A stretch of 64,000 nt of DNA from Thermoanaerobaculia bacterium. GTDB lineage: Bacteria; Acidobacteriota; Thermoanaerobaculia; Multivoradales; UBA5704. The DNA is taken from NCBI GenBank assembly GCA_044868005.1, contig JBIOVX010000237.1, positions 3,852 through 67,851 of the forward strand. The letters are read 5' to 3'. Shown here in pieces: positions 1 through 64,000 of the stretch; positions within the stretch are counted from its first letter, which is position 1; each line of letters begins with the position of its first letter. The notes below the pieces were generated by a model that saw only the letters and a list, made by a program, of their open reading frames with translations, searched no databases and was not told the DNA's origin. The position numbers and the translations under genes are program-made.

Positions 1-944
1 ACGTAGTCGCTTGCCACGAGCTGGAGGAAGGACAGAGGATGCGCCATCGCGTCGCGGATCTGCCCGGCGGGATCCGTCGCGACCTCGAAACGGATGGTGC
101 CGACGGCACGCGAGACCGCCACGGCCCAGGCCGTGACGGCCAGCGAGACGGCGGCGTGGAGAAGCAGGAACGCCGCGCGCCTTCCTCGCGGAAAGCGGCT
201 CGCCGGGATCAGCACGGGCAGAAACGCCAGAGGGAAGTACACGGCCTTGGAGGCGCACAGCAAGACCGCGCTCGCCGTCAGCAGAACGAGATCGCTTTTC
301 TTGACGGCTGAGTCCTCGCCCCAGGCCAGCCGGGCAACGCCGGCGGCGAGGAGGAACGCCGCGCCGGTGGAGGCCACGTCCGCCGAGGCCGAAGCGCGTA
401 GGAAGACGGCGATCGGAGTCAGCGCCACCATGACGGCAAACCACTGAAAAGCCGGCAGCCGGCGGACGGCGAAGACGACCATCAGGGTTCCTGCGATCAG
501 ATTGGCCAGGCGGGCCAGGTAGAGCAGGACGAGCGGCGGCGCGCCGAAGACGCGCCCCAGCGCGATCCCCAGCGCCTGCGGCAGGTAGGGCAAGAACGGA
601 TACTGCATGCTGTTGCCGAACCACACCAGGCTTCGCCGTTCCGGCTCCAGGGGCACTCGCAACGCCGCCAGGATCTGCCGCGGCGCGACCTTCTTCTCCT
701 CGTGAAAGGGTATGTCGTCCCGCAGCGTCTCGGCGACCGCCTGGACGCTGAGCGGAAGATCGGCTCCTGAACGCCCGGGCTTCGGGATCAGGTCCAACTG
801 CCCTTCGCTCACCCGGTAGGCGCGGTAGAAGTGGGCCGGCTCGTCGGGGACCTGGAAGGGCGGCGTGACGGCGGTCAGTCCGACGCCGTAGACCAATCCC
901 GCCGCCAGCAGCCAACGGCTGGGCCGCAATAACAGGCCGCGCAT
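1..944 (-). CDS. Polytopic membrane protein, DUF2142-like; 3' end lies outside the window
   Basis: Absent from the ORF track because no stop codon falls in the window. Reverse-strand ATG at 944..942 opens MRGLLLRPSRWLLAAGLVYGVGLTAVTPPFQVPDEPAHFYRAYRVSEGQLDL. The frame continues uninterrupted and mostly hydrophobic to position 1. I associate the PDEPAHFYRAY stretch after the first helix with DUF2142 membrane proteins (from memory). Plus-strand ORFs 39..311 and 94..447 are its shadows. Confidence 0.55.
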   Translation of the reverse strand, partial: MRGLLLRPSRWLLAAGLVYGVGLTAVTPPFQVPDEPAHFYRAYRVSEGQLDLIPKPGRSGADLPLSVQAVAETLRDDIPFHEEKKVAPRQILAALRVPLEPERRSLVWFGNSMQYPFLPYLPQALGIALGRVFGAPPLVLLYLARLANLIAGTLMVVFAVRRLPAFQWFAVMVALTPIAVFLRASASADVASTGAAFLLAAGVARLAWGEDSAVKKSDLVLLTASAVLLCASKAVYFPLAFLPVLIPASRFPRGRRAAFLLLHAAVSLAVTAWAVAVSRAVGTIRFEVATDPAGQIRDAMAHPLSFLQLVASDY

Positions 945-969
945 GGTGCGCGGATTGTTTCACAAGGGC

Positions 970-1533
970 CTACGCCGGCGGCTCTTCGTGGAGCCGGAGC
1001 TTGCGGTAGCCCCGATTCCAGTAGATGAGCGGCGGTGCCTCCTCCGCCGGCACGCGGCTCGCGTGTACCTCACCCACGTAGATGGTGTGGGAACCGGCCG
1101 GATAGCGGGCGTGGATGCGGCAGTCGAGCCAGGCGAGAGCGTCGACGAGGACCGGAGCCCCAGTCACGCCCGTGGACCAATCGCCGAGGGCGAAACGGTC
1201 CTCGTCCTTCACCCAGGCGAAGCGGTTGGAGAGCTCCGACTGCTCTTCCCCCAGGATGTTCACCGCGAAGACCGCATCCGGCTCCTGCAACATCGAGAAA
1301 GCCTTGTGGCGGTTCTCGATGATGACCATGATCAACGGCGGCTCGGCCGATACCGAGGCGAACGCCGAGACCGTGAGACCATGGGTCCGCTCGCCCGTCC
1401 GGATGGTGACGATGGTCACCCCGGCGGGGAAGTGGCGCAGCGCTTTTCGGAACTCCTCAGATGAGATCAAGGGACTCTCCTCAACCAGAACCTCTTCGGA
1501 TACACGCGATTCTCCCACAACCATAGTCTCCAT
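970..1533 (-). CDS. Flavin reductase-like FMN-binding protein
   Basis: ORF 970..1695 (-). The last 187 aa look like the flavin reductase split-barrel family (FRKALRHFPAGVTIVT, GLTVSAFASVS, PPLIMVIIENRHKAF, YPAGSHTIYVGEV). Start trimmed to ATG 1533 (METMVV), which has GGAGGA just upstream. Alternative ATGs at 1554 and 1572. Confidence 0.8.
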   Translation of the reverse strand: METMVVGESRVSEEVLVEESPLISSEEFRKALRHFPAGVTIVTIRTGERTHGLTVSAFASVSAEPPLIMVIIENRHKAFSMLQEPDAVFAVNILGEEQSELSNRFAWVKDEDRFALGDWSTGVTGAPVLVDALAWLDCRIHARYPAGSHTIYVGEVHASRVPAEEAPPLIYWNRGYRKLRLHEEPPA

Positions 1534-1800
1534 AAATCCTCCAATCAATGGCATTTGTCTTGCAGAATCCATAGTGCCGGCCGCGGTCTCAATGAGGACA
1601 ACGGGCCGCATTTTTCGGGAGAAATCGAATATGGGCAAGCTCAAGACCAACGTCAAAGGAGTGCTGAACCAGCGCGTGCGCTTCGGCCTGTTCACCGTTC
1701 CCCTGTGGGTGGTCGGCGCGGTGTTCCTGGCGCGCTGGGTCCGCGACCGCCGCCGCTACGGCCACGCGTGATCCTCCTCACCCCTGATCCCTCCTGAAGT

Positions 1801-1857
1801 AGGGGCGGGGCTTCTCCCCGCCCTGAAACGCTGGGGGCGGGGACAAGCCCCGCCCCT
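1801..1857. repeat. Pair of GC-rich REP-like hairpins in inverted orientation
   Basis: AGGGGCGGGGcttctCCCCGCCCT (1801..1824) and GGGGGCGGGGacaaGCCCCGCCCCT (1833..1857). The reverse complement of the second is almost identical to the first. Intergenic, upstream of the 1951 gene. Confidence 0.75.
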
Positions 1858-1950
1858 ACGAAAACGCCCGTCGGGTCCTCCCTTTACTGCAAACCGGCAT
1901 CCATCTAAGCTACGGTCCAGTTTCGTACCTGCTGGGGGAGGCCAAACCGG

Positions 1951-3339
1951 ATGGCGCTGGGGAGATGTCGGGAGAGGTGCTGTGTCCTGCTGCTGCTCGG
2001 AGCCGGGCTGTGGAGCTCCGCCGTCCATGCCGGCCAGGCGCAGGAAGAAGCAGCGGCGGAGGAAGAGGCCCCGTCGGCCTCAAGTCCGAAGCTGGAATTC
2101 GGCCTGGAGGCGAAGGCCAACTTCCGCCACAGCGAGGACAACCGCTTCCCGGTGAGCCTCCCGCCGCAGTTCCTGCCGCCCGGCCAGCCGGTGGTCTTCG
2201 AAGAAACGGTCAGTGCCGGCTCGCATTTCGAGCTCTCCAACGTCACCCTGTTCGTGGACGCGGCCTGGGGCGACGGCCTCGCCGCCCATGGCAAGGTGGA
2301 TTTCATCGATCTCTACGACCGCAACCCCACGTCGACGGACAAGAAGGTGGACGTGGACGAGGCCTGGATCCGCTTCGGCGTCGAGCCCGAGCCCGCGGTC
2401 CTGGCGACGCGCAGCGGCGTGTACCTCAAGGTCGGCAAGTTCCCGAAGTTCGAGCGCCAGGACGACCGCCACCTGGAGAGCTACGGCCTCGTCTCCACCG
2501 CGTTCAACCGCTTCGAGGACGCCGGCGCCGAGCTCGGGATCAACCTCGGCCGGCATTTCTATCTGAAGGCCTCGGCCACCCAGGGGAATCCGGTCTTCAT
2601 CCGCGATCCGAACGCGCTGGCCGGCGACAACGGCACGCCCGAGCGGCAGCAACAGCCGACCAAGCCGAACACCGCGTTCCAGAGCGGCATCGTCATTCTC
2701 TACGACGCCGAGATCGAGGACGTCGATGTGGATGGCGAGCTGGAGACGGGCGCCGGCGTCGGCTTCCGCCTCGCCGACGAGGAGGGCCGGAACGGCCTCG
2801 ACGTGCTGGCCTGGGGCTACCGGCGGAAGTTGGCGGAGACGGTGGATCTGGAGGGCACCTTCTACGGCGGCGACATCGACGTGCTCAACGGGCCCTTCGA
2901 CGTAGATCCGGCTTTGCCTATCAAGGACGACGACAAACAGGAGGCCGGCGCCAACGTCTGGCTCTACTGGGGAGGCTTCTCCTTCTTCGGGCAGTACGTG
3001 GATCAGGAGCTGGCCGGCCTGCCGCGCACCGGCATCGAAGGGGAGGTCGCCTGGCGCTTCGAGCTGCCGCTCGTCTGGGCGGTGGGCGACCGGCAGCTCT
3101 TCACTTCGGTCGCGCCGGCGGTGCGCTACTCGAAGCTCGACAACGACTTCCGCAACCAGCGTCCGACGTCGGCCCCCAGCCTGGCCTGGGACTGGGAGAA
3201 GATCGACGCCGGCCTGCGCATCGGCGTCTTCTCCGGCGTCGACCTCACCGTCGAATACGCGGACAACCGCTTCATCCTCGGCTCCGGAGCGAAGCGGGAG
3301 AACAACGAGTTTCTGGCGACTTTGCGGTGGAAGATCTAG
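1951..3339 (+). CDS. Putative outer-membrane beta-barrel (porin-like) protein
   Basis: ORF 1951..3339. Signal-peptide-like N-terminus (CCVLLLLGAGLWSSAVHAGQA). Alternating amphipathic strand-like pattern with frequent G/D/N turns and an aromatic C-terminal strand (FLATLRWKI). Family not recognised. Confidence 0.6.
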   Translation: MALGRCRERCCVLLLLGAGLWSSAVHAGQAQEEAAAEEEAPSASSPKLEFGLEAKANFRHSEDNRFPVSLPPQFLPPGQPVVFEETVSAGSHFELSNVTLFVDAAWGDGLAAHGKVDFIDLYDRNPTSTDKKVDVDEAWIRFGVEPEPAVLATRSGVYLKVGKFPKFERQDDRHLESYGLVSTAFNRFEDAGAELGINLGRHFYLKASATQGNPVFIRDPNALAGDNGTPERQQQPTKPNTAFQSGIVILYDAEIEDVDVDGELETGAGVGFRLADEEGRNGLDVLAWGYRRKLAETVDLEGTFYGGDIDVLNGPFDVDPALPIKDDDKQEAGANVWLYWGGFSFFGQYVDQELAGLPRTGIEGEVAWRFELPLVWAVGDRQLFTSVAPAVRYSKLDNDFRNQRPTSAPSLAWDWEKIDAGLRIGVFSGVDLTVEYADNRFILGSGAKRENNEFLATLRWKI

Positions 3340-3340
3340 G

Positions 3341-4204
3341 ATGCTATACGCCGCTTCGATCTTCCTCTCTCTGCGGACCGCCTCGGCTCCGAAGCCCTCA
3401 CCTCCCCTACCCCTCCTCTCCCAGAGGGAGAGGAGGGAGAAAAAAAGAATCTGCCGATTTCCGTCTTTTTTCCCCTCTCTCCCTGTGGGAGAGAGGGGCC
3501 AGGGGAGTGAGGGCTTCGCAGGGCAAACCGTTCTGATCGCCCTCTTCCTCCTCCTCCCCCTCTCCGCCCACGCCGAGGAGATCCGGGGCCGGGTTCAGCT
3601 CCTCGCCCGCGGCGGCCAGGGGCCGGCGCGGGGAAGCGACGTGCGTCAGGCGGTGGTGTACTTCGAGCCCGCGGGCGCGCCGCCGGTGCGGCCGGCCGAG
3701 ACCGCGTTCGAGATGGTCACCCGGCGCAAGACCTTCGAGCCGCGGCTGCTGGTCATCCCGCGCGGCAGCCGGGTGCGTTTTCCGAACGCCGATCCCATCC
3801 TGCACAACGCTTTTTCGGTCTCCTCGCCCAACCAGTTCGACCTCGGCCTCGGCCGGCAGGGGCCGGGCAAGGAGAAGCGCTTCGAGGAGCCGGGCCTGGT
3901 GCGCGTCTTCTGTAACGTGCATCACGACATGGTCGCCTACATCCTGGTGCTGAACACGCCGTATCACGTCTCGCCGGAGGCGAGCGGCGAGTTCGTTCTC
4001 AAGGGGTTGCCGCGCGGGCCGGGGAAGCTGACCGTGTGGCACGAGCAGGCGGACCCTTGGATCGCCGACGTCACGCTGCCGCAGAAGGTGCCGGGACCGC
4101 TCCTGGCCCGCGTCGAGATCGTTCGGCCGCTGATCCCGAGCCATCTCAACAAACTCGGACAGTCCTACTTCCGCTCCCAACGTGACCGCTACAACAACCG
4201 CTGA
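3341..4204 (+). CDS. Periplasmic cupredoxin-fold protein (MauL-like)
   Basis: ORF 3341..4204. The mature part (FEPRLLVIPRGSRVRFPNADPILHNAFS, VRVFCNVHHDMVAYILV) resembles the 'methylamine utilisation MauL-like' plastocyanin-fold proteins. The first ~48 codons are read through the palindromic repeat. The real start is therefore more likely the in-frame GTG at 3485, just before the signal peptide VLIALFLLLPLSAHA. Confidence 0.6.
   Translation: MLYAASIFLSLRTASAPKPSPPLPLLSQRERREKKRICRFPSFFPSLPVGERGQGSEGFAGQTVLIALFLLLPLSAHAEEIRGRVQLLARGGQGPARGSDVRQAVVYFEPAGAPPVRPAETAFEMVTRRKTFEPRLLVIPRGSRVRFPNADPILHNAFSVSSPNQFDLGLGRQGPGKEKRFEEPGLVRVFCNVHHDMVAYILVLNTPYHVSPEASGEFVLKGLPRGPGKLTVWHEQADPWIADVTLPQKVPGPLLARVEIVRPLIPSHLNKLGQSYFRSQRDRYNNR
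3391..3517. repeat. Composite ~127-bp nested palindrome (two REP-like hairpins plus outer inverted arms)
   Basis: Outer arms are GAAGCCCTCACCTCCCCT (3391..3408) and AGGGGAGTGAGGGCTTC (3501..3517). Inner hairpins are CCCTCCTCTCCCagaGGGAGAGGAGGG (3411..3437) and CCCCTCTCTCCCtgtGGGAGAGAGGGG (3472..3498). The centre is AGAAAAAAAGA...TCTTTTTT. The left half and the reverse complement of the right half align along their whole length. Confidence 0.8.
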
Positions 4205-6800
4205 CCGCCGCCGGACCGGCCTGTCGCTGGAGACCCGGATCTTCCTGGTCACCTCGCTGCTCATCGCGCTCCTGGTGGGCAGCGCGGTCGCGGTCACCTA
4301 CGTGCTGCTGCGGCGCATCGCCCGCGAGGCCGCAGCCGACTCCCTGCGGAGCAGCGCCGCGGTGCAGTCCACCTACGAGAAGGAGCGGTACGACCGGTTG
4401 AAGCTGATCTCCGGCCTCTACGTGTCCGATCCGGCCCTCGTCGCGTACCTGGCGGAGGCCGTCGGCACGCGGGATGCGCCGTCGCTGCTCTCCGAGCTCT
4501 CCGACGCCCAGAAGAGGTTGGGCTTCGACTTCGCCATCCTGCTGGATCCCCAGGGCCGCGTGGCGGCGCGCACCGATCACCCCAATGCGGTCGGCGAGGA
4601 CCTCTCGCGGCGTCCTCTCGTCGCCAAGGCGCTGGCGGATTTCGAAGCGAGCGGCGTCTGGCGCGAGGGCAAGCGCCTGTACTATGCGGTCGCCGTGCCG
4701 GTCCAGCAGCAGTTCACCGTCTACGGCTTCCTCATGACCGGCTTCGCTATCACCGACGTCTCCGCGCTGGAGGTGAACCGGGTGAGCGGCGCCGACGTCG
4801 CTTTCGTCGGCGCCGGCGAGCAAGGGCCGGAGATCATGGCGACGACGCTGCCGGCGCAGACGGCCCGCAGCCTGATGGCGGCGCTCTCGGCGAACAGCCG
4901 CGGCATGGGCGACGCCATGCGCGCCGGCAGGGCGATGTCCCAAACGGAGCTCGAGCTCGGGGGGCAGCCCTGGCTCGCTCAGGAATCTCCGCTGCTCGAC
5001 GCGCAGAGCAAGCCGATGGGCGCGACGGTGACGCTGGCTTCGCTCGAGCGCGAGCTCGCCGCCTACCGGCAGATCCAGAACGTGCTGCTCGGCGCCGGCC
5101 TCGCCGCCGTGCTCATCGCGCCGTTCCTCGCCTATGCCTTCGCCCGCCGCGCCATGCGTCCGGTGCGCCGGTTGGTCACCGCCGCCGAGGCGGCGCGGCA
5201 GGGGAATTACGACCAGCAGATCGACTCCGACCGCACGGACGAGGTGGGCCGCCTCGCCCATTCCTTCCACGACCTGCTGGCCGACCTGCGCGAGAAGCGC
5301 GACATGGAGGAGTACGTCACCGAGCTGTCGCGCAACCTGCCGGAGCCCGTGCAGGCGCGCGCCGTGCTGGGGAACGCGCAGAGCCGCGAGGTGCTGCTGC
5401 TCGGCATCGAGCTGCGCCGATACGCCCGCGCCGGCGCCAACGGCGACGCCGGCGAGACGCTGGCGCGGCTGGCGTCCGATCTCGACCGCGTGACCTCGGC
5501 CGTGGCGCGCGGCCGGGGCCTGGTGGAGGGGGTTACGGGCCACCGCGTGCTGGCCCGGTTCGAGGGGGAGGGGAGGGGTTACCGCGCGCTGACGGTTGCC
5601 GCCGGAGTGCTGCAGGCGGAGGGCGGCGAGGCCGGCGGCGGCGACGAGCCGGTGGCGGCGATGGCGGCCGGCAAGGCGATCACCGGTCCGGTCACCTGGG
5701 GAGAGCGCGCCGAGCGGGCCGTCGTGGGCCTGCCCGTGCAGCAGCTCGAGAGCCTGCTGCGCGAGGCCACGCCGGGCGAGCTGCTGCTCTCGCGCGAGGT
5801 GCACGACGAGCTGAAGGACGCCTTCGAGCAGGCCGGCTACCGGCTGGCCCCGCGGCGCGGCATCGTCACGCCGCAGCCGCTCTTCGTCGTCAGCTCGGCC
5901 ATGGCGTCTCGCCTCACCAGCGAGCGCGGCGTCGGCGCCACGGTGGCGCCCGCGGAGCGCACGACGCTCTCCGGCATCGCGCCTGGCGCCCTGCTCGGCC
6001 AGCGCTTCGAGGTCCTCTCCGTCCTCGGCGCCGGCGGCATGGGGATCGTCTACAAGGCGCGGGACCGCGAGCTCGACGACCTGGTCGCCTTGAAGATGCT
6101 GAAGCGCGAGCTGTGGGGCGACACCAGCCAGCTCGACCGGCTGAAGAGCGAGCTCAAGCTGGCGCGCAAGATCACGCATCCCAACGTGCTGCGCACCTAC
6201 GACTTCGGCGACATCGACGGCGTCCCCTACATCTCCATGGAGTACGTGCGGGGAGTGACCCTGCGCTACATGCTCGACCAGACGCGCCGGCTCCCTTACT
6301 CGGCCGGCCTGCGCCTGGCGAAGCAGCTCTGCGCCGGCTTGGGCGCCGCTCACTCGGTGGGCGTGCTCCACCGCGACATCAAGCCGGAGAACCTCATCCT
6401 CGAGCCCACCGGCAACGCCAAGCTGATGGACTTCGGCATCGCGCGGCCCATCGACCGGCTCGCCCCGGGGCAGACCCAGGCCGGCTTCGTGGTGGGCACG
6501 CCGCAGTACCTGCCGCCGGAGATCCTGCAGGGGAAGGACGCCGATCCCCGCTCCGACCTCTACTCCTGCGGCATCGTGCTCTACGAGATCTTCACCGGCG
6601 TGCTGCCGTTCGAGGGACCCACGGCCATGGACGTCATGGTGAAGCACCTGCGGGAGGAGCCGCCGCCGCCGAGCGCGCGCTGGCCCGAGATCCCGCCGGC
6701 GCTGGAGAAGGCCATCCTGCGCTGTCTGGAGAAAGATCCCGAGCGGCGCTACCGCTCGGTGGCGGAGCTGTCGCACGAGCTGGAAGAATTGAGCGCCTGA
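4182..6800 (+). CDS. Transmembrane sensor Ser/Thr protein kinase with HAMP and degenerate cyclase-homology domain
   Basis: ORF 4182..6800. TM (aa ~20-44), ~250-aa extracytoplasmic region, TM (aa ~300-320) and a HAMP-like segment (RPVRRLVTAAEAARQGNYDQ...GRLAHSFHDLLADL). A degenerate class III cyclase-like domain follows (aa ~402-550). The C-terminus is a Hanks kinase (GAGGMGIVYKA, HRDIKPENLIL, DFGIARP, GTPQYLPPE). Confidence 0.85.
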   Translation: MTATTTADRRRTGLSLETRIFLVTSLLIALLVGSAVAVTYVLLRRIAREAAADSLRSSAAVQSTYEKERYDRLKLISGLYVSDPALVAYLAEAVGTRDAPSLLSELSDAQKRLGFDFAILLDPQGRVAARTDHPNAVGEDLSRRPLVAKALADFEASGVWREGKRLYYAVAVPVQQQFTVYGFLMTGFAITDVSALEVNRVSGADVAFVGAGEQGPEIMATTLPAQTARSLMAALSANSRGMGDAMRAGRAMSQTELELGGQPWLAQESPLLDAQSKPMGATVTLASLERELAAYRQIQNVLLGAGLAAVLIAPFLAYAFARRAMRPVRRLVTAAEAARQGNYDQQIDSDRTDEVGRLAHSFHDLLADLREKRDMEEYVTELSRNLPEPVQARAVLGNAQSREVLLLGIELRRYARAGANGDAGETLARLASDLDRVTSAVARGRGLVEGVTGHRVLARFEGEGRGYRALTVAAGVLQAEGGEAGGGDEPVAAMAAGKAITGPVTWGERAERAVVGLPVQQLESLLREATPGELLLSREVHDELKDAFEQAGYRLAPRRGIVTPQPLFVVSSAMASRLTSERGVGATVAPAERTTLSGIAPGALLGQRFEVLSVLGAGGMGIVYKARDRELDDLVALKMLKRELWGDTSQLDRLKSELKLARKITHPNVLRTYDFGDIDGVPYISMEYVRGVTLRYMLDQTRRLPYSAGLRLAKQLCAGLGAAHSVGVLHRDIKPENLILEPTGNAKLMDFGIARPIDRLAPGQTQAGFVVGTPQYLPPEILQGKDADPRSDLYSCGIVLYEIFTGVLPFEGPTAMDVMVKHLREEPPPPSARWPEIPPALEKAILRCLEKDPERRYRSVAELSHELEELSA

Positions 6801-6825
6801 CCGGACCTGACCCATAGGAGGCAGG

Positions 6826-7995
6826 ATGATCGCTTCCCAGGCTGAAGCCCCGGAGCCGTTCGAGCCCGACCGCAGGCTCGCCGAATACGAGATGCTGCTC
6901 GAGATCGGCGTCAAGCTCGCCGGCACTCTCGATCTCCAACGGGTGCTGCAACTGGCTCTCGAGCACGCCGAGCAGGTCTGCCGGGCCGAGACCAGCTCGA
7001 TCTGGGAGCTCGACGAAGAGCGGCGGGAGCTCTTCTTCCGCGTCGTGCGCGGACACGCGGCGGGAGCCATCCGCGGTCTGCGGGTGCCGGTGGGCGAGGG
7101 GATCGTCGGCAGCGTCGCCGAGTCCGGCGAGGCCGCGGCGGTCAACGACGTGACCGCCGATCCGCGCTGGCACGGCGATCCCAAGGGAGCTTTCCAGACG
7201 CGGGCGATCCTCGCCGTGCCCCTGCTCGCCCGCGGCGCCGTCATCGGCGTCGTGCAGCTCCTGAACCCGGTGGACCGCGACCACTTCACGGCGGGCGACG
7301 TCTGGCGCATGCGCCAGTTCGCCGCCATCCTCGCGCCGACGCTGCAGAACGCCCGCCTCTACGCGGCGCAGCGCCGGCAGTTCTTCAACATGGTGACGGC
7401 GCTGGCGGAGACGCTGGAGAAGCGCGATCCCTATACCGGCGGCCACGTCCGCCGCGTCGTCGGCTACTCGTTGCTGCTCGGCGCCGAGATGGGGCTCGGC
7501 CGCGAGGACCTGCGCGAGCTGCGCCTCGCCGCCACGCTGCACGACATCGGCAAGATCACGACGCCGGACCGCATCCTCGGCAAGCCCTCGCCCCTCGATC
7601 CCGACGAGGCGGAGATCATGCGCCGGCACGCGGCGGACGGCGCTTCCATCGCCAGCCACCTCGCCAACCCGTGGGTGCTGCACGGCGTGCGCAGCCATCA
7701 CGAAAGGGTGGACGGCAAGGGATATCCGGACGGTCTGAAGGACGCCGACATCCCGCTCGCGCCGCGCATCATCGCCGTGGCGGACACCTACGACGCCATC
7801 ACCACCAGCCGTCCCTACCGCGCCGGCCTGCCGCCGCAGCGCGCCGCCGCCGAGATCTTCGCCGGCGCCGGCAGCCAATTCTGCCCGCAGGTCGTGGCGG
7901 CCTTCCGCAAGCTGTTCGAGGACGGCCGGTTCCGGCTGGAGACTGCCGATGATCTGCTGTTGTCGGGCGAGGTGCAGGTGTTGGGGACGGCGTGA
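6826..7995 (+). CDS. GAF domain / HD-GYP phosphodiesterase
   Basis: ORF 6826..7995 with AGGAGG upstream. N-terminal GAF-like domain and C-terminal HD-GYP signature (ATLHDIGKI, HHERVDGKGYPDGL). Confidence 0.9.
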   Translation: MIASQAEAPEPFEPDRRLAEYEMLLEIGVKLAGTLDLQRVLQLALEHAEQVCRAETSSIWELDEERRELFFRVVRGHAAGAIRGLRVPVGEGIVGSVAESGEAAAVNDVTADPRWHGDPKGAFQTRAILAVPLLARGAVIGVVQLLNPVDRDHFTAGDVWRMRQFAAILAPTLQNARLYAAQRRQFFNMVTALAETLEKRDPYTGGHVRRVVGYSLLLGAEMGLGREDLRELRLAATLHDIGKITTPDRILGKPSPLDPDEAEIMRRHAADGASIASHLANPWVLHGVRSHHERVDGKGYPDGLKDADIPLAPRIIAVADTYDAITTSRPYRAGLPPQRAAAEIFAGAGSQFCPQVVAAFRKLFEDGRFRLETADDLLLSGEVQVLGTA

Positions 7996-8025
7996 GGACT
8001 GTACTCATTGGCGCGCTACCGAAGG

Positions 8026-8679
8026 TTAGCTATTGTCTCTTGATCGATCAAAAATATCCTCAGCGCTATTACTTGCCTTCAACGTCTTTTGCATACTCCT
8101 GCGGACGATGAAGGCTATGACAATTGGGATAACATAACTCCAGGCTAGAACGAAGTATGCAATCTCCAATTGGCCAGAAGCCCAGAGGAAAGTAGATAAG
8201 AGAGCGGTACCAGAGATCTGAAAGCCGTAAAAGAAAACACGGATCGTTCGAGTTAGCTTGATAGCCAAGTGCTCGCGATACCGAGCTTTCGGATCCTTCT
8301 GACGGAGATTGCTAGCAGTGAAATCTAGCAACGCAAGACTCACATCTTGGCCACCATCTGTATTGCCGTTTATGAAATCTGCGATTTCGATTCTTCTTGT
8401 GCGAAACCGTTGTGCCGCGCGGGCATACCAGGCGTCAAGATAAAGGAAGACAAGAGGTATCAGGCTGCTGGCGGATATGAGCCGTACATCACTCTCAGCC
8501 ACTTCACTGACTCCGAGGCCAACCCCGAGCGTAAGTGTCCACAGAGCCACGGAAAATTGCCTGAGGTGATATTGAACTCCTTCAAGGTGCACGATTCTTT
8601 GCTCAAGTAGCGGTAGCTCAAGCTTGATGATCTCTAGCTGTCTATCTGTGAGTTCTGAGAGATGGTCGCCCTTAGTCAT
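8026..8679 (-). CDS. Small four-helix membrane protein, unknown family (island gene 2, candidate effector)
   Basis: ORF 8026..8679 (-) in the lowest-GC part of the window. A ~40-aa N-terminal amphipathic helix (LSELTDRQLEIIKLELPLLEQRIVHLEG) is followed by hydrophobic helices at aa ~42-58, 67-86, 146-167 and 172-192. They are arranged 2+2 around a ~60-aa charged loop. No signal peptide and no catalytic motif. Confidence 0.75.
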   Translation of the reverse strand: MTKGDHLSELTDRQLEIIKLELPLLEQRIVHLEGVQYHLRQFSVALWTLTLGVGLGVSEVAESDVRLISASSLIPLVFLYLDAWYARAAQRFRTRRIEIADFINGNTDGGQDVSLALLDFTASNLRQKDPKARYREHLAIKLTRTIRVFFYGFQISGTALLSTFLWASGQLEIAYFVLAWSYVIPIVIAFIVRRSMQKTLKASNSAEDIFDRSRDNS

Positions 8680-8882
8680 GGATGAGTTTTACTCCCAAGA
8701 TCGGCTATTCCGAAGTGGGCCTCCGCAGGCGTTACGAAGTCCTCGACCCGGTTGCTGAGAGACGCTGCCAAGCCCGAATCACTCACTCCTGGAAACCTTC
8801 GAGAAGAGTTCCGTTTGTGCAGATGAATCACAGCTGCTCCTCTGGTCCAGCCAACTGCCGTGAGGATAATCCTCGCCCGCCA

Positions 8883-11522
8883 TTATCGGGCGCCTTCCGG
8901 CTGGCGCTCAATATCGACCAGGATAGTGTCTAGATCGACGTGATCCGTCGGGCTTTGCCTAAAACGTAGCTCCCAGGTGGCATCATGCTCGCGTTCGTGC
9001 TTTAGGACATCGCGCAACTCCTCGGGAAGGTTTTCGGCGCGTACCTCTCCATAGCGGATGTTTCGAAACGCTCCCGCGAGCTGTCGAATTTTACGATTCG
9101 AAGTGTCATCCTTCAGGCAGAAGAAAGCCTTCAGGACCTGCGCTGAGACCTTCTTGACGTCAGGATGCTGAAGCTGCAATTGCAAGGCGCCCTGGTAGAC
9201 CATTGAGCGCCGCTGAGCATCACCGCCGCCCTCATTAAGGTGTACCGCGTCAAGACTCAGGCGGGATTTGAAGTCCGGTTCCTTGGAATCGAGTAGTTTC
9301 TGCATTTCCTCGGGAGTGCCGGTAGACCGCAATTCGGTCGTCCCGGCGAATAGCCAGATGCAAGGGTCAAGCTTGAAGAGGTGACCTCCCCGCAGATACG
9401 AGCCGTCCTCCAGCACCGTCAGAAAAAGGTCGTAGACCGGCAAGCCTTCGACATGGGAGTTAATCTCGTCAAAAAAGACGACATGAGTTCGGTTGCGCTC
9501 TTGAGCCTGCGCGCTGGCAAGAGCGTCGAACCAGGAATTAATATTTTGCCGGCTAACGAGTTGGGTAATGTTGAAAAAAAGATGAGGCATGCCAAGAGCT
9601 GCCGCGAGCTTCGACACCAGGAAGGACTTGCCCGACCCAGGGAGGGCGATCAGCATGGCGCTGAAGGAATTCGCGCTGGGCTGGTGAAGGTAATCCTTTA
9701 GCGCCGAGAGCAGACGTGCTATCTCGCGGCGCCGCGAGTCGATAACCTCGATGTACCCGTCTAACTCGTCCATGGCCCGCCACAGCTCAAGGCTATAGCG
9801 CCGCGAGCTTGCATCTCTGGCTATGATGCCAGTCGCCTGTCGCGACGTCTCCCAAAAGTCGCGCTCCTGGGTCCAGCTCAGCGGAAGTACCTGAATGCTG
9901 GGACGGGTTCGCGATGGGAGCACGGTCGCAGTGGCCGTCCTTCGGTAGCTCCCGAAGGAAGTGTCATAGGGGAACTCCCTGTTCTCAAGGCTTCCCGGCT
10001 CTTCACCGAAGGTCTTAAGCGTTTGAATGTTGCCCTGCACGACGTCATAGGCTGCCTTTAGGGCGATCTCGAGCATCTCGGTTCTCCCCGGAGCATCGCC
10101 AACGGCAGCGCCCTTGATCGCATCGCTAACCCCAGCATCCGAAAGGATGATCTGGGAGACAAGCGCGGAGAAGAACATGCTGGCCCGCCCTGAGAGTTCC
10201 TCGCTCACTTCGTCCAAGATGGTCTTGGGCTGGTAGTAGCCAGTCCGTTCCTCTCCATTACCTTCGACGGCGAGGAGGCTTAAACCCTTGGGCATGGCGA
10301 CGACTAGTCGGGGTTGTCTCTCAAGCCCGGGATACCGATCTGAATGTGCGTCCCCGAGGAAGTCTTCGAGTCGGTCCAAGCTTTCCGCGGTGGGCTGCTC
10401 CTCACCGACGAACCACTTGTATATAGGGTGGTCGCTATCTTGGGCGCCTGGAGCAATCCCCTCGCGCTCCATTTGGGCGATGGCCATGGGCGGGAGGAAG
10501 AGCAGGCGCAGCATCCCGTACATCTCTTTTTTTGCCAGTGTATCTAGATAGGTCGGATGGAACTGCTTGCTTGAGATGAACCACTGAGTCTCCCTGTTTA
10601 TGAGGCCCACTGTATGCAACGCTTCGAGCAGAGTAAGTGTGGTTGTGCCCTTGCCGAGATCCTTGACCACGACATAGCGGAAGGGTTTTTGGCTCCCAGT
10701 GGAGTCATTCGTCGCAGGAGGGGCATGGAGTAGGTCCTCGGCGACCGTCGTGAGCGACTCTCGGATGCTCGGGAAGTGCTCTAAGCCGCCTTCGTAATCG
10801 AGGCGTAGCTTCAAGGCCTCGACATCGCGTAGGAGATGCTGCTGCCAAGTAGCGAAGGCGAGCCGTTCCGGATCGAACGGGATCTCAGGGATCTGACGCA
10901 ATAGCTCTTCGAGCCTCGTTAATTCGTAGTCGCGCCCTCCCTGGACTGGTTGGTAACGAAGCTCGAAGTCCACCCGGCGGTCGAGGACCAGCCCGCCCGG
11001 CGTCTCAGCCTGCAGGTTGTAGAGTCGATAGACGCGTGTGGTACCAACCTCCTTCCAGGGGCTGCTGGCCGCTGCCTCGGAATAGGCAGGGGCCAGGTTC
11101 TTCAGATACAAGCCATCGAGCTGTTGATAGTGAATGTGTTGAGGCTTTACACGTCTAAGAGTGAAAGGGTTGATTCCGTCTAAGTAGCGCGGATGGAACA
11201 TTTTGTAGAGTTTGGGCTCGTCATCCTCGGACCAAATACCGATCCCAAGAATCGAGAATGGAGGTGCGTTGACTCGCTCCTGAGGTGGGATCCAGATCTC
11301 TCCTCCGGACTCAGTGGGCTCCCGGAAACGATTCATCCAATAGAGAAAGCGCGCCACCCGTCCGGCGCCGCAGAAGGTCATGACGCGAGAATTGACGTTA
11401 CCCAAGGCTCGCAGGTGTGCCTTGCCCTCCATCGTGCTGAAGCTTGATCTATGCTTGGCTAGCACCCAGTTCTCGTCCACGACCCAGTCGCCGAGCACGA
11501 GGATCTCAATCGGTTTGGACAT
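8883..11522 (-). CDS. PfkB/ribokinase-like domain fused to AAA+ ATPase, unknown family (island gene 1)
   Basis: ORF 8883..11570 (-). Start trimmed to ATG 11522 (MSKPIEILVLGDW) with AAGGAG 6 nt upstream. The N-terminal ~460 aa carry PfkB-like motifs (ILVLGDWVVDENW, FCGAGRVARFL, VVVKDLGKGTTTL). The AAA+ core has Walker A LPGSGKS (nt 9624..9644), Walker B VVFFDE (nt 9465..9482), LFAGTTE and DFKSRLS. Confidence 0.8.
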   Translation of the reverse strand: MSKPIEILVLGDWVVDENWVLAKHRSSFSTMEGKAHLRALGNVNSRVMTFCGAGRVARFLYWMNRFREPTESGGEIWIPPQERVNAPPFSILGIGIWSEDDEPKLYKMFHPRYLDGINPFTLRRVKPQHIHYQQLDGLYLKNLAPAYSEAAASSPWKEVGTTRVYRLYNLQAETPGGLVLDRRVDFELRYQPVQGGRDYELTRLEELLRQIPEIPFDPERLAFATWQQHLLRDVEALKLRLDYEGGLEHFPSIRESLTTVAEDLLHAPPATNDSTGSQKPFRYVVVKDLGKGTTTLTLLEALHTVGLINRETQWFISSKQFHPTYLDTLAKKEMYGMLRLLFLPPMAIAQMEREGIAPGAQDSDHPIYKWFVGEEQPTAESLDRLEDFLGDAHSDRYPGLERQPRLVVAMPKGLSLLAVEGNGEERTGYYQPKTILDEVSEELSGRASMFFSALVSQIILSDAGVSDAIKGAAVGDAPGRTEMLEIALKAAYDVVQGNIQTLKTFGEEPGSLENREFPYDTSFGSYRRTATATVLPSRTRPSIQVLPLSWTQERDFWETSRQATGIIARDASSRRYSLELWRAMDELDGYIEVIDSRRREIARLLSALKDYLHQPSANSFSAMLIALPGSGKSFLVSKLAAALGMPHLFFNITQLVSRQNINSWFDALASAQAQERNRTHVVFFDEINSHVEGLPVYDLFLTVLEDGSYLRGGHLFKLDPCIWLFAGTTELRSTGTPEEMQKLLDSKEPDFKSRLSLDAVHLNEGGGDAQRRSMVYQGALQLQLQHPDVKKVSAQVLKAFFCLKDDTSNRKIRQLAGAFRNIRYGEVRAENLPEELRDVLKHEREHDATWELRFRQSPTDHVDLDTILVDIERQPEGAR

Positions 11523-11639
11523 GATGGACTCCTTGGGAAAGGCGGATGTCGTGGCGGAGACTGCCACCATACGACTTAGAGTAGCCTCGGGTCACTTGTG
11601 CCACCCCTACCTTTCGACAATCTTTGAAATATCGACGAT

Positions 11640-11645
11640 ATTATA
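11640..11645 (-). promoter_or_regulatory. Possible -10 box (TATAAT) for island gene 1
   Basis: Reverse-strand TATAAT at 11645..11640, ~118 nt upstream of ATG 11522. AGACTG lies 17 nt further upstream as a weak -35. Pattern only. Confidence 0.25.
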
Positions 11646-11807
11646 GCGGAGATTGGAAGCCGCAGTCTGGGGCACAAACAGGGGAACCTGAGGTCCTCTC
11701 CCGTACTCGCGGCTCTGCCGAAACACCCGGCGAGTCCATGACTTGCTCCTGTACAGGATTGCCTACTGGCCTGCGCTGGTATCATCTCCCGAAGGACATG
11801 CCACCTC

Positions 11808-13412
11808 ATGCTGCGGTTGCGCTTCGTCGTCAATGGTGAGGATCGCGTCGTTTCGCTGACGGGCAGCGGCCGGGTCCGGCTCGGCCGCGGCAGCGACAAC
11901 GACGTGGTGCTCCCCGACTCCTCCGTCTCCCGCTATCACGCCGAGATCCTCCGCGAGCCCGACGGCTGGTCGGTCCACGACCTCAAGAGCACCAACGGCG
12001 TCCAGGTCAACGGCGTGCCGGTGGAGAAAGCGCCGCTGCGCCCCGGCGACCTGCTGGGCGTCGGCTCGTTCCAGGTCCGCGTCGATGCGGACGAGCCGGT
12101 CTCCGTGCGGCCGCCGAAGCCGGCGGCGCCGGAGAAGGAGGAGGGCTTCGGCAACGCCACGATCATCCGGCCGCTCTCCGCCTTCGCGGCGGACTACGGC
12201 CTCGCCGGCGAGGCGGCGCGGCCCTCTCCGGAGGCCGGGGACGAGGAGTACGTCCGCCGCATGTTCGGCTTCCTCACCCGCCTGGCGCGCATGCTCACCC
12301 TCGCCGAGTCGGTGGACGACGTGCTGTCGCGCGTGCTCGACATGGCCTTCGAGGCCTTCCCGGTGGACCGCGGCTTCATCCTGCTCTCGGACGACTCGGG
12401 CGAGCTGGTCTGCGAGCTGGCGCGCGTCAAGAGCCGCGTGCAGTTCCGCCCCGCCGGCGAGGTGCCGGTCTCCCGCACCATGCTGCAGGCGGTGATGCGC
12501 GAGCGCGTGGCGCTCGTCACCTTCGACGCCCAGGCGGACCAGCGCCTCTCCGGCGGCGAGTCCATCCGCATGCACAAGATCCGCTCGGCGATGTGCGCTC
12601 CGCTGTGGTCGGGCGAGCGCATCATGGGCGTCATCCAGGTGGATTCACCGTTCCAGGTGGGAGCGTTCGGCGAGCGCGATCTCGACGTGCTCACGACGCT
12701 CGCCAACTATGTCGCGGTGGCCGTCGAGCGCATCCGCTACGCGCGCACGGCCGAGCGCGAAAGACTGGCGCGCACGCGGCTCGAGCGCTACCACTCGCCG
12801 GGCGTCATCGAAGAGGTGATGCGCCGCGGCGACGAAGGCGTGCAGAGCCTGCAGAGCGCCGAGGCCACGGTGCTCTTCGCCGACCTCGTGGGCTTCACCG
12901 CCTTCGCCGAGAACGCGCCGCCCGAGAGCGTTGCCGAATCGCTCGACGCCTTCCTGGACCTCTCGGTGGAAGCCATCTTCCGCGCCGGCGGCACCCTCGA
13001 CAAGTTCATCGGCGACTGCGTCATGGCCTTCTTCGGCGCTCCCGTGGCGCAGCCGGACCACGCGCTGCGGGCCGTGCGCGCCGCGATCGAGATCCAGCAG
13101 GGGCTCGCCGCCTGGAACGCCCGCCGGACCGCCGAGGGCCTGCCCGGCTTCAAGGTCCGCATCGGCGTCAACAGCGGTCCGGTGGTGGTGGGGGACATCG
13201 GCAGCTCCCGCCGGGTGGACTACACCGTGCTCGGCAACACCGTCAACGTGGCGGCGCGCCTGGAAGCCCTCGTCGCCCAGCCGGACGACGTCGTGCTCGG
13301 TCCCGAGACCCACCGCCTGCTCAACGGCACGATTCAAACCGAGGCGCTCGGCGAGCTGCAACTGAAGGGACTGCAGCAGAGGATCCGGGCGTATAGGGTG
13401 GCGCGGACGTGA
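11808..13412 (+). CDS. FHA-GAF-adenylate/guanylate cyclase
   Basis: ORF 11808..13412. FHA (GRGSDNDVVLPDSSVSRYHAEI, STNGVQVNG), a central GAF and a class III cyclase domain (ATVLFADLVGFTAF, FIGDCVMAFFGAP, RIGVNSGPVVVGDIGS, YTVLGNTVNVAARLE). Confidence 0.9.
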   Translation: MLRLRFVVNGEDRVVSLTGSGRVRLGRGSDNDVVLPDSSVSRYHAEILREPDGWSVHDLKSTNGVQVNGVPVEKAPLRPGDLLGVGSFQVRVDADEPVSVRPPKPAAPEKEEGFGNATIIRPLSAFAADYGLAGEAARPSPEAGDEEYVRRMFGFLTRLARMLTLAESVDDVLSRVLDMAFEAFPVDRGFILLSDDSGELVCELARVKSRVQFRPAGEVPVSRTMLQAVMRERVALVTFDAQADQRLSGGESIRMHKIRSAMCAPLWSGERIMGVIQVDSPFQVGAFGERDLDVLTTLANYVAVAVERIRYARTAERERLARTRLERYHSPGVIEEVMRRGDEGVQSLQSAEATVLFADLVGFTAFAENAPPESVAESLDAFLDLSVEAIFRAGGTLDKFIGDCVMAFFGAPVAQPDHALRAVRAAIEIQQGLAAWNARRTAEGLPGFKVRIGVNSGPVVVGDIGSSRRVDYTVLGNTVNVAARLEALVAQPDDVVLGPETHRLLNGTIQTEALGELQLKGLQQRIRAYRVART

Positions 13413-14789
13413 TTATTGAAAATATCCGAACACGTCGACGGCGACGTGAACCGGTGAGCTCGCCGCGTTCAGGATCCCGAGCGCTCCGGAGCCGGAGGAG
13501 GCCAGCATGATCAACGCGTTGTTCGCCCGCGTCAGGCCCGCCTTGAAGTTGAGGGTGCTGGTCGAGGACGGGCTCGCGTTGCCGGGGAAGAGCTGCAGGT
13601 AGCCGCCGACGGGCGGATCGATGACCGTGAGGTTGACCGCCAGAGCTTTCGCCGTGCCGGGAATCCCGCACTGGCCCGCGGCGACGAAGATCCGCTGACC
13701 CGGGAGGACGGCCGGACCGCCGTAGGCCCCCGGTGCGTTGCGGGTATCGACCAGCCGGCACGGAGTCAGCGTGTAGTAGTCGAGCGGACCGACGCTGGTG
13801 GCAGGCGTCGGCTTCCAACCGAGCTGGATCACCTCGAAGTCGCTGGCCTTGAGGCTGGCGAAGGCGGGGTTCAGCTCGTCGTTGTTCCAGCGCGTGTCGT
13901 AGGCGCCGGTGACGTACATGTCGGTGCCGTTGTCGGCGATGATGAGCCCGTAGGTCTTCATGGCCTGGAAGATCTTCTGGATATAAGCCGGATAGCCCGC
14001 GAGGCTCTTGCTGCCTTTCAGCCGGAGCCGCGCGCCCAGAGGCGCCGCGTTCGCGTTGGACGAGGTGCTGGCGTCGTGGGAGGCGGGCCAGACGTAGCCG
14101 TTCACCGGGAACACGGTCATGCGGAACGCATGGCGGATCGGGTCCGGACCGAAGGCCTCCTCGTAGCGAATCAGGCCGGGAAGGATGGCGAGGCCGGCGG
14201 CGTCGGCGCTGGTCCAGGTCTCCGGCCGGCGCTCCAGCGAGTCGAGCTTGAAGATGGCTCCCGAGTCCGCCTCCCAGCGCTGGAGGGGGCTGTTCCAGAC
14301 GGCGCGGTACAGCTCGTAGAGGATGCGGTTGTCGCGGTCGACGATCAGCATATGGCGGTCGCCGCCCTGGTCGTCGTTTCCCGCGTAGCCGCCCTCGATC
14401 CACTTGGTCCCGGTCCGAGCTTCGATGGGAATCGGGTAGCCAATCGGCCGGCCCGCTACGCCGTCGTCGCTCTGATTCCCATACGCCGTCCAGGTGATCG
14501 GCTCCAGAGGCTGGGTGCCCGGCACCGTCGTGTAGACCATGCCGTAGATCTCGGGCGGGTCCTCGGCATCGCCGCCGAAGTCCGGGTGGAGCCCGACGTT
14601 GGCGCCGATGAAGTTGATGAAATTCGTGCTGTTGGCATCGACGGGCGCTGCGCTGACGTCGAGGTTCCACCAGTGGTCGGGAGGGTGGATCGGCGGCGGT
14701 GGAGGCAGGGCACCGCCGCGCACGATCTGGCCGCAGACGGAGGCCGGCACGAGAGCTCCGAGGACCGCCACGGCCAGCCACCGCTGCAT
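13413..14789 (-). CDS. Secreted protein of unknown function
   Basis: ORF 13413..14789 (-) with AAGGAGG upstream. Signal peptide MQRWLAVAVLGALVPASVCGQ. A large conserved-looking domain is followed by a C-terminal beta-rich ~110-aa module (PCRLVDTRN...VFGYFQ). The stop abuts the cyclase stop (convergent, no spacer). Confidence 0.7.
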   Translation of the reverse strand: MQRWLAVAVLGALVPASVCGQIVRGGALPPPPPIHPPDHWWNLDVSAAPVDANSTNFINFIGANVGLHPDFGGDAEDPPEIYGMVYTTVPGTQPLEPITWTAYGNQSDDGVAGRPIGYPIPIEARTGTKWIEGGYAGNDDQGGDRHMLIVDRDNRILYELYRAVWNSPLQRWEADSGAIFKLDSLERRPETWTSADAAGLAILPGLIRYEEAFGPDPIRHAFRMTVFPVNGYVWPASHDASTSSNANAAPLGARLRLKGSKSLAGYPAYIQKIFQAMKTYGLIIADNGTDMYVTGAYDTRWNNDELNPAFASLKASDFEVIQLGWKPTPATSVGPLDYYTLTPCRLVDTRNAPGAYGGPAVLPGQRIFVAAGQCGIPGTAKALAVNLTVIDPPVGGYLQLFPGNASPSSTSTLNFKAGLTRANNALIMLASSGSGALGILNAASSPVHVAVDVFGYFQ

Positions 14790-15026
14790 CGACTCCTCCT
14801 TTGATAGTCAAACTTCGATGAGCGGATAAGGTACCGCTGGCGGGCGGTGGATGCAAGGCCTCAACCGCCCGAGGCGATAAGAGAGCATGCTGCCAAGATG
14901 AGATGTGGTTGACGGCCCGGATCTTGCAACCTTTTTGAATCGGTTATCGCTAGCCCCGAAAATCTTTTGCCTATACTGGGTTGACTGATCGGGGTTTGCT
15001 CGAGTGACCGACTAGGAGTTTCCATC

Positions 15027-15401
15027 ATGTCCAACACCACCACCGTAGAGATCCACCCCAACGTCCTATCGACCGCCGCCGTCATCGGCGACAGCGTCGT
15101 CAACCGTATGGGGGAGAAATTCGGCAAGATCGAGGAGCTCATGCTCGACTTGGAGAAGGGGCGCGTCGCCTATGCCGTCCTCTCCTTCCGCGGCGTCCCG
15201 GAGATGAGCGAGAAGCTGTTCGCTATTCCGTTTGAGGCCCTGAAGCTCGACGCCAGCCGTGAGCACTTCACGCTCGACGTCGACCAGAACAAGCTGAAGA
15301 ACGCCCCCGGCTTCGACAAGAATCACCCCCCGCAGGCTTCGGACCGCACCTGGGGCGCCGAGGTCTACAAGTTCTACGGTATCAAGCCCTACTGGCAGTA
15401 A
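15027..15401 (+). CDS. PRC-barrel domain protein
   Basis: ORF 15027..15401 with AGGAG upstream. VIGDSVVNRMGEKFGKIEELMLDLEKGRVAYAVLSFRG is typical of PRC-barrel proteins. Confidence 0.85.
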   Translation: MSNTTTVEIHPNVLSTAAVIGDSVVNRMGEKFGKIEELMLDLEKGRVAYAVLSFRGVPEMSEKLFAIPFEALKLDASREHFTLDVDQNKLKNAPGFDKNHPPQASDRTWGAEVYKFYGIKPYWQ

Positions 15402-15426
15402 GATCGGGGCAGTATCGAGCAGGACG

Positions 15427-15458
15427 GAGGGCGGCCGTACGGCCGCCCTCTTTGTTTT
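15427..15458 (+). terminator. Rho-independent terminator
   Basis: GAGGGCGGCC-gtac-GGCCGCCCTC (15427..15450) followed by TTTGTTTT (15451..15458), 26 nt after the PRC-barrel stop. Confidence 0.75.
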
Positions 15459-15493
15459 GGGCGAGGCCGCGGCGACCGGACGATCGGGACAAA

Positions 15494-16012
15494 TTACATG
15501 TAGGAAATGCCGATCTTGTCCCGCCTGGCGTTATCCCGTCCCTTTGCGGCCACTCCTTTACCTGCTCTCCCCTGGGGCAGCAGAGCCCAAGGGCCCAAGG
15601 CATCCAATGCCTCTTGCTCGCTCAACCTTCTCGCCTGCTCCATAACTCCCGACGGTACCCACTTGGGAAATGGGACTTCCCGGGTAGCATGTCGACCGGA
15701 AGCCGTGTGCTCTTCATGCACCTGCGCTATCTGAACGGCCGGAAATCGCTCCGCCAGGCGCACTAAGGCCGGCCATAACCGCCGGTGTACGAAAGTGATT
15801 TTTCCATTCACGAGACGGCAAACGAGCACATCGTCAGAATCCGTTACTGCCTGAAAGACAGCGAAGATTTGATGGCTTTTGGGATGAGACCACCAGCTTC
15901 CTTTGATGGGCTCGCCGGCAATCGCCTCTGCAAGTCGGAGAACAGGACCTTTAGCGGACGCAAGGACTACACCATGCTTTTGAACAAAGGCGATCGCTTC
16001 GTCGGCGGTCAT
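15494..16012 (-). CDS. Hypothetical protein
   Basis: ORF 15494..16012 (-). It lies 14 nt downstream of the CheB/CheR-HK gene on the same strand. The sequence is non-repetitive and globular-looking (MTADEAIAFVQKHGVVLASAKGPVLRLAEAIAGEPIKGSWWSHPKSH). G+C is somewhat lower than in neighbours. Family not recognised. Confidence 0.6.
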   Translation of the reverse strand: MTADEAIAFVQKHGVVLASAKGPVLRLAEAIAGEPIKGSWWSHPKSHQIFAVFQAVTDSDDVLVCRLVNGKITFVHRRLWPALVRLAERFPAVQIAQVHEEHTASGRHATREVPFPKWVPSGVMEQARRLSEQEALDALGPWALLPQGRAGKGVAAKGRDNARRDKIGISYM

Positions 16013-16025
16013 GGTCCGGTCATGG

Positions 16026-19000
16026 TCAATGCTTGCTTGACCGGGCGAGCAGCGCGTAGATGACCGGAAGGTCGACCGGCTTGGTCAGGTGATGGTCGAA
16101 TCCTGCCTCCCGCGAGAGGCGCTGGTCCTCCTCCTGTCCATAGCCGGTCACGGCCACGAGCAGGGCCCTTGCGGTCCGGCGCCGTTGGCGCAGCCGGCTG
16201 GCGACCTGGTAACCATCCAACCCGGGCAAACCGATGTCGAGCAGGACGACCTCGGGATGGAACGAGCCGGCCTTTTCCAGCGCCGCCGGTCCATCGTGAG
16301 CGGTCTCTACCTCGTGCCCTTTCAAGCGCAGGAGGAGGGCGAGGCTCTCGGCCGAATCCACGTTGTCGTCCACCACCAGGACGCGGCGCGGCGGGGCCGC
16401 GGCAGGGGAGAGCACCGGGCCTACGACGATCCTGTCCCCTGCATGGCCGCGGCGCTCCGGTGCCGTGCTCGCAGGCGCCGAAACGGGCAGGCGCACGACG
16501 AGCTCGCTGCCGTGTCCCAGCCCCGCGCTATGGGCTTCGACGCTGCCGCCGTGCAGCTCGACGAGGCGCTGCACCACCGTCAGGCCGATCCCCAACCCTC
16601 CCCGCGCCCGATCGGAGGAGCGGTCCGCCTGCACGAACAGGTCAAAGACGCGCGGCAGCGTTTCCGGAGCGATGCCGATGCCGTCGTCGCGCACTCGCAC
16701 GACGACCTCGCCGGGGGGCTCGGGCCCGCCGGCCGCCAGCTCGGCCGTCACCCAGAGATGGCCGCCTCTGGGGGTGAACTTGGAGGCGTTGTTCAGGAGG
16801 TTGCCGAAGACCTGTTCCAGCCGGACGGGGTCCGCGTCGAGGTAGACCGGCTCGCGCGGCAGCGACATCGACAGCTCCTGGCCGCGGGCTTCGATGAGAT
16901 GCCGGGTCAGCTCCACCGCCTGCTCGAGGACGACCGCCAGCTCCAACCGCTCTCTGCGCAGGCTGATCTGGCCCCGGTTGATGCGGGACACCTCGAGCAG
17001 GTCTTCGATCAACCGCGTCATGTTCTGAATCTGCCGGGTCATCATCTTCCGCGCCTGCTCGACCGCGGCGCCGTCGGCCCCCTCGGCCTGCAGCACGTGC
17101 GCGGCATTGAGCAGGGGCGCCAAGGGGTTGCGCAGCTCGTGGGCCAGCAGGGCCAGGAACTCGTTCTTGCCGCGGTCGGCCGCGGCCAGCTCCTCGACAC
17201 GCTGGTGTAGAACCTTTTCCAGTTGCTTGAGCTTGTCCACGTCGACGAGCAGGATCACCACGCCCTCGATCTTGTCCTCCAGGGTCCGGTACGGCCGGAC
17301 GCGCAGCGAATACCAGCGCCCCTGGCTGTCCTGGACCTCGCGTTCCCGGGGGCTCGCCGTGGCGATCACCTCCGCCAGGAAGGGCTCCAGATCGGGAACG
17401 CTGAGCTTGAGCTTGATGTCGCCGATCGGCCGGCCGACGTCGGTCGGGATCAGGCTGAAGATCTCTCCCGCCATCGGCGTGAAGCGCCGCACGCGCAGGT
17501 CCTGCCCGAGCATGATGATGGCCATCTCGACGCTGCCGAGGAGGTTGATCAGATCGTTGCTGAGCTGATTCAGCTCCAGGTTGCGGTTCTGCAGCTCGTC
17601 GTTGACCGTGGCCAGCTCTTCGTTGCTCGACTGGATCTCCTCCTTGGAGGTTTCCAGCTCTTCGTTGATGCTCTGCAGCTCCTCGTTGGCCGACTGCACC
17701 TCCTCATTGGCCGACTGCAGCTCTTCATTGGCGGCCTCCTGCTGCTCGATCACCGATTGCAGGTATTCGCCCGTGGCGGCCAGCTCCCGCGCCAAACGGG
17801 CGTTCTCCCGTTCGGCGGCCTCCTCCTCCGCGGCAGCCTTGGTCCGTGGTTTTGCGGCCTTGCCCCTGTCCCTCTTCCCTCGCGGCAGAGAAGCCGGTGC
17901 TGGAACGGGCTCTTCGAACAGGACCAGGAAGCCGCCTTCCCCTGCCGAGCTTCCCTTGACGGGAACCACCTCCAGGTCGACCTCCCGGGTGACGCCGTCG
18001 GCCTCGACCCGCACCCCCTCCTCGCGCACCGGGACGTTGTCCTTCCTGGCCTTGTTGATCGCGGCCCGCAGGGTGACGAGCAACCCTTCCCGCGTCATCC
18101 TGAGCAGGTTCAGGCTGGCCTTGCCCGGCGCCGGCGCCAGATAGGGCCCGGTGTCGCCGCGGAACTGCAGGATCTCCAGCTCGGCGTTGACCAGCACGCC
18201 GGGCGGGGCGTATCTTGCCATGAGGATGCGGTCGGCCTCTGTCCGCACGTCGGATCCGGCTGGCTGCAGGCGGCCCGGGCCGTGGCCGGGCTCTGCTCGG
18301 CCCTGATAGCGGCCGGCAGGCTGGCCGAGGACCGTCCGGTGCGTGCCTGGCTTCTTGGCGTAGATCTTGTGCTTGGCGTCTGCGGCCTCGAACAGGGCGC
18401 GGTAGGAGCCGATCATCTCCGAGCTCCCCAGCAAGAGAAAGCCGGCCGGCTTCAAGGCATAGTGCAGGCGCTCCACGAGCCTCTGTTGCAGCGCCGGCTC
18501 CAGGTAGATGAGCAGGTTGCGGCAACTGATGAGGTCGATCTGGGAGAAGGGCGGGTCGGTCAGCACGTTGTGCCGGGCGAACACGCACATGTCGCGGATC
18601 GGCTTGCTGATGCGGTAGCTGCCGTCCACCTCCGCGAAGAACCGCCGCAGGCGCTCCGGCGAGACGTCGTGCGTGATGTTCTGCGAGTACACGCCCGCGC
18701 GGGCCTTGTCGATGCACTCTACGTTCAGGTCGGTGGCGAAGACCTGGACCGGGAGCTGGCTGCCCCTGGCCGCGGCGAGCTCGGCGATGGCGATGGAGTA
18801 AGCCTCCTCGCCGGTCGAGCACCCCGGCACCCAGACGCGCAGCGGCTCTTGTCCGGAGCGGTTCTTCAACAGCTTGGGCAAGACCTTCGCCTTGAGTGCT
18901 TCGAAGGTCTCCGGGTTGCGGAAAAACCTCGTCACCCTGATGAGGGTGTCCTGGTAGAGGGCCTCCACCTCTCCGGGGTTTTTCCGTAGGAAGCGCGCGT

Positions 19001-19820
19001 AGTCCTGCAAGCCCTCCACTTTGTGCAGGATCATGCGGCGGGTGATGCGGCGGTAGAGGGTGCTCGTCTTGTAGAGGCTGAAATCGACTCCCTTGATCTT
19101 GCGGAGGATCTCCAGGATCTGGCCGAGGTCCGGCTCGCCCGCTGGCGCCTTGCGCCGCTCCGGCGCCACGTAAGGGTGCCGGGCGATGCGTCCGATCTCC
19201 CTGGCGATCTCGTCCGGGGGGAGCACGAAGTCCACGCAGCCGCTGGCGACCGCGCTCTGCGGCATGCTGCTCTGTTGGGCCGTGTTGTCCTGAGCGAAAG
19301 TGATCCCGCCCTCGGCCTTGATCGCCTCCAGCCCCAGAGTGCCGTCGGTGGCGGTGCCGGAGAGGATCACGCCGATCGCTCTGTGTCCCTGGTCTTCCGC
19401 CAGGGAGCGGAAGAAGAAATCGATGGGCCGGTACCGGCCGCGGGCTTCCTCCCGCGGAAGCAGTTTCAGGACCCCGCGCGAGATGATCATGTTGCGGTCG
19501 GGAGGGATGACGTAAACGCGGTTTGGCTTCACCCGCGGCTCCGCCTGAACCTCCGTGACCGGCATCGCGGTCGTCCGGGACAAGATCTCCGCCAACAGGC
19601 TGGCGTGTTTGGGGGCCAGGTGCTGCACCAGGACGAAGGCCATGCCGGTATCGACCGGCAGCGCGCCGAGCATCTGGCTGAAGGCCTCCAGCCCGCCGGC
19701 CGAGGCGCCGACGCCGACGATCGGGAAAGGGGGGCTCGCAGCCTGCGCGCCGGCTTTCTTCGCAGGAGCTTCAGCCACGGCAGGCGGTGCCGGTGCGGTC
19801 TTGGGGCTTCTGCCGGCCAT
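16026..19820 (-). CDS. CheB methylesterase-CheR methyltransferase-PAS-histidine kinase-receiver fusion protein
   Basis: ORF 16026..19820 (-). CheB-like (FPIVGVGASAGGLEAF), CheR-like (RVWVPGCSTGEEAYSIA) and a coiled coil with EELQSANEE repeats. Then PAS, HisKA (FLALLAHELRNPL), HATPase_c and a C-terminal receiver (RVLVVDDNVDSAESL). Confidence 0.9.
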   Translation of the reverse strand: MAGRSPKTAPAPPAVAEAPAKKAGAQAASPPFPIVGVGASAGGLEAFSQMLGALPVDTGMAFVLVQHLAPKHASLLAEILSRTTAMPVTEVQAEPRVKPNRVYVIPPDRNMIISRGVLKLLPREEARGRYRPIDFFFRSLAEDQGHRAIGVILSGTATDGTLGLEAIKAEGGITFAQDNTAQQSSMPQSAVASGCVDFVLPPDEIAREIGRIARHPYVAPERRKAPAGEPDLGQILEILRKIKGVDFSLYKTSTLYRRITRRMILHKVEGLQDYARFLRKNPGEVEALYQDTLIRVTRFFRNPETFEALKAKVLPKLLKNRSGQEPLRVWVPGCSTGEEAYSIAIAELAAARGSQLPVQVFATDLNVECIDKARAGVYSQNITHDVSPERLRRFFAEVDGSYRISKPIRDMCVFARHNVLTDPPFSQIDLISCRNLLIYLEPALQQRLVERLHYALKPAGFLLLGSSEMIGSYRALFEAADAKHKIYAKKPGTHRTVLGQPAGRYQGRAEPGHGPGRLQPAGSDVRTEADRILMARYAPPGVLVNAELEILQFRGDTGPYLAPAPGKASLNLLRMTREGLLVTLRAAINKARKDNVPVREEGVRVEADGVTREVDLEVVPVKGSSAGEGGFLVLFEEPVPAPASLPRGKRDRGKAAKPRTKAAAEEEAAERENARLARELAATGEYLQSVIEQQEAANEELQSANEEVQSANEELQSINEELETSKEEIQSSNEELATVNDELQNRNLELNQLSNDLINLLGSVEMAIIMLGQDLRVRRFTPMAGEIFSLIPTDVGRPIGDIKLKLSVPDLEPFLAEVIATASPREREVQDSQGRWYSLRVRPYRTLEDKIEGVVILLVDVDKLKQLEKVLHQRVEELAAADRGKNEFLALLAHELRNPLAPLLNAAHVLQAEGADGAAVEQARKMMTRQIQNMTRLIEDLLEVSRINRGQISLRRERLELAVVLEQAVELTRHLIEARGQELSMSLPREPVYLDADPVRLEQVFGNLLNNASKFTPRGGHLWVTAELAAGGPEPPGEVVVRVRDDGIGIAPETLPRVFDLFVQADRSSDRARGGLGIGLTVVQRLVELHGGSVEAHSAGLGHGSELVVRLPVSAPASTAPERRGHAGDRIVVGPVLSPAAAPPRRVLVVDDNVDSAESLALLLRLKGHEVETAHDGPAALEKAGSFHPEVVLLDIGLPGLDGYQVASRLRQRRRTARALLVAVTGYGQEEDQRLSREAGFDHHLTKPVDLPVIYALLARSSKH

Positions 19821-19865
19821 ACAGAGACAAGGGTATACCGGATGGCCGGGAGATGAACAGACTCT

Positions 19866-19885
19866 GGCGGCCCTATGTGGCCGCC
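19866..19885. repeat. GC-rich hairpin of the GGCGGCC-N6-GGCCGCC family
   Basis: GGCGGCCctatgtGGCCGCC at 19866..19885. Near-identical units occur at 54787..54808 (GGGCGGCCctctgtGGCCGCCC) and, with a 4-nt loop, in the terminator at 15427. Confidence 0.6.
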
Positions 19886-19899
19886 CTGCCCGCGAGCTA

Positions 19900-19912
19900 G
19901 GTAGAAACTACC
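19900..19912. promoter_or_regulatory. Dyad motif GGTAGAAACTACC in divergent intergenic region (candidate operator)
   Basis: GGTAG-aaa-CTACC at 19900..19912, between the divergent CheB/CheR-HK and MltF-like genes. The same 12-mer GGTAGAAACTAC recurs at 29908..29919 in another divergent intergenic region. Confidence 0.35.
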
Positions 19913-19979
19913 CGATCGGTAGCGAATGCTTGGACGAATGGCAGTCCCGGATGGCGTGCCGGCGCCTCGCCGGTGGATA

Positions 19980-21590
19980 ATGCCGCTCGTGAGGTCGGTG
20001 CTCCCCCTCGCCGCGGTCCTCCTCGCCTGCTCCTGCGGTGGCAAGGCGCCGCGCGAGCAGGCGGCTACCCCCGCCTCCCCGCCCGCCAGTGCCCCCGTTC
20101 CCAAGCCGCTGGAGGCGGCCGCCGCCGCCGCGCCGGCCGGACCTCCGGTGCGGCGCGATCTTCCCCAGATCGCGGATGACCGGACCCTCAACGTGCTCTT
20201 CACCTTCAACTCGACCGGCTATTTCATCTACCGCGGGCAGACGATGGGCTACGAGTACGAGTTGCTCAGCCTGTTCGCCAGCGACTCCAAGCTGCGCCTC
20301 AAGCCGGTGGTCGCCCGCGACAGCCGGCTCCTCTTCGAACGCCTCAACCGTGGCGAGGCCGACGTCGTGGCGGCGCAGCTCGCCGCGTCGGCGACGGAGG
20401 AGGAAGTGTTGATGACCGACTCGCTGTACTCCACGACCCCGGTAGTGGTACAGCGCGGCGCGGGCTCGCCGGCGAGCGGGAAGTCCCCCACGGTCAAGGA
20501 GGCGCGAGCCCGCGAGGAGCGCGAGACGGAGCCTGAAGCGATCACCATCCGGGCGCGGCCGGTCTCCCGCCTCGCGGAGATGGCTGGAAAGCGGGTGCAC
20601 ATGGCGAGGGTGTCGCCCTACCGCCGGCGGCTGCTCGAGCTCAGCACCAAGCTCGCCGACGACATCGAGGTCGTCGAGGTGGACGAGTCGACCGACAAGC
20701 TGATCGAGCGCCTCGCGCAGGGGGACATCGCGTTCACCGTCGCCGCCGAGAACGTGGCCGCGCTACGCAAGGGCGAGTACAGCAACCTGGTGATCATTCC
20801 GGTGATCGGCCCCCGGCACCCGGTGGTCTGGGCGCTGCGCCGGAGCTCGCCCGAGCTCCACGACGCGCTGAACCGCTGGCTCGCCGCCAAGCGCAAGTCG
20901 GGATTGCTCAAAGTCCTCTACCGGAAGTACTTCCTGGACCGCCGCGGTTATCGGACGCGGTCCACGAGCGGCTATCTCACGGCCGAGACCGGGCACCTGT
21001 CGCCCTTCGACGGCGCCTTCCGCGAGCACTCGCGCATCCCCGGCTGGGACTGGCGGTTGATCGGCGCGCAGGCGTACCAGGAGTCGCATTTCGATCCACG
21101 GGCGCGGTCGTGGGCCGGCGCCATCGGCCTGATGCAGCTCATGCCGCGCACGGCCCGCGAGCTACACATCGATCCGCACGATCCCGAGCAGAGCGTGGAG
21201 GGCGCCTGCCGCTACCTGAGAGCGCTCGACGGCCGCTGGAAGGGCGAGGTGGTGCGCCCGGCGGAGCGCATCAAGTTCATCCTCGCCTCCTACAACGTCG
21301 GGCTCGGCCACGTCCAGGACGCCGTCCGCCTGGCGGTGAAGAACGGCGACGACCCGGCATCGTGGGAGGACGTCGCGTACTGGTTGATCGGCAAGTCCAA
21401 GCGGGCCGTGTACAACGACCCCGTCGTCAAGCACGGCTTCGCCCGCGGCATCGAGCCGGTCGGCTACGTCGACGCCATCCTCGGCCGCTGGGAACACTAC
21501 CGGGAGCTGGTCAAGGACGAGCCGCCCGCGCCTACCGGCCAACGGCCTCCTAGAGAGAAAGCAAGCCGCAAACAGCCGCGATCACAATGA
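19980..21590 (+). CDS. mltF: Membrane-bound lytic murein transglycosylase F-like lipoprotein
   Basis: ORF 19926..21590. Start trimmed to ATG 19980, giving the lipoprotein signal MPLVRSVLPLAAVLLAC. A family-3 solute-binding-like domain is followed by an SLT domain (AQAYQESHFDPRARSWAGAIGLMQLMPRTA). Confidence 0.8.
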   Translation: MPLVRSVLPLAAVLLACSCGGKAPREQAATPASPPASAPVPKPLEAAAAAAPAGPPVRRDLPQIADDRTLNVLFTFNSTGYFIYRGQTMGYEYELLSLFASDSKLRLKPVVARDSRLLFERLNRGEADVVAAQLAASATEEEVLMTDSLYSTTPVVVQRGAGSPASGKSPTVKEARAREERETEPEAITIRARPVSRLAEMAGKRVHMARVSPYRRRLLELSTKLADDIEVVEVDESTDKLIERLAQGDIAFTVAAENVAALRKGEYSNLVIIPVIGPRHPVVWALRRSSPELHDALNRWLAAKRKSGLLKVLYRKYFLDRRGYRTRSTSGYLTAETGHLSPFDGAFREHSRIPGWDWRLIGAQAYQESHFDPRARSWAGAIGLMQLMPRTARELHIDPHDPEQSVEGACRYLRALDGRWKGEVVRPAERIKFILASYNVGLGHVQDAVRLAVKNGDDPASWEDVAYWLIGKSKRAVYNDPVVKHGFARGIEPVGYVDAILGRWEHYRELVKDEPPAPTGQRPPREKASRKQPRSQ

Positions 21591-21638
21591 GAAGCCAGCG
21601 TGCCGTAGAGCACGGCGCCTCTCGCGCCAGGCATCGAG

Positions 21639-22970
21639 TCAGAGAGACTTCAAGTATTCGATGAGGCCGAGCCTCTCCTGCTCCGTCAGCCCCAACTTCA
21701 GGCACCGATCGTAGTGCTCGACCACCTCGCGGAGGCTGGCAAAGCGCCCATCGTGGTAGAAGCCGCCCTTCTGGTGCGTCCAGAGTCCGGCCAGCGGAGC
21801 CGTGCGATACATGTGAGTCGGCGAGCGGTCCGCCTGGAAGGAGTCCACGCAGATCTCGCTCGGCGCATGCAGGTTGTTGCCTGGCTCGGTGAAGAGCGGC
21901 GGAACGTGGCAGGTGCCGCACCGCGCTTTGCCGCTGAAGAGCTTGTCGCCGCGCATTGCCGCCGCCTTGTCGAAGCTGCCTTCCGTCGGCTGTGGTGGGG
22001 GAATGGCAAGCTGGTAGAAATGCAGCGCCGCGAGCTTCGCCGTGAGCATGTCGGGCTTGGTCCGCGTATTGCCGGCGCCGCTCTTGGCGGCCACGGGGTA
22101 CTGCGTCTTGTCATTGAACCGGGCGTCGAAGAACGTGCCCTTGCCGTGCATCTCGGTGGCGCCGACATACGCATTCCAGTACGGGACCGAGCCGAAGCCC
22201 GTCCAGGTGTGCAGGTTCACCCCCGCCAAGCCGAACGCCGGTGGTATGAGCGTGCCGGCCTGTCCGCCGTCGGGCCGGAACGCCTTGCCGTCCTTGTCGA
22301 GCACCGCGTCGAAGCGGCCGGGGCCCCAACTGAGGAGCACCTTCTTGACCGTGGCTTCGTCCACGCCGAGAAGGTCGGTGAAGGGCTTGAGGTTCGGAGA
22401 CAGGGCCACGATCGCCCCAACGTTCAAGTCGCGGTTCGCCCAACCATCGAGCCGCTTGCCGATACCGGGTGCCAGGGAGTCGTCGACCGTGGAGTGGCAG
22501 AAGGCACACTGCAAGCCCAGCGAGGTCATGTTTCCTTTGCCGTCGACGAAGCCCTTGAGACCGACCACCGCGTCCAACTCGAGCAGAGCGATCGTCGTCG
22601 CGGGATCGTCGAGATTGACCTTGCCGGCCTTGAGCTCAGCCTGCAACGGTGCGGGCAGCGCGTCGACATCCACTTTCAGTCCGACGGCAAGCGCCGTCTT
22701 CGGGCTCACTCCGCCGCCCACCCCGCCGTGTTTTTCACCCGCGATGGCTTTGTGCAGCTGGAGGGCGTCACCCCAGAATGCCTCGCTGCCGAAGGTGTCG
22801 AAGCGAAAAATGCGGCGGCCCTCCTGGATCATCTGCTGCGCGTGGGCGCCGATCAGACGATCGTTGGCGGAAAGGGCCTTGTCTTGATCGTCGGCGCTGG
22901 TTCGGGAGCCGGCAAGCAGACCGATTGCGGTCAACAGCGCTACCACAGAGAGGGCTGCTCTGTATCTCAT
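21639..22970 (-). CDS. Di-haem cytochrome c peroxidase-like protein
   Basis: ORF 21639..23048 (-). Start trimmed to ATG 22970 (MRYRAALSVVALL, GGAGGA upstream). Two CxxCH sites (CAFCH, CGTCH). The C-terminal pattern CGTCHVPPLFTEPG...YRTAPLAGLW...FYHDGRFASLREVVEHYD is typical of CCP/MauG-type proteins. Confidence 0.7.
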   Translation of the reverse strand: MRYRAALSVVALLTAIGLLAGSRTSADDQDKALSANDRLIGAHAQQMIQEGRRIFRFDTFGSEAFWGDALQLHKAIAGEKHGGVGGGVSPKTALAVGLKVDVDALPAPLQAELKAGKVNLDDPATTIALLELDAVVGLKGFVDGKGNMTSLGLQCAFCHSTVDDSLAPGIGKRLDGWANRDLNVGAIVALSPNLKPFTDLLGVDEATVKKVLLSWGPGRFDAVLDKDGKAFRPDGGQAGTLIPPAFGLAGVNLHTWTGFGSVPYWNAYVGATEMHGKGTFFDARFNDKTQYPVAAKSGAGNTRTKPDMLTAKLAALHFYQLAIPPPQPTEGSFDKAAAMRGDKLFSGKARCGTCHVPPLFTEPGNNLHAPSEICVDSFQADRSPTHMYRTAPLAGLWTHQKGGFYHDGRFASLREVVEHYDRCLKLGLTEQERLGLIEYLKSL

Positions 22971-23101
22971 GGGTTCCTCCTGTCGGTGAGCTTTGGGCGG
23001 TCGAGTCTCCGCATCGCGGGGTGCGGCCTCGTTGAGTATGTCCCGCAACCGCGATGCGAGGTTTCCACGCTGGCCGAGGAGATTGCGCGCCGCGGAGCGC
23101 T

Positions 23102-23170
23102 GCCGCGGGCGCCGTCAAGTCGGCCGAGGCACAGGCCCTCACCAAGGGTGATGTCTGTCTCCCTGGCCCT
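23102..23170 (+). pseudogene. 69-nt relic copy of the 3' part of the 25398..25844 gene
   Basis: 23102..23170 aligns with 25713..25777 (GCCGCGGGCGCCGTCAAGTC.GCCGAGGC.CAGGCCCTCACCAAGGG.GA.GTC...TCCCTGGCCCT). There are a few substitutions and a 4-nt insertion (tgtc). It encodes AAGAVKSAEAQALTKGDV, then goes out of frame. Confidence 0.7.
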
Positions 23171-23173
23171 AGA

Positions 23174-23995
23174 CTACGCCGCTTGCCTGCGCAGCGCTGG
23201 CCGCACCAGCAGGAACCCTCCCAGCAGGAGGATCCACGAGTTGAGGTAGGCCCAGATCAGGAACAGTACCATGCTGCCCAACGCGCCATAGAGCTGCGTG
23301 GCGCTCCACAGAACTGCGACGGCCCAGGAGAAACCCAGGCCGGCGCCGATCCAGCCCAGCGCGGCCAGCAGTGCAGCAAGAGCCAGCCGGAGCGCGCCCA
23401 CCCGCCGGCCCGCCACCACACGGTAAGTCAGGCAGATGGCGCTGAACAGCACGCCGGCGGAAAGGGATGCACGCAGCGCCACAAAGGCCGACAGGGACAG
23501 GGCCGACAGCGCGGGGAGACGTAACAGTCCCCTCTCGATGGCCGGCGCCAAGAGGAGGAAGCACGCCGTCGCCACCAACGCCACGCTCCAGACCAGCAGC
23601 AGCAGCAGCGAGCGAGCCGCCCCGCGCCAGCCCTGCGCCGGTGGGGTGACGTCGCCGGCGATCGTCGTGCCCAGCGTGCCTACGCACAGCGACATGAAGC
23701 GAAATGAGGTCCACAGCGCGAACAGGAACCCGGCCGTCAGCCACCCCTGGCTGGCCGACGAGCGCGCCCAGCGCACCATCTCGCCCACGTCGGCGTGCGA
23801 CTCCGTCGGCATCACGCCGCGCAGCACCTCCTCGATCGATGTGCTCAAGTCGAGGGGAATCCAGCGGCTGACCAGCGCGATGGAGATGCCGACGAAGGGC
23901 ACCAGCGACAGCGCCAGGAAGAAGGCCATCTTAGCGGCGCCGCTGTCGGCCAGCGCCAACCTCGCCGCCGCAGCCTTGGGCTTGGCCCAGTCCAT
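23174..23995 (-). CDS. YihY/BrkB family inner-membrane protein
   Basis: ORF 23174..23995 (-). Six-TM pattern and N-terminal AAKMAFFLALSLVPFVGISIAL, typical of the YihY (formerly RNase BN-like) family. Confidence 0.8.
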   Translation of the reverse strand: MDWAKPKAAAARLALADSGAAKMAFFLALSLVPFVGISIALVSRWIPLDLSTSIEEVLRGVMPTESHADVGEMVRWARSSASQGWLTAGFLFALWTSFRFMSLCVGTLGTTIAGDVTPPAQGWRGAARSLLLLLVWSVALVATACFLLLAPAIERGLLRLPALSALSLSAFVALRASLSAGVLFSAICLTYRVVAGRRVGALRLALAALLAALGWIGAGLGFSWAVAVLWSATQLYGALGSMVLFLIWAYLNSWILLLGGFLLVRPALRRQAA

Positions 23996-24141
23996 GATTG
24001 GCGAGGTATAGCACGCCGCGCCGATTGGCGCGCTTCTTGCGGTGAAACGACTTAGCAGCTCTCCCTGAGCCCTGTGTAGAACTGCGGTTCTCTTGACGAC
24101 GGCGAGACGACCAGTTGCGGGGCAGATCAGGGCCGCGACCT

Positions 24142-25278
24142 ATGCTGGATCCAAAACCATCTGAGCCCGTCCCGGAGCAACGCGAGTGGCGGCTCGCCGG
24201 CCTCATCGCCTTCGGGCTGTTGGCTCTCCTGGTGCTCGCGGCCGCCTTCCTCATCCTCTGGCCCTTCCTCTCCGCCATCGTGGTAGGGGCGATCCTCGTC
24301 ATTCTGACCTATCCGAGCTACCGACGCCTCCTGGCGCGGTTGCATGGGCGGTCCCAACTGGCGGCGCTCCTGATGCTGGTCGGTGCCACCTTCCTGCTGG
24401 TCCTGCCGACCGTGCTCATCGTCATCCTGGTGATCGGCCAAGCCAAGCTGCTGATCGACAAGCTGCAAAGCGGCGAGGCCCAAGCGATGCTCGCCTCGTT
24501 CGACCTGGCCGGCCGGCTGAGCTTCCTCACCCGTCGTATCCCAAGCTTCGATCCCGCCACGCTCAGCCCCGAGCGGATGATCCTGCCGCTCCTGCGGCAG
24601 GTGCCCGGCTGGGTCCAGCAACACGGCCAGGCCGTCCTTGGCGGACTCGCCGGCTTGGTGGTCGGCATCTTCCTCGTCCTGCTTTCGGCGTACTTCTTCT
24701 TCGTCGAGGGAGAGGGCATCCTGCGCGAGCTCGAGGCCCTGTCGCCGCTGCCGCGCCGCTACGGCCGCCAATTCGCGGCGAGGCTCGAAGCGGTCATCGA
24801 GGCGACCTTTCGCGGCCAACTGATGACCTCCCTGGCGCAGGCGATCGCCATCACGGTCGGTCTGGCGATCGCGCGGGTACCCGGGGCGCTCCTCTGGGGA
24901 GCGGTCGCTGCGGTCCTCTCGCTCTTGCCGATGGTGGGCGCCGCGGTCGTGTGGGTGCCGGCTACGATCTACCTTGCGGTCGCGGCCTCCCTGGGCCACC
25001 GCAGCTACGGCTGGGCTATCTTCCTCGCGCTATGGGGGCTGCTCGTGGTGTCGACGATCGACAACGTGATCCGTCCCTGGGCGATGAAGGGAAAGGCGCA
25101 ACTGCCTGCCATTCCTCTACTCTTCGCCGTCCTCGGCGGCTTACAGGCCTTCGGCTTCGTGGGTCTGGTCATCGGGCCCCTCGTCTTCTCGCTGCTCAAA
25201 TCGATCCTCGACATCTACAAGGAGTCGCTCCAGCCGGCGCCTCCCGACACGTCCGCGGACGCTGCCACCGGCGCTTGA
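24142..25278 (+). CDS. AI-2E family transporter (PerM-like permease)
   Basis: ORF 24115..25278 begins at TTG. First ATG at 24142 (MLDPKPSE). Multi-TM with the characteristic C-terminal part VVWVPATIYL...TIDNVIRPWAMKGKAQLPAIPLLFAVLGGLQAFGFVGLVIGP. Confidence 0.85.
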   Translation: MLDPKPSEPVPEQREWRLAGLIAFGLLALLVLAAAFLILWPFLSAIVVGAILVILTYPSYRRLLARLHGRSQLAALLMLVGATFLLVLPTVLIVILVIGQAKLLIDKLQSGEAQAMLASFDLAGRLSFLTRRIPSFDPATLSPERMILPLLRQVPGWVQQHGQAVLGGLAGLVVGIFLVLLSAYFFFVEGEGILRELEALSPLPRRYGRQFAARLEAVIEATFRGQLMTSLAQAIAITVGLAIARVPGALLWGAVAAVLSLLPMVGAAVVWVPATIYLAVAASLGHRSYGWAIFLALWGLLVVSTIDNVIRPWAMKGKAQLPAIPLLFAVLGGLQAFGFVGLVIGPLVFSLLKSILDIYKESLQPAPPDTSADAATGA

Positions 25279-25397
25279 CGTGGCTCGCTTCGTGCAATGA
25301 ATCAATTTGGCTTCACATTAGAGTTCCGGCCCTCTCTCGCGGCAGGTGTTGCGCGCCAGAGCCCTCCGAGAACTAACACCTACTGGAAGGATCGCTC

Positions 25398-25844
25398 ATG
25401 AAACGACAAATGATTCTGGGTCTCTCGGCCCTCTTACTCTCCCTGATCGCGGTGGCTCCGGCCGCCGGCGACGTGGGCAAGACGACGATCTGCCGGATGG
25501 ACTACACGCTCAAGGGTTGGTCGGCTTTTTACAAGACGTCGCGCGGATCGGGAACGATCACCTGTGACAACGGTCAGACGGCGAGAGCGAAGATCTCCGC
25601 CAAGGGTGGCGGCCTGACGGCCGGCAAGTCCGAGATCCGCGACGGTCACGGCCAGTTCTCCGAGGTCGCCGACATCAAGGAGCTGTTCGGCAGCTACGCC
25701 ACCGCCACCGCCGCCGCGGGCGCCGTCAAGTCTGCCGAGGCGCAGGCCCTCACCAAGGGAGACGTCTCCCTGGCCCTGGCCGGCAACGGGACGGGTATGG
25801 AGCTCGGCGTGAGCTTCGGCAAGTTCAAGATCACCAGACGGTGA
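25398..25844 (+). CDS. Small secreted protein, unknown function
   Basis: ORF 25398..25844 with GGAAGGA upstream. Signal peptide MKRQMILGLSALLLSLIAVAPAAG. Gly/Ala-rich beta-like mature region. Family not recognised. Confidence 0.7.
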   Translation: MKRQMILGLSALLLSLIAVAPAAGDVGKTTICRMDYTLKGWSAFYKTSRGSGTITCDNGQTARAKISAKGGGLTAGKSEIRDGHGQFSEVADIKELFGSYATATAAAGAVKSAEAQALTKGDVSLALAGNGTGMELGVSFGKFKITRR

Positions 25845-25986
25845 TCCCCTCGGCCGGCCGCCGCGCCTGCACGAGCGGCGGCCGTGACGCGAGCTTGAAG
25901 TCCCCGGACCGGAGGGCGGAACCGCCAGCCGGCCGGGGTTTTCGGTTGATAGAGTCCGAGTCCGTCACACCCGTGAGGAAGGTCTG

Positions 25987-27696
25987 GTGAGGAAGTCGCC
26001 GGAACCGCCAGGAAAGACGAACGGCCGCAGCGGTGAAGTTACCGCGCTGCTGGCGGCGGCGCGCGCGGTGCTGGAGGACGGCGCCTTCGCCGACGCGGCG
26101 CGAGTGGTCCTGGGGGCATGCAAGACGATACTCGGCGCCGACGCCGGCCTCGTCGCCGTGCGCGCGGCGGACGGCAAGGGCCTCGAAGTCGCCCTCCTCG
26201 ATCCCGGCAGCCTCGAGCTCGGCTCCGCCGCCGGCTTGCCCGCGCCGCTCCGCCGCCTGAGCGCCCGCGCCTCCAAGGGCCGCCCCGTCTTCGCCAACGG
26301 CCTGTCGAAACGCACGGCGAAGAAGGCCCCTGCCGGCCGCCGCTCGGTCCCGGAGAGCGCGCTGCTCGCACCGATCATCATCGCCGGCGACGTGGCAGGG
26401 CTCCTCGGCCTGATCGACAGGCCCGGGGGCTTCTCTGCGGCCGACTGCGAGCTCGCCGAGGCCTCTGCCGAGATGATCGCCGTGGCGATGCTCAGGGACG
26501 AGGCCGAGCAGCGCGCCCGGCACGTCGCCGACGCCCTGCGCGAAGCGACCGTGGCGCTCACCCGCAGCCTCGACCGCGAGACCGTGTTGACGACCCTGCT
26601 CGACCGGCTGCGGCGGATGGTCCCTTTCGACCGCGCCAGCGTCATGCTCGTCGAGGAGGCGTCGCGGGTTTCCATCCGCGCCGTCTTCGACGGCGACCGC
26701 GTCGTTCCCCTGACGCCGGAGGTGCGGCCGGAGTTCGATCCCTCCGATCATCCGATCGTCCACGGCATCTTGACGACCGGCACGGCGGTTCTGATTCCCG
26801 ACCTCCGCGCCCATCCCGAGTGGAGCCTGCCGACGGATCGCTCGTCCGAAGCGAGCTGGATGGGGGTTCCGCTGTTCGCGCGTGGCGAAGTGGCCGGCTT
26901 GTTCTCGCTGTCCAAGCGCGAGCCCGGCTACTTCAACGACGAGCACGTAAGGCTGGCCGAGGCGATGTCGTCCCAGGCTTCGGTGGCCGTGGAGAACGCG
27001 GTTCTCTTCGAGCAGATGCAGGCCTCGACGGTGCGCATGCAGGCGCTCTCGCGCCGGCTCGTCGAAGTGCAGGAAAGCGAGCGGCGCCACATTGCCCGCG
27101 AGCTTCACGACGAGGCGGGCCAGGCCCTGGTATCGCTGCGCTACGGACTCCGCTTGCTGGAGAGGGAGATCGGCGAGGGCGGCAGCGTTACCGAACGTGT
27201 GGCGGAGCTCGTGCAGAGGACCGATACCGTCATCGACAGCCTGCACCGTCTGGCCGCGGACCTGCGGCCGGTGAGCCTCGATCATCTGGGGCTCGAGGCG
27301 GCCCTCCGCCAGTACTCGCGGTCGGCGGGGTCCGAGCTCGGCCTCGCGGTCCGCTTCAAGTCGCGCGGGTTCACCGGCGCGCGTCTCCCGGCGGTGGTGG
27401 AGACGGATCTCTACCGCGTGGTCCAGGAGGCGATGACCAACGTCGTGCGCCACGCCCGCGCCACCCGGGTCGACGTGTTGGTGGAGCATCGCGGCGACCG
27501 GGTCATGGTGATGGTCGAGGACGACGGCGTCGGGTTCGCACCGGACCAGGTCCAGCGCGGGGATCACTTCGGTCTCCTGGGCATCAGGGAGCGAGCCGAG
27601 GCTCTGGGCGGCACCCTGACGCTGGAAAGCGCGCCCGGGGCAGGGACCACGGTCGTGGTGGAGGTGCCGAGTGCCGATCCGCATCCTGATCGCTGA
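25987..27696 (+). CDS. GAF-domain sensor histidine kinase (NarL-class, HisKA_3 type)
   Basis: ORF 25987..27696 (GTG start, GAGGAAGG upstream). Two GAF-like regions. Dimerisation/phosphoacceptor box SERRHIARELHDEAGQAL. HATPase_c (VQEAMTNVVRHA, DDGVGF, GLLGIRERAEALGG). Confidence 0.9.
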   Translation: MRKSPEPPGKTNGRSGEVTALLAAARAVLEDGAFADAARVVLGACKTILGADAGLVAVRAADGKGLEVALLDPGSLELGSAAGLPAPLRRLSARASKGRPVFANGLSKRTAKKAPAGRRSVPESALLAPIIIAGDVAGLLGLIDRPGGFSAADCELAEASAEMIAVAMLRDEAEQRARHVADALREATVALTRSLDRETVLTTLLDRLRRMVPFDRASVMLVEEASRVSIRAVFDGDRVVPLTPEVRPEFDPSDHPIVHGILTTGTAVLIPDLRAHPEWSLPTDRSSEASWMGVPLFARGEVAGLFSLSKREPGYFNDEHVRLAEAMSSQASVAVENAVLFEQMQASTVRMQALSRRLVEVQESERRHIARELHDEAGQALVSLRYGLRLLEREIGEGGSVTERVAELVQRTDTVIDSLHRLAADLRPVSLDHLGLEAALRQYSRSAGSELGLAVRFKSRGFTGARLPAVVETDLYRVVQEAMTNVVRHARATRVDVLVEHRGDRVMVMVEDDGVGFAPDQVQRGDHFGLLGIRERAEALGGTLTLESAPGAGTTVVVEVPSADPHPDR

Positions 27697-28309
27697 CGAC
27701 CATGCCGTCGTCCGGTCCGGTCTCCGGGCCCTGCTCCGCGCCGATCCCGAGCTCGAGGTTGTCGGCGAGGCGGAAGATGGTGTGGAGACGCTGCGCCTCG
27801 CCGAGACGCTGCACCCCGACACGGTCCTGCTCGACATCACCATGCCCCCCGAGAACGGCATCGAGACGGCGAAGCGGCTGAAGGAAAAGCACCCGGAGCT
27901 CATCGTGCTGTTCCTCACCATGCACGAGGACGAGAGCCTGCTGCACGAAGCGCTGCGCGCCGGCGCCTCCGGCTACGTGATCAAGCGGGCCGAGGAGTCC
28001 GAGATCATCCAGGCGATCCACGCGGCGAGCCGCGGCGACATCTACGTGCATCCCGCGATGACCCGTGCGCTCCTTCACCAGCCCGTCACGACGGAGCACC
28101 GGCGCGGGTCGCCGGTGGATGCGCTGACCCCCCGCGAGCTCGACGTCCTGCGCCTGCTCGCCAAGGGCAACACCAACCGGCAGATCGCCAGCCTGCTCGG
28201 CCTCTCGGTGCGCACCGTCGAGAACCACCGCGCCAACCTGATGGGCAAGCTCGGGCTGGTCAGCCGGGTCGAGCTGGTGAACTACGCCGAGGAGCACAAC
28301 CTGCTCTGA
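27671..28309 (+). CDS. NarL/LuxR-family response regulator
   Basis: ORF 27671..28309 (GTG), overlapping the kinase stop by 26 nt. Receiver (IRILIADDHAVVRSGL, DTVLLDITMP) and a LuxR HTH (LTPRELDVLRLLAKGNTNRQIASLLGLSVRTVENHR). Confidence 0.9.
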   Translation: MPIRILIADDHAVVRSGLRALLRADPELEVVGEAEDGVETLRLAETLHPDTVLLDITMPPENGIETAKRLKEKHPELIVLFLTMHEDESLLHEALRAGASGYVIKRAEESEIIQAIHAASRGDIYVHPAMTRALLHQPVTTEHRRGSPVDALTPRELDVLRLLAKGNTNRQIASLLGLSVRTVENHRANLMGKLGLVSRVELVNYAEEHNLL

Positions 28310-28363
28310 ATACACGGAGAGTCGAGTATGATTTCTACGCAACCCCCGAAGGGAGGATCCAAA

Positions 28364-29188
28364 ATGAAGCGAACGCACTTCGGTCTCCTGGGCGTATTCG
28401 GCGGATTCGCAGCGCTTCTCTACGGCCCTTTCCCGGCGGTAGCCCAGACAGCACCGCCACTGGGCGTGGCGCAGCAGTTTTCGGTCTTGGGCAACTCGGG
28501 AGTGACTGGCTCCACCGGCGTGGGCACCGTGGTCGCTGGAGACGTCGGTTCTTCTCCAACTGCCTCGATCTCGAACTTTCCACCTTCGAGCGTGACTCCT
28601 CCGTTCACCCTGCACCTCACGAATGACTTGATCGTGCAGCAGGCTCATACCGATGCCATCGCCGCCTACACCTTTCTCGCCGCTCAGGGGCCCGGCACGG
28701 TGCTCGCCGCGCAACTGGACGGAGCCGTGCTCACCTCAGGCATCTATTCCTTCGCGGGAGGAGCGGCCGATCTGGCGGCCCTCGGAACCCTGACTCTCAA
28801 CGGTCCAGGGGTCTTCGTTTTCCAGGTGGACAGCGCGCTCACCGCCAACGTCGGCTCGAATGTCATTGGTACGGCTGACCCTTGCAACGTGTTCTGGCGG
28901 GTTGGCACTTCCGCTACCCTCAATGGAATCAGCTTTCGTGGCAACGTCATCGCGGATGCAAGCATCACCGTGGGGTCCGGTTCCAACGTAACCGGTAGGG
29001 CCCTAGCAGGCACAGGTCCGACGGGTGCGGTGACGATGGCGGGCGCCGGCGGCAACACGATCGGGGGCTGCGCCTCCGCCGCGGCTGCGCCCGTTCTCAT
29101 TCCGGCGCTCGATCTGGCCGGAATGGCGATTCTCATCGTCCTGCTCGCCGGAGCCGGCCTGTTTGTTGTGCACAGGCTCTCCGTCTAG
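28364..29188 (+). CDS. DUF3494 (ice-binding-like) secreted protein with IPTL-CTERM-like sorting tail
   Basis: ORF 28328..29188. ATG 28364 (MKRTHFG) has GGGAGGA upstream. Signal peptide, then APPLGVAQQFSVLGNSGVTGSTG...VAGDVGSSP, typical of DUF3494. The C-terminus IPALDLAGMAILIVLLAGAGLFVVHRLSV has motif + TM + basic tail. Confidence 0.8.
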   Translation: MKRTHFGLLGVFGGFAALLYGPFPAVAQTAPPLGVAQQFSVLGNSGVTGSTGVGTVVAGDVGSSPTASISNFPPSSVTPPFTLHLTNDLIVQQAHTDAIAAYTFLAAQGPGTVLAAQLDGAVLTSGIYSFAGGAADLAALGTLTLNGPGVFVFQVDSALTANVGSNVIGTADPCNVFWRVGTSATLNGISFRGNVIADASITVGSGSNVTGRALAGTGPTGAVTMAGAGGNTIGGCASAAAAPVLIPALDLAGMAILIVLLAGAGLFVVHRLSV

Positions 29189-29200
29189 CGAGAAGCCAGC

Positions 29201-29228
29201 GGCCCGCCCGGGTTGCCCCGAGCGGGCC
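29201..29228. terminator. Possible bidirectional hairpin between convergent genes
   Basis: GGCCCGC (29201..29207) and GCGGGCC (29222..29228) with a 14-nt loop, between the stops at 29188 (+) and 29259 (-). No clear U-tract. Confidence 0.35.
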
Positions 29229-29258
29229 CTATATCCTGCACGCCCTCGCAAGGAAGAC

Positions 29259-29813
29259 TCAAGCCTTGTGAACGGCGAGAACCTTGGTCACGCCTGTGAC
29301 GTATTTGATGGCCTCGGCCGCCTTTGCGCGTCGCGCGGCGGTGAAATCTGAGCCGAACCTGAGCGTCACCACGCCGTTGGCGGCCTCGGTACCGATCTTG
29401 AATCCGTCCTCGCCCATCTTTCTGACCAACGCAAGACGGACCCGCGTCGCGAGGACGGCATCCTTCACCTCGGCCTCGGCTTCACCGGCTGCAACACCCG
29501 CCTTGTCGGGATTCTCCACGCTGGCTTCGAGGAGGATGTCGTTCTGCACGCTGGCCACGCCGTCGACCGACTTGGCGATCGTCCCGGCGAGCTCGCGGGT
29601 CTCGCGCTTGTCGACCGTACCTTTGAGCATCAGGGCTCCGGCGTTGGAATCGACGTCCACGTGCAAGCCGTCGGTGCCCAGTTTGTTGAGCAGAGCGAGC
29701 TTGACGTTCAGCGCAGTGGTCCAATCCGCCTGGTTGTCCGCGGCGTTCGCCGCGGTGCCACCGATCAGCACCGCGCCGATCAAAACTGCCTTTAGAAGCG
29801 TCTTCATTTTCAT
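29259..29813 (-). CDS. BON-domain (OsmY-like) periplasmic protein
   Basis: ORF 29259..29813 (-). Signal peptide MKMKTLLKAVLIGAVLIGGTAANA and two BON-like repeats (VKLALLNKLGTDGLHVDVDSNAGALMLKGTV; RVRLALVRKMGEDGFKIGTEAANGVVTLRF). Confidence 0.9.
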   Translation of the reverse strand: MKMKTLLKAVLIGAVLIGGTAANAADNQADWTTALNVKLALLNKLGTDGLHVDVDSNAGALMLKGTVDKRETRELAGTIAKSVDGVASVQNDILLEASVENPDKAGVAAGEAEAEVKDAVLATRVRLALVRKMGEDGFKIGTEAANGVVTLRFGSDFTAARRAKAAEAIKYVTGVTKVLAVHKA

Positions 29814-30013
29814 GAGCTACCGTCCTTTCAGGAACGGTCTCCAATTTAGCCCTTTGATCTCCGAACGGTAAGAGCACTTACTACCCGGGAGCACCCGCCG
29901 CAAAGCGGGTAGAAACTACGGGCGCCGGCATCCCGAGTCCCGCGTAGTAAGTGCTCTTCCCGGCGAGGGATCAAAGGACTAGGTTGAGGACGTTGGTGAA
30001 AGGACGGTACCGC
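29814..30013. promoter_or_regulatory. Divergent control region built from two inverted ~70-nt homologous leader copies
   Basis: Read 5'->3' toward each gene, the arm 29884..29814 (reverse strand) and the arm 29944..30013 (plus strand) are alignable end to end (71 vs 70 nt). Both run GTAGTAAGTGCTCTT-N-CC..GGATCAAAGG.CTA..TTG.AG.AC.GTT..TGAAAGGACGGTA.C..ATG. Confidence 0.7.
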
Positions 30014-30286
30014 ATGAGACGAACTGCAATGTTGGCCCTGCTGGCGGCAATCGTCGCCGGCGCGGCTTATGGCCAGGCTGACCGCTATGGCGGTCCGCCC
30101 GGCGCCCGCGACCCGAACGACGCCTACTGGCCCCAGCCGGACGCTTCCTACGATCGTCAGCCGGACTATGTCTACGACCGCGACGGGGCTCTAGGCATCG
30201 ACGTCGGCTTCTTCTACGGCTGGACGTTGTTCGAAACGCAGTCCACGGCCGTCAGGCCGCCCATGGTGGCGCCGCGACCGTTCTGA
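30014..30286 (+). CDS. Small secreted protein, unknown function
   Basis: Within ORF 29951..30286. ATG 30014 (MRRTAMLALLAAIVAGAAYGQ) has AAGGACGG upstream and a signal peptide. It shares its leader sequence with the BON gene. Confidence 0.55.
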   Translation: MRRTAMLALLAAIVAGAAYGQADRYGGPPGARDPNDAYWPQPDASYDRQPDYVYDRDGALGIDVGFFYGWTLFETQSTAVRPPMVAPRPF

Positions 30287-30322
30287 TTCGGTTCACCAGC
30301 GGGCCGGGCTGTCGACGCCCGT

Positions 30323-31153
30323 CTACCGGCTCGGGATCGCCAGGTACTGCCCCGCCTTCACGCGGGAGGAGCGCAAGCCGTTGGCCTGCTTGAGACGGCT
30401 GACGCTCACGCCGTTGCGCCGGGCGAGGTCCCAGAGGGTGTCGCCGCGCCCGACGCGCACCTTCCGGCTGCGGCTCGAGGCGAGGACGGTCTTGCTCTTG
30501 CTCGACCGGCTGCTCGTCGCCCTGGTGATCTGGATGGTCTGCTCCTTGCCGATGTACCGCATGTAGGGATCGGGATAGAGCGTGACGTGGTAGTGCGGCG
30601 GATGCTGCTCGCGCGTGGCCTCCAGGACCTGCCGGCCCTCGAGGTACAGCAGCGTCTCTTCCAGCCATCGCCGGCAGGAGGCGCGGGAGCTGCGCCGCAG
30701 GTCCGCCGCCATTCCCGTGGGATGGACCGAGAGATGCGAGGCGTTCGCCGGCTGGCGCGAGATCGGACGGGTGAGGCTGGTGACGACCAGGCGCTCGCCG
30801 CAGGCGCTGTGGTACTGGTCTCCCAGCCGCTCGACGAACACCTTGACCTCGGGCCGCGCGTAGGGGAAGGAGACGGAACCTTTGGAGCCGGAGGCCAGCG
30901 CGTAGTCCGAGTTGCCGAGCAGGCGCACCAGCAGGCCGCGCTCGGCGAACTCCTGGACGCCCGAGGACGTGCGCAGATACGTGAAGTCGTGCTCGCGCGC
31001 CGCTTCGTTCTGGCGCAGCAGCGAGGAGCGCGAGCCCTTGAGGCTCTGGGCGTTGAGGATCGGTGTGGCCGCTAGGACCAGGATGAGGAACGGGACCGCG
31101 AGGCGGCGACGGCGAGCAGCAGCGTCTCTTTGCATGGGCGTGAGATACTCCAT
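30323..31153 (-). CDS. LysM-domain protein with M15/VanY-like (DUF5715-type) N-terminal domain
   Basis: ORF 30323..31153 (-). C-terminal LysM (VRVGRGDTLWDLARRNGVSVSRLKQANGLRSSRVKAGQYLAIP). Central LVVTSLTRPISRQPANASHLSVHPTGMAADL resembles peptidoglycan-peptidase-fold proteins. An N-terminal TM/signal is present. Alternative start ATG 31135. Confidence 0.7.
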   Translation of the reverse strand: MEYLTPMQRDAAARRRRLAVPFLILVLAATPILNAQSLKGSRSSLLRQNEAAREHDFTYLRTSSGVQEFAERGLLVRLLGNSDYALASGSKGSVSFPYARPEVKVFVERLGDQYHSACGERLVVTSLTRPISRQPANASHLSVHPTGMAADLRRSSRASCRRWLEETLLYLEGRQVLEATREQHPPHYHVTLYPDPYMRYIGKEQTIQITRATSSRSSKSKTVLASSRSRKVRVGRGDTLWDLARRNGVSVSRLKQANGLRSSRVKAGQYLAIPSR

Positions 31154-31266
31154 TCCAGTTGTGGCCCCATGCGCCTACGGCGCGTCAATGTAAGGTAATC
31201 GCCATTCCGGCCCGGAGAGGGTAGCATAATTTTCCTCGATTTCAAGCCCCTTTACGCCCTTTTTTC

Positions 31267-32856
31267 TCAAATCCCCTGCAGCCGCCATCTTCGCCCCGCC
31301 ACCGCGGCCGCGGCGAGCAGCGCGGTGACGGCGAGATACACCAGCGGCATGCCCTGCGCGAGGCCGGCCTCCGTCGATCCCAGGTAGTCCATGGCCGGCA
31401 CGTGGTTCATCGGCCCGATGTACCAGACCACGAGGTAGAGGATCTCGAACAGCTTGCTCGTGCCGCTCCAGACGCCCAGCGCCAGCGCGAAAGTCGGGAT
31501 GAACAGCGCGCCGACCAGCCAGGCGCCGACGCCGGCCAAGTCGCCCTTGACCAGGAAGTGGAGCGCCGCGCCGGAGCCGGTGAGCATGGCGAGGACCACT
31601 CCCGCCGCCCACGTCGCCGGGAGCTGGCGCAGCAGCGGGCGCGGCGCCGAGAAGAGGAGGCCGCCGGTGTCGAAGCGCGACTCCCGCGTGCCCAGCGGCG
31701 ACCAGACCAGGATGGGCCAGATCCAGGCGAGCGGCAGGGCGATCTGCTTGACGGCGGGGAGCGGCGCCGCGAGGGTGGCGATGAACGTCCCGGCCGCTCC
31801 CGCCCACCACCACCAGCGCAGGCCCTTGAGCGCCAGCCTGAGCTCGGCGGCGAGCACGGCGACGAAGCGGAAGCGCATCGCTCCCGCCGGCACCGGCGTC
31901 AGGGTGGCGTGCGGCAGGGGAGCCGCCGGCGGCGCGGCCTCGACCGCTCCGCCGTTGGCGCCGCGGACCGCCTGCCGCCGCCGCCCGCCGCGCGATGGAT
32001 CGAAACGGTCGAAGAGGAGCGCGGCGGCGAAGATCAGGCCGACCGCCACGAGAACCCAGGCGGCGCGGCCGGTCAAGGTGGCGGCCGTCCAGTCCATGCC
32101 CTCCCAGACGAACCGGCCAGCCTTGTCGCTGTGGTCGATGCCGCCCAGGACGAAGCCCTTCGGCTCCTGGCCGTAGGTGTGGCGGAAGGCGGCGGTCATG
32201 CTCCGGAAGACGGGTCCGAGCCCGAAGGCGTCCTGAACGGCGCTATGGCCGGTCTTGTCCGGAATGCCGATGGCCATCACCCCCGTCCAGGCGAAGAACC
32301 ACACGACGTTGCCGAAGCCGCGGCGCAGGAACGGCACGGTCTCGAAGAGCACCGCCGCCGCGGAGACCAGGGCCATCACCGGCAGCGAGAGGAAGAGGAA
32401 CGGCAGCAGGAGTTTTCCAAGCCGCAAGTGCGAGTCCTCGGCCGCCGTGAGCTGGATCACCACCGCCGCCGCCGCCAGCACGGCCACCATCGCCGCCAGC
32501 ACCGCGAAGTTGCTCGCCGCCTTGCCCGCGGCGTAGAGCGGCTTCGTCATCGGCGTCGTGGCCAGGATCTGACCCACGCCCGTCTGGCGGTCGCGGTCCA
32601 CCGAGCCCTTGACGACATAGAAGCCGGCCAGGGAGAGGAACGTGTTGATCACCATCGCCATGGTGGTGCCGATCCAGGCGGAGTTGAAGACGCCGCGCGC
32701 GTCGCCCACCCAGATGCCGAGCTTGCCGGTGCCCACGAGCCAGCCGAGCCACACGGTGGCCGCCAGGGTCACCAGGAAGCTGTAGCGCCGCAGCCGCTCC
32801 AGGAAGTCGGCGCGCATCAAATGCCAGAACGCCTGTCCCCGAGGGAAAGGATTCAT
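31267..32856 (-). CDS. ABC transporter permease-like polytopic membrane protein
   Basis: ORF 31267..33075 (-). Start trimmed to ATG 32856 (MNPFPRGQAFWHLMRADFLERL), which overlaps the upstream ATPase stop as ATGA. At least 10 hydrophobic helices. Confidence 0.7.
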   Translation of the reverse strand: MNPFPRGQAFWHLMRADFLERLRRYSFLVTLAATVWLGWLVGTGKLGIWVGDARGVFNSAWIGTTMAMVINTFLSLAGFYVVKGSVDRDRQTGVGQILATTPMTKPLYAAGKAASNFAVLAAMVAVLAAAAVVIQLTAAEDSHLRLGKLLLPFLFLSLPVMALVSAAAVLFETVPFLRRGFGNVVWFFAWTGVMAIGIPDKTGHSAVQDAFGLGPVFRSMTAAFRHTYGQEPKGFVLGGIDHSDKAGRFVWEGMDWTAATLTGRAAWVLVAVGLIFAAALLFDRFDPSRGGRRRQAVRGANGGAVEAAPPAAPLPHATLTPVPAGAMRFRFVAVLAAELRLALKGLRWWWWAGAAGTFIATLAAPLPAVKQIALPLAWIWPILVWSPLGTRESRFDTGGLLFSAPRPLLRQLPATWAAGVVLAMLTGSGAALHFLVKGDLAGVGAWLVGALFIPTFALALGVWSGTSKLFEILYLVVWYIGPMNHVPAMDYLGSTEAGLAQGMPLVYLAVTALLAAAAVAGRRWRLQGI

Positions 32857-33761
32857 CACGCCACCTCGCGGATGGCCGGCGTTGCGGCCGGAACGCGGCT
32901 GCCTTCGAGCACGGCGAGATAGGCGTCCTCGAGCGTCGGCGCGAGCGGCGTGGCCGCGGGGTCCGGCGGCACCGCCGAGACCACCCGCGCGTGCACGCCG
33001 TCGCTCCGGCGCACCGTGTTGCCGATCTTCCAATTCTCCCGCGCCGCCGGCAAGTCGGCGCTGGGCAGCACCCACTCCCAGACCGTTCCTTCGACGCCCG
33101 CGAGCAGCGCCTCGGGCTCGGCGTGGGTGAGCAGCCGGCCGCGGTCCAGGATCGCGATCTCGTTCGCCGCGGCCTCGACGTCCGACACGATGTGGGTGGA
33201 GAGGATGACGATGCGCTCGCCTCCCAGCTCCGAGAGGAGGTTGCGGAACCGCACGCGCTCCTCGGGATCGAGCCCCACCGTCGGCTCGTCCACGATCAGC
33301 AGCTTGGGATCGTTGAGCAGCGCTTGGGCGATGCCGATGCGCTGCTTCATGCCTCCCGAGTAGCCGCCGAGCGGGCGTTTGCGCGCCTCGGTGAGGTTGA
33401 CCAGCACGAGCAGCTCGTCGATTCGCCGCCGCGCGGCGCCGCCCGGCAGGCCTTTGACCGCCGCGAGGTACTCCAGGAACTCGACCGCCGTCAGGTTCGG
33501 ATAGACGCCGAAGTCCTGCGGCAGGTAACCGAGCACCGAGCGCAGACTGTCCGGCGCCTTGGCGATGTCCTCGCCGTTCCAGCGCACGGTGCCTTCGGTC
33601 GGTTTCGTGATCGTCGCGAGGATCCGCATCAGCGTGGACTTCCCCGCGCCGTTCGGGCCGAGCAGGCCGAGCACGCCGGGGCCCAGCTCGAGCGTGAAAT
33701 CGCGCAGGCCCCAGAAATCCCCTTTGTACCGCTTTCCCACTCCCTCGATCGTGAGCTTCAT
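32856..33761 (-). CDS. ABC transporter ATP-binding protein
   Basis: ORF 32856..33860 (-). Start trimmed to ATG 33761 (MKLTIEGVGKRY, GAGGAGG upstream). Walker A GPNGAGKST, signature YSGGMKQR, Walker B LLIVDEPT. Confidence 0.9.
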   Translation of the reverse strand: MKLTIEGVGKRYKGDFWGLRDFTLELGPGVLGLLGPNGAGKSTLMRILATITKPTEGTVRWNGEDIAKAPDSLRSVLGYLPQDFGVYPNLTAVEFLEYLAAVKGLPGGAARRRIDELLVLVNLTEARKRPLGGYSGGMKQRIGIAQALLNDPKLLIVDEPTVGLDPEERVRFRNLLSELGGERIVILSTHIVSDVEAAANEIAILDRGRLLTHAEPEALLAGVEGTVWEWVLPSADLPAARENWKIGNTVRRSDGVHARVVSAVPPDPAATPLAPTLEDAYLAVLEGSRVPAATPAIREVA

Positions 33762-33852
33762 GGCAAGGCCTCCTCGTCCAGGGACTTTACGCGAGGGAGC
33801 GATGGAAGTTACATTCCTGGGAGCGCCAGCGTCCTCGCCGGCTCTTTCTCCC

Positions 33853-34287
33853 ATGTTCAAAGTCCACCACCTCGATCACGTCGAGCTCTTCGTGCCGGAC
33901 CGCCGCGCGGCCGCCGGATGGTATGAGCGGACGCTGGGCCTCGCCGTCGTGCCGGAGTACGAGCACTGGGCGGAGGACCCGCGTGGCCCGCTGATGATCT
34001 CCAGCGACGGCGGCGGCACCAAGCTGGCTCTCTTCACCGGCGAGCCGCGCGGCGCCCGGCCCACCGCGGGCTTTCACCTCGTGGCGTTCCGTGTGGACGG
34101 ACCTGGATTCCTGAGCTTTCTAGACCACGTCGAGAACGCGCCGGTCTTCGACGAGGCGGGCGAGGAAACGCGGACGCTGCAGCCGCGCGATCACGGCCAG
34201 GCCTTCTCGGTCTACTTCTGCGACCCTCATGGACACCGCCTGGAGGTGACGACGTACGACGCGACGTACGTGCGCGAGAGACTGTAG
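33853..34287 (+). CDS. VOC (glyoxalase/bleomycin-resistance/dioxygenase) family protein
   Basis: Within ORF 33559..34287. ATG 33853 (MFKVHHLDHVELFVPDRRAAAGWYERTLGL) is a typical VOC N-terminus. HLVAFRV and YFCDPHGHRLEV lie in the second half. Confidence 0.85.
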   Translation: MFKVHHLDHVELFVPDRRAAAGWYERTLGLAVVPEYEHWAEDPRGPLMISSDGGGTKLALFTGEPRGARPTAGFHLVAFRVDGPGFLSFLDHVENAPVFDEAGEETRTLQPRDHGQAFSVYFCDPHGHRLEVTTYDATYVRERL

Positions 34288-34444
34288 GGGCGGAGCTAGC
34301 TTGCCCTTTACGCGAAATCTCCCGGCGCGCAATGAAGCTTGCGGAGAGAGCTGGCCTGCGCGAAACCCTTTTTGCAAGGCCCAGCATCTTGGGCCGGCCG
34401 GCTCGAAGGAAAACGTGGCAGGTCCGAGTCCTACCTAGGTAGGT

Positions 34445-35824
34445 TTATTTACGGATTCGAGGGCGAGCTTTTCCGGCTCCTCCGTGCGATCTCTTCCCGG
34501 CTCCTCTTGCGCGGCCTGATTCGGCCTCTCTTGTGTGAGGTGCCGGAGACTTGAACTGCTCCAGCTCTGCGAGGGCTGATTCGGCGTAGGTCACAATCTC
34601 GTTTAGGGCGCTGCGTCGAACGGTGTCACGGACGCTCGCGTCCAACACTAGGTCGGCTGCTCTGTAAGCCACCAGTTGCTTGAGGATGCGGAACGTTGGT
34701 TCCTTAATCGGCAGCCCGATATCGCCGTCGATGCCAAACTGGCTGCCAAGATCGACCAGCCGGACGATCTCCTCGATGAAGCGCTCAATCGGCGGTCTGG
34801 GTCGGGGACGAAGCGAGCGAGGCCATGGCCATATCGTATCCGGAAAGACAATCGGCCTATAACTTACTCGTATCGTGGCCCTCTGTTCTTCTGGGTTGAT
34901 GTTCACAACCTCTACACGCTTATATGGCCGGTGTGATACGTTCGAAGAGTCGCCATACTCAAACACACTGCCCTCAACAAAGTCATTTGCGTCCTTGCTG
35001 CCTAGCAGGTAGGAGTGATTGTCCCAAAAGTAGTGCATCAGGATCGCGGCGCGTGGGATGGCCGCATCCCATCCGGCTGTTGTTCGGAACTCGATCAAGG
35101 TGCCGCCGGGCAGCTCTGCCGCGAGGAGTCCGGGCAGGTCGCGCCGGTGTAGCGGTCGCAGCTCAACGACCTCCTCGCTGAACCCTTGCGAAGTTGAGCT
35201 CCATACGCGCGACTCGTCCAACCAACCAAGCCGGCGCATATTGGCGGCGTTCATGCCAGGTCCGATCTCGGTGTAGTTGCTGTCCGGTGCGATATGGCAA
35301 GTATTCCAGGTACTCATGATGTCCCAGGGGTCTTGGTAGTCCTCCGTTGAGCCCTCGCGTCGGGAGTGGTCTAGGCCGTACCCGTGCGCCATTTCTTGTC
35401 CTAGCGCGGTCGGTCGAAACGATCCCGGGTCGCAAACAACAGCCCGACCCCCCAATATGCCGAACAGATCGGTTAGGACGTTCATGCAGACCACGACCCC
35501 GTAGAAGGCGTTCAAGTCAACCCCCTGCCCTGCCGCAGTGCGCTTGGCGAGGTCAACCAGCGCCCCGCGGTCGACCTGGCCCGTGGATGGCGTCGCATTG
35601 CCGACGTATGCGCTTAGGCTTTGGGGCAGCGTGAACCAGCCGAAGACCTGAGAGCCCGTCAAGTCTAGGTTGCCGTGCGACATGTGATCGAAGAACTCGA
35701 CCATATTTCTAGTTCCCGCACCCGCCGGCGTGAATAGCTTCTCGAAGAAGCTGCGTGGTCGCGGCTCCGCGTTCTGATCGTTCCACTTGCAGAGAAGCAC
35801 CGCCCAAGGCGTTTTCTTGGCCAT
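34445..35824 (-). CDS. Cytoplasmic metzincin/M6-like peptidase-fold protein with variant zinc motif (QEMAHGYGLDH)
   Basis: ORF 34445..35824 (-) in a low-GC islet, with GGAGG upstream. The N-terminus AVLLCKWNDQ...FFEKLF...MVEFFDHMSHGNLDLTGSQVFGWFTLPQS resembles the M6 (InhA-like) metalloprotease domain. nt 35366..35398 encode QEMAHGYGLDH where HExxHxxGxxH is expected. No signal peptide. The C-terminus is helical with an Arg/Lys-rich tail. Confidence 0.6.
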   Translation of the reverse strand: MAKKTPWAVLLCKWNDQNAEPRPRSFFEKLFTPAGAGTRNMVEFFDHMSHGNLDLTGSQVFGWFTLPQSLSAYVGNATPSTGQVDRGALVDLAKRTAAGQGVDLNAFYGVVVCMNVLTDLFGILGGRAVVCDPGSFRPTALGQEMAHGYGLDHSRREGSTEDYQDPWDIMSTWNTCHIAPDSNYTEIGPGMNAANMRRLGWLDESRVWSSTSQGFSEEVVELRPLHRRDLPGLLAAELPGGTLIEFRTTAGWDAAIPRAAILMHYFWDNHSYLLGSKDANDFVEGSVFEYGDSSNVSHRPYKRVEVVNINPEEQRATIRVSYRPIVFPDTIWPWPRSLRPRPRPPIERFIEEIVRLVDLGSQFGIDGDIGLPIKEPTFRILKQLVAYRAADLVLDASVRDTVRRSALNEIVTYAESALAELEQFKSPAPHTREAESGRARGAGKRSHGGAGKARPRIRK

Positions 35825-36003
35825 CGCTACCTCCTATCGCTAAGTATCGACAGGTGACTTGCTCGGACCCTTCACTCGGCGCCATCTCGGACTGCGTTCG
35901 GCCACTGTTCCTCAGGTCGGTATATTGTGTCAATGTTATGAAGTAGTTTGCAAGTGATTATGGAGACGGCCGGTGTTCGACCTGTGCGAGGAGCCGGACA
36001 GCT

Positions 36004-36972
36004 TCATCTCGGCCGTTCGCCCACTCGTGACTCAGGATGTCTCCGGCCCACCCCCACCTCTTCCAACACCTCCGACAGCTTCTCGCCGCCGCTACGCACC
36101 GCGAAGTCGAGCGTGCGGATGGGGAAGGGAATCGTGATGCCGTTCTCGTCGAAGGCGCGCTTCAGCCGTTCGATCGCCTCGCTGCGGGCCGCGAGATAGT
36201 CCGCCTGCTTGAAGGTGAAATCGATCCAGAAGCGCACCACGAGATGGATAGAGCTGCCTCCGAATTCCTCGAAGAAGAGCTCCACGTCCGTATCCGCCTT
36301 GCGCGTCGACACCTGCCTGACGGCGCGGGTCGCGACCCGCCTCACCTTCTCCAGATCGTCGCCGTAGGAGACCCCGACCTCGAGATCGATCCGCCGCGTC
36401 CCTGTCGTGCTGTAGTTGGTGATCGGGTTTTCGAACACCTGCTTGTTGGGGATTAGCAGGACCTGTCCCTGCTGGGTCCGCAGCTCCGTCCAGCGCAGGT
36501 GCACCCGCTTCACGATGCCGAGGAAGTCCTGGCTCTGGATGAGATGGCCGGTGCGGAAAGGACGCTGGATCGAAAGGTAGATCCCCGCCATGAAATTGGT
36601 GGCGATGTCCTGGAAGGCGAGGCCGAGCGCGAGGCCGAGGATGCCGGCGCCGGCGAGCAGCGAGGCCACCGTCTTCTGCAAGCCGAGGATGCCGAGGGAG
36701 ACGAAGAAGCCGGCGGCGACGAAGGCCAGGTACACCGTCTGGCAGATCAGGCGGTTGACCTGCTCGCTGTGCGAGACGCGCCGCAGCAGGCGGGCGGAGA
36801 GATTCCGAGCGAGCCGGGCGAACAGCCAGAAGGCGAGGAGGACGAGCACCGCGACGACCAGGTTCGGCAGGGCCAGGATGAAGCTCCGGACCCATCCAGT
36901 CAGCTTGGCGGTGAGCAGGCTCCACGCCTTGGAAATACCCATGCCGGGAGTTTTTTGCAACCTTCGCGCCAT
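36004..36972 (-). CDS. Mechanosensitive ion channel (MscS family)
   Basis: ORF 36004..36972 (-). Three N-terminal TM helices. The conserved beta domain is FRTGHLIQSQDFLGIVKRVHLRWTELRTQQGQVLLIPNKQVF. Confidence 0.9.
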   Translation of the reverse strand: MARRLQKTPGMGISKAWSLLTAKLTGWVRSFILALPNLVVAVLVLLAFWLFARLARNLSARLLRRVSHSEQVNRLICQTVYLAFVAAGFFVSLGILGLQKTVASLLAGAGILGLALGLAFQDIATNFMAGIYLSIQRPFRTGHLIQSQDFLGIVKRVHLRWTELRTQQGQVLLIPNKQVFENPITNYSTTGTRRIDLEVGVSYGDDLEKVRRVATRAVRQVSTRKADTDVELFFEEFGGSSIHLVVRFWIDFTFKQADYLAARSEAIERLKRAFDENGITIPFPIRTLDFAVRSGGEKLSEVLEEVGVGRRHPESRVGERPR

Positions 36973-37027
36973 TCCTGCGTCTGATCTACGTTATCCTTTG
37001 ATTCCTCGGGACTTACAGGAGGCTGAA

Positions 37028-38158
37028 ATGGAGAAAACCCTTCACCGCCGCGCTCCGGCCGTGATCCTTGCTGCCGCCTTGGCCGGTCTGGCGCCATCCG
37101 CGCCGTCCGCCCAGGAAAGCCAGGAGCCCACCGCGGAAAAGGAGTTCAAGAACATCCAGGTCCTCAAAGACATGCCCGCTTCGCAGCTCATGCCGGTCAT
37201 GCATCTGATGCGGTCCTCGCTCGGCGTTCACTGCGACTTCTGCCACGTGGCGGAGAACGGCAAATACGACCTGGACACCAAGAAGAACAAGGAAACGGCC
37301 CGCAAGATGATCCGCATGGTGATGGCGATCAACCGCGAGAACTTCGAAGGCCAGACTCGGGTCACCTGCAACACCTGTCACCGCGGCCAGGAGCATCCCG
37401 TGCGCGTGCCCCCGATCGGCCAGGGACTGTTCGTCGACACGACGCGGAGCGACCTGGAGCCGGCGCCGGAGAAGCTGCCGGAGGTGACCGCGGTGCTCGA
37501 CCGTTACATTGCCGCGCTCGGCGGCCGCGCGGCGCTGGAGGCGGTCACCAGCCGGGTGTCGCGCGGCACTCTCCTGCGCCCCGCCGTGGTGGACTCGGGC
37601 ACGCCGAAGGCGCGGGCGGTCAACCGCGGCCGGGAGGATCCGCTGGAGATGGTCCAGGAGGCCCCCGGCAAGCTGACGCTGATCGTCGGCCCGCCTGATC
37701 GGCGGATCGTCCAGACGTTCGACGGCGTTTCCGGCACGCTCAAGACTCCCGACGGCGAGCGTCCCTTGGCGCCGGAAGAGATCGCCCGCGCCGCCGCGCT
37801 GGCCGATCTGCGCAAGGAGCTGACGCTGCGCGACCGGGCGGTCAAAGGCAGGGTGACGGGGAAGGACAAGATCGACGGGCGGGACGTGATCCTGGTGCGA
37901 GACACCGCGGCCGACGGCAATCCCGAAACCCTCGCCTTCGACGCCGAGACCGGCCTGCTGCGGCGCCGGATCGTCTACCAGCCGATCTTCCTGGGACCGG
38001 ACCCCGAGCAGACCGATTACGAGGATTACCGCGACGTCGGCGGCGTCAAGGTGCCGTTCATCGTGAAGACGTCGTACCTCGACGACAACCATCTGGGGAC
38101 GACGCGGAAGCTGGCCGAGGTGCGGAACAACGTGGCCGCCACTGGGGAGCCGAAGTAG
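37028..38158 (+). CDS. c-type cytochrome (reaction-centre cytochrome-c-subunit-like, 2 CxxCH)
   Basis: Within ORF 36590..38158. ATG 37028 (MEKTLHRRAPAVILAAALAG) has GGAGG upstream. FKNIQVLKDMPASQLMPVMHLMRSSLGVHCDFCH and RVTCNTCH match the PRC cytochrome c family pattern. The C-terminal ~250 aa are unassigned. Confidence 0.65.
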   Translation: MEKTLHRRAPAVILAAALAGLAPSAPSAQESQEPTAEKEFKNIQVLKDMPASQLMPVMHLMRSSLGVHCDFCHVAENGKYDLDTKKNKETARKMIRMVMAINRENFEGQTRVTCNTCHRGQEHPVRVPPIGQGLFVDTTRSDLEPAPEKLPEVTAVLDRYIAALGGRAALEAVTSRVSRGTLLRPAVVDSGTPKARAVNRGREDPLEMVQEAPGKLTLIVGPPDRRIVQTFDGVSGTLKTPDGERPLAPEEIARAAALADLRKELTLRDRAVKGRVTGKDKIDGRDVILVRDTAADGNPETLAFDAETGLLRRRIVYQPIFLGPDPEQTDYEDYRDVGGVKVPFIVKTSYLDDNHLGTTRKLAEVRNNVAATGEPK

Positions 38159-38164
38159 CGAGGC

Positions 38165-38629
38165 CTACTCGGCCAATGTCGCCAGATCAATGATCTCGAT
38201 CTCGGATGCAAAGCGAGCGAAGTCGGCGGTGTTCGCTGTAACCAGCTTCGTCACTCCGGAAGCAAGAGCCGTCGCAACTACGTTGGCGTCGTGAATCTGC
38301 TTGCCGAGACAGCCATAGGATGCGATCAAGCCGCGCAGGCGATCCCATACGGACTCGCCTTCCACGAGCAGGCGCATCCGCCCGCGAAAGGCCTCGACGT
38401 TCGCAAGAGCGTCGGTGGGGCCAAGGTCCAGGCCATTTACCTCGACCGGCCGGGTGGCGACGACGAGGTATTCGCGCAATACCTGGCTGCTGGCCGCCAG
38501 AACGACTCCACGGTTTGGCCACTCGTTGAGCACGGTCAACGCGGCGCGGTGGAGGGGGCGAAGCGGAGCCGTTGCGGACAGCAGGACGTTCGTATCGACC
38601 AGAACCACCCTATCGTCCATCATCGCCAT
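38165..38629 (-). CDS. vapC: PIN-domain toxin (VapC-like)
   Basis: ORF 38165..38629 (-). VVLVDTNVLLSA at the N-terminus and later acidic residues (IHDANVVATA) fit a PIN fold. It overlaps the upstream antitoxin gene by 20 nt. Confidence 0.8.
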   Translation of the reverse strand: MAMMDDRVVLVDTNVLLSATAPLRPLHRAALTVLNEWPNRGVVLAASSQVLREYLVVATRPVEVNGLDLGPTDALANVEAFRGRMRLLVEGESVWDRLRGLIASYGCLGKQIHDANVVATALASGVTKLVTANTADFARFASEIEIIDLATLAE

Positions 38630-38840
38630 AGATATCCTCGCGTCGCCAACGGGCCGGCGGCGAAGCCTGGGACAGCCTCAGGTCGAGGGGAGGTAGGGGC
38701 GCAGAGGGAGGTTCCTCTCGGGCGACTGCGGCGAGGATGTAGCGGAGCTCGCCTTCCAGAGAGCGCTCGTGTCTGGCCGCTCGCCGCTTGAGGGCAGAAA
38801 CGACTTCAGGCGGAACATCTCGAATCTGAAGGGCTGGCAT
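38610..38840 (-). CDS. Ribbon-helix-helix antitoxin (FitA/VapB-like)
   Basis: ORF 38610..38840 (-). MPALQIRDVPPEVVSALKRRAARHERSLEGELRYIL is the typical Arc/MetJ-type antitoxin N-terminus. Confidence 0.75.
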   Translation of the reverse strand: MPALQIRDVPPEVVSALKRRAARHERSLEGELRYILAAVAREEPPSAPLPPLDLRLSQASPPARWRREDIYGDDGR

Positions 38841-38846
38841 AGACGG

Positions 38847-38872
38847 ATGCTAGCACATGCAAAATGCTAGCG
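38847..38872. promoter_or_regulatory. Candidate TA operator/promoter: direct repeat ATGCTAGC(A/G) x2
   Basis: ATGCTAGCA (38847..38855) and ATGCTAGCG (38864..38872); each contains the palindrome GCTAGC. On the reverse strand, TAGCAT lies 6 nt before the antitoxin ATG (38840), with no Shine-Dalgarno. Confidence 0.4.
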
Positions 38873-38986
38873 CCAATAGCTCCGCCAACTCCAGCGCCAT
38901 GCCGCGGGCGCCGATGCACAGCCCCGCGCGTGAGGAGCTCGCGGCGCGAGGGCAGCCGGACGCAAGACCCTGTCGGAGCACGTCGG

Positions 38987-39727
38987 TCATGAAGGCAACT
39001 TCCTTGCCGGCACCAGCGCTTCCCAGAAGCGGACCTCGTTCATCACGCCGATCTCGGGATCCTCGGCGAACTGCTCCAGACCGGCGAAGACCCGCAATCG
39101 CCCGTCCCGCAGGTGGGCGAAGCGGTCGCCCATGAGGATCGCCTCCTTGAGGTCGTGCGTGACGAACAGGGAGGTGATGCGGTAGGCGGCGGCCACGCGC
39201 TTGAACAGCGCCTGCATGCCGGCGCGGGTCTCGGCGTCGAGGTTGCCGAAAGGCTCGTCGAGCAGGAGCAGAGCCGGCTGCACGATCAGGGCACGGCCGA
39301 AGGAGACCCGCTGCCGCTGGCCGCCGGAGATCTGGTGCGGCCGCTTGCGGGCGTGGGGCTCCAGCTCCAGGCTGGCGATCATCTCCGCCACCCGCCGCTC
39401 CAGCTCGCCGCCGCGCACGCCGCGCAGGCGCAGCCCGAAGGCGACGTTCTCCCAGACGTCCAGGTGCGGGAAGAGCAGCGGCTCCTGGTAGAGGTAGACG
39501 ACGCCCCGGCTCTCGGGCGGCACGCCGTCGAGGCGCCGGCCGTCGAGCAGCAGCTCGCCGCGGTCGGCAGGCTGCAGGCCGGCGATGATCTTCAGCAGGG
39601 TCGTCTTGCCGGTGCCCGAGCGGCCGAGCACGCTCACCGTCTCGTCATGCGACAGATCGAAGGAGACGTCCTCCAGGACCGGCTCGGAGCCGAACGATTT
39701 CGAAAGGCCGCGGATCTCGAGGAACAC
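38987..39727 (-). CDS. ABC transporter ATP-binding protein
   Basis: ORF 38987..39727 (-). Walker A GRSGTGKTT, signature ISGGQRQRV, Walker B LLLLDEPF. Confidence 0.9.
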   Translation of the reverse strand: MFLEIRGLSKSFGSEPVLEDVSFDLSHDETVSVLGRSGTGKTTLLKIIAGLQPADRGELLLDGRRLDGVPPESRGVVYLYQEPLLFPHLDVWENVAFGLRLRGVRGGELERRVAEMIASLELEPHARKRPHQISGGQRQRVSFGRALIVQPALLLLDEPFGNLDAETRAGMQALFKRVAAAYRITSLFVTHDLKEAILMGDRFAHLRDGRLRVFAGLEQFAEDPEIGVMNEVRFWEALVPARKLPS

Positions 39728-39729
39728 GC

Positions 39730-40488
39730 CTATACCGCCCGGAAGAGGAACCGCTTGTTGAGCCAGAGCACCAGCACCGGCGGCACGACGAGCAGGCAGC
39801 TCGCGAGAGCGGCGTAGAACACGTTGGCCTCGCCGATGAAGTCGTAGACCTTGAGGGGTAGCGTCTTCACCCGTCCGCTACCGACGAGAACCGTGAGGCC
39901 GTACTGGAACCACGAGATCAGGAAGGTCTGGAAGAAGCCGAGCAGCAGCGTGCCGCGCGAGAGGGGGATGAGGACGCGCCGGTAGACCTGCCAGGTGCCG
40001 CCGCCCAGGGTGCGCACGAGGTCCTCCAGCGCTCGCATGCGCGGGCTCCACAGCGACTGGAAGAGGACGATGGCGAAGGCGTAGGCGAAGATCGTCTGCG
40101 CCAGCACCACGCCGGCGACGGTGCCCGAGAGCCCCGCCTGGATGGCTACGTAGAGCAGGCAGACCCCCAGGATGACGGGCGACAGCGCGAAGGGGACATA
40201 GGCGAGGAAGAGCAGCAGTCGCCGCCGCGGGTGGTAGGCCACGTGCTTCGAGGTGACGTAGCCGCAGACGGTGGAGAGCAGGGCCACGGAGGCCGAGATC
40301 AGCACCGAGACGCCGAGGCTCGCCGCGAGCCCGCCGCGCCCGGAGAGGACGGCCGTCCAGCGCGCCGCCGTCCAGCGCGACGGCAGCACGTGCGGAAACG
40401 GCCACGCGCCGGCGAAGGAGAGCGCGGCGAGGACGATGAAAGGCAGCAGGCAGAGGAACACCACGAGGGCGGCGAGGAGCCTCTTCAC
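39730..40488 (-). CDS. ABC transporter permease
   Basis: ORF 39730..40752 (-). Start trimmed to GTG 40488 (VKRLLAALVVFLCLL), overlapping the upstream permease stop as GTGA. Six-TM binding-protein-dependent permease pattern (EDLVRTLGGGTWQVYRRVLIPL). Confidence 0.8.
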   Translation of the reverse strand: MKRLLAALVVFLCLLPFIVLAALSFAGAWPFPHVLPSRWTAARWTAVLSGRGGLAASLGVSVLISASVALLSTVCGYVTSKHVAYHPRRRLLLFLAYVPFALSPVILGVCLLYVAIQAGLSGTVAGVVLAQTIFAYAFAIVLFQSLWSPRMRALEDLVRTLGGGTWQVYRRVLIPLSRGTLLLGFFQTFLISWFQYGLTVLVGSGRVKTLPLKVYDFIGEANVFYAALASCLLVVPPVLVLWLNKRFLFRAV

Positions 40489-41330
40489 CCATCCATCCTC
40501 GACCTGCGGAACAAGCCGGCGACGAGCGCCATGACGGCGGCGGTGTAGAGCAGGGCCACTACGAAGGCCTCGGGCTTCTGCGCCAGGTCGAACGAGGCGA
40601 ACTTGCGCATCGTCAGCACGGAGAGCATCTGCGGCGCCTGGCGGCCGAGGAGCAGGGGGATCTCGTAGGAGCCCAGCACCAAGACGAAGAGGAGCGCCAG
40701 GTTCGTGCCCGCGGCGTGCAGCAGCAGCGGCACCGCCACCCGCCACCGGCACTGGCGCGAGCTGGCGCCGAGCGAGCGGGCGAGGGCCGCCAGCTCCTCC
40801 ACCCGCTCGCTCTCGTAGAGCCTGGCGAAGAGCAGGGCGAAGAAGGGAGCGGCGAGGGCGGTGTGAGTCAGCACGATGCCCACCGCCCAGCGGTCCTGTA
40901 CCAGGGGGATGAAGCCCGCCGGCCCCCGCAGCAGCCCCAGCCGCAGCAGGGCCCGCGCCACGACCCCGCCGCCGGTGAGCATCTGGAAGGTGAAGAACGC
41001 CGCCACGGCGCCCGGCAACGCCAGCGGCAGGTAGAGGGCGTGCCCGAGCAGGCCGCGGTCCAGCCGGCCCGGAAAGGCGAGGGTCAGGGCGAGGCCGAGG
41101 GCTGCCGTGAGCGCCACCACCGCCGCGGCCACGGCGGCGCTCAGGGCCACGGATTCCCAGATCTCCCGGCTGCCCAGCACGGCGAGCCAGGAGCGGGCGG
41201 TGAGCCCCTCGCGCAGCAGGCCGGCGAGCCCGAGGCTGTAGAGCAGGGCGTAGAGGAGGCTCGCCGCGATCGGCAGCACGGCGAGCGCGAGGAACAGCAA
41301 CAGCCCCAGCGTGCCCGACCTACTTCTCAA
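40485..41330 (-). CDS. ABC transporter permease
   Basis: ORF 40485..41330 (-). Multi-TM with the EAA-like loop EELAALARSLGASSRQCRWRVAVPLL. It overlaps the SBP gene end by 11 nt. Confidence 0.85.
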   Translation of the reverse strand: MRSRSGTLGLLLFLALAVLPIAASLLYALLYSLGLAGLLREGLTARSWLAVLGSREIWESVALSAAVAAAVVALTAALGLALTLAFPGRLDRGLLGHALYLPLALPGAVAAFFTFQMLTGGGVVARALLRLGLLRGPAGFIPLVQDRWAVGIVLTHTALAAPFFALLFARLYESERVEELAALARSLGASSRQCRWRVAVPLLLHAAGTNLALLFVLVLGSYEIPLLLGRQAPQMLSVLTMRKFASFDLAQKPEAFVVALLYTAAVMALVAGLFRRSRMDG

Positions 41331-42558
41331 GGACCTCTTTCCGGAAGTCGTCGAACATGCGGATCATGTACTCGGCGGCGGGCTCGCGCAGCGCCTTCGG
41401 CAGGATCTCGGACCGCTTCGGCGAGAACCGCCGCTGCGGCACGTTCTCGAACTTCGTTCGCCACTCGGCGGGCAGGCGGGCGAGGTCGAGCGCCGTGCCG
41501 TCTCCCCACACGACCGGCTTGTGCTTCTCGTACTGCGCCTCGGGCGAGATGAAGAAGTTCAGCGTCACCAGCGCGCCGGCGAGGTGCGGCGACCGCCTGG
41601 CGATCCCCATGTAGTGCGAGTTCAGGATCGTCCCAGAGTCGAGCACGTAGGCGCGGGAGGTCTCCGGCAGCAGCCCCTGGATCACCTTGTTGTCCACCTC
41701 GCCGTCGTTGTTGCTCATGGTGAAGTCCACCTCGCCCGCCGCGAAGAGCTGGTGGAGCTGGGCGACGCTCGCCGGGAAGGTCTCGCCCCGCTTCCAGAAG
41801 TATGGCTTCAGGCCGTTCACCCACTCCCAGAGCTCCGCCGAGACGCGCTTGTACTTGGCCTCGTCGAACGGCCCGTCGAGCGAGCCCGGACCGCCGGCCA
41901 TGTCGATCATCAGCGACTTCAGGAAGGTCATGCCGCAGAAGGAGGTGTCGAAGGTGAAGCGGCCGGGATGCGCCTTCACCCAGGCGGCGAGCTGCCGGCG
42001 GTCGCGGGGCGGCTCCTGCACGCGCGCGCCGTCGTAGATGAGCGCGAGCTGGACGTTGCCCCACGGGCACTCGTATCCTTTCACCTCCTGCTGGAAGTCG
42101 TAGCGGATGAAAGGGTTCGTGAAGTCGATGTAGCGGGCGTTGGGGAGCTTCGCCGTGAACGGGCCGAAGAGGGCGTCGATCTGGCGGAGCTGATAGAAGG
42201 TCTCGCCGTTGATCCACATCAGGTCGGTGCCGCTCTGCTCCTTGCCGGCCTCCATCTCCGTCATCAGCGTGGAGACGATCTGGCTCCCCTGGCCGCTGAC
42301 GACGTCGAGGTCGATGCCGTGCCGCTGCTTCAGGCGCGGCGACACCCAGTCGTTCATGTAGGCGTTGATGAACGGGTCGCCCATCCACATGGTCAGCGTG
42401 ACCTTCTGCCCGCGCGCCTCGCGCTCGATCTCCGCCCAGGGGCGCGAGAGGAGATCCGCTGCAGTCTTTCCCTTCTCAGGCGCGCTCGGGCCACAACCGG
42501 AACAACCGGCGAGGAGGCCGAGGAGGACGGCGAAGGACAGGATGGCAGGGCGTGTCAC
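41320..42558 (-). CDS. ABC transporter substrate-binding lipoprotein (YnjB-like)
   Basis: ORF 41320..42558 (-), GTG start. Lipoprotein signal MTRPAILSFAVLLGLLAGC. Periplasmic-binding-protein-like sequence (VTLTMWMGDPFINAYMNDWVSPRLKQRHGIDLDVV...). The YnjB resemblance is from memory. Confidence 0.8.
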   Translation of the reverse strand: MTRPAILSFAVLLGLLAGCSGCGPSAPEKGKTAADLLSRPWAEIEREARGQKVTLTMWMGDPFINAYMNDWVSPRLKQRHGIDLDVVSGQGSQIVSTLMTEMEAGKEQSGTDLMWINGETFYQLRQIDALFGPFTAKLPNARYIDFTNPFIRYDFQQEVKGYECPWGNVQLALIYDGARVQEPPRDRRQLAAWVKAHPGRFTFDTSFCGMTFLKSLMIDMAGGPGSLDGPFDEAKYKRVSAELWEWVNGLKPYFWKRGETFPASVAQLHQLFAAGEVDFTMSNNDGEVDNKVIQGLLPETSRAYVLDSGTILNSHYMGIARRSPHLAGALVTLNFFISPEAQYEKHKPVVWGDGTALDLARLPAEWRTKFENVPQRRFSPKRSEILPKALREPAAEYMIRMFDDFRKEVLEK

Positions 42559-42564
42559 GCCTCG

Positions 42565-42695
42565 CTACTCTACAGCCAAGGCGATCTGATTGGCGAACGC
42601 CTCCAGAAGGTGGAGCTGCTCGGGGGAGACGAGCCACTGCGGGTCCGCCGGATGGACGCCGAGCACGCCGACGCCGGTGAGGTGCGCAAAGCCTC
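42565..42695 (-). pseudogene. kdpD: kdpD fragment (end of GAF-like region only)
   Basis: Reverse-strand frame reads RGFAHLTGVGVLGVHPADPQWLVSPEQLHLLEAFANQIALAVE-stop. This matches the KdpD segment recalled as ...GVL.V.......L.PEQ..LLETF...IA.ALER. No start, no TM region and no kinase core are attached. Confidence 0.7.
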
Positions 42696-42697
42696 TC

Positions 42698-43000
42698 TTA
42701 CTGGGTGATGCGGATGACTAGCCAGTCGGAGAGGACTCGGGCGCCGCCGGCGACCGAGCCGTGGTCGCTTCCGCGCTCGCAGATCACCGGCGTGCTCTCG
42801 CCGCCGACCGCGGGCTCGTTGACCAGGGCGACACCCTCGATCACCTCGCCGTCTCCCGGCACGACGTCGCCCGCTTCGACGAGTACGTAATCTCCTTGGT
42901 ATAGATCAGTCGAGGCAATCGGCGTGTAGGTGGCATCGTGCCGCGGCTCCCAGAGCTGCTTGGCGATCCTGGTACGGCGGGTCGTGGCTGGCATACCCAA
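42698..43000 (-). pseudogene. kdpB: kdpB fragment (actuator-domain region of the K+-transporting P-type ATPase)
   Basis: ORF 42698..43000 (-). DLYQGDYVLVEAGDVVPGDGEVIEGVALVNEPAVGGESTPVICERGSDHGSVAGGARVLSDWLVIRITQ parallels E. coli KdpB [65 protein letters not shown]. Only ~90 of ~680 residues are present, and TGES has degraded to GGES. Confidence 0.85.
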
Positions 43001-43103
43001 AGCATCGAAGACCGCGCCTTAGGAAGTCCGCAGGAAGATCGAAAGATTTTCTAAAGATTTTTCCGCTTGGGCTGAAAACGATTGACGTTGGCTCGGCCTG
43101 CGC

Positions 43104-45125
43104 ATGAGGATTCCCCTACAGATGATCGAAATGGAGACAGACCTAAGGCTGCAGGAAGAAAAGCTCACGGATCGGGTCAAACGGGCGATCCTGGGCGCCC
43201 CGCGCGACGTCGCCGACACCTCCCACCTGCACAAGATGTCGCTCATCGCCTTCTTGGCCTGGGTGGGCCTGGGCGCGGACGGCCTCTCCTCTTCGGCCTA
43301 CGGTCCGGAAGAAGCGTTCCTGGCGCTCGGCGAGCAGACCTACCTCGCCGTGGGTCTCGCCATCGCCACGGCGCTGACCGTCTTCATCATCTCCACGTCC
43401 TATACGCGCATCATCGAGCAATTCCCCACCGGCGGCGGCGGCTACGTGGTGGCCTCGCACCTGCTCGGACCGCGGATCGGCGTCGTCTCCGGCTGCGCGC
43501 TGGTGGTGGACTACGTGCTCACCATCACCGTCTCCATCGCCGGCAGCGGCAACGCCATCTTCAGCTTCCTGCCTCCGCACGCGGCGGTCTGGAAGCTGCC
43601 GGCCGAGTTCGCGGCCATCGCCCTGCTGATCACGCTCAATTTGCGCGGCGTCAAGGAGTCGGTGCAAGCGTTGCTGCCGGTCTTCCTGGTCTTTCTCGGC
43701 ACTCACGCGCTGCTCATCGGCTGGGCGGTGCTCAGCCATGCGAACGACGTTCCGGAGGTCTCGCACCGGCTGCACCAGGGCTTCTCCTCGGGGCTCACGA
43801 CGCTGGGCCTGGGAGGCATGGCGCTGCTGCTGATACGCGCCTACGCCCTCGGCGGCGGCACCTACACGGGCATCGAGGCGGTGTCGAACGGCTTGCAGAT
43901 CATGCGCGAGCCGCGGGTCGCCACCGGCAAGCGCACGATGGCCTACATGGCGCTCTCCCTGGCGCTGACGGCGGGAGGCATCCTGATCGGCTACCTGTTG
44001 CTCAACGTACAGCACGTGCCGGGCAAGACCATGAACGCCGTGCTCTCCGAGCGGGTCTTCGGGAGCTGGCAGCTCGCCGGGATGCCCGCGGGCTACTGGC
44101 TGGTGCTGACGACTCTGATCTCCGAAGGGCTGCTGCTGGTGGTGGCGGCGCAGGCGGGGTTCATCGACGGTCCGCGGGTGATGGCGAACATGGCGGTGGA
44201 TTCCTACCTGCCGCACCGCTTCGCCGCCCTCTCCGAGCAGCTCACCATGCAGAACGGCGTGGTGCTGATGGGGCTCGCGGCGCTGGCCATGCTCGCCTAT
44301 ACCCGCGGCAACATCCAGATCCTCATCTACATGTATTCCATCAACGTGTTTCTCACCTTCTCGCTGTCACAGCTCGCCATGACCCGCTTCTGGAAGCGCC
44401 ACCGCGCGGCCCCGGACCGCAAGCGGAACCTGGGCGTGCACCTCGTGGCGCTGGTGCTGTGCGCGTCCATCCTGGTGATCACGGTGATCGAGCGCTTCAC
44501 CCACGGCGGCTGGGTCACCGTCCTGCTGACGTCGCTCTTCGTGCTGGTCTGCTACGCCATCCACCGCCACTACCGCAAATCCGCCGAGGGCCTGCGGCAG
44601 CTCGACGACATCCTCGCCACGCTGCCGCAGACCGGCGAGACGAGCCCCAAGAGCCTGGATCCCAAGGCGCCCACGGCGGTCCTGCTGGTGAGCTCCTACA
44701 GCGGCTTCGGCATCCACACGCTGTTGTCGATCCTGCGCTTCTTCCCGGGCCTCTACAAGCAGTTCATTTTCGTCTCGGTGGCCGTGGTGGACTCCGGCTC
44801 GTTCAAAGGCAAGGAGGAGATCGAGGACCTGCAGCGGAGCACGGAAGCCGATCTCGCCAGGTACGTCGAGGTGGCGCGCCGCATGGGCTTCGCCGCGGAC
44901 GCCGTCTGGAGCGTGGGCATCGAAGTCGTCGCGGAGGCCGCGGCCCTCTGCCAGCAGATCGCCAAGCTCCACCCGCGCGCGACGTTCTTCACCGGCAAGC
45001 TGGTCTTCCAGCGCGAGCGGTTCTTCTACGGCCTGCTGCACAACGAGACGTCGAAGATCATCCAGCGCCGCCTGCAATGGGTGGGCGTGCCGATGGTGGT
45101 GCTGCCGATCCGGGCGAAGGTTTAA
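43104..45125 (+). CDS. APC-superfamily permease with C-terminal cytoplasmic domain
   Basis: ORF 43104..45125. Twelve-TM APC pattern (LGADGLSSSAYGPEEAF, FPTGGGGYVVAS, GIEAVSNG) followed by a ~200-aa soluble domain. Confidence 0.8.
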   Translation: MRIPLQMIEMETDLRLQEEKLTDRVKRAILGAPRDVADTSHLHKMSLIAFLAWVGLGADGLSSSAYGPEEAFLALGEQTYLAVGLAIATALTVFIISTSYTRIIEQFPTGGGGYVVASHLLGPRIGVVSGCALVVDYVLTITVSIAGSGNAIFSFLPPHAAVWKLPAEFAAIALLITLNLRGVKESVQALLPVFLVFLGTHALLIGWAVLSHANDVPEVSHRLHQGFSSGLTTLGLGGMALLLIRAYALGGGTYTGIEAVSNGLQIMREPRVATGKRTMAYMALSLALTAGGILIGYLLLNVQHVPGKTMNAVLSERVFGSWQLAGMPAGYWLVLTTLISEGLLLVVAAQAGFIDGPRVMANMAVDSYLPHRFAALSEQLTMQNGVVLMGLAALAMLAYTRGNIQILIYMYSINVFLTFSLSQLAMTRFWKRHRAAPDRKRNLGVHLVALVLCASILVITVIERFTHGGWVTVLLTSLFVLVCYAIHRHYRKSAEGLRQLDDILATLPQTGETSPKSLDPKAPTAVLLVSSYSGFGIHTLLSILRFFPGLYKQFIFVSVAVVDSGSFKGKEEIEDLQRSTEADLARYVEVARRMGFAADAVWSVGIEVVAEAAALCQQIAKLHPRATFFTGKLVFQRERFFYGLLHNETSKIIQRRLQWVGVPMVVLPIRAKV

Positions 45126-45820
45126 TCTTCCAACTCCGCCAGAAACCGATACCCCACCCAAGGCTCGGTGCCGATATACCGCGGGTTCGCCGGATCGGGC
45201 TCCAGCTTGCGGCGCAGCGAGCCGACGTGCACGCGGACGGTGTCGTTGGTGGTGGCGGGCGCTCCCTTCCAGACCGTGTCGATGATCTGGCGCAGGGTCA
45301 CCGGCCGGCCGGCCTGGCTCGCCAGCAGCTCGAGGATGGCGAGCTCGGTCGGCGTCAGGTGGATCTCCTGGCCGTCGCGGATCACGGTGCGGCGGCCGCG
45401 GTCGATGTCGAGGCCGGGAAAGCGGAGCACCTCGGGCGCCGTTCCGGCGCCGCTGCGCCGGAGCTGCGTCCGCACGCGGGCGAGCAGTTCGCGGAGGGAA
45501 AAGGGCTTGGTCACGTAGTCGTCCGCGCCGAGATCGAGGGCGCGCACCTTGTCCTCCTCCTCGCCGCGCACGGAGAGGACGAGCACCGGCGTCGCGTCCA
45601 CCCGGCGCACGGCGGCGAGGAGCGCGAAGCCGTCCGCCCGCGGCATGGCGAGATCGGTGATCACCAGGTCCGGCCGCCGCTCCTCGAAGAGGGCCTTGCC
45701 TTCGATGCCGTCCGCAGCCGAGATCGCGTCGTAGCCGGCGAGGGCCAGTTCGCGGCTCAGCGCCTGGCGGATGGACGGATCGTCGTCGACGACCAGGATC
45801 AGCGGAGTGCCTCGGCTCAC
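45122..45820 (-). CDS. OmpR-family response regulator (KdpE-like)
   Basis: In frame within ORF 45122..46810 (-). GTG 45820 overlaps the kinase stop as GTGA. Receiver (LILVVDDDPSIRQAL, DLVITDLAMP, DYVTKPF) and a winged helix (LTPTELAILELL, VGYRF). Confidence 0.9.
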   Translation of the reverse strand: MSRGTPLILVVDDDPSIRQALSRELALAGYDAISAADGIEGKALFEERRPDLVITDLAMPRADGFALLAAVRRVDATPVLVLSVRGEEEDKVRALDLGADDYVTKPFSLRELLARVRTQLRRSGAGTAPEVLRFPGLDIDRGRRTVIRDGQEIHLTPTELAILELLASQAGRPVTLRQIIDTVWKGAPATTNDTVRVHVGSLRRKLEPDPANPRYIGTEPWVGYRFLAELED

Positions 45821-46956
45821 GCGGTTACCTCTTCCCGCTCCGGCGCGGCGGGCAGCTCCAGACGCGCGATGGTGCCGCCGTCCGGATGGTCGAGCAGCGC
45901 CAGCGAGCCGCCGTTGGCTTCGGCGAAGCTGGCGGCGATGCGCAGGCCCAGGCCGCCCGAGACGCTGTCGCCCGTTCCACGCTCGGCGGGCCGCAGGTCG
46001 CGCGGACTTTCGAGCATACGGCGGATCGCGGACGGCACGCCCGGACCGCGGTCCCGCACCTCGAGGCGGACTCGCCCCGGCGCCTTGGGATCGGCGGCGG
46101 CGGCGAGCTCCAGCGGCTGATCCGCGGGCGTGAAGCGCGCCGCGTTCTCCAGCAGGTTGACGACGATCTCCAGCGCCAGCGAAGGATCCGCCCAGGCGTC
46201 GGGGCAGTGCGGCTCCACCTGCACCTTGACCGGCCGGCCGGCGAGGATCAGCGACAGTGCTTCCTGCGCGGCGCGGAACAGCGCCGACGGCGGAACTTCC
46301 TCGGGATGTGGCCGCGCGAGCCCGGCTTCCAGGCGGGCCAGGGCGAGAAGGTTGTCGATCCGCCGCGCCAGGCGGGCATGCTCCAGCGACAGCACCCGCA
46401 CGCTGGCGAGGGCCTCCGGCCGGTCTCCGAGCTGCCAGTCGAGACTTTCGATCTCCAGGCGCATGGCCGTCAGCGGCGTGCGCAGATCGTGCGAGACGGC
46501 CCGCAGCAGCGAGGTCTTGAGCGCGTCGCTCTCGCGCACGGCCGCGAGGTGCGCCGCTTCGTTGACGAGGCGCGCGCGTTCCTCGTAGAGGGCCTCCACC
46601 TCGCGCTGCCGCCGCTGCGCCTCCTCGGCCCTGCGGCGCGCGGTGGTCACCAGGCGGCTGGCGAACGTGGAGGCGACGAGGAAGGAGAACAGCGCGACCC
46701 AGTTGGCGGGCTCGGCGATCGCCAGCGTGCCGTGGGGCGGAAAAAAGTAGTAGTTGAAGCACAGCGCCGCCGCCACCGAGGCGACGGCCCCCACGGCCCA
46801 GCCTCCCCACGCAGCGAGCGCCAGGACGGCCAGCAGATAGAGAAACCCCGCCGTCGTGGCGTTCGCGCCGCTGGCCTTACCGACCAGGGTGACCAGGGTG
46901 ACGGCGAACGGCAAGGCGATCCAGGGGAGGGCGCGCTGGCGGCGGTTCGAGGCCAT
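45817..46956 (-). CDS. DUF4118-type sensor histidine kinase (KdpD C-terminal-half-like)
   Basis: Within ORF 45817..47424 (-). ATG 46956 (MASNRRQRALPWIALPFAVTLV). Four TM helices as in the KdpD membrane domain, then HisKA (LLRAVSHDLRTPL) and HATPase_c (DRGPGVP, GGLGLRIA). No KdpD N-terminal/Usp or GAF region. Confidence 0.85.
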   Translation of the reverse strand: MASNRRQRALPWIALPFAVTLVTLVGKASGANATTAGFLYLLAVLALAAWGGWAVGAVASVAAALCFNYYFFPPHGTLAIAEPANWVALFSFLVASTFASRLVTTARRRAEEAQRRQREVEALYEERARLVNEAAHLAAVRESDALKTSLLRAVSHDLRTPLTAMRLEIESLDWQLGDRPEALASVRVLSLEHARLARRIDNLLALARLEAGLARPHPEEVPPSALFRAAQEALSLILAGRPVKVQVEPHCPDAWADPSLALEIVVNLLENAARFTPADQPLELAAAADPKAPGRVRLEVRDRGPGVPSAIRRMLESPRDLRPAERGTGDSVSGGLGLRIAASFAEANGGSLALLDHPDGGTIARLELPAAPEREEVTA

Positions 46957-47007
46957 GATTCGCAGCAGTCTACTCCCGACTTTCGGTGATACCCTCTTGC
47001 CGCAGCC

Positions 47008-47520
47008 ATGCCCGTCTCGGCGACCAATTCGCAGATCGTCTACGACACCCTGAAGGCCTGCGGGATCCGGCTGCTCTCCGTGCTGCCCGAGACGTGGCTC
47101 GTCCATCTGGTGGGTCTGGCCGAGGAGGATCCCGAGATGGTCCTCGTGCGGCTCGCCAAGGAAGAGGAGGGCGTGGGTATCTCGGCCGGGGCGCATCTTT
47201 CCGGCGTCAAGTCGGCCATGCTGATGCAGAACCACGGCCTGCTGGCGAGCATCAACGGCATCGTCTCGCTCGCCCAGCTCTACCGCATTCCGCTCCTCAT
47301 GCTGGTGAGCCACCGCGGCGGCTTCGGCGAGGAGCATCCCTGGCAGACCGAGGGCGGCGGCGTCACCGAGCACGTGCTCGACGCGCTGCGCATCCCGTAT
47401 CTCATGCTGGACGCTCCGGGGCACGTGGCCGAGCGCATGCGCCAGGCCCAGGTGCTGGCCGAGGCGAGCCTGCGGCCCGTGGCGCTGCTGCTCTGCCGCA
47501 GCCTGATGTGGGAGGAGTGA
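47008..47520 (+). CDS. Thiamine-diphosphate decarboxylase alpha subunit (sulfopyruvate/phosphonopyruvate decarboxylase-like)
   Basis: ORF 47008..47520. TPP-enzyme N-terminal (pyrimidine-binding) domain pattern (LPETWLVHL, EEEGVGISAGAHLSG, MQNHGL). Its size and split organisation resemble ComD. Confidence 0.7.
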   Translation: MPVSATNSQIVYDTLKACGIRLLSVLPETWLVHLVGLAEEDPEMVLVRLAKEEEGVGISAGAHLSGVKSAMLMQNHGLLASINGIVSLAQLYRIPLLMLVSHRGGFGEEHPWQTEGGGVTEHVLDALRIPYLMLDAPGHVAERMRQAQVLAEASLRPVALLLCRSLMWEE

Positions 47521-48101
47521 TGCTTCGCGTCGACGCCATGAAGGCCATCTATCCGGAGCTCTCCTGCTGCGTGGTGGTGACCAACATGGGAGCCGCTCCG
47601 GCCGAGCTGTTCTCGCTGGGTCACCAGCCGGGCTTCTTCTACCTCTGGCACTCCATGGGCCTCGCGTCTTCGGTGGGGCTGGGCATCGCCCTCAGCCGGC
47701 CGGAGCTGCAGGTGATCGTGATCGACGGCGACGGCTCGCTGCTGATGAACCTGGGGAGCCTCACCACGCTCGCCCGCCACAAGCCCGCGAACCTCATCCA
47801 CGTCGTCTTCGACAACGAGGTCCTGCTCTCCGTGGGCCGCAGCTTCACCACCGCCACGGCCACGGGCAGCGATCTCGCCGCCATGGCCGCCGGCGCCGGC
47901 ATTTCACGTACGGGCACCTATCGCACGGAAGAGGAGCTCCGCCGCGGCTTCCTCGAAGCTCTCGCCGCGCGCGAGTTGGCGCTGCTGGTGGCCAAGGTGG
48001 AGCCCCAGGGGCCGGCGAGCTATTTCATCGACCTGCACTTCCTCGAGAGCCGCTTCCAGTTTCAACGCCACTTGCGCAGCCTCGCCGCGGCGCAAGGATA
48101 A
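47520..48101 (+). CDS. Thiamine-diphosphate decarboxylase beta subunit
   Basis: In frame within ORF 46986..48101. ATG 47520 overlaps the alpha stop (TGATG). TPP/Mg-binding motif VIDGDGSLLMNLGSLTTLA...VVFDNE. Confidence 0.7.
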   Translation: MLRVDAMKAIYPELSCCVVVTNMGAAPAELFSLGHQPGFFYLWHSMGLASSVGLGIALSRPELQVIVIDGDGSLLMNLGSLTTLARHKPANLIHVVFDNEVLLSVGRSFTTATATGSDLAAMAAGAGISRTGTYRTEEELRRGFLEALAARELALLVAKVEPQGPASYFIDLHFLESRFQFQRHLRSLAAAQG

Positions 48102-48113
48102 GGAGACCACCCG

Positions 48114-48890
48114 ATGAGCATCCTCCAGCAGCTCGTCGCCGAACTCGACGCCGGACGCGTCAAGGTCGTCGATCTCACCCAGCCGCTCGGTCCGGACACG
48201 CCGGTGATCGGCCTGCCGCCGATCTTCGCATCCTCGCCCGGCGTGACGATGGAGGTGATCTCCCGCTACGACGACAAGGGTCCGGCCTGGTACTGGAACA
48301 CCCTCCATCTCGGCGAGCACACGGGCACGCACTTCGACGCGCCCATTCACTGGATCACCGGCAAGGACCTGCCGGACAACGCCTGCGACACCATCCCGGC
48401 CCACCGCTTCATCGGTCCCGCCTGCGTGATCGACGTCACCGCCGACGTCGAAGCGAACGCGGACTTCCTCCTCACCCGCGAGCGCATCCTCGCCTGGGAG
48501 CAGAAGCACAGCCGCATCCCTCGCGGCGCGTGGGTGCTGCTGCGCACCGGCTGGAGCCGGCGCACCGATCCAAAAGAATTCCTCAACGTCGGCGCCGACG
48601 GTCCGCACAGCCCGGGGTTTCACAAGGATGCAACGATTTTTCTCGCCGAGGAGCGGGACATCCTCGGCGTCGGCGTCGAGACCGTAGGCACGGACGCCGG
48701 ACAAGCCGGCGGCTTCGATCCACCCTTTCCCAATCACACCCTGATGCACGGAGCCGGCAAGTTCGGCCTCGCCAGTCTGCGCAATCTCGACCAGCTCCCG
48801 GCGACGGGAGCCGTCGTCATCGCCGCGCCGCTGAAGATCGTCAACGGCAGCGGCAGTCCGCTGCGGGTGTTGGCGCTGGTGGGGGAGTAA
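48114..48890 (+). CDS. Cyclase-family protein (kynurenine formamidase-like)
   Basis: ORF 48114..48890. The HLGEHTGTHFDAPIHW metal-binding motif is typical of the putative cyclase/arylformamidase family. Confidence 0.85.
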   Translation: MSILQQLVAELDAGRVKVVDLTQPLGPDTPVIGLPPIFASSPGVTMEVISRYDDKGPAWYWNTLHLGEHTGTHFDAPIHWITGKDLPDNACDTIPAHRFIGPACVIDVTADVEANADFLLTRERILAWEQKHSRIPRGAWVLLRTGWSRRTDPKEFLNVGADGPHSPGFHKDATIFLAEERDILGVGVETVGTDAGQAGGFDPPFPNHTLMHGAGKFGLASLRNLDQLPATGAVVIAAPLKIVNGSGSPLRVLALVGE

Positions 48891-48952
48891 ATCCGGCCGG
48901 CGACGCTTGCTAAAGAAGTGACCTCCGCGATCGGTGATACCCTGTCGTAGCC

Positions 48953-49363
48953 ATGGAAAGCGTCACGGACCGCCAACTCTCCAGCCTCGATATAGCGCGC
49001 AAGCTTCACGTAGTCGCGGCGGGTGATCCCCGTATCCTGGCGCTATATTTGTTCGGCTCGCGGAGCCGTGGCGACGAAACAGACTATTCCGATGTCGATG
49101 TTGGCATTCTCTTTCGGCAAGCGCAGACTCTGCAGGATGTCCTGGTCCTTGAGGACGAACTCGAACGGCGGCTCGGAGTAGCTGTCGATCTGGTAGATGC
49201 AGGGCGGGCAAACGCGTTTTTGGCTCTCGACATCATCCGCGGCGAACGCGTCTTTTGCTCCGATGAAGATCGTTGCGATGAATTCGAGCTTTACGTGATG
49301 CGCCGTGCGGGTGATCTCGCGCCGTTCGAGAGGGAACGCCGGCGGCTCTTGCTTCAGCCATGA
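48953..49363 (+). CDS. mntA: Nucleotidyltransferase antitoxin (MntA-like)
   Basis: ORF 48953..49363. LYLFGSRSRGDETDYSDVDVGILF is the minimal nucleotidyltransferase GSxxRGxxxxxSDxD motif. Confidence 0.85.
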   Translation: MESVTDRQLSSLDIARKLHVVAAGDPRILALYLFGSRSRGDETDYSDVDVGILFRQAQTLQDVLVLEDELERRLGVAVDLVDAGRANAFLALDIIRGERVFCSDEDRCDEFELYVMRRAGDLAPFERERRRLLLQP

Positions 49364-49818
49364 CGCCCAGCAAGATTCGACTCAAAACGGTGACGGCCAA
49401 GGCGGAAGCCATCCGTTCGATGATGGCCGGGATCGAGACACTCCCGCTGACCTCTGAGGCCGCATTCTCGGCGGATGCGCGCATGGTTGCGGCCGGCGAA
49501 TCGTTCCTGCGGCGATCTCTGGAAGCTCTACTTGACCTGGGACGCCATGTGCTCGCGAAAGGCTTCGGTAAGGTGATCCCGGACTACGCCGCAGTGGCAG
49601 ACGAGCTGGGGACACAGGGGCTTCTCTCGCCGGAGAGCGTGGCCAAACTACGGCTGATGGCACGCTACCGCAACCGGATGGTGCACTTCTACGACGAGGT
49701 CACCGCGCCGGAGCTCTATTCGATCCTGACCGAGAAGCGCAGAGACCTGGAAGAGATCCTCACCGCCCTCCAAAGCTGGCTGGCTGCTCATCCCGAGCTA
49801 TGCGACGAGGAGCTGTGA
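49360..49818 (+). CDS. hepT: HEPN (DUF86) toxin (HepT-like)
   Basis: ORF 49360..49818, with a 4-nt overlap onto mntA. RYRNRMVHFYDEV contains the HEPN RxxxxH motif. Confidence 0.85.
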   Translation: MTPSKIRLKTVTAKAEAIRSMMAGIETLPLTSEAAFSADARMVAAGESFLRRSLEALLDLGRHVLAKGFGKVIPDYAAVADELGTQGLLSPESVAKLRLMARYRNRMVHFYDEVTAPELYSILTEKRRDLEEILTALQSWLAAHPELCDEEL

Positions 49819-49836
49819 GGAGCTACAGCACATAAA

Positions 49837-49899
49837 GCACGGCGCCGGCAAGTTCGGCCTCGCCGGCCTGCGCAATCTCGATCAGCTCCCGCCGACGGG
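49837..49899 (+). pseudogene. 63-nt relic of a cyclase-family gene 3' region
   Basis: 49837..49899 aligns without gaps to 48746..48808 inside the intact cyclase gene, with about 57 of 63 identical by eye. It reads HGAGKFGLAGLRNLDQLPPTG versus HGAGKFGLASLRNLDQLPATG. Confidence 0.75.
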
Positions 49900-49963
49900 G
49901 TGCGAGGAGAACCTGGCGGACTGGCTCGGCTATGGGCGCGTTTGAGTCCGGCAGGCCACGCGC

Positions 49964-50272
49964 TCACCAGCAAGGCTGACAGAAGCAAAAGTAACCGCAG
50001 GGATTCTGCGGATCACATTGGTAGGAATAGATACAGTAATCGCCGCCACAGCCGAAGGCGCACTCGAGGTAGCCGTCCCAGCAGGTGTCGCAACTCTTCT
50101 GCTGGGCGCCGAACAGCGGATCGAGTGGGAGACGCGGAGACATGGCCGGTGGCTCCGGCGCGGCCGGTCCGGTATCCAACGAGGGGGCGGCGGCCGGCGC
50201 CTGTGCCGCGAGCGTCCCCGGCAGAGCCAGGACACAGACCAATCCGACAAGAAGCACGATCTTCGTCTTCAT
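49964..50272 (-). CDS. Secreted cysteine-rich mini-protein (10 Cys in the last 43 aa)
   Basis: ORF 49964..50272 (-) with AAGGAGG 5 nt upstream. Signal peptide MKTKIVLLVGLVCVLALPGTLAA, a Pro/Ala-rich linker, then SCDTCWDGYLECAFGCGGDYCIYSYQCDPQNPCGYFCFCQPCW. Confidence 0.7.
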   Translation of the reverse strand: MKTKIVLLVGLVCVLALPGTLAAQAPAAAPSLDTGPAAPEPPAMSPRLPLDPLFGAQQKSCDTCWDGYLECAFGCGGDYCIYSYQCDPQNPCGYFCFCQPCW

Positions 50273-50359
50273 GGGATCCTCCTTAGAGGGTGACGATCCT
50301 GCGGGCGATGGCCCTCTATTTAAGAAGGTGCGCCGGATGCGGTTCGTGGCGCCCTGGCG

Positions 50360-51115
50360 TCATGCAGGACCGGCGCCTTCCGCCCGCTCGCGGATGGCGC
50401 GCAGCCACATGCGCCGGATCAGCGCGCTGCCGGGATAAATCACGCGCCAGTAGCGGGCGAAGATCCGTCGCGACTTAGCATCCGTCGCGTAGACCCGCGT
50501 CTCTGTGGTGACGCGGCAGGCGTTCGGACCGGCGTCTTCCAGGCGGAAATTCATCGCCGCCAGCGCGAAGCCGGGCTCATGCAGGCGCTTGAATCCTTCC
50601 GGCGTGGGGCGGTGCCGCGGACGCCATCCGCGCGGCGCGACCACCGCCGTGCCGATGACGATCTCGCGTCCGGGATCTTCCGCCAAGAGGAGGAAACCGG
50701 TGCGCGTCGCCACTTCCAGCAACGGCAGACGCTCGGGCGCGTTCAGGATGCCCTCCGGACCGGGACGGCCGAAGCGCCGGATCGCGGTCAGCGTCCGAAA
50801 CAGAAGGATTTCACCGGCGGTGACATTCTTGAGCGCATGGTAGGACTGATCGCAAGGCGCCGCCATGCGGGCCGCGTGGAATTCGTCGAACTGATAGACC
50901 GGCACGAACTCGTCGAGCCGCGTCCGGGGGGTGGCGATCCGCTTCTCCGGCGCCGGCAGAGCCATACCGGCGACGGTCACCAGGACGCCGATGACGAGGA
51001 TCAAAGCGCCGCGAGCCCGGCTGCGGATCTTGAGAAATCTCAACGGCCAGAGGATCGATACGAAGCCCAGGAAGGCGAGGGCGAGGCCGGCATCGACGAG
51101 AAGGACGGGAATCAT
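50360..51115 (-). CDS. Hypothetical membrane-anchored protein
   Basis: Within ORF 50360..51337 (-). ATG 51115 (MIPVLLVDAGLALAFLGFVSILW) overlaps the upstream gene's stop as ATGA. Two N-terminal TM helices and a ~190-aa soluble domain. Family not recognised. Confidence 0.6.
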   Translation of the reverse strand: MIPVLLVDAGLALAFLGFVSILWPLRFLKIRSRARGALILVIGVLVTVAGMALPAPEKRIATPRTRLDEFVPVYQFDEFHAARMAAPCDQSYHALKNVTAGEILLFRTLTAIRRFGRPGPEGILNAPERLPLLEVATRTGFLLLAEDPGREIVIGTAVVAPRGWRPRHRPTPEGFKRLHEPGFALAAMNFRLEDAGPNACRVTTETRVYATDAKSRRIFARYWRVIYPGSALIRRMWLRAIRERAEGAGPA

Positions 51116-51693
51116 GAATGGATCTTCTCGTGCCGCTCCAGCATGGCGACGAACTGCTGGATGCGCCTGGCGCGCGTCTCGGGCTTCTTGGCGTTGTGAA
51201 TGCGGAAGACGATCGCGTAGCGGTTGACGCTGTTCAGCGTGGCGAAGAAGGCCTTGGCTTTGGGGTTGCGGTCGAGCGCCGCCTGCAGGTCGTCCGGCAC
51301 CGAGGCGCGGCTCTGCGACTCGTAGGCCTTCTCCCATTGTCCGTTCTCTTTGGCGCGTTCGATCGCCGCGAGGCCGGACGGTTTCATCTCGCCGCTCGCG
51401 ATGAGCGCTTCCGCCTTCTCGCGGTTGATCTTCGACCAGATGCTCCGCGGGCCGCGCGGCGTGAACTTCTGCAGCCAGAAGGACTCGTCATGCGCCTGCT
51501 TCTGCCCGTCGATCCAGCCGTAGCAGAGCGCGGCTTCGAGGGCCTCGGGGTAGGTTACGGATTGGACATGGGAGTCCTTCTTTGCCAGCTTGAGCCAGAC
51601 GCCCGGCGACTTCGCGTGGTTCTTGGCGAGCCAGGCGGACCAGGCCTTTTTGTCTTTGAACGGCAGCACCGGCAGGTCGGTATTCTGCGCCAT
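51112..51693 (-). CDS. YdeI/OmpD-associated family protein
   Basis: Within ORF 51112..51792 (-). ATG 51693 (MAQNTDLPVLPFKDKKAWSAWLAKNHAKSPGVWLKLAKK). CYGWIDGQKQ and the C-terminal FFATLNSVNRYAIVFRIHNAKKPETRARRI are typical of this family. Confidence 0.8.
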   Translation of the reverse strand: MAQNTDLPVLPFKDKKAWSAWLAKNHAKSPGVWLKLAKKDSHVQSVTYPEALEAALCYGWIDGQKQAHDESFWLQKFTPRGPRSIWSKINREKAEALIASGEMKPSGLAAIERAKENGQWEKAYESQSRASVPDDLQAALDRNPKAKAFFATLNSVNRYAIVFRIHNAKKPETRARRIQQFVAMLERHEKIHS

Positions 51694-51929
51694 CCCTATC
51701 CTCCCCGAAGAAGCGCAGTCTATCCTCCGCCGCGACCCGCTTGACGCGGAAGCCGCGACATTCTTCAAATAGCGATAAGAGTTGATAAACAAAAGATGTG
51801 CGGATTAGATCGAAATAAAACAGAATCTGAACCGCTAGGGCGATTGAATCTTTGAAAAGAAAGATCTTGACAGGCCGCCGCCGCGGGAGCATGCTGTTCT
51901 CAGCCAATCTTTGCCAAGGGAGGCTCACG

Positions 51930-54767
51930 ATGCGCAAGCTCGCCCCCGCCGCTGTCCTCTGTTTTTCACTTCTTATTCCATCCAGCGGTGCCGCCGTGCC
52001 GCTCGTGCATGACAACGGCGACGGCACGATGACGGATCAGGGAACCGGGTTGACCTGGGTGGCCGAGCGCGGCGCTCCGGTGCTGCCGCGGGCCGAGGCC
52101 CTGCGGCTCATCACGGCGATGAATGCCGGCGAGGCCGAGAACTTCGGCCGCACGGATTGGCGCCTGCCCAGCGACCGCGAGCTGCGGCGGATCTCCGGAC
52201 TGCTCAGCCTGCCTCGCCAGCTCCACGGCGCCGGGCGTTCCGGCCCGGGCCTCCCGAGAACCGGCGTCAATCAGGCCGTGCTCTGGCCGGTCTCCGGCTC
52301 GTCGGTGGTGGCGGACCTTCCGGCGGCGGCCATCGTGGCCACCAACAGCGTGCTGATCAGGAAGAACTCGCACATCACCGGCGACGTGGTGGTCAACGAC
52401 GCCAGCCCGGGACCGACGCTCTCCTCCGGCTTCGAGCTCGCCATCCACCAGAACACCGTCGTGCAGGGCAACCTCAAGGCGGACAGCACCGCTCTCGACA
52501 ACCACGCCAGCATCTCCGGCGAGGTCGCCTATAACAATCTGTCGAACAGCGGCGCCACCACCGGCTCGCTCTCCACGCCGCTGCCGCTGCCGGTGTTCTC
52601 CATGCTGCCGGCGTTCCACACGGCCGTGCCACGGCCGGGAGCGGCGGACGTCACCGTCGGCGCCTCCCAGACCGTGACGTTGCCGGCCGGAGACTATGGA
52701 CTGATTCAGGTGGCGGGAACCGGCACGGTCGTCTTCACCGGCGGCATCTACAACGTCGGCGCCATCCAGACCGGTCCCGGCTCCTGCGCCGTGCCCTGCC
52801 GCACTTTGAGCTTCTCGGCGCCGGCGGACGTGCGGGTGGCTGAGCGGCTCGACCTCGGCAGCGACGCGTTCGTCGGTCCCGCGGCCGGCTCCGGCGTCAC
52901 GGCGGCGCAGATCATCCTCTACATCGGCGGTATCGACGGCGCGACGGGTGCTCTCGGATCGCTGCCGCGGGCGGTGAATTTCGGCCGCGGCAGCACCGTC
53001 CAGGCCAACGTCTACGCGCCCAACGGCACGATTTCGCTGGGGAGAGATTCGAGCGTCACCGGCGCTTTCCTGGCCCGCGACGTCCTCATCGAGCAGGGCT
53101 CCACCATCACGGCCGCCAGCTATTTCGCCAACCGGCCGCCGGTGGCCCATCCGCAGACGGTGATCACCAACGGCGCGGCGGCCGTCGTCATCACCTTGAC
53201 CGGCAGCGATCCCGAGAACGGCGACCTGACGTTTTCGATCGTCAGCGGACCCACCCAGGGCAGCCTGGGAACGGTGACGCCGAATCCGCCCACGACGCCG
53301 CCGGCCGAGCCTGGCCGCCCGCCCGGCCCGCCTTCGGTCAACAGCGCCACCGTCACCTACACGCCGGCCACGGCGGGGAACCTGGAGGACTCGTTCGTCT
53401 TCCAGGTGCAGGACCCGCTGGGCGCCATCGGCCAGGCCACCGTGCGCATCAATCCCGAAACGCCGGACGGTCCGCCGGCTCCGCCGCCCACCACCGTGGT
53501 GGCGAACGACGTCTCAGACACCACCTTCCAGGACCGGCCGACGACGCTGAATCTCACCGGCGGCGCGCCGGCGGGCGTGGCGCTGACGTTCTCGATCGTC
53601 GCCGGCAGCGGACCGGCGCACGGCACTCTCGGACCGTTGACGCAAGGCACGGAGGTGCCGCAGCGCACGGCCACGGTGGTCTACACGCCGGGCAGCGGCT
53701 TCACCGGCTCGGACGGTTTCCAGTTCGAGGCCTGCGGCGTCATCGCGAGCGCCACGGTGTGCGACACGGCGAGCGTGGCGGTGGAGGTGCTGCCGACGCC
53801 GACGGAGCCAGGCGAGCTGGCGGAGGACCAGACGGTCACCACGCCGCAGGACCGGGCGGTGCAGATCACGCTCCTGGGAACGGTCCCCAGCGGCTCGGAG
53901 CCGCTCTCCGTCACCACGTTCGCCGCGTTCCTCGACGGCGCGGAGATCGCCGGCAACGTCGCCGACGCCGACACCAACGGGGCCGGCGACAACCACAACG
54001 ACCTGCCGGGAGCGAGCCCGATCTTCATCAGCGCGGGCGTCGGCCAGACCGGCGGCGCGGGGTCGAACGGCACGAAGCGCATCCACATCGAGTGGGACCT
54101 CTCGGGTCTCCAGGGGCTCGGCACCATCAACAGCGCTAGCGTGACCCTCAACACCCACCGCGGCACCAGCGACTCGCTCGACACGTTCTTCTACGCGGTG
54201 GCCGGCGGCGACGGCCTGTTGACGGACTCGGATTTCGAAGCTTCCGGAGAGCCGATCGCCGGCGCGGTGATGCCGGTGCCGTCGCTCTCGGTGCAGCCGG
54301 TGGGCGCCGACGGCACCTACAGCTTCGACGTCATCGGGCAGTTGCGCGCGGCGATCGCCGCCGGAGCGCCGTTCTTCTCGATCCAGGGGCGGGTGAACGA
54401 GACCACGGCGGGGCCGGCCCGCGGCCTCGAGGTGCGCTCCACTGCGGACGACAACCTGGCGAGCTTCCTCGAGCCGCAGCTCGAGATCACCACGCCGGGC
54501 GTCACGGCGGCGCCGGACTTCGAGATCCTGAGCCTGCCGGCGAACGGCACCTTGCGCAACTCGCTGGGCGACCCGATCACGGCCGTGCCGGCGGCGCTGC
54601 CCGACAACCGCGTGAGCTATACGCCGATCGCCAGCTTCGTCGGCACGGTGAGCTTCACCTTCCAGGCGACGTTCAGCACCTTCACCGACACCGGTGTGGT
54701 GACGATCAACGTGATCTCGGCGAGCTGCGCGACCAACCCCGACGCCTGCGACGACGGGCGCGACTGA
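51930..54767 (+). CDS. Large secreted beta-helix / Ig-like-repeat protein with N-terminal DUF1566-like domain
   Basis: Within ORF 51852..54767. ATG 51930 (MRKLAPAAVLCFSLLIPSSGAA, GGGAGG upstream). DNGDGTMTDQGTGLTWV...TDWRLPSDRELRRI resembles DUF1566 (Lcl C-terminal type). A long Gly/Thr/Val beta-helix-like region follows. Then at least three Ig/cadherin-like repeats (VVITLTGSDPENGDLTFSIVSGPTQGSLG; TLNLTGGAPAGVALTFSIVAGSGPAHGTLG). Confidence 0.75.
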   Translation: MRKLAPAAVLCFSLLIPSSGAAVPLVHDNGDGTMTDQGTGLTWVAERGAPVLPRAEALRLITAMNAGEAENFGRTDWRLPSDRELRRISGLLSLPRQLHGAGRSGPGLPRTGVNQAVLWPVSGSSVVADLPAAAIVATNSVLIRKNSHITGDVVVNDASPGPTLSSGFELAIHQNTVVQGNLKADSTALDNHASISGEVAYNNLSNSGATTGSLSTPLPLPVFSMLPAFHTAVPRPGAADVTVGASQTVTLPAGDYGLIQVAGTGTVVFTGGIYNVGAIQTGPGSCAVPCRTLSFSAPADVRVAERLDLGSDAFVGPAAGSGVTAAQIILYIGGIDGATGALGSLPRAVNFGRGSTVQANVYAPNGTISLGRDSSVTGAFLARDVLIEQGSTITAASYFANRPPVAHPQTVITNGAAAVVITLTGSDPENGDLTFSIVSGPTQGSLGTVTPNPPTTPPAEPGRPPGPPSVNSATVTYTPATAGNLEDSFVFQVQDPLGAIGQATVRINPETPDGPPAPPPTTVVANDVSDTTFQDRPTTLNLTGGAPAGVALTFSIVAGSGPAHGTLGPLTQGTEVPQRTATVVYTPGSGFTGSDGFQFEACGVIASATVCDTASVAVEVLPTPTEPGELAEDQTVTTPQDRAVQITLLGTVPSGSEPLSVTTFAAFLDGAEIAGNVADADTNGAGDNHNDLPGASPIFISAGVGQTGGAGSNGTKRIHIEWDLSGLQGLGTINSASVTLNTHRGTSDSLDTFFYAVAGGDGLLTDSDFEASGEPIAGAVMPVPSLSVQPVGADGTYSFDVIGQLRAAIAAGAPFFSIQGRVNETTAGPARGLEVRSTADDNLASFLEPQLEITTPGVTAAPDFEILSLPANGTLRNSLGDPITAVPAALPDNRVSYTPIASFVGTVSFTFQATFSTFTDTGVVTINVISASCATNPDACDDGRD

Positions 54768-54786
54768 TCGGCTCCGCTGGCTGTAG

Positions 54787-54808
54787 GGGCGGCCCTCTGT
54801 GGCCGCCC
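54787..54808. terminator. GC-rich hairpin between convergent genes
   Basis: GGGCGGCCctctgtGGCCGCCC at 54787..54808, between the stop at 54767 (+) and the stop at 54808..54810 (-). It belongs to the same hairpin family as 19866..19885. Confidence 0.5.
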
Positions 54809-55299
54809 TAGTCGAACTCGCCGTGCGGCGGGGACTGCTCGGGGCCGACGCGGCCGGCGGCGATGTCGGCCTTGAAGAAGTATTCGCTGCGCACGGGCGC
54901 GCCGGCCAGACGGCGGAGCATGGCGAGCTGGCCGACGTGCGTGAAGGCGTCGGCGATGGGGCCCTGGAGGAGCTGCTCCGGCGGAGACCCCAGCGGCGTC
55001 TCCGACGCCAGGAAGGCGTCGAGGCGGGCGAGGCCGTCGAAGAACCTCGCGGTCCCTTCCTCCCAGGTCCCGGCGGGCGCCTCGCGCCAGACGAGCTCGC
55101 CTTTCAGCAGGTGGTGCGCCCAGTCGAAGAGATCCCCGAGGTGCGCCAGGATCTTGCCGGGCGCGCGGGTGGACCCTCCGGCGCGAAACGTGGCGAAGCC
55201 TTCGGGCACGTCGCGCAGGACCTTGCCGCCGCGGTAGGCCAGGGTCGCCAGGGCGTGGCGGAGGATCTCGCGTTTTCCAGACAGATCGCTCATCGCCAT
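54808..55299 (-). CDS. DinB-family protein
   Basis: ORF 54808..55299 (-). Four-helix-bundle-like sequence with His residues spaced as in the DinB superfamily (ILAHLGDLFDWAHHLL, FTHVGQLAMLRR). Confidence 0.75.
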   Translation of the reverse strand: MAMSDLSGKREILRHALATLAYRGGKVLRDVPEGFATFRAGGSTRAPGKILAHLGDLFDWAHHLLKGELVWREAPAGTWEEGTARFFDGLARLDAFLASETPLGSPPEQLLQGPIADAFTHVGQLAMLRRLAGAPVRSEYFFKADIAAGRVGPEQSPPHGEFD

Positions 55300-55302
55300 A
55301 GT

Positions 55303-55887
55303 CTATCTCGCCTCCGCCAGCCGCTCAGCCAGCCTCGCCTTCACCTGCGGCCACTCCTCGGCGAGGATCGAGTACATCACCGTATCGCGCACGGTGCCGT
55401 TGGAGCGCATCTGATAGCGGCGCAGCACACCCTCGCGGGCCGCGCCGAGCTTTTCGATGGCGCGCTGGCTGTGGAGGTTGTTGAGGTCGGTCTTGAACTG
55501 CACCCGCACGGCACCGAGGTCTTCGAAGGCGTGGCGCAGCAGGAGGTACTTGCTCTCGGGGTTCACCCGCGTGCCTTGATAGGCGCGCGCGATCCAGGTG
55601 CGGCCGATCTCGAGCCCCTGATGCTGGGGCCGGATGTCCAGATAACCGGTCATGCCCGTCGCCTCGCCCGTCTCCCGCACGAAGATGGTCCACAGCAGGG
55701 AAGCGGGCATCTCCAGACAGTAGCGGACCCAGTCATCGAACCCCTCGGCGCTCCAGTCCCGTGGCCACTCCAAGGTGTAGCGGAAGATGTCCGGCTCGCT
55801 GTGAGGCCAGAGCAGGGGAGCGTGCTCGGGCACGAGCGGCTCCAGGCGGATGGTGGAGCCTTCGAGGGTCACCGGCCGGACGTCCAT
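55303..55887 (-). CDS. GNAT-family N-acetyltransferase (RimJ/RimL-like)
   Basis: ORF 55303..55887 (-). TIRLEPLVPEHAPLLW at the N-terminus and the acetyl-CoA motif region AYQGTRVNPESKYLLLRHAFEDLGAVRVQFKTDLNNLHSQRAIEKLGA. Confidence 0.85.
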   Translation of the reverse strand: MDVRPVTLEGSTIRLEPLVPEHAPLLWPHSEPDIFRYTLEWPRDWSAEGFDDWVRYCLEMPASLLWTIFVRETGEATGMTGYLDIRPQHQGLEIGRTWIARAYQGTRVNPESKYLLLRHAFEDLGAVRVQFKTDLNNLHSQRAIEKLGAAREGVLRRYQMRSNGTVRDTVMYSILAEEWPQVKARLAERLAEAR

Positions 55888-55897
55888 GGTCGGGCGG

Positions 55898-55907
55898 ATG
55901 ATACCCT
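55898..55907. promoter_or_regulatory. Shared bidirectional -10 region for two apparently leaderless divergent genes
   Basis: ATGATACCCT at 55898..55907. On the plus strand, TGATACCCT ends 6 nt before GTG 55914. On the reverse strand, TATCAT lies 10 nt before ATG 55887. The whole intergenic gap is 26 bp with no Shine-Dalgarno on either side. Confidence 0.4.
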
Positions 55908-55913
55908 GTCGCC

Positions 55914-56390
55914 GTGCGACCCAACGAGCTCGCCCGCCTCCTCAGGGCGGGTATCGGCATCGGCGCGCTGGCGGTGCTGATCGGCGTCGGTACGGCGAAG
56001 ATGCTCCACCGGTCCGCCGCCCTTTTCTCCGAGGCCCGGCGTTGGGTGGCTCTCGATTCCCGGGAAGCTCGCCGCCTCGCCTTCGGAGCCGCTTACAGCG
56101 ATGCCATCGAGGCCATACGCCGCGCGCTGCCGGACGACGCGTGGTATCTCCTCGTGCCGCCGCGGGAGACGGCCGCGACCGGCTGGGAGCAGTGGGTGCG
56201 CTACGACCTCGCTCCGCGCCGGCCGATCCTGGTCCAGCCGCACGGCGGACACCGGGTGCGCGGGCCCAAGGGCGCAGTCGTGCCGGAGTGGGTGCGATGG
56301 GCGGTCCTGCCGGACGCGGACGGCACGCCCCGGCTGGTGCCGCGCCGGCAGCTGCGCGCCGAGCTGAAAGCTCTCGATGGCCGCAAATAG
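55914..56390 (+). CDS. Hypothetical membrane-anchored protein
   Basis: ORF 55914..56390 (GTG). One N-terminal TM (LLRAGIGIGALAVLIGVG) and a soluble domain. It overlaps the next gene by 14 nt. Confidence 0.55.
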   Translation: MRPNELARLLRAGIGIGALAVLIGVGTAKMLHRSAALFSEARRWVALDSREARRLAFGAAYSDAIEAIRRALPDDAWYLLVPPRETAATGWEQWVRYDLAPRRPILVQPHGGHRVRGPKGAVVPEWVRWAVLPDADGTPRLVPRRQLRAELKALDGRK

Positions 56391-57846
56391 CATAGCGGGA
56401 GCCCTCGACGCGATCTCGCTGTTTCTCGGCGCCGGGCTCGGGTTGACGCTGTGCCTGCCGGGACTTCCGCGCATGGGCCTGGCCGGCCGAATGGCCTTCG
56501 GCTATCTCCTGGGCGTGGCCTGGATCGGGCTGTCCCTCTACCTCGCGTCGCACTTCGGCGGCGTGACGATCGACGGGCCGCTGGTCTTCATCGCGGCGTT
56601 CGTGCCGTTGGCGGCGGGAGCGGCGGTGGCCGTTGCCATGCTGGTGAAGAAGAGGTGGCGCGCGCCCGCGGCGCGGCGTCCCCGGCGTCTGCTCCAGACC
56701 CTCGGTTGGCTGGCGTGCGCTCTGCTCACCGCGGTTTTTACCGCTGCGGTCCTGGGGAACGCGCTGACTCGGCCGCTCACGGATTGGGACGGCCGGATGA
56801 CATGGGCCGCGCAGGCGGTCTTCATCCGCGAAGCGGGCACCGTGGATGCGGAGGTCCTGCGGTCTGCCGAGAGCTTCATCAACCATCCGCGCTATCCGCT
56901 CCTCATGCCGCTCGCGCAGAACGCCGCCCTCGCGGCGGCGGGGCGTGAGGACGAACGCATTTTTCGCGCGATGTACGCGGCGTTCTATCCGGCCCTGGTC
57001 TTGCTCGTCGCCGAGGCTACCCGGCGCTGGGCGGGCGCGCGCGCGGCGCTCGTCGCGACCCTCGTCCTGCTGACGATCCCGTGGATCCCTTTCGATTCCG
57101 AAGGAGGCGCGACCGGCGCCTACAGCGATCTTCCCCTGGCCTGTTTTTTCGGCGCGGCGCTCGCGTTGCTCGTGCGCGGCCGTCCGCGGGCTTCCGCCGG
57201 CTTGGCCGCCGGCCTGTTGCTCGCCGCGGCGGTGCTGACGAAAAACGAAGGATTGCCCGCAGCGGCGGCTACGCTCGTCCTGGCCGGCGGCGGTGCGGTC
57301 CTCGCCCTCCGCCGTCGCCGGAGATCGGCGAGGGCCCGCCTGCTCGCGACGGCCGCCGCGCTCGGCGTGGCGATGGTCGCGCTCGCGCTCCTGCTCGACT
57401 GGCGCGCGTCCATTCCCCCTCGCTACGACGAGGCCTACTTCGAAACCGCGTCCCTGCCTGCGTTGGTTTCCGACCTGGCGTCCGCGCGGGCCTTCTCGAC
57501 CCTGCCCGTCATCGCGAGACGCATGTTCGACACTGGGCTTTGGGGCCTTTTCTGGTGGCTGGCTCCCGTCGTCTTCCTGGTCGCCTTGCCGCGTCTCCGC
57601 CGCCCTCCCACGGCCGTGCTGGCGCTCGCCGCGGCCACGCCGCTGATGGTGGCCTGGGCCGCCTATTCGCACCACTCGCAGGGGCCGACGGCGGACTTCT
57701 ACGCCGAGGTCACCTGGAACCGGATGCTGCTGCAGGCCGCGGTGCCCCTCTTCGGTCTTCTGGCGCTGGCGGTCCGGCGGCTCCTCGCAGGTTTCCCGTC
57801 TACTTCGCCGCCGTGCCCGCCTTCTCCCGCTCCACCCAGGCCTTGA
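56377..57846 (+). CDS. Polytopic membrane protein, GT-C/ArnT-like glycosyltransferase fold suspected
   Basis: ORF 56377..57846. At least 11 hydrophobic helices with one ~60-aa loop (TDWDGRMTWAAQAVFIREAG...) in the position of GT-C periplasmic loops. The assignment is weak. The Pro/Ser-rich tail overlaps the convergent DUF885 gene by 47 nt. Confidence 0.55.
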   Translation: MAANSIAGALDAISLFLGAGLGLTLCLPGLPRMGLAGRMAFGYLLGVAWIGLSLYLASHFGGVTIDGPLVFIAAFVPLAAGAAVAVAMLVKKRWRAPAARRPRRLLQTLGWLACALLTAVFTAAVLGNALTRPLTDWDGRMTWAAQAVFIREAGTVDAEVLRSAESFINHPRYPLLMPLAQNAALAAAGREDERIFRAMYAAFYPALVLLVAEATRRWAGARAALVATLVLLTIPWIPFDSEGGATGAYSDLPLACFFGAALALLVRGRPRASAGLAAGLLLAAAVLTKNEGLPAAAATLVLAGGGAVLALRRRRRSARARLLATAAALGVAMVALALLLDWRASIPPRYDEAYFETASLPALVSDLASARAFSTLPVIARRMFDTGLWGLFWWLAPVVFLVALPRLRRPPTAVLALAAATPLMVAWAAYSHHSQGPTADFYAEVTWNRMLLQAAVPLFGLLALAVRRLLAGFPSTSPPCPPSPAPPRP

Positions 57847-59632
57847 CGTTCTTCTCCAGCAGGTCGAGCGGCAGGGCGCCGTTGCCGAGGACCTGGTCGT
57901 GGAAGGCGCGGACGTCGAACTTCGTTCCCAGCTCCTTCTCGGCTTCGGCACGCAGCTCCTTGAGCTTGAGCTCGCCGATCTTGTAGGCGAGGGCCTGGCC
58001 GGGCCAGACGATGTAGCGGTCCACCTCGACCTCGATGTCGTGCTCGGCCTTGCCGGCGTTGGCCTTGAAGTAGTCGATCGCCTGCTGGCGCGTCCAGCCC
58101 TTGGCGTGCATGCCGGTGTCCACCACCAGGCGGACGGCGCGCCACATCTCGTAGGTGAGCTGGCCGAATTTCGAGTAAGCGTCCTTGTAGAGGCCGATCT
58201 CGTCGCCGAGGCTCTCGGCGTAGAGGCCCCAGCCCTCGACGAAGGCCGTGTAGTCGTCGTAGCGGCGCCACTGCGGCACGTCCTCGAGCTCCTGGGCCAG
58301 CGAGAGCTGCAGGTGGTGGCCCGGCACGGCCTCGTGCGCGGTGAGCGCCTCCATTTCCCACTTCGGACGCGACTTGAGGTCGTAGGTGTTGGCATTGAAC
58401 CAGCCGGGCCGGCCGGCGGCGAGCGAGCCGTTCTCATAGTAGGCGGTGGTCTGCGACTTCTCGGAGTACGACGGCACCGGCGTGACGCCATAGGGCAGCC
58501 GCGGCAGCTTGCCGAAGAGCTTCACCAGCTCGGGATCGATGCGCTTGGCGATGTCGCGGTAGCCGGCCAGCAGGTCCTCGGGCTTGTCGTAGAAGAACCG
58601 CGGATCGGTGCGCAGGAAGGTGAAGAACTCCGGCAGGCTGCCCTTGAAGCCGGTCTTGGCCATCAGCGCTTCCATCTGCTCGCGGATGCGCTTGACCTCG
58701 GCGAGACCGATCTGGTGGATCTGCTCGGGCGTCAGGCTCGTTGTCGTCTGCTGCCGCACGTTGAAGGCATACCAGGCCTTGCCGTCCGGCAGATCGCTCA
58801 TGGCGATGGACTCGCGGGCGGCGGGGACGTAAGTGTTCGCGAGGTAGCCCTGCAGCTTGCGGAAGGCGGGCGCGACGCGGTCGCGGAAGGCCTCGGCGGC
58901 CGCGTTCTTCAGCCGCTCCTGCTCGGCGGCGGCGATGGTGGACGGGAACTTCTGGAAGGCCTTGAGCATCGGGCTCGTCAGCGGATCGTCGACGACCAGA
59001 TTGCCGACCTGCGCCGCGACCTCTCCGAGGGTGACGCGCGGCGGCGTGATACCCGTCTGCAATCCCTTGTCGAGGAGAGCGATCACCTGATCGATGACCG
59101 CGGGGATGCCGCGCAGGCGGGAGAGGAGATCTTCGTAATCCTTGACGTTGCGGGCGGGCGTGTACGAGAGGAGCTGCGGAATGCCCTGGTGCACGCCGCC
59201 GACCTGCGTGATCACCATGTATTCGCCGTGGAACCGTTCGCCTTCGATATCCTGCTCGATCCGGCGGCGCGCCAGGTCGTAGTTGACCTGCTCGGAGGGC
59301 TTGAGCTGCGCGCGGTCGATGGAGAGCAGCGCCTCGCGCATCTTGTGCGAGGTGGCGCGTCCGAACTCGATGGCCTCGAACGAGGAGTCGGACCAGCGGT
59401 CGTTGAGGCCCGGATAGCCGATGGAGGTGGCGAACTCGGGGGAGGAGTGCATGATGTAGTCCCAGGCCAGATCGAACAGCTTCTGCAGCCGCTCGCTCTC
59501 GCTCCCCTGCCCTTTGGTGGCGGGGAACTGCTCGAACTTGCGGGCGAATTCGACGAGATCCGGCGCCACGGCTGCCTGGACGACGGCGGCGGCCAGCAGG
59601 AGCGCGGCGAAGGCGAGAGCGGGTTTCTTCAT
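57800..59632 (-). CDS. DUF885-family secreted protein (copy 1)
   Basis: Within ORF 57800..59680 (-). ATG 59632 (MKKPALAFAALLLAAAVVQA). A long helical protein with AHEAVPGHHLQ and the C-terminal EVDRYIVWPGQALAYKIGELK, typical of DUF885. Confidence 0.85.
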   Translation of the reverse strand: MKKPALAFAALLLAAAVVQAAVAPDLVEFARKFEQFPATKGQGSESERLQKLFDLAWDYIMHSSPEFATSIGYPGLNDRWSDSSFEAIEFGRATSHKMREALLSIDRAQLKPSEQVNYDLARRRIEQDIEGERFHGEYMVITQVGGVHQGIPQLLSYTPARNVKDYEDLLSRLRGIPAVIDQVIALLDKGLQTGITPPRVTLGEVAAQVGNLVVDDPLTSPMLKAFQKFPSTIAAAEQERLKNAAAEAFRDRVAPAFRKLQGYLANTYVPAARESIAMSDLPDGKAWYAFNVRQQTTTSLTPEQIHQIGLAEVKRIREQMEALMAKTGFKGSLPEFFTFLRTDPRFFYDKPEDLLAGYRDIAKRIDPELVKLFGKLPRLPYGVTPVPSYSEKSQTTAYYENGSLAAGRPGWFNANTYDLKSRPKWEMEALTAHEAVPGHHLQLSLAQELEDVPQWRRYDDYTAFVEGWGLYAESLGDEIGLYKDAYSKFGQLTYEMWRAVRLVVDTGMHAKGWTRQQAIDYFKANAGKAEHDIEVEVDRYIVWPGQALAYKIGELKLKELRAEAEKELGTKFDVRAFHDQVLGNGALPLDLLEKNVKAWVEREKAGTAAK

Positions 59633-59729
59633 GGATTGGTCCTCTCGAGAAATGAAGGCGCAGAAGGCCCTTCCCATCATACGGGTTCCGTGAGGTGAAG
59701 GTTACGTGAATCGGACCGAGCGGACCGAT

Positions 59730-61577
59730 CTACTTCGCCGCCTCCATTCCCGCCTTCTCCTGCGCCACCCACGCCTTGATGCTCTTCTCCAGCAGGTCGA
59801 GCGGCAACTGGCCGTTGCCTAAGATGCGGTCGTGGAAGGCGCGGATGTCGAACTTCGGTCCCAGCTCCCTTTCGGCGTAGGCGCGCAGCTCCTTGATCTT
59901 CAGCTCGCCGATCTTGTAGCAGGGCGCTCCTCCCGGGTTGACGATGTAGCGGTCGACCTCGGCCTCGATCTCGTGCTCGGTCCTGGCGGAGTTCGCCTTG
60001 CAATAGTCGATTGCCTGCTGGCGCGTCCATCCCTTGGCGTGCAGGCCGGTATCGACCACCAGACGGATGGCCCGCCAGATCTCCAGGGTGAGCTGGCCGA
60101 ACTTGGAGTAAGGGTCCTTGTAGAGGCCGAGCTCGCCCCCCAGGCTCTCGGCGTACAGTCCCCACCCTTCGGAGAAGACGGGATAGACGTCCCACTTGCG
60201 CCACGCGGGCAGCTCGCCGAGCTCCTCGACGAGGGAGTATTGGAGGTGGTGCCCCGGCACGGACTCATGGGCCGTCAGCGCCTCCATGCCCCACTTCGGA
60301 CGGGATTTCAGGTCGTAGGTATTGACCAGGAACCAACCCGGCCGGCCGGCGGCGAGCGAGCCGTTGTTGTACAGCGCCGAGGGCGCCGATTTCGTATCGC
60401 CTTCCATGACCTTGACGCCGTAGGGCAGCCGCGGCAGCCGGCCGAAGAGCTTGATCAGCTCGGGATCGATGCGTTTCGCGATGTCGCGGAAGCTGGCCAT
60501 CAGGTCCTCGGGCTTGTCGTAGAAAAAGCGCGGATCGGTGCGCAGGAAGTTGCAGAACTCCTCGAAGCTGCCCTTGAAGCCGGTGGCGGCGATGACCTCA
60601 TCCATCTCGCCGCGGATGCGCTTGACCTCGGCGAGGCCGAGCTGGTGGATCTGCTCGGGGGTGAGGTCGGTCGTCGTGTAGGTCCGGAGCCTGTAGGCGT
60701 ACCAGGCCTTGCCGTTGGGCAGGTCGCTCATCGCGATCGACTCCCGGGCGCCGGGGACGTAGGTGTCGGCGAGATAGTCGCGCAGCTTGCGGAGAGCCGG
60801 CGCCACCTGTTCCCGGAAGACCTGGGCCGCGGCGCGCCGCAGGCGGTCGCGCTCCGCCGCGGGAATCGTCTCGGGGATTGTCTTGAACGGCGCCAGGACG
60901 GGGCTCTGCAGCGGATCGTCGGCGAGCAGCGCCTCCACCTGCCCGGGCACGTTCCGCAAAGTCACGCGCGGCGGCGTGATGCCCTTCGCGCGCCCCTGGT
61001 CGAGCAGCGCCATCGTCTGCTCGACCGCGGCCGGATAGGCGCGCAGGCGGGTGAGCATGTTCTCGTAGTCGTGGGCCGTGCGGTTCGGCATGGCCGGCAG
61101 GAGGTCCAACAGGTCCGAGTGGATGCCGCCCATCTGATTGACCAGCAGGTATTCCCCTGGGAACGTTTCCCCTTCGATCGCCTGCCGGAGGCGCCGGAGC
61201 GCCAGGTCGTAGCTCACCTGCTCGGCCGGTGCCAGCCGCGCGCGGTCGATCGAGGAGAGGGCGGTCAGCTCCAGGCGGGTGATCCGCCGGCTGAGCGCGA
61301 TCGTCTCGGGCGAGAGGTCGCTCAGGCGGTCGTCGAAGCCTGGGGCTCCCACGTAGGTGGCCCACTCGGGGGCTTCGCGCAGCATGGTGAGCCAGTAGAG
61401 GTCGAAGAAGGTCTTCAGGCGTTCGCTCTCGCTCCCTTGCCCGTTCGTGGCGGGAAAGTGCTCGAGCTGCCGCGCCGATTCGGTGAGGTCGGGGGGCAGG
61501 GCGGGGAGGGCGGGGGAAGCGGAAACAAGGATGAAAAGGACGACAGGGACAGCAAGGACGGGGAACGATTTTTTCAT
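59730..61577 (-). CDS. DUF885-family secreted protein (copy 2, tandem paralog)
   Basis: ORF 59730..61577 (-). Collinear with copy 1 over its whole length (for example AHESVPGHHLQ, EVDRYIVNPGGAPCYKIGELK). Signal peptide MKKSFPVLAVPVVLFILVSA. Confidence 0.85.
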   Translation of the reverse strand: MKKSFPVLAVPVVLFILVSASPALPALPPDLTESARQLEHFPATNGQGSESERLKTFFDLYWLTMLREAPEWATYVGAPGFDDRLSDLSPETIALSRRITRLELTALSSIDRARLAPAEQVSYDLALRRLRQAIEGETFPGEYLLVNQMGGIHSDLLDLLPAMPNRTAHDYENMLTRLRAYPAAVEQTMALLDQGRAKGITPPRVTLRNVPGQVEALLADDPLQSPVLAPFKTIPETIPAAERDRLRRAAAQVFREQVAPALRKLRDYLADTYVPGARESIAMSDLPNGKAWYAYRLRTYTTTDLTPEQIHQLGLAEVKRIRGEMDEVIAATGFKGSFEEFCNFLRTDPRFFYDKPEDLMASFRDIAKRIDPELIKLFGRLPRLPYGVKVMEGDTKSAPSALYNNGSLAAGRPGWFLVNTYDLKSRPKWGMEALTAHESVPGHHLQYSLVEELGELPAWRKWDVYPVFSEGWGLYAESLGGELGLYKDPYSKFGQLTLEIWRAIRLVVDTGLHAKGWTRQQAIDYCKANSARTEHEIEAEVDRYIVNPGGAPCYKIGELKIKELRAYAERELGPKFDIRAFHDRILGNGQLPLDLLEKSIKAWVAQEKAGMEAAK

Positions 61578-61581
61578 TGGT

Positions 61582-64000
61582 TTACCGCCTCGTGCTCGTC
61601 CCGAACGTCACCTCCACCGGCACCTTTTCGCCTTCGCGCACCACCACGGCCGTGGCCTTCTCGCCGGGCTTGGCGCGCTGGAGCACGAACATGAAGTCGT
61701 GGATGTCGCGGATGGGGGTGCCCGCCAGCTCGACGAGGAGATCGCCGCGCTTGAGGCCGGCCTGCTCGGCGGCGCTGCCGGGCCGCACGCCGGCCAGCAG
61801 CACGCCGGGCCGGCCGTCGCCGGCGTAGTCGGGCACGGTGCCGAGGGAGGCGCCGTAGGAGCGTGTGTCGCCGCGCGGCGCGGGAGCCGGCGCGCTCTTG
61901 TAGGTCGGCCGCTGCGGCCGGCCGGCGATCTCCATCGCGAGGTCCGCCACCAGGCCGGCGACGCGGGCGCCGCCGGCGGCGTTGATCTTGTCGGCGTCGT
62001 CCGACGGCTTGTGGTAGTCCGGGTGGGCGCCGGTGAAGAAATGCAGCACCGGCACGCCCGCGGCGTAGAAGGGGCTGTGATCCGAGGGACCGTACCCGTC
62101 GCCGTTGAGCGCACAGGCGAGGAGATCCCGGTCGCAAGCCGCCGGTACGATCTCCTTCCATTCCTCCGCCGACTCGGTGCCGAACACGGTGAGCTTGTTG
62201 TCGCGCAGGCGGCCGACCATGTCCATGTTGAGCATGGCGGCGAGGTCCGCGGTCTTCACCCCGCCGGGCGGCCGCCGCGTGAAGGCGGTCGAGCCGAGCA
62301 CGCCCGCCTCCTCGCCGGCGAAGGCGACGAAGTAGACGTCGCGGCGCAGGCTCTCCCGCTGGCCGGCCAGCCGGCGGGCCACGGCGAGCAGCGCGGCGGT
62401 GCCGGAGGCGTTGTCGTCCGCGCCGTTGTGCACGGCGTGGGAATCCGGATCGAGGGAGCCGTTGCCGCCGAGGCCGAGGTGGTCGTAGTGCGCGCCCACC
62501 AGGACGGCGCCGGGAAGGCGGTCCGCGGCGCCGGCGCGCACGACCCCGACGACGTTGAGTGCGGCCGCGGTCTTGCGCTCGAGATCGATCCGCAGCTCGG
62601 CGTGGTGCGCGCCCTCGAACAGCCTGCCGCCCGCGGCGCGCTTGACGGTCGCCACAGGAATCCCCACGTCCCCGCCCGCGTCGAACGTATCGATGGCGAG
62701 GCCCGGCAGCGGCGCCTCTTCGCCGGGCGCGCCCGCGGGCTGATCCACCACGATCAACGCCCGCGCGCCGTGCTCGCGGGCGTTGAAGGCCTTGTAGCGC
62801 AGATCGCCGTAGCGCCGCTCGGCGTCCTGGCCGGCGAAGGGTCCGCCCTCCGGCGTGAAGCGGCGGACGGCGACGATTTTCCCCTTGGCGTCGAGATCCT
62901 TGTAGTCGTCGATCCCCAGCTCCGGAGCCGTGATGCCGTAGCCGGCCGCCACCACCTCGCCCGCGGCTTCGCCGTTGCCGGAGAACGAAGCCGGACGGAA
63001 GTCGTCCGCCCCCAGGGCCGCGCCGTCGATCGCCACCGCGGTGCCGGAGCGCGCCTCCACGGCCACCGGCACGTCGAAGCTCTCGAACCAGCCGCCGTCC
63101 TCCCCGGCCGGCGAGAGGCCCGCTTCACGGAAGCGTTCGGCGAGCCAGCGCGAGGCTTCCTGAAGCCCGGCGGTGCCGATGCCGCGACCCTCGCGGGCGT
63201 CGTCCGCCAGCCAGCTCACGTCGTCGCGGAAGCGGCCGGCGTCTGCCGTCTCGGCCGCCGGCGCGGCTTTGCCGACGCCGTCCATCCAGCGCGCCACGAA
63301 GACGTTGGTCTCGCCCGGCGCGCTCTGGTTGCGGTTGGAGGCGAAGGCCAGGCGGGTGCCGTCCGGCGAGAACATGGGGAAGCCGTCGAAGCCGGGTGTC
63401 CAGGTGAGGCGCTCGAGATCGCTACCGTCGGCGTCGATCGCCCAGAGGTCGAACTCCCGGCCCTTGGGATCGCCGTAGTTGGAGGAGAAGACGATGCGCT
63501 TTCCCGACGGGAAGAACGACGGAGCGAAGGAGGCGGCGCCGAGGTAGGTGACCTGGCGGGCGTCGCTACCGTCGGCGTTGGCCGTCCAGATCTCCAGCCG
63601 CGACGGCCGCACCAGCCCGCGCGCGAGCAGGCGCTGGTAATCCTCCAGCTCCGCTCCCGCCTTCGGCCGCGAGGCCCGCCAGACGATGCGTGAGCAGTCG
63701 GGCGAGAAATAGGCGCCGCCGTCGTAGCCGGCCGTGCTAGTCAGCCGGCGGACGTTCTTGCCGTCGGCGTCCATGCGGTAGAGGTCGAGGTCGCCGTCGC
63801 GTGTGGAGGTGAAGATCAGCGAGCCGTCCCGTGGGCAGACGGTGGTCTCGGCGTCGTAGGCCTGGTTGTCGGTGAGGCGGACGAGGTCCGAGCCGTCGGG
63901 CCGGGCGGTGAAGATCTCGTAGCCGGGCTCGATGGACCACACGTAGCCCTGCGAGCGGTCCGGAGGCGCCGGGCACGCCTCGCTCGCCAGGTGGGTGGAG
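61582..64000 (-). CDS. TolB-like beta-propeller / M28 aminopeptidase / PDZ fusion protein; 5' end outside the window
   Basis: ORF 61582..63942 (-), but the frame stays open to 64000 (…STHLASEACPAPPDRSQGYVWSIEPG). PD40/TolB-like repeats (IFTSTRDGDLDLYRMDADG, IVFSSNYGDPKGREFDLWAID). M28 motifs (NVVGVV, GAHYDH, GADDNASG, FVAFAGEEAG). C-terminal PDZ (LLAGVRPGSAAEQAGLKRGDLLVEL). Confidence 0.8.
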   Translation of the reverse strand, partial: STHLASEACPAPPDRSQGYVWSIEPGYEIFTARPDGSDLVRLTDNQAYDAETTVCPRDGSLIFTSTRDGDLDLYRMDADGKNVRRLTSTAGYDGGAYFSPDCSRIVWRASRPKAGAELEDYQRLLARGLVRPSRLEIWTANADGSDARQVTYLGAASFAPSFFPSGKRIVFSSNYGDPKGREFDLWAIDADGSDLERLTWTPGFDGFPMFSPDGTRLAFASNRNQSAPGETNVFVARWMDGVGKAAPAAETADAGRFRDDVSWLADDAREGRGIGTAGLQEASRWLAERFREAGLSPAGEDGGWFESFDVPVAVEARSGTAVAIDGAALGADDFRPASFSGNGEAAGEVVAAGYGITAPELGIDDYKDLDAKGKIVAVRRFTPEGGPFAGQDAERRYGDLRYKAFNAREHGARALIVVDQPAGAPGEEAPLPGLAIDTFDAGGDVGIPVATVKRAAGGRLFEGAHHAELRIDLERKTAAALNVVGVVRAGAADRLPGAVLVGAHYDHLGLGGNGSLDPDSHAVHNGADDNASGTAALLAVARRLAGQRESLRRDVYFVAFAGEEAGVLGSTAFTRRPPGGVKTADLAAMLNMDMVGRLRDNKLTVFGTESAEEWKEIVPAACDRDLLACALNGDGYGPSDHSPFYAAGVPVLHFFTGAHPDYHKPSDDADKINAAGGARVAGLVADLAMEIAGRPQRPTYKSAPAPAPRGDTRSYGASLGTVPDYAGDGRPGVLLAGVRPGSAAEQAGLKRGDLLVELAGTPIRDIHDFMFVLQRAKPGEKATAVVVREGEKVPVEVTFGTSTRR

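Follow-up and report, generated by a model that had tools for sequence, protein, structure and literature searches.

In the window, i.e. the whole stretch of 64,000 nucleotides that was analyzed, two genes of cyclic-nucleotide signalling are separated by a segment of low GC content, and the question arises whether this segment is foreign, how it came to lie between its neighbors and what its genes may do. The host, represented by MAG GCA_044867135.1, is a bacterium from soil that belongs to the Thermoanaerobaculia (Acidobacteriota). The locus is composed as follows:

6826 to 7995, plus strand: left flank, intact host GAF-HD-GYP (HD_5) gene (Pfam HD_5 1.8e-32, GAF_2 6e-20)
7997 to 11775, no strand: variable segment (the island) with foreign low-GC cargo, which lacks homology to all 80 orthologous loci, delimited by blastn, GC and an assembly-graph fork at 7996
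8026 to 8679, minus strand: gene of a 217-aa membrane protein (ORF, hydropathy)
8680 to 8882, minus strand: 203-bp spacer between the island genes (RNA folding, Rfam, promoter scan)
8883 to 11522, minus strand: gene of an 879-aa fusion of a predicted PfkB-fold pseudokinase and an AAA+ ATPase (ORF, translation; longest ORF to 11570)
11523 to 11776, no strand: island-borne region upstream of the 879-aa gene, not homologous to the intergenic DNA of relatives
11777 to 11785, plus strand: extended -10-like box TGGTATCAT of the cyclase gene, host-derived, conserved in relatives and marking the right border
11808 to 13412, plus strand: right flank, intact host FHA-GAF-class III cyclase gene (Pfam Guanylate_cyc 3e-26, FHA 2e-19, GAF_2 2e-16)

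Composition sets the island apart from everything else in the window. GC amounts to 0.556 in 7997-11800 versus a mean of 0.676 (sd 0.020, minimum 0.621) in 525 equal-sized windows elsewhere (z = -6.1), and in composition-corrected tetranucleotide usage no other part of the window correlates so poorly with the remainder (0.674). GC3 reaches 0.49 (0.491) in the 217-aa gene and 0.68 (0.680) in the 879-aa gene versus 0.92-0.94 in the flanking genes (HD-GYP 0.918, cyclase 0.942), which places the island genes 24-45 points under their neighbors. The sliding profile falls from 0.71 (7601-8000) to 0.46 (8001-8400) right after the HD-GYP stop (TGA, ORF end 7995), where a sequence-only reading had seen the drop begin, and is back to 0.72 at 11801-12200. 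The five G+C counts made by hand in that reading (24/60, 28/60, 25/60, 47/60 and 39/60) were all exact and the deviation it described is real; its average of very roughly 50% has to be corrected to 55.6%.

The right end was likewise rightly sought in the spacer before the cyclase start at 11808. The 237 bp given for this spacer hold for the longest ORF (start 11570), and 285 bp separate the cyclase from the likelier start of the large gene, ATG 11522, which has an AAGGAG Shine-Dalgarno sequence upstream. Comparison by blastn with three related loci (L012, L013 and L023) gave breakpoints at 7996 and 11801, but the border can be refined to near 11775 rather than to the cyclase start, since the -10-like box of the cyclase gene is retained. 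Variants of this box (CTGCTATCAT, CTGATATTAT, CTGTTATCAT, CTGCTATGAT or CTGATATCAT) lie upstream of the cyclase ATG in nine relatives (L012, L013, L014, L016, L018, L023, L027, L041 and L087). Both flanking genes proved intact, as had been proposed, with protein identities to the nearest relative, L012, of 93% (HD-GYP) and 96% (cyclase), and nucleotide homology to L012 on the HD-GYP side continues up to window position 7996.

Since the sequence comes from a metagenome-assembled genome and its composition changes abruptly at either border, foreign DNA might have been joined between two Thermoanaerobaculia genes during assembly or binning. This is scarcely credible, because in four samples, each assembled on its own, a single contig (13.7, 9.5, 5.1 and 81.9 kb) crosses from flank through island to flank with zero differences; island and flank pieces also occur together in a second study (run X5), and both junctions fall exactly within the intergenic gap, so that neither flanking gene nor the cyclase -10 box is disrupted.

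Whether the two genes are old residents was examined on 80 orthologous loci of related Acidobacteriota/Thermoanaerobaculia genomes, none of which contained a homologue of either island gene (tblastn). In 21 of them the site is empty, with HD-GYP and cyclase genes adjacent across a gap of 2-241 bp, so that the empty site sought since the first reading exists, and in the tree of the flanking cyclase all deep branches show this state, which is the ancestral one. Neither of the two outcomes named in the sequence-only reading as refuting it, an inconspicuous composition or presence of the genes at this locus in distant relatives, was thus obtained. Vertical inheritance with loss in the relatives, the low GC being due to gene-specific constraints, would agree with two intact ORFs that keep every family-invariant residue, and with a strain in X5 that possesses the island at 97-98% identity. 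It is nevertheless very improbable in view of the absence from all 80 loci, the empty deep branches and the GC3 deficit; moreover, the nearest homologues (66% and 69% identity) occur in unrelated contexts, and in eight of nine unrelated contigs the large-gene homologue stands out by its low GC, 5-13 points under its surroundings.

The nearest relatives do not show an empty site. Between the same breakpoints L012 carries a PMT_2 glycosyltransferase and a Gp49/HTH toxin-antitoxin pair, L013 a PMT_2 gene and L023 a sugar-modification cluster; in L018 a gap of 7.2 kb was found at the HD-GYP/cyclase site. The occupied clade was resolved as [L023, (L012, (window, L013))] with support of 100/98, and the window groups with the PMT_2 carriers (100/99). 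Since different cargo lies between these breakpoints in each of the three nearest relatives, and since the window is nested among PMT_2 carriers, the island probably replaced an earlier cargo. Hence the proposed insertion between two host genes stands as a foreign acquisition, but probably not as one into an empty site. Alleles also meet within one soil sample: position 7996 is a branch point in the assembly graph of run X3, where the flank contig (depth 16.7) leads on to the island contig (depth 10.9) as well as to a contig of 347 nt (depth 3.1), whose continuation matches the start of the L012 cargo. Thus island and L012-type allele both appear to be present at this fork, as read from assembler contigs, the third of which is short and of low depth; at the right border no corresponding fork was found.

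With regard to the route, neither ORF nor the spacers contain an integrase or transposase domain, no tRNA lies at the island, and similarity between the borders stays at chance level, without a significant direct or inverted repeat (p = 0.2 and 0.8), which agrees with the earlier statement that no mobility mechanism is visible. The sharp borders, foreign composition and intact flanks might still be those of a self-mobile element (IS, transposon, integrative element or prophage fragment) which, after site-specific insertion, was deprived of its recombinase and ends, and elsewhere large-gene homologues do adjoin transposases (DDE in L098, Y1 in L099). We regard such a remnant as improbable: besides the missing domains, tRNA and repeats, only weak P-loop matches to PHROG families were obtained, no relative turned up in 2.9 million viral contigs, and the interval is known with at least three other cargos that are unrelated, so that a recombination hotspot fits better than the attachment site of one element. 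A donor sequence of the island was not found.

Homologous recombination guided by the flanks is the likeliest route in our view, although identical breakpoints are also expected from any insertion that spares both essential flanking genes. According to this scheme, HD-GYP and cyclase genes were originally adjacent, in many cases with a gap of no more than 2-13 bp; in the immediate clade of the window the gap was filled, and different strains now contain different cargo between the same two breakpoints; and in the lineage of the window a PMT_2 glycosyltransferase cargo was most probably swapped for the low-GC gene pair, most likely by DNA uptake and subsequent homologous recombination in the conserved flanking genes, with no mobility function encoded by the element itself. 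Flexible (replacement-type) genomic islands offer the closest parallel. They too hold a fixed position between conserved genes, differ in unrelated cargo among close strains, include glycosyltransferases and a toxin-antitoxin pair, deviate in composition, lack integrase, tRNA and repeats, and co-exist as alleles in one natural population; their exchange proceeds through homologous recombination within the core genes on either side, the route favored here. Unlike them, the present island is very small (3.8 kb, two genes), and in more distant relatives the hotspot site falls inside an operon-like HD-GYP/cyclase pair. Taken together, we assign a probability of about 85% to a horizontally acquired islet whose cargo, a pseudokinase-AAA+ gene and a four-TM gene, was exchanged at a variable HD-GYP/cyclase site.

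The larger of the two genes, whose 879-aa product is called in four public assemblies, has a perfect TATAAT on the minus strand at 11640-11645, 118 nt upstream of its ATG, which was read from the sequence as a candidate promoter element. The AlphaFold model of the protein (pLDDT 88.4, pTM 0.90) comprises the following parts:

10008 to 11522, minus strand: PfkB/ribokinase-fold N-terminal domain, aa 1 to about 505 (Foldseek, motif register, hhalign)
10476 to 10496, minus strand: position of the PfkB NXXE motif, degenerate (LPPMAIA), aligned with HldE 'TPNLSEFE' and RbsK 'TPNETEAE'
10170 to 10190, minus strand: position of the PfkB GAGD anion hole/catalytic base, now GRAS (Ser448), aligned with HldE 'TGAGDTVI' and RbsK 'IAAGDTFN'
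8886 to 9677, minus strand: AAA+ C-terminal module, aa about 616-879 (Pfam AAA PF00004, 29.4 bits, cut-off 21.2)

All of the top 50 Foldseek matches of the 1-520 model in the PDB belong to the ribokinase family, the best being HldA (4e84, E 2e-8, target TM 0.62), and hhalign places the domain on HldE 11-63 (E 8e-4). It thus shares the fold of PfkB/ribokinase kinases, among which heptose-7-phosphate kinase (HldA/HldE; PDB 4e84, domain I of E. coli HldE) is closest. When aligned by MAFFT to HldE and RbsK of E. coli, it is in register at GDxxxDxxW (strand, 11466-11492), CGAGRVA (GG-type loop, 11352-11372), TTRVYRLY/RRVDFE (lid strands, 10962-11045) and the KG motif, and the motifs on the substrate side are kept. 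In contrast to these kinases, it is detected neither by Pfam PF00294 nor by HMM search of PDB sequences, contains insertions of about 200 aa in total, has an AAA+ ATPase as fusion partner, as no canonical PfkB kinase does, and has both NXXE and the catalytic Asp of GAGD replaced throughout the family. The NXXE position takes the form (I/L)P(P/Q)xxA; at the GRAS site, with the family consensus MAS, A447 and S448 are at least 90% conserved, and S448 aligns with D255 of RbsK in hhalign, an alignment that is weak when taken alone (E 0.43). From these replacements and the model the domain appears to be a catalytically dead kinase fold. Plant FLN1 and FLN2 are known PfkB pseudokinases.

The AAA+ module, by contrast, is intact, with Walker A (PGSGKS, 9624-9641) and Walker B (VVFFDEI, 9462-9482) motifs, which are accompanied by a sensor-1-like FAGT (9339-9353), a conserved DFKSRL (9258-9275), a helical lid and a tail; G631, K632, D685, E686 and R754 are invariant in 68 sequences. 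Foldseek matched it with probability 1.0 to ClpA/B/C, Skd3, Vps4, RuvB and HslU. Common to these classical/HCLR-type proteins (D2 in ClpA/B/C) and the module are Walker A/B, the sensor-1-like Thr, the conserved Arg, an alpha/beta core with helical lid and the above-threshold Pfam AAA score, although similarity in sequence is marginal (best PDB HMM E 0.0085); it differs in being a single C-terminal module behind a 600-aa non-AAA region, and the protease, the substrate-recognition N-domain and the middle domain of Clp/Hsp100 are missing. We accordingly read the protein as a putative sensor, a 'dead kinase' that would bind a ligand and pass this on to a motor driven by ATP.

Its family comprises about 319 unnamed clusters (E <= 1e-30). 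No effector domain was recognized in the protein, nor in longer members of the family. Across ten homologue contexts no conserved neighbor was found, and only two to three of these neighborhoods suggest defence, with SIR2-NACHT and LRR-Roc-COR-TIR/bSEFIR-like genes in L001 and a DruA-like gene in L097.

The smaller gene encodes a protein with an N-terminal helical segment and four predicted TM segments (aa 42-60, 66-85, 146-166 and 172-193), for which Pfam, NCBIfam, PHROG and PDB gave no match. One part of it is conserved:

8398 to 8559, minus strand: 2-TM core of the 217-aa protein, aa 41-94 (invariant alignment columns, PADLOC match)

The core follows the pattern RQFSxxLW...P..F..LDAWYARAAQRFR and matches two PADLOC models of PDC-M50A, weakly, in 12/12 and 5/12 family members, which makes the protein a distant relative of component A of PDC-M50; the matches reach only E 1e-4 to 1e-6 over about 54 of 217 residues. 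PDC-M50 is itself a computational candidate only, no mention of it was found in the literature searched, and no PDC-M50 partner gene was identified adjoining any homologue of the 217-aa protein. These homologues come after varied partner genes, e.g. a DUF4062 protein, and in one case an AriA/GajA/OLD-type ATPase is found at a distance of 1.1 kb, with NACHT and DGR genes in the vicinity.

An anti-phage or conflict role of the cargo is plausible, though the odds lean somewhat against it. More specifically, both genes could form one defence or abortive-infection system, in which the PfkB-like part would sense a sugar phosphate or nucleotide that arises from infection, the AAA+ part would transduce the signal and the four-TM protein would disrupt membranes. 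They are situated on the same strand, 203 bp apart, and are carried together in two populations; the PDC-M50A match recurs in all 12 members of the smaller family, whose changing partners recall swappable effectors, and the larger family is patchy, low in GC and sometimes found within defence islands. Such a system is nonetheless unlikely: among the 15 further loci that were examined none has both families, the two GC3 values lie 19 points apart, the 217-aa gene has a promoter-like site in front of it (minus strand, 8911-8882; a consensus match only), and the large gene occurs mostly alone and hence cannot depend on the 217-aa partner; the 879-aa protein gave no significant PADLOC match. The spacer yielded no significant RNA structure (z = +0.72 versus shuffles) and no Rfam match. 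Both cargo genes are intact; they differ in composition and are distributed independently of each other, and based on GC3 (0.49 versus 0.68) and the lack of co-occurrence elsewhere they may be separate acquisitions instead of a functional pair. Both families look like frequently transferred accessory genes.

A variable islet of the present type is ordinary; what it carries is an undescribed PfkB-fold/AAA+ protein, which joins an apparently dead sugar-kinase fold to an AAA+ motor.

The low-GC segment lies between two intact forward-strand genes for cyclic-nucleotide signalling proteins and carries two genes, both on the reverse strand, arranged as follows.

Features of the island and its flanks (window coordinates)
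6826-7995, forward strand: HD-GYP gene
7997 to about 11775: low-GC island
8026-8679, reverse strand: gene 2, the small gene, encoding 217 aa
8883-11522, reverse strand: gene 1, the large gene, encoding 879 aa
11808-13412, forward strand: FHA-GAF-cyclase gene

The sequence-only reading had described this segment as a sharp low-GC insertion. Its hand counts of G+C per 60-nt line were exact (24, 28, 25, 47 and 39 at 8041-8100, 8101-8160, 9541-9600, 7801-7860 and 10081-10140, respectively), and reading of the ORFs confirmed that the HD-GYP gene ends with a TGA at 7995 and that the cyclase gene starts at 11808. In a 400-nt sliding profile, GC drops from 0.71 (7601-8000) to 0.46 (8001-8400), is 0.50-0.62 inside the island and reaches 0.72 at 11801-12200. 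The 3804 nt from 7997 to 11800 have a GC of 0.556, as against a mean of 0.676 (sd 0.020, minimum 0.621) for 525 windows of this length from the rest of the 64-kb stretch (z = -6.1). GC3 amounts to 0.491 in the small and 0.680 in the large gene versus 0.89-0.94 in four neighbouring host genes and 0.92-0.94 in the two flanking ones, and the composition-corrected tetranucleotide correlation of the island with the rest of the window, 0.674, is the lowest among windows of the same size.

A mechanism of mobility is not visible, as had been stated from the sequence alone. No tRNA was found in the 64-kb window and no recombinase domain in the island, where AAA is the only Pfam domain of the large ORF and the small ORF has no match, and border repeats are at chance level compared with shuffles (best direct alignment p = 0.2, best inverted p = 0.8). 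The words CTGTAC and CCGAAGG, common to both borders, looked suggestive and were likewise at chance level in the alignment against shuffles. By these searches the island shows neither the recombinase gene of a classical integrative mobile element nor its other marks, such as direct repeats at the flanks, inverted repeats at the ends or a tRNA as target. Promoter and terminator scans gave background level.

Orthologous loci were collected by a scan with the cyclase protein, one genome per species, which yielded 80 loci, all in Acidobacteriota and mostly in Thermoanaerobaculia. By tblastn, a homologue of either island gene was present at 0 of the 80, so the same two genes do not recur at the orthologous locus. 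An HD-GYP orthologue lies upstream of the cyclase gene in 25 of the 80 loci, 21 of which have nothing between the two genes; the empty site that the sequence-only reading had proposed to look for thus exists, and the gaps that were read out, counted from the true stop codon, measure 2-241 bp. Because several of these gaps measure only 2-13 bp, the HD-GYP and cyclase genes look co-transcribed in some relatives. In the remaining four of the 25 loci the gap is filled with different content.

Content between the HD-GYP and cyclase genes in four related loci
L012: Gp49/HigB-like toxin, HTH antitoxin and a 649-aa PMT_2-type membrane glycosyltransferase
L013: PMT_2 gene alone, orthologous to that of L012
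L018: 7.2-kb gap between the flanking genes
L023: 2.9-kb sugar-modification set

The cyclase of L012 shares 96% protein and about 90% DNA identity with that of the window. At 7205-7880 this locus encodes the Gp49/HigB-like toxin of 107 aa (PF05973, 3.8e-26) and an HTH_3 antitoxin of 119 aa. Since L013 shares the PMT_2 gene with L012, yet without the adjacent toxin-antitoxin pair, the variability at this hotspot is nested. Heptamers AAGGAC(A/N) occur in palindromic arrays in the HD-GYP/cyclase gap of L012 (9850-9990) and of two further relatives, L024 (9887-10000) and L041 (9845-10000), for example AAGGACACCAAGGACAACAAGGATAGCAAGGAC ... GTCCTTGCGGTCCTTGGTGTCCTTGACGTCCTT; such arrays are a REP-like element, which could promote recombination at the hotspot.

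The limits of the island can be placed closely by comparison with these loci. In blastn, homology between window and L012 stops at window position 7996 and restarts at 11801, and the homology of L013 and L023 breaks within a few bases of the same right-hand point. Upstream of the cyclase ATG an extended -10-like box, TGnTAT(C/T/G)AT, is conserved in nine relatives and kept in the window at 11777-11785, so that the true right border lies near 11775. The box sits 13-22 nt 5' of the ATG in the window and in L012, L013, L014, L016, L018, L023, L027, L041 and L087; relatives with only 2-13 bp between the two genes are without it. This distribution suggests a switch of the cyclase gene between operonic and independent transcription.

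The arrangement is no product of a chimeric assembly join. The whole stretch is present in four soil-metagenome runs of one study (X1-X4), and in X1 and X2 a single contig covers flank, island and flank with zero differences; the identical 879-aa product is encoded, with the same gene order in each case, in the metagenome-assembled genome GCA_044867135.1 (contig JBIOUN010000213.1) and in three further soil-metagenome assemblies. In the run X3 the assembly graph, as read from assembler contigs, forks at the left border, 7996: the contig that carries the HD-GYP side stops at 7989 (depth 16.7), that of the island sets in at 7960 (depth 10.9), and a third one, 347 nt long and of depth 3.1, agrees with 7960-7996 before it runs on as CGCCGGCCGTGGTGCCTGAACCCGATCTTG. 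As this continuation is nearly identical to what comes after the HD-GYP stop codon of L012, CGCCGGCCGCGGTGCCTGACCGGATCTTG, a strain with the L012-type allele co-occurs with the island strain and shares its breakpoint, judged on contigs rather than on reads; a matching fork at the right border was not seen in the assembler contigs. In a run of another study (X5) both island genes and both flanks are represented by pieces with 97-98% identity, and a sixth run (X6) contains close relatives of the flanks only. The related strain in X5 has five additional nucleotides, AAGTC, at window position 8793 in the spacer of the two island genes and lacks one nucleotide at 11604, 5' of gene 1; both coding regions are still 97-98% identical.

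In a maximum-likelihood tree of the cyclase protein with 24 rows, the empty state is found in 19 rows and on all deep branches, and the empty site is the ancestral state. The occupied state arose at least twice. One fully occupied clade, [L023, (L012, (window, L013))], holds the window with support 100/98, and within it the window is nested with both PMT_2 carriers, L012 and L013 (support 100/99). Parsimony would have it that the window's lineage probably exchanged a PMT_2 cargo for the low-GC gene pair, and the window shows no remnant of a PMT_2 gene like that of L012. The horizontal acquisition proposed from the sequence alone is upheld, and what had been seen as an insertion is refined to a probable replacement of cargo at an intergenic hotspot with natural polymorphism. 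The exchange most likely proceeded by homologous recombination within the conserved genes on either side, after uptake of DNA of a strain in which the cargo was already present. Flexible islands of the replacement type are generally viewed as moving by such flank-guided homologous recombination. The island is of foreign composition and missing in relatives, it alternates with other cargos between identical limits and co-exists with another allele, and it encodes no mobility function of its own.

Further stretches of the window deviate in composition. A second low-GC patch (0.55-0.62) lies at 14860-16025, directly after the end, at 14859, of the homology with the nearest relative, L012. This patch, 3 kb away from the island and with two ORFs, is probably a variable islet as well.

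ORFs of the patch at 14860-16025
15027-15401, forward strand: PRC-barrel protein, 124 aa
15494-16012, reverse strand: unannotated ORF, 172 aa

A low-GC patch at 34301-36300 contains an ORF of 459 aa (34445-35824, reverse strand) with no assigned family and a stretch EMAHGYGLDH reminiscent of a metalloprotease motif. The tetranucleotide profile is deviant at 39000-43000 and 48500-55000 (RMS at most 0.43, lowest correlation 0.77), short patches with GC below 0.60 occur at 48801-49400 and 51401-52100, and the two deviant regions may be further foreign segments.

The large gene belongs to a family for which none of the libraries searched holds a name. Pfam recognises the AAA domain only (PF00004; score 29.4 bits, cut-off 21.2; in all 12 members examined), and nothing meaningful was returned by NCBIfam, PADLOC or PHROGs. 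A word-indexed search gave 12 clusters of homologues, and exhaustive HMMER 1132 proteins with E <= 1e-3, of which 319 reach E <= 1e-30, most of them 700-800 aa long, so that the family comprises about 319 sequence clusters. An AlphaFold2 model of the full chain from a 68-sequence alignment reached a pLDDT of 88.4 and a pTM of 0.90, and its Foldseek searches against PDB and BFVD were dominated by AAA+ proteins (Clp/Hsp100, Skd3, Vps4, RuvB, HslU), matches owed to the C-terminal AAA+ module. This module carries a Walker A motif PGSGKS (aa 628-633) and a Walker B motif VVFFDEI (aa 681-687), with G631, K632, D685 and E686 invariant in the 68 sequences, and it retains a sensor-1-like Thr and conserved arginines (R754, R810). 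Motifs, profile and fold alike assign it to the AAA+ ATPases, and its residues indicate that it is probably an active ATPase. Fused effector domains were not recognised, longer family members included.

The N-terminal region found no match in Pfam, NCBIfam or HMM searches of PDB sequences; PfkB (PF00294) was absent at E <= 1 in the 12 members, and the search of PDB sequences returned no kinase. Residues 1-520 were modelled separately (pLDDT 75.9), and Foldseek with this predicted structure gave 130 PDB matches at E <= 1e-3, the top 50 of which all belong to the ribokinase/PfkB family. The best match is HldA of Burkholderia, a heptose-7-phosphate kinase (4e84; E 2e-8, probability 1.0, TM 0.62 on the target), and the predicted fold is ribokinase-like alpha/beta with a beta-sheet lid. 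In profile comparison, hhalign against the single E. coli sequences of HldE and RbsK gave sensible positions and weak statistics, with E 8e-4 over only 53 columns for HldE. When E. coli hldE and rbsK (NC_000913.3) were added to the family alignment, several motifs fell into register: the first strand (GDWVVDENW vs GDVMLDRYW), the GG-type loop (CGAGRVA vs PGGAANVA), the lid strands (TTRVYRLY...RRVDFE vs TITKLRVL...IRLDFE) and a further stretch (VKDLGKG vs LSDYAKG). The NXXE motif (TPNxxE), which coordinates Mg/phosphate, is lost, with LPPMAIAQ here and IPQVAA in the family versus TPNLSEFE in HldE and TPNETEAE in RbsK. The GAGD anion hole with the catalytic Asp is lost as well (GRAS here, MAS in the family), and both hhalign and the family alignment set Ser448 against Asp255 of RbsK. 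These replacements are conserved across the family, A447 and S448 to at least 90%. Since the domain is PfkB-like in fold yet lacks the motifs of a catalytic member, it is termed a pseudokinase. A dead-kinase pocket that still binds a ligand might regulate or target the ATP-driven motor. The literature search brought up nothing relevant on bacterial PfkB pseudokinases or on PfkB/ribokinase-like domains combined with AAA+ in defence, and the PfkB-pseudokinase/AAA+ architecture of the large cargo protein is undescribed.

The small gene, with 12 clusters of homologues, encodes an N-terminal helical stretch followed by four hydrophobic segments in a 2+2 layout and has no Pfam, NCBIfam or PDB match. 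Over an invariant core of two transmembrane segments, all 12 members match PDC-M50A of PADLOC, weakly and consistently (best E 3.8e-5 and 2.8e-6); PDC-M50 is a computational candidate only, of which the literature search found no mention, and a recognised PDC-M50 partner stands beside none of the gene 2 homologues. On three independent contigs (L094-L096; 2954-4912 in L094) the homologue lies 82 bp 3' of a gene for a 369-aa DUF4062 protein, and DUF4062 and four-TM homologue form a conserved two-gene unit, to which PADLOC gave no match. In another lineage (L092) an AriA/GajA/OLD-type ATPase is encoded at a distance of 1.1 kb from the homologue, and NACHT and DGR genes are close by.

Whether the two island genes form a functional pair was weighed on their neighbourhoods. 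They share a strand, only 203 bp lie between them, and two populations carry both together. However, a gene 2 homologue occurs in 0 of 7 loci with a gene 1 homologue and a gene 1 homologue in 0 of 5 loci with a gene 2 homologue, gene 1 homologues have no conserved neighbour across ten contexts, the partners of gene 2 vary between the DUF4062 protein and the nearby ATPase, and the GC3 of the two genes differs by 19 points; a functional pair is hence considered unlikely. Folding of the 203-bp spacer revealed no significant structure (z = +0.72); hairpins and a coupled small ORF, once considered, were not backed by folding energy, and an Rfam search of the island gave no match.

A role of the cargo in defence or conflict can be entertained tentatively, at somewhat less than even odds. 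The distribution is patchy, and the GC of the large gene is 5-13 points below its surroundings in 8 of 9 loci, so that the family behaves like recently transferred DNA in each place where it is found; gene 1 homologues of L001-L003, L008, L011 and L097-L099 are low in GC within their own contigs (e.g. 0.570 vs 0.688; 0.589 vs 0.723). In L001 the neighbours of the homologue include SIR2-NACHT and a protein of LRR-Roc-COR-TIR type with a match to bSEFIR; L097 has a gene resembling DruA nearby, and both L098 and L099 have transposases. The likeness of the small protein to PDC-M50A points in the same direction. On the other hand, defence genes accompany only 2-3 of 10 contexts of the large family (L001, L097, possibly L011); for the small family the count is one of two (L092), and both samples are small for a judgement on enrichment. 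The large protein has no significant hit in PADLOC-DB v2 (RmrA 0.0027; mad8/IetA above 0.01; P-loop only), no viral counterpart appeared in the scan of viral contigs or by Foldseek against BFVD, and the literature search held nothing relevant on a defence role of such proteins. In the most far-reaching reading, the dead HldA-like pocket might bind a sugar phosphate, a nucleotide-sugar or a nucleoside signal, made or depleted for example in phage infection, and the bound signal would gate the AAA+ unfoldase or remodeller. The full proposition, that the PfkB-fold pseudokinase/AAA+ fusion is an undescribed class of single-protein sensor-motor and has, in this island, newly joined with a PDC-M50A-like four-TM effector to form a new two-gene immune module, is doubtful.

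As a phenomenon, a recombination hotspot occupied by a small flexible islet is ordinary. The present case is well documented, since the empty site of the ancestral state, three other cargos and the co-existence of two alleles within a single soil sample were all recovered, and it comes from the Thermoanaerobaculia, a poorly studied, uncultured group. The exchange separates two genes, HD-GYP and cyclase, that form an operon-like pair in more distant relatives, and cyclic-nucleotide signalling may thereby be affected. The large gene represents a family of about 319 clusters, in which a dead kinase fold like that of HldA is coupled with an AAA+ ATPase and which resembles a frequently transferred accessory gene; if its members were ligand-gated ATPases of defence or stress, they would add a new type of sensor, a sugar-kinase pseudoenzyme, to bacterial conflict systems.

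Follow-up and report, generated by a model that had tools for sequence, protein, structure and literature searches.

A low-GC islet in a Thermoanaerobaculia genome carries a putative pseudokinase–AAA+ gene and a PDC-M50A-type gene, most likely as independent mobile modules

The window analyzed here, a 64-kb stretch of a Thermoanaerobaculia contig, contains a low-GC islet of ~3.8 kb (7996–11807) that forms its deepest GC dip (0.48–0.59 vs. ~0.71 in the flanks). The islet lies between two high-GC host signaling genes, an HD-GYP/GAF gene ending at 7995 and an FHA-GAF-cyclase gene starting at 11808. It contains only two genes, both on the minus strand and 203 nt apart: gene 1 (8883–11522), coding for a protein that joins an HldE-like putative pseudokinase domain to an AAA+ ATPase, and gene 2 (8026–8679), coding for a small four-helix, membrane-type protein of the PDC-M50A superfamily. 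All features within the two genes are likewise on the minus strand. Gene 1 has a GC content of 0.573 and a GC3 of 0.68, and gene 2 of 0.480 and 0.49, a GC3 gap of 0.19 between the two; the flanking host genes range between 0.71–0.72 and 0.92–0.94, respectively. Neither the ORF list nor independent gene calls include an integrase or any third gene in the islet, no tRNA or Rfam element is found there, and its borders exhibit no convincing repeats. These observations bear out the first-pass annotation of a compositionally foreign island with only two co-oriented genes, of 879 and 217 residues, and no nuclease, cyclase, TIR or deaminase partner. The 285 nt upstream of gene 1 (11523–11807, minus strand, GC 0.565) presumably carry the promoter; a perfect TATAAT is present at 11640–11645 on the minus strand, and a consensus scan of that strand identifies no full sigma-70 site. 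The spacer between the genes (8680–8882, minus strand, 203 nt, GC 0.567) contains no terminator-like hairpin, and the single promoter-like site at 8911–8882 is weak and of a kind that occurs at background frequency.

Read from its first ATG, the gene 1 ORF spans 8883–11570 on the minus strand and codes for 895 residues. The start at 11522, which yields 879 residues, is preferred because AAGGAG (11529–11534) lies 6 nt upstream of that ATG, homologs start there, and independent gene calls give the same length. Homologs form 16 clusters among 5.8 billion proteins, and genomic searches identify at least 24 near-full-length relatives plus two AAA-only partial matches; at least 31 independent loci are distributed over at least seven bacterial phyla and one archaeal MAG. 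Comparisons with PADLOC, NCBIfam and PHROGs return generic P-loop matches only, and gene 1 is absent from every defense-system library searched, as had been anticipated. Gene 1 represents a rare, undescribed, stand-alone family. Its AF2 model (pTM 0.82) was built from 16 sequences, and residue conservation is counted over 25 members.

The N-terminal half of gene 1 (residues 1–465; 10128–11522) is a diverged PfkB/ribokinase fold of the HldE/HldA heptose-7-phosphate kinase type that has lost its catalytic motifs. Pfam and NCBIfam are not sensitive enough to detect it; hhalign matches it to an HldE+HldA profile at 90.1% (E 1.6e-6, 213 columns), shuffled controls (n=20) reach at most 0.5%, and ribokinase itself gives zero signal. 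In the AF2 model, the secondary structure elements come in the order typical of the ribokinase fold. By sequence comparison, this half descends from heptose-7-phosphate kinases of the HldE/HldA branch, which narrows the kinase fold first annotated as PfkB-like. The substrate-side motifs GDxxxDxxW, GG-loop, TTRxxR, RxDFE, DLxKG and SSK are kept; G11, D12, W19, T161, R166 and D288 are invariant, and D16, G52, R183, D185, K291, G292 and K319 are each present in 24/25 members. The phosphotransfer motifs NxxE and GAGD are lost: the position equivalent to NxxE reads LPPxAxA, and residues 295–545, in which the catalytic Asp of a PfkB kinase would be expected, contain no acidic residue conserved among the 25 members. 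We therefore read the domain as a small-molecule-binding pseudokinase whose ligand is most likely a phospho-sugar, nucleotide-sugar or nucleoside-like compound. Kinase activity has probably gone with these motifs; since the C-terminal third of the fold aligns poorly, an unusual active site is conceivable. The domain is never encountered without the AAA+ module. A helical insertion (residues ~197–280; 10683–10934) is confined to the window's subfamily (P0001–P0007, with a shorter form in P0014); it is modeled as helices 201–209, 218–243 and 251–266, and the corresponding alignment columns (~245–340) are gaps in distant members except P0014.

A linker (residues 466–613; 9684–10127), modeled with low confidence (pLDDT <50 at residues 466–477, 508–515 and 532–539), contains a small alpha/beta element (strands 546–549, 567–570 and 575–579), a helix ahead of Walker A (595–613), and the invariant residues W557, R582 and Y590. 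The remainder (residues 614–879; 8886–9683) comprises an AAA+ core, a lid subdomain and short C-terminal helices. Its one Pfam match (AAA, PF00004, E 1.2e-6), with which Foldseek agrees, is consistent with the single AAA+ module annotated earlier; the ~100-aa helical tail proposed beside it is mostly the lid subdomain, with ~45 extra residues beyond it in the AF2 secondary structure. Walker A (PGSGKS, residues 628–633; 9624–9641) has G629, G631 and K632 in 25/25 members and S or T at 633, and D685 and E686 of Walker B (VVFFDEIN, residues 681–688; 9459–9482) are equally universal. Sensor 1 (WLFAGTT, with T728 in 24/25) and the following DFKSRLS motif span 9255–9356; K747, D750, F751 and R754 are present in 25/25, and R754, from its position, is a candidate arginine finger. 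R810 is invariant or nearly so. The ATPase is predicted to be catalytically complete, and its pore-loop position carries a conserved N-I-T-Q instead of an aromatic-hydrophobic loop. The segment LEDGSYLRGGHLFKLDP (residues 704–720; 9363–9413) is modeled as a helix end and a beta-hairpin (strands 708–711 and 714–717) ahead of strand 722–727, with Y709 in 21/25, G713 in 21/25 and P720 in 25/25 members; under the AAA+ classification, this hairpin suggests membership in the pre-sensor-1 hairpin clade. Foldseek matches are to Clp/Hsp100 (ClpA/B), Vps4, Skd3, HslU, ClpX and RuvB, and PDB profile matches are to VCP/Cdc48/FtsH. The clade is unsettled because the Walker A-to-B stretch scores best by sequence with classical-clade VCP/Cdc48.

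The genomic settings of gene 1 relatives bear on its role. GC content is below that of the flanks in 22/24 of the loci listed (mean -0.074, Wilcoxon p ~1e-4). No relatives are found on phages or viral contigs, and plasmids provide a single weak partial match. Conflict-type neighbors, sought with a small probe set, occur in 5/27 of the loci listed, the window included: type I R-M and SIR2-HerA directly downstream (L028), SIR2-NACHT and Roc-COR-TIR (L001), CyanoTRADDas_TM, HATPase_c_3 and a transposase (L044), and RT and Mrr (L020). One relative has the 2TM conflict-type gene CyanoTRADDas_TM, unrelated to gene 2, directly upstream. The patchy spread, foreign composition and occasional defense-island neighbors favor a role in biological conflict, as phage or mobile-element defense, and this is plausibly the most likely setting. 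Most annotated neighborhoods contain ordinary metabolic, envelope or signaling genes with no defense hallmark. They would suit a non-conflict regulatory or chaperone-type AAA+ protein tuned by a sugar-phosphate metabolite, analogous to CbbX, the Rubisco activase AAA+ regulated by RuBP, with the spread of gene 1 reflecting an accessory metabolic function. The sugar-side motifs kept in the kinase-like pocket, the lack of a named PADLOC or PHROGs match, and the scarcity on phages and plasmids also fit this explanation. However, the 31 loci listed show neither a client gene nor an operon partner that is conserved, the family has extremely few members, scattered across phyla, foreign composition is the rule in the genomes listed, and some copies directly adjoin bona fide defense systems; this explanation is unlikely, if worth weighing.

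Gene 2 is modeled by AlphaFold (pLDDT 73) as four long helices in two hairpins (residues 12–54, 65–104, 130–167 and 174–215), which supports its annotation as a helical membrane-type protein. The two hairpins agree with the 2+2 TM arrangement first proposed, but only one segment (residues 171–195, IAYFVLAWSYVIPIVIAFIV; 8095–8169) is strongly hydrophobic (Kyte-Doolittle 19-residue mean 1.8–1.95), the other three helical segments having moderate hydropathy (1.1–1.3); the topology is plausible but only in part borne out. Neither fold nor sequence finds a match in the PDB. Close relatives form 12 clusters, and a search of 1.84 billion proteins at E≤1e-3 expands the family to 186 representative clusters; R95 is invariant, and W47, F78 and I99 nearly so. 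The first helical hairpin and the basic DAWYARAAQRFRTRR helix (residues 41–94; 8398–8559) match the PADLOC model PDLC04686 (PDC-M50A) weakly (E 8.1e-5 over 54 residues). The match extends to 12/12 close relatives and 69/126 extended-family members, with a best E of 3.5e-17. Judged by these profiles, gene 2 belongs to an already known family, the PADLOC candidate PDC-M50A, so that the earlier statement that no named system matches holds for gene 1 but not for gene 2. PDC-M50 is a phage defense candidate, a two-gene cassette (FAM_00415>>FAM_00416) that sits inside BREX, DISARM or type I R-M loci (Payne et al. 2024, bioRxiv 10.1101/2024.01.29.577857). Gene 2 relatives usually lie directly downstream of a co-oriented but variable partner gene, which codes for a DUF4062 protein, a 345-aa unknown, a HEAT-like protein or a cupin-like ORF.

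The first-pass annotation proposed that the two genes form one abortive-infection system, in which gene 1, as an NTPase sensor/motor, would sense infection and activate gene 2, a membrane effector that damages the membrane. Their close, co-oriented arrangement in one foreign islet with no predicted terminator, its conservation in two MAGs and three read-set assemblies of one population, the habitual position of gene 2 relatives 3' of a partner, the two-gene nature of the PADLOC candidate, and the 2TM gene beside another gene 1 relative all point in this direction. Several observations argue against it. First, homologs do not co-occur in other genomes, a finding named beforehand as one that would refute the proposal: a gene-2 or PDC-M50A-type gene, sought with a 126-member superfamily profile, is present at 0/31 independent loci listed for gene 1 relatives, 23 of which have at least 1.5 kb downstream, many metagenomic contigs being short, and a gene 1 relative is near gene 2 relatives in 0/6 independent contexts. 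Second, no neighbor of gene 1 recurs in more than two of the 31 loci listed, the only shared cluster being that of two loci. Third, the closest relatives of gene 1 (66% identity, among the matches listed) and gene 2 (69%) are each unlinked to the other gene. Fourth, the assemblies with the pair are 99.99–100% identical in DNA and so represent a single observation. The GC3 gap between the genes and the absence of any PDC-M50B match to gene 1 also count against a joint system, which we consider improbable.

Because the genes occur together in only one lineage, the pair most likely consists of two independent mobile, possibly anti-virus, conflict-type modules rather than a conserved system. The best explanation, which we hold with modest confidence, is that the islet is a short stretch gained by horizontal transfer, with two such separately mobile genes, gene 1 being a ligand-gated AAA+ switch. 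A ligand bound in the dead kinase pocket of the N-terminal domain would control whether the AAA+ ring oligomerizes or hydrolyzes ATP, and the ring would then remodel a macromolecular target. Gene 2 would be an independent module of the PDC-M50A superfamily, found downstream of many partner genes and placed beside gene 1 by a chance landing in a permissive intergenic site or by a recent lineage-specific pairing. Functional pairing in this lineage is possible since gene 2 relatives habitually lie just downstream of variable partners, and co-acquisition or co-function is possible since both foreign genes lie side by side in one orientation with no intervening terminator.

The HldE/HldA homology and the retained GDxxxD, GG-loop and DLxKG motifs might instead mean that the kinase half still phosphorylates a sugar or heptose and that gene 1, with its attached ATPase, serves nucleotide-sugar or envelope biosynthesis. 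This is very doubtful given the missing NxxE and GAGD equivalents, the lack of a conserved acidic residue in residues 295–545, the absence of recurrent LPS or sugar-nucleotide genes near the relatives in the loci listed, the silence of ribokinase in hhalign, and the lack of an NCBIfam name. That the islet is decaying, non-functional transferred DNA, as its strongly foreign composition, lack of mobility genes and intergenic site might suggest, is hardly credible when neither ORF is truncated, every family-invariant residue is preserved in both, gene 1 has a canonical Shine-Dalgarno sequence, and identical sequences recur in independent assemblies.

Comparisons with known systems place the two genes as follows. 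Kiwa consists of KwaA, a four-TM protein, and KwaB, and the islet is analogous in that a gene for a small multi-helix membrane protein adjoins one for a large cytosolic protein; unlike Kiwa, neither gene matches a KwaA or KwaB model in PADLOC and the pairing is not conserved. RADAR consists of RdrA, an AAA+ ATPase of ~900 aa, and the deaminase RdrB, sometimes with a small membrane protein. Gene 1 resembles RdrA in size, single AAA+ module and non-ATPase N-terminal region, and the nearby small membrane gene recalls the optional one of RADAR; however, PADLOC gives no RdrA or RdrB match, the islet has no deaminase, and the N-terminal domain of gene 1 is kinase-derived. The best structural matches of gene 1 are HCLR-type AAA+ proteins with a pre-sensor-1 hairpin (ClpX, ClpA/B D2, HslU, Skd3, RuvB), with which it shares Walker A and B, sensor 1, an arginine after sensor 1 in 'xF..R', an arginine in the lid and, in the model, the hairpin and absence of a helix-2 insert; it differs in having no aromatic pore loop, protease partner or Clp N-domain. 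The N-terminal half is colinear and homologous with HldE/HldA (PDB 4e84), sharing GDxxxDxxW, the GG-loop and the lid motifs TxxxR and RxDFE, with KDLGKG, SSK and LLxxP as equivalents of SDYAKG, DPK and LLTPN. It differs from HldE/HldA in lacking NxxE, GAGD and the catalytic Asp, in the ~80-residue helical insertion of its subfamily, in its constant fusion to AAA+, and in its location outside LPS gene clusters. Finally, PADLOC recognizes gene 1 and the other partners covered upstream of gene 2 relatives only as generic P-loop proteins, so PDC-M50B is absent here; the likeness to PDC-M50 lies in gene 2, which together with its relatives matches PDC-M50A models and is a small component adjoining another gene.

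The low-GC islet at positions 7996–11807 lies between two high-GC host signalling genes, a GAF/HD-GYP gene on one side and an FHA-GAF-cyclase gene on the other, and is the stretch (8.0–11.8 kb) where GC falls lowest in the 64-kb window. As the first-pass annotation described, it holds only two genes, which are co-oriented minus-strand open reading frames at 8883..11570 (gene 1; 895 aa if read from the first ATG) and 8026..8679 (217 aa; gene 2). For gene 1, we prefer the internal ATG at 11522, which gives an 879-aa product (8883–11522), because AAGGAG lies 6 nt upstream, all homologues start there, and 879 aa is also the length in independent gene calls from two NCBI MAGs. Gene 1 has a GC content of 0.573 and a GC3 of 0.68, and gene 2 has values of 0.480 and 0.49, compared with 0.68–0.72 and 0.89–0.94 in four flanking host genes. 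The difference in GC3 between the two genes (0.68 vs 0.49) suggests different donors or different residence times. Scans of the islet found no tRNA, integrase or Rfam element, and no convincing att-like repeats are present at its borders. No terminator is predicted in the 203-nt spacer between the genes, and promoter signal there is at background level. The islet also lacks a nucleotide cyclase, as previously noted, the adjoining FHA-GAF-cyclase being a high-GC host gene. Contig JBIOUN010000213.1 of assembly GCA_044867135.1 is 100% identical to the window over positions 3419–21522, and a second MAG, GCA_044866565.1, is 99.99% identical over 1–15286.

The two genes had been proposed to constitute a single undescribed anti-phage system, a proposal that the distribution of their relatives does not support: among the loci compared, the two families are neighbours in one population only. 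Gene 1 homologues form 16 clusters among 5.8 billion proteins, and at least 24 near-full-length relatives, plus two AAA-only partial matches, are present in 185,579 species genomes. The locus set comprises at least 31 independent loci, metagenomic contigs included, of which 23 have at least 1.5 kb of downstream sequence and 17 have that much on both sides. Searches with tblastn, the gene-2 family HMM and a 126-member superfamily HMM place a gene-2 relative near a gene-1 relative at none of the 31 listed loci, and none of six independent gene-2 contexts contains a gene-1 relative. The closest non-identical relatives of gene 1 (66% identity) and gene 2 (69%) are unlinked, and the adjacency is restricted to one population whose assemblies are 99.99–100% identical. 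Several gene-1 relatives are not followed by any co-oriented gene, and all-against-all clustering of neighbouring ORFs yields no family common to more than two listed loci. Nor is there a recurrent small transmembrane neighbour; those observed are mutually unrelated, heterogeneous and found at a minority of loci, and we judge them unremarkable. A GC3 difference of 0.19 is weak evidence against the two genes having shared a long history. Here, adjacency within one foreign islet was insufficient to define a system, and it was the co-occurrence test that reversed the headline claim.

Gene 2 adds a new member to PDC-M50A, an already known candidate family. The PADLOC PDC-M50A model PDLC04686 matches it weakly (E = 8.1e-5), PDC-M50A is matched by all 12 of its close relatives, and 69 of 126 extended-family members match PDC-M50A models, with a best E of 3.5e-17; an exhaustive HMMER search recovered 186 representative clusters of the gene 2 family in 1.84 billion proteins. 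PDC-M50 is described as a two-gene cassette, FAM_00415>>FAM_00416, of candidate status only, which owes its nomination to copies lying inside BREX, DISARM or type I R-M loci; in the literature searched, it is mentioned only in a supplementary table of the source (Payne et al. 2024, bioRxiv 10.1101/2024.01.29.577857). The earlier statement that the domain combination matches no named system thus holds for gene 1, where only the P-loop is matched, and fails for gene 2. Gene 1 has no match to the PDC-M50B partner, and the partners of gene-2 relatives are likewise without PADLOC matches. Gene 2 itself has no Pfam match and neither a fold nor a sequence match in the PDB; DUF2270, a predicted membrane protein, is matched by 9 of the 126 extended-family members. 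The AlphaFold model of gene 2 (pLDDT 73) contains four long helices arranged as two hairpins, in line with the 2+2 transmembrane topology first assigned to it, although only one segment (171–195) is strongly hydrophobic and three are moderately so; gene 2 likely resides in the membrane. An identity as a SLATT or CBASS/Pycsar transmembrane effector was rejected, with SLATT_fungal and CBASS 2TM each matched by one of 12 relatives (E = 0.006 and 0.06, respectively), and the Pfam matches of gene-2 relatives to Rv2743c, DUF2207_C, UbiA and others look like transmembrane-composition noise. The C-terminal extensions of two long gene-2 family members, P0084 and P0137, have no PDB or Pfam match.

Gene-2 relatives typically follow, at a distance of ~60–110 nt, a co-oriented gene whose identity varies: it codes for a DUF4062 protein at L008–L010 and L043, a 345-aa protein without a family match at L041, a HEAT-like protein at L040 and a cupin-like ORF at L006. 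It is possible that gene 1 has recently, and in this lineage alone, become paired with a promiscuous membrane module, since gene-2 relatives habitually follow such varied partners and an unrelated two-transmembrane protein adjoins one distant gene-1 relative (L044/L045).

Several of these gene-2 loci have features of their own. The DUF4062 protein (L008:2954–4912, L009, L010 and L043) has 369 residues with an N-terminal DUF4062 domain (E = 9e-30) and is always located 82 nt upstream of the gene-2 relative P0027, so that the two represent a second recurrent pairing for the gene-2-type membrane module. At L041:666–2772, the gene-2 relative (60% identity) carries a Cys-rich C-terminal extension of ~100 residues with weak zinc-ribbon matches; the 345-aa ORF that precedes it contains a putative HEPN-like R-x4-H motif, identified by eye only, and has no match in Pfam, PADLOC or the PDB. 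The gene-2 relative P0028 (L006:8001–16732) is situated in a defence-type neighbourhood that includes an OLD/GajA/AriA-like ABC ATPase (PADLOC E = 1e-19 to 1e-24), a NACHT-FGE-sulfatase protein, and a bAvd and reverse transcriptase pair (a diversity-generating retroelement).

Gene 1 represents an undescribed, rare, stand-alone family in which a putative pseudokinase is fused to an AAA+ module. The AAA+ module (residues 614–879) is matched by Pfam PF00004 at residues 623–691 (E = 1.2e-6; 29.4 bits vs a cutoff of 21.2), and Pfam, PADLOC, NCBIfam and PHROGs reveal generic P-loop/AAA similarity only; the PADLOC matches at E ≤ 1 are RmrA, mad8 and IetA, all via the P-loop. An AlphaFold model built with 16 homologues has a pTM of 0.82, and all of its Foldseek matches in the PDB and BFVD are AAA+ modules (ClpA/B, Vps4, Skd3, HslU, ClpX, RuvB, Lon and MoxR). 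The AAA+ module dominates this whole-model search, which does not resolve the N-terminal domain and found no full-length analogue in either database. Walker A residues G629, G631 and K632 and Walker B residues D685 and E686 are present in 25/25 family members, as are K747, D750, F751 and R754; by position only, T728 (24/25) is the candidate sensor 1, R754 (25/25) the arginine finger and R810 (24/25) sensor 2. In the model, a beta-hairpin (708–717) directly precedes the sensor-1 strand and helix 2 has no insert, features that, by the published AAA+ classification, we take to indicate an HCLR-like group. We leave this clade assignment tentative because the Walker A-to-B stretch, by sequence, scores best with VCP/Cdc48. 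The ~100-aa helical tail ascribed to gene 1 is, in the model, mostly the AAA+ lid, with an extra ~45 residues. In Clp/HslU-type unfoldases, strand 2 and helix 2 are linked by an aromatic-hydrophobic pore-1 loop, which the gene 1 family lacks; the corresponding segment is N-I-T-Q-L-V-S-R-Q-N, in which N651, T653 and Q654 are conserved but no aromatic residue is. The absence of the aromatic pore loop suggests that the target of gene 1 is not threaded like a Clp substrate.

The initial description of the N-terminal half of gene 1 as PfkB-like was correct and can be refined to the HldE/HldA branch. A profile of residues 1–540 from 25 family members (A3) aligns by hhalign with a two-sequence HldE+HldA profile at 90.1% (E = 1.6e-6) over 213 columns (query 4–277, template 9–223), and column-shuffled controls (n = 20) reach at most 0.5%. 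Compared profile to profile with the kinase domain of E. coli HldE alone, it scores 68.5% probability, and hhalign detects no similarity to E. coli ribokinase. Pfam and NCBIfam models fail to reach this domain (residues 1–465), and the A3 HMM finds nothing significant in the PDB, the best match being 21 residues of HldA (4e84) at E ~1. Substrate-side motifs are well kept: G11 and D12 occur in 25/25 members, D16 and G52 in 24/25 and G54 in 23/25, aligned to GDVMLDRYW and GGAANVA of HldE. The motif pairs, gene 1 family first, are GDWVVDENW/GDVMLDRYW, CGAGRVA/GGAANVA, TTRVxR/TITKLR, RxDFE/RLDFE, VVVKDLGKG/LVLSDYAKG, SSK/DPK and LLxxPP/LLTPN. The NxxE motif of Mg/phosphate coordination is missing, HldE LLTPNLSE aligning with LFLPPMAIAQ, and this region is unconserved (P/G/H/N at position 344 and P/Q/E/D at 345). 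The catalytic Asp is essentially invariant among active PfkB kinases. No column between residues 295 and 545 of the 25 sequences reaches 80% Asp/Glu for a GAGD-type Asp, and the best positional candidate is G-R-A-S (A447, S448), in a third of the domain where the alignment is low-confidence. Because NxxE and the GAGD-type Asp are lost while the substrate-side motifs are kept, we read the domain as a putative pseudokinase that retains the substrate side of its pocket. The gene 1 subfamily of the window has an extra helical insertion of ~80 residues. Searches with the N-domain profile for other architectures found none, and the domain occurs only in the full-length fusion with AAA+.

Among the matches listed, gene 1 relatives occur in Acidobacteriota, Planctomycetota, Bacteroidota, Nitrospirota, Pseudomonadota, Actinomycetota, Chlorobium and Ignavibacteria and in one Bathyarchaeota MAG, with identities of 24–38%. 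Their GC content is below that of the flanks at 22 of 24 listed loci (mean −0.074, Wilcoxon p ~1e-4). Conflict-type neighbours are present at 5 of 27 gene-1 loci (L028, L001, L020, L044 and the window), a raw count obtained with a small ad hoc probe set. The clearest example is L028:9977–19174, from a Candidatus Aminicenantes MAG (CAVYQZ010000010.1), in which co-oriented, overlapping ORFs begin 248 nt downstream of the gene-1 relative and encode HsdM-like, 281-aa, HsdS-like, SIR2-like and HerA products. The SIR2-like protein matches PDB 8w9l (E = 9e-57) and HerA matches PDB 8wiv (E = 9e-153); L028 combines a SIR2-HerA defence system with type I R-M genes nested together with it, and HsdR was not found within the locus. 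At L001:1–6875, the closest non-identical gene-1 relative (66%) comes after two proteins with architectures typical of conflict systems, SIR2-NACHT-HEAT (1280 aa) and LRR-Roc-COR-TIR (1063 aa). A reverse transcriptase and an Mrr-like gene are near the relative at L020. At L044:413–982 and L045:1522–2091, a 189-aa CyanoTRADDas_TM 2TM protein (E = 2.5e-15) is directly upstream of and co-oriented with P0008, a distant gene-1 relative, and an HATPase_c_3 protein and a DDE transposase are close by; kinship of this 2TM protein with gene 2 was considered and rejected (hhalign 0.1%). Most annotated gene-1 neighbourhoods are ordinary. Searches of phage, plasmid and IMG/VR sequences identified no relatives of gene 2; for gene 1 they gave no phage or viral match and a single weak, partial plasmid match, a 'Ryanodine receptor Ryr' gene with 24% identity. 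A literature search found no paper joining PfkB, AAA+ and anti-phage activity for such a protein. We place a conflict or defence role for gene 1 a little short of an even chance.

Other features of the window and its surroundings are recorded here. A 458-aa ORF at 13413–14789 on the minus strand, adjoining the host FHA-GAF-cyclase gene, has no Pfam family, and its N-terminus (MQRWLAVAVLGALVPASVCG) resembles a signal peptide. GC dips a second time, less deeply (0.57–0.62), at 14750–16000, a stretch that contains a plus-strand PRC-barrel gene (~15027–15401, mapped from L048) and a 93-aa ORF without a family match (14861–15142). The minus-strand gene at 16026–19820 codes for a 1264-aa fusion of CheB methylesterase, CheR methyltransferase, PAS, HisKA, HATPase and receiver domains (Pfam, L048:1703–5497), an unusual all-in-one chemotaxis-adaptation/histidine-kinase architecture. 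Within a GC dip of 0.60, a 459-aa minus-strand ORF (34445–35824) has a QEMAHGYGLDHS motif that resembles a metalloprotease site and no match in the PDB by sequence. At 49000–52000, GC again falls moderately (0.61), in dips where several ORF candidates overlap. Just past window position 1, the sister MAG (L052:15736–16361) carries a PhdYeFM antitoxin and PIN toxin pair, which lies outside the window; on its gene-2 side, the islet is ~9.5 kb away from this pair.

For the mechanism of gene 1, only the domain assignments and the state of the motifs are observed, and every further step is inferred. An HldE-type pocket that is dead but retains the residues on its sugar-phosphate side, permanently fused to an intact AAA+ engine, would most simply be a ligand-gated switch, in which a phospho-sugar, nucleotide-sugar or nucleoside-like ligand may control ring assembly or ATP hydrolysis. 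A bolder reading, which we consider unlikely, is that gene 1 defines a new single-gene immune or conflict class, with a dead heptose-kinase receptor gating the AAA+ module and, here, a recruited PDC-M50A-type protein. The signal for such a class would be phospho-sugar, nucleotide-sugar or nucleotide-derived, the fused AAA+ motor would execute the response, and the PDC-M50A-type membrane module would swap among many cytosolic partners. If true, gene 1 would be the first PfkB-fold pseudokinase serving as an immune sensor. Any role of gene 1 as a ligand-gated AAA+ protein in conflict would suggest phospho-sugar or nucleotide-sugar pools as a monitored signal. Because the family is small, intact and without a recurrent partner, gene 1 is directly testable by expressing one gene. 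Gene 2 widens PDC-M50A to ~186 representative clusters beside varied partners, which informs whether the family acts as effector, anchor or sensor.

RADAR combines the RdrA ATPase with the RdrB adenosine deaminase, whereas the islet genes have no RdrA/RdrB match in PADLOC (E ≤ 1). Kiwa consists of KwaA and KwaB (DUF4868), and neither islet protein matches KwaA/KwaB in PADLOC or DUF4868 in Pfam. CBASS/Pycsar transmembrane effectors have a cyclase or SMODS partner, unlike gene 2, whose islet is without a cyclase. In kind, gene 1 belongs with NTPase-based sensor-motor proteins and does not amount to a categorically new system. Small-molecule receptors known from prokaryotic immunity include CARF, SAVED, SLOG, STING and TIR; were gene 1 a ligand-gated AAA+ protein of conflict, its dead PfkB/HldE pocket would add a further sensor type.

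Follow-up and report, generated by a model that had tools for sequence, protein, structure and literature searches.

It was recently shown that TIR signalling with small membrane effectors is common in bacterial immunity. In type V Thoeris, ThsB produces 3'cADPR upon infection and the effectors are DUF2270 proteins, which were renamed ThsF; cells that carry this system are poisoned when 3'cADPR is added, and the structure predicted by AF3 for ThsF is a heptameric ring resembling a channel, with basic pockets where the protomers meet (Yirmiya et al., bioRxiv 10.64898/2025.12.03.692087). Regarding the Pfam family itself, core DUF2270 occurs as a single copy in 52 of the 301 genomes of the phylum (17%) and is also present in Deinococcus and Haloferax, and this broad distribution indicates that the family is wider than ThsF and not purely defensive.

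A related protein is found in PDC-M50, a candidate system of PADLOC. Its membrane component, PDC-M50A, has ~135 aa and three TM helices, arranged as a hairpin followed by one C-terminal TM, and its defined partner, PDC-M50B, is a ThsB-like TIR protein (best E 1.8e-64; Pfam ThsB_TIR, E 3e-27). In 6 of 14 genome loci, corresponding to 6 of 11 genera, PDC-M50A has the TIR gene beside it in the same orientation, and 8 of the 14 have no TIR gene nearby. The TIR gene is also adjacent in the three inspected plasmids, which come from Klebsiella, Priestia and Vibrio and in which the gap measures 2-17 nt. The other genes around PDC-M50A include type I RM, Mrr, PDC-S05/S23, RhuM and transposases. The PF10028 model did not detect any of the three TIR-linked PDC-M50A proteins from plasmids, and for this reason PDC-M50A and the published ThsF are not equated here.

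Other small membrane proteins of defence systems are comparable in size or arrangement to the protein described below. SLATT and S-4TM proteins, from CBASS/SMODS and, as ThsH, from type VII Thoeris, are functional analogues, being small oligomerising membrane effectors gated by nucleotide second messengers. The Kiwa system includes KwaA, a protein of ~200 aa with four TM helices, which is encoded beside a soluble partner, as is the case of the gene studied here, and which acts as the sensor, not as the effector.

Gene 2 and the topology of its product

The gene studied here, gene 2, encodes a protein of 217 aa (P0001) and occupies positions 8026..8679 on the minus strand of the window, this being the whole 64-kb stretch of DNA that was analysed. 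The ORF list and its translation confirm an ATG-to-stop reading frame at this position, as initially annotated, and it also lies in the part of the window with the lowest GC, as the 500-nt minimum of the entire 64 kb falls at 8001-8500, with a GC content of 0.48 compared to a mean of 0.672. Close homologs are scarce, with 12 found among 5.8 billion proteins, sharing 39-70% identity and common invariant motifs; one of ~185,000 species genomes carries a close homolog, and JGI metagenomes contain four. When gene 2 was aligned with its closest homolog (71% identity), the dN/dS was ~0.11, with a dN of 0.20 and a dS of 1.74. The invariant motifs shared by the 12 homologs and this low ratio indicate that gene 2 is a real gene under purifying selection.

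The product is predicted to be a 4-TM inner-membrane protein, with an N-in/C-in orientation. Hydropathy peaks are located at aa 42-60, 65-85, 148-166 and 173-193, in agreement with the 2+2 layout suggested by the initial annotation, and the weakest of them is the one at aa 148-166 (KD 1.24). The positive-inside rule predicts a cytoplasmic location for the N-terminus, for the central loop and for the tail. The central loop is charged, as had been described, with 12 K/R and 7 D/E at aa 87-146, and the composition of the C-terminal tail is likewise polar. The N-terminal helix had been considered amphipathic, which was not borne out, as the helical hydrophobic moment calculated for aa 8-40 is 0.16, compared to 0.18 +/- 0.09 in shuffled sequences, 55% of which reach 0.16. 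As for the heptads attributed to the same helix, what is left of them is a modest pattern, with 7 of 10 a/d positions being hydrophobic in the best register.

An AlphaFold2 monomer, modelled with the alignment of the 12 homologs, reached a pLDDT of 73 and a pTM of 0.59. It consists of four long helices (12-54, 65-104, 130-167 and 174-215), each of them reaching from the membrane out into the cytoplasm, and the N-terminal helix runs straight into TM1. The Foldseek comparison of this model to the PDB returned generic helical bundles and a designed nanopore, none of them below E 0.87, and a profile search of PDB sequences gave no match.

Relationship to PDC-M50A, DUF2270 and SLATT proteins

The gene 2 protein has no match in Pfam at E <= 1 and none in PHROG, and its only NCBIfam match (E 0.071, 12.8 bits) is far under the cut-off of 90 bits. 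The only library match is to PDC-M50A from PADLOC, a weak one covering aa 41-94 (E 8.1e-5, 20.9 bits), and the same model matches the corresponding region in every close homolog. An exhaustive profile search extended the group to 186 superfamily representatives at E <= 1e-3, 140 of which were scanned against family models; PDC-M50A is matched by 95 of these 140 members (best E 3.5e-17) and Pfam DUF2270 by 22 (best E 3.7e-6).

As seen by hhalign, the 4-TM family aligns to PDC-M50A along the N-terminal 92 columns, with a Prob of 95% and an E of 3.3e-8, this likeness being limited to aa ~12-101 of P0001. The N-terminal module of gene 2 is, judging by these profiles, homologous to PDC-M50A. The relation to DUF2270 is less direct. 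The P0001 branch aligns with a sister 4-TM branch (99.96%, E 7e-39), and the sister branch aligns with core DUF2270 over 188 columns that include all four TM helices (70.5%, E 4e-5). When the P0001 branch is compared directly to DUF2270, the Prob is 3.5% and not significant, and the whole 4-TM family compared to core DUF2270 results in a Prob of 19% (E 1e-3). The gene 2 family thus seems to be linked to DUF2270/ThsF remotely, via its sister branch. With a 25-bit cut-off, PF10028 matches neither P0001 nor any other protein of the source genome. The P0001 branch is a rare 4-TM branch, for which Pfam, NCBIfam and PADLOC offer no adequate model.

Three parts of P0001 are homologous to PDC-M50A, namely the cytoplasmic helix at the N-terminus, the TM hairpin, and the juxtamembrane helix with the pattern 'LDAxY...R.FR', and both proteins are small, lack an enzymatic domain, have a patchy distribution and are borne on defence islands or plasmids. 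They differ in length and in the number of helices, as the 217 aa of P0001 form a 2+2 TM arrangement, with a basic loop of 60 aa and the TM3-TM4 hairpin in addition to the shared part, and P0001 has no PDC-M50B/TIR neighbour, unlike the PDC-M50 system. Regarding ThsF, the common features are a small size, several TM helices, basic surfaces on the cytoplasmic side and the absence of a catalytic domain; P0001 also agrees with core DUF2270 in its length and 2+2 TM layout, and some close homologs of P0001 have TIR-like partners, as ThsF does. However, the publication describes ThsF with three TM helices instead of four, and P0001, besides having no match to PF10028, is not adjoined by a ThsB gene.

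The initial annotation had proposed a small TM effector of a defence system, similar to SLATT or S-4TM proteins. The effector part of this proposal gains support from the homology to PDC-M50A and from the remote reach to DUF2270/ThsF, whereas the naming after SLATT or S-4TM does not hold. P0001 does contain a helix-TM-TM-helix module comparable to theirs, but the comparison with Pfam models found no profile relationship, as 0 of the 140 members match any SLATT (SLATT_1-5 and SLATT_fungal) or S_4TM model at E <= 0.01. As a positive control, SLATT_1 finds a genuine SLATT protein in the same genome (G000:C180, E 1.3e-22). In addition, no SMODS, CD-NTase or SLOG gene is found among the neighbours of gene 2. 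KwaA was not matched either in the PADLOC scan of P0001 at E <= 1, and KwaB/DUF4868 is absent from gene 1.

Segments and conserved residues

Starting from the N-terminus, aa 12-41 form the cytoplasmic helix (8557..8646, minus strand), which is defined by the AlphaFold2 model, by invariant columns and by the hhalign comparison with the N-terminal helix of PDC-M50A; its conserved residues are E21, R28, H31, E33, Q36 and R40. The TM1-TM2 hairpin follows at aa 42-86 (8422..8556, minus strand), as delimited by hydropathy and by the PADLOC match to PDC-M50A. It carries W47, G56, P75 and F78, and ends in D82-A-W-Y at the boundary between membrane and cytoplasm, these positions being nearly invariant in alignments of 34 and of 140 sequences.

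The loop region, aa 87-146 (8242..8421, minus strand), is characterized by its K/R content, its invariant residues and its pLDDT. It is composed, in order, of the basic juxtamembrane helix RAAQRFRTRR, a variable loop, the conserved LLD/FPvxD motif containing D119, and the ARYRE..KLTRTxR stretch; the pLDDT is low at aa 108-126. Within this region and at the adjoining R147, the family alignments show R93, R95, D119, R135, K141, R144 and R147 to be invariant. By analogy with ThsF, aa 87-146 are proposed as a putative ligand-binding or gating region.

The TM3-TM4 hairpin comprises aa 147-193 (8101..8241, minus strand), based on hydropathy, alignment and hhalign coverage, and TM3 has a conserved polar residue, Q154, in a YGFQ motif. 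This half of the protein is confined to the 4-TM branch and DUF2270, being missing from PDC-M50A. The remaining aa 194-217 and the stop codon (8026..8100, minus strand) correspond to a polar cytoplasmic tail, poorly conserved in the alignment, which in one homolog (L047) is lengthened by a Cys-rich segment resembling a zinc ribbon. Considering the whole superfamily, R95 is invariant in 140 of 140 members, with E21, W47, F78 and I99 nearly so, and in the alignment of the 4-TM branch the invariant residues are G56, F78, R95 and D119, followed by R40, P75, D82 and Q154, which are nearly invariant.

The island and its second gene

Gene 2 is located in a foreign island of 3,810 bp (7997..11806) whose only genes are genes 1 and 2. 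The limits of the island were given by empty sites in congeners, and it starts directly after the stop codon of a host HD-GYP gene. In the same-genus genome G409, the homology stops at window position 7996 and starts again at 11807, the flanking genes of G409 being 19 nt apart, and the site is also empty in G405, G411, G412 and G415, so that five congeners lack the island. Two closer relatives have other cargo at this junction, with host-like GC, namely a GT39-like membrane protein in G408 and LmbE-, cupin- and GT2-like genes in G404; the junction is thus variable and is no hotspot dedicated to defence. The island was found to lack a target-site duplication, terminal repeats, a tRNA, an integrase and any mobility gene, and an origin from a phage or plasmid was rejected, with no relatives in IMG/VR, INPHARED or PLSDB.

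Both genes are foreign to their host, as the GC3 is 0.49 for gene 2 and 0.68 for gene 1, compared to 0.92-0.94 in host genes. The two values differ from each other by ~5 standard errors, suggesting that the island is composite and that its genes have different histories.

Gene 1 (8883..11570, minus strand) encodes a protein of 895 aa (P0002), or 879 aa if translated from the second Met, with a PfkB-like N-terminal region and one AAA+ module; the Pfam AAA match covers aa 639-707, within an AAA+ core at aa ~620-740. It is separated from gene 2 by a spacer of 203 nt (8680..8882, minus strand), in which no intrinsic terminator and no Rfam family were detected. The scans for promoters and terminators performed no better than on shuffled sequences, and the single promoter-like site, at 8911..8882, is no more than expected by chance. 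A GGGAG motif is present 12 nt ahead of the ATG of gene 2.

Gene 1 is also rare, with 12 proteins in the collection and 11 homologs on other contigs. The HMMs for the gene 2 family, PDC-M50A and TIR detected no ORF at five loci of gene 1 homologs (41-66% identity), nor at four loci with distant matches to the AAA+ part only, and gene 1 is not present in any of the ~9 contexts of gene 2 homologs. The initial annotation had made its reading dependent on a conserved linkage between the two genes, and a relative of gene 2 was seen in 0 of the 9 gene 1 loci. A conserved gene 1-gene 2 operon is thus rejected, with 9 and ~9 loci lacking the pairing, which is a one-off, seen nowhere else among the loci examined.

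Neighbours of the gene 2 homologs

The genes found next to the homologs of gene 2 are variable. A DUF4062 (TIR-like) protein is encoded upstream of the homolog in L003-5, with a gap of 81 nt, and a DUF4365 REase-like protein lies upstream in L009, which matches the pAgo-associated Aga_REase of PADLOC (E 3e-20). In L008, the neighbour is downstream and corresponds to a TIR/NDT-like protein (PADLOC TIR effector, E 4.6e-9), while in L098 it is the C-terminus of an AAA_14/DUF4143 ATPase, at a gap of 18 nt. The homolog of L047 is accompanied by a protein of 345 aa with an Rx4H motif, and this locus is another two-gene island of low GC (0.47-0.57) within DNA of ~0.70 GC. Nothing obvious was found beside the homologs in L007 and L001/L045. 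A search for a hidden domain shared by these variable partners found none.

P0179, encoded upstream in L096, was discarded as a tandem paralog suggested by a motif, as all four HMMs gave ~0 bits, and P0177 is at most a candidate HEPN protein, having the Rx4H motif alone, with no support from Pfam, PADLOC or the PDB.

Proposed mode of action and other explanations

The gene 2 product is probably a signal-gated, oligomerising membrane effector of the PDC-M50A/ThsF type, representing a 4-TM variant without a TIR partner, and its most likely role would be that of a defence effector that kills the cell or arrests its growth. Its protomers would oligomerise in the membrane and receive an anionic activating signal at a juxtamembrane belt of invariant Arg/Lys residues, formed by R40, R87-R95 and R135-R147, together with D82 and D119. 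Activation would then perturb or open the membrane, with Q154 and G56 perhaps lining the TM bundle, and the resulting disruption would abort the phage infection. The oligomerisation, the gating by an anionic ligand, the membrane disruption and the defence role are inferred by analogy with the systems described above, and the product may act by forming a pore, as the initial annotation had suggested. The distribution of the family is consistent with this reading, as it is rare and patchy, and the islands that carry the gene, here as in L047, are foreign and low in GC.

Genes 1 and 2 could also constitute a dedicated system, in which the PfkB-like/AAA+ protein takes the place of a TIR protein, by detecting infection, or by binding or making a sugar-nucleotide ligand, and switches on the membrane effector. 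The two genes are the sole content of the 3.8-kb insertion, are co-oriented and have no terminator between them, the arrangement is repeated in the two-gene low-GC island of L047, with the partner upstream and the TM gene downstream, and AAA_14/DUF4143 ATPases are found beside two other superfamily members. Nevertheless, the absence of gene 2 from all nine gene 1-type loci and of gene 1 from the ~9 gene 2 contexts, the gap of ~5 standard errors in GC3 and, at chance level, the promoter-like site of the spacer make a dedicated pair rather unlikely. Somewhat more doubtful still is the idea that ThsF-like effectors have been uncoupled from TIR proteins and rewired, gene 2 being gated here by an infection sensor or ligand relay in which a predicted dead PfkB-type domain, binding sugars or nucleosides, is fused to an AAA+ motor; if it were true, a Thoeris-like output module would be driven by a non-TIR input. 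Another role for the protein would be that of a membrane sensor or anchor, which detects perturbation of the envelope and recruits or releases the soluble effector encoded upstream, be it REase-like (DUF4365), HEPN-like, TIR-like or an ATPase, in a KwaA-like manner. The TM protein is in fact the constant element across contexts, and several upstream partners bear heads of the effector type, such as the DUF4365 protein with its REase match, the DUF4062/TIR-like protein and the Rx4H protein, but they have no common domain by which to dock to the TM protein, the HEPN call for P0177 comes from a motif with no family match, and PADLOC shows no KwaA match. As sensing falls to the TIR protein in the related and experimentally studied type V Thoeris, where the membrane protein acts as effector, a sensing or anchoring function seems improbable.

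A non-defence function was considered as well, in which gene 2 would be a DUF2270-type membrane protein that serves housekeeping or stress and only happens to lie on transferred DNA. This would suit the wide conservation of core DUF2270, which is single-copy in 52 of 301 genomes and was also seen in two controls, Deinococcus and Haloferax, and the 2+2 TM layout and length that it shares with gene 2. It is very unlikely, however, for a family that is extremely rare and patchy, that is found in foreign islands with conflict-type neighbours and that is closer to the TIR-linked PDC-M50A (95%) than to core DUF2270 (3.5-70%). The SLATT/S-4TM explanation, by which gene 2 would be an effector of CBASS-like (SMODS) nucleotide signalling, is extremely improbable; the similar size, the helix-TM-TM-helix module and the use of SLATT as a Thoeris effector in type VII speak for it, but none of the superfamily members scanned matches these models, P0001 has no Pfam match, the neighbourhood lacks SMODS, CD-NTase and SLOG genes, and the SLATT_1 model works in the source genome.

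Considering gene 2 as an effector of the PDC-M50A/ThsF type, the class to which it would belong is already known and was recently validated, so that gene 2 would be an ordinary finding if it were merely one more copy. What is new in this branch are the four TM helices with the basic loop of 60 aa, the lack of an adequate family model and the non-TIR neighbours, by which gene 2 extends the superfamily of small membrane effectors. A functional link to the PfkB/AAA+ protein would have made gene 2 striking, but conservation does not support it. Approximately half of the related genes, including gene 2, have no adjoining TIR gene, and the trigger of such orphan effectors would reveal how modular immune outputs are and help to annotate the defence islands of soil bacteria with high GC.

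As gene 2 has no adjacent TIR gene and its pairing with gene 1 is a one-off, it might be triggered in trans by a signal from elsewhere or by gene 1, or it might have no trigger at all and be an orphan. The profile matches across the genome place no TIR protein in the island or on the contig of the window, and a TIR signal made in trans, although without support from linkage, is possible. Of the 35 TIR_2 matches in the source genome, 31 exceed the Pfam cut-off, and these belong mostly to large multidomain proteins.

Insertion Site of the Island

Between the HD-GYP gene and the FHA-cyclase gene lies an intergenic junction (window 7996/11807) that is an insertion point used repeatedly, with a different cargo in each of three congeners. 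The window genome has the low-GC island of 3.8 kb there, the related genome G408 has a GT39-like membrane protein of 639 aa (locus L066, 1394-3378), and G404 carries LmbE-, cupin- and GT2-like genes (L067, 1242-4165). In five other congeners the junction is present without cargo, and no recombination signature is visible at this site. GC values below 0.58 also occur in short stretches of the window beyond the island (14801-16100, 34501-35100 and 51501-52000).

Neighbourhoods of the Homologs

A second low-GC island of two genes, embedded in high-GC metagenomic DNA, is found at locus L047 (500-2800). Its first gene encodes a 345-aa protein without family match, possibly a HEPN protein as judged from its Rx4H motif (VRSSLVH), followed by a homolog of gene 2, the candidate membrane effector, sharing 60% identity and extended at its C-terminus by about 110 aa, a Cys-rich tail that resembles a zinc ribbon. 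Another gene 2 homolog (41% identity) is adjoined by a run resembling a defence island (L001, 9869-16732; also L045), in which an AAA_15/AAA_21 ABC ATPase and a 956-aa NACHT-FGE-sulfatase protein precede a diversity-generating retroelement made up of bAvd and a reverse transcriptase. Regarding gene 1, the PfkB-like/AAA+ neighbour of gene 2, an LRR-Roc-COR-TIR protein of 1,063 aa (L010, 684-3875) is encoded 1.1 kb upstream of its closest homolog (66% identity), and thus conflict-type neighbourhoods are also possible for gene 1 relatives.

Distribution of DUF2270 and of the TIR + PDC-M50A Pair

Core Pfam DUF2270, the family of the Thoeris effector ThsF, occurs as one copy per genome in 52 of 301 genomes from the phylum, with E-values of about 1e-60 (L071-L095), and is present in both controls, Deinococcus radiodurans and Haloferax volcanii. 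This distribution looks like that of a housekeeping-type gene, indicating that the Pfam family is far broader than ThsF.

Pairs of TIR and PDC-M50A, the candidate membrane protein homologous to the N-terminal module of gene 2, are carried by 122 PLSDB plasmids. Of these, 81 are conjugative, and Klebsiella or Escherichia is the host of 76. On the Klebsiella plasmid NZ_AP022022.1 (L123, 60636-61815), which is one of the 122, the pair is surrounded by plasmid-maintenance and DNA-metabolism genes, namely parM, a partitioning/stability protein, a DNA methylase, DNA polymerase III theta and umuD. The existing annotation of the pair genes is merely 'hypothetical' or 'TIR domain-containing'.

TIR and SLATT Domains in the Window Genome

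The window genome itself (G000) is unusually rich in TIR, having 35 TIR_2 matches, 31 of which lie above the Pfam cut-off, and many are carried by ORFs of 400-1,500 aa (examples among L104-L111: C161:5115-5462, C277:697-1080 and C119:13285-13683). A genuine SLATT_1 domain (E 1.3e-22) is also encoded at C180:7347-7712 (L112), within an open frame of 677 aa, long by SLATT standards and possibly encoding a fused effector.
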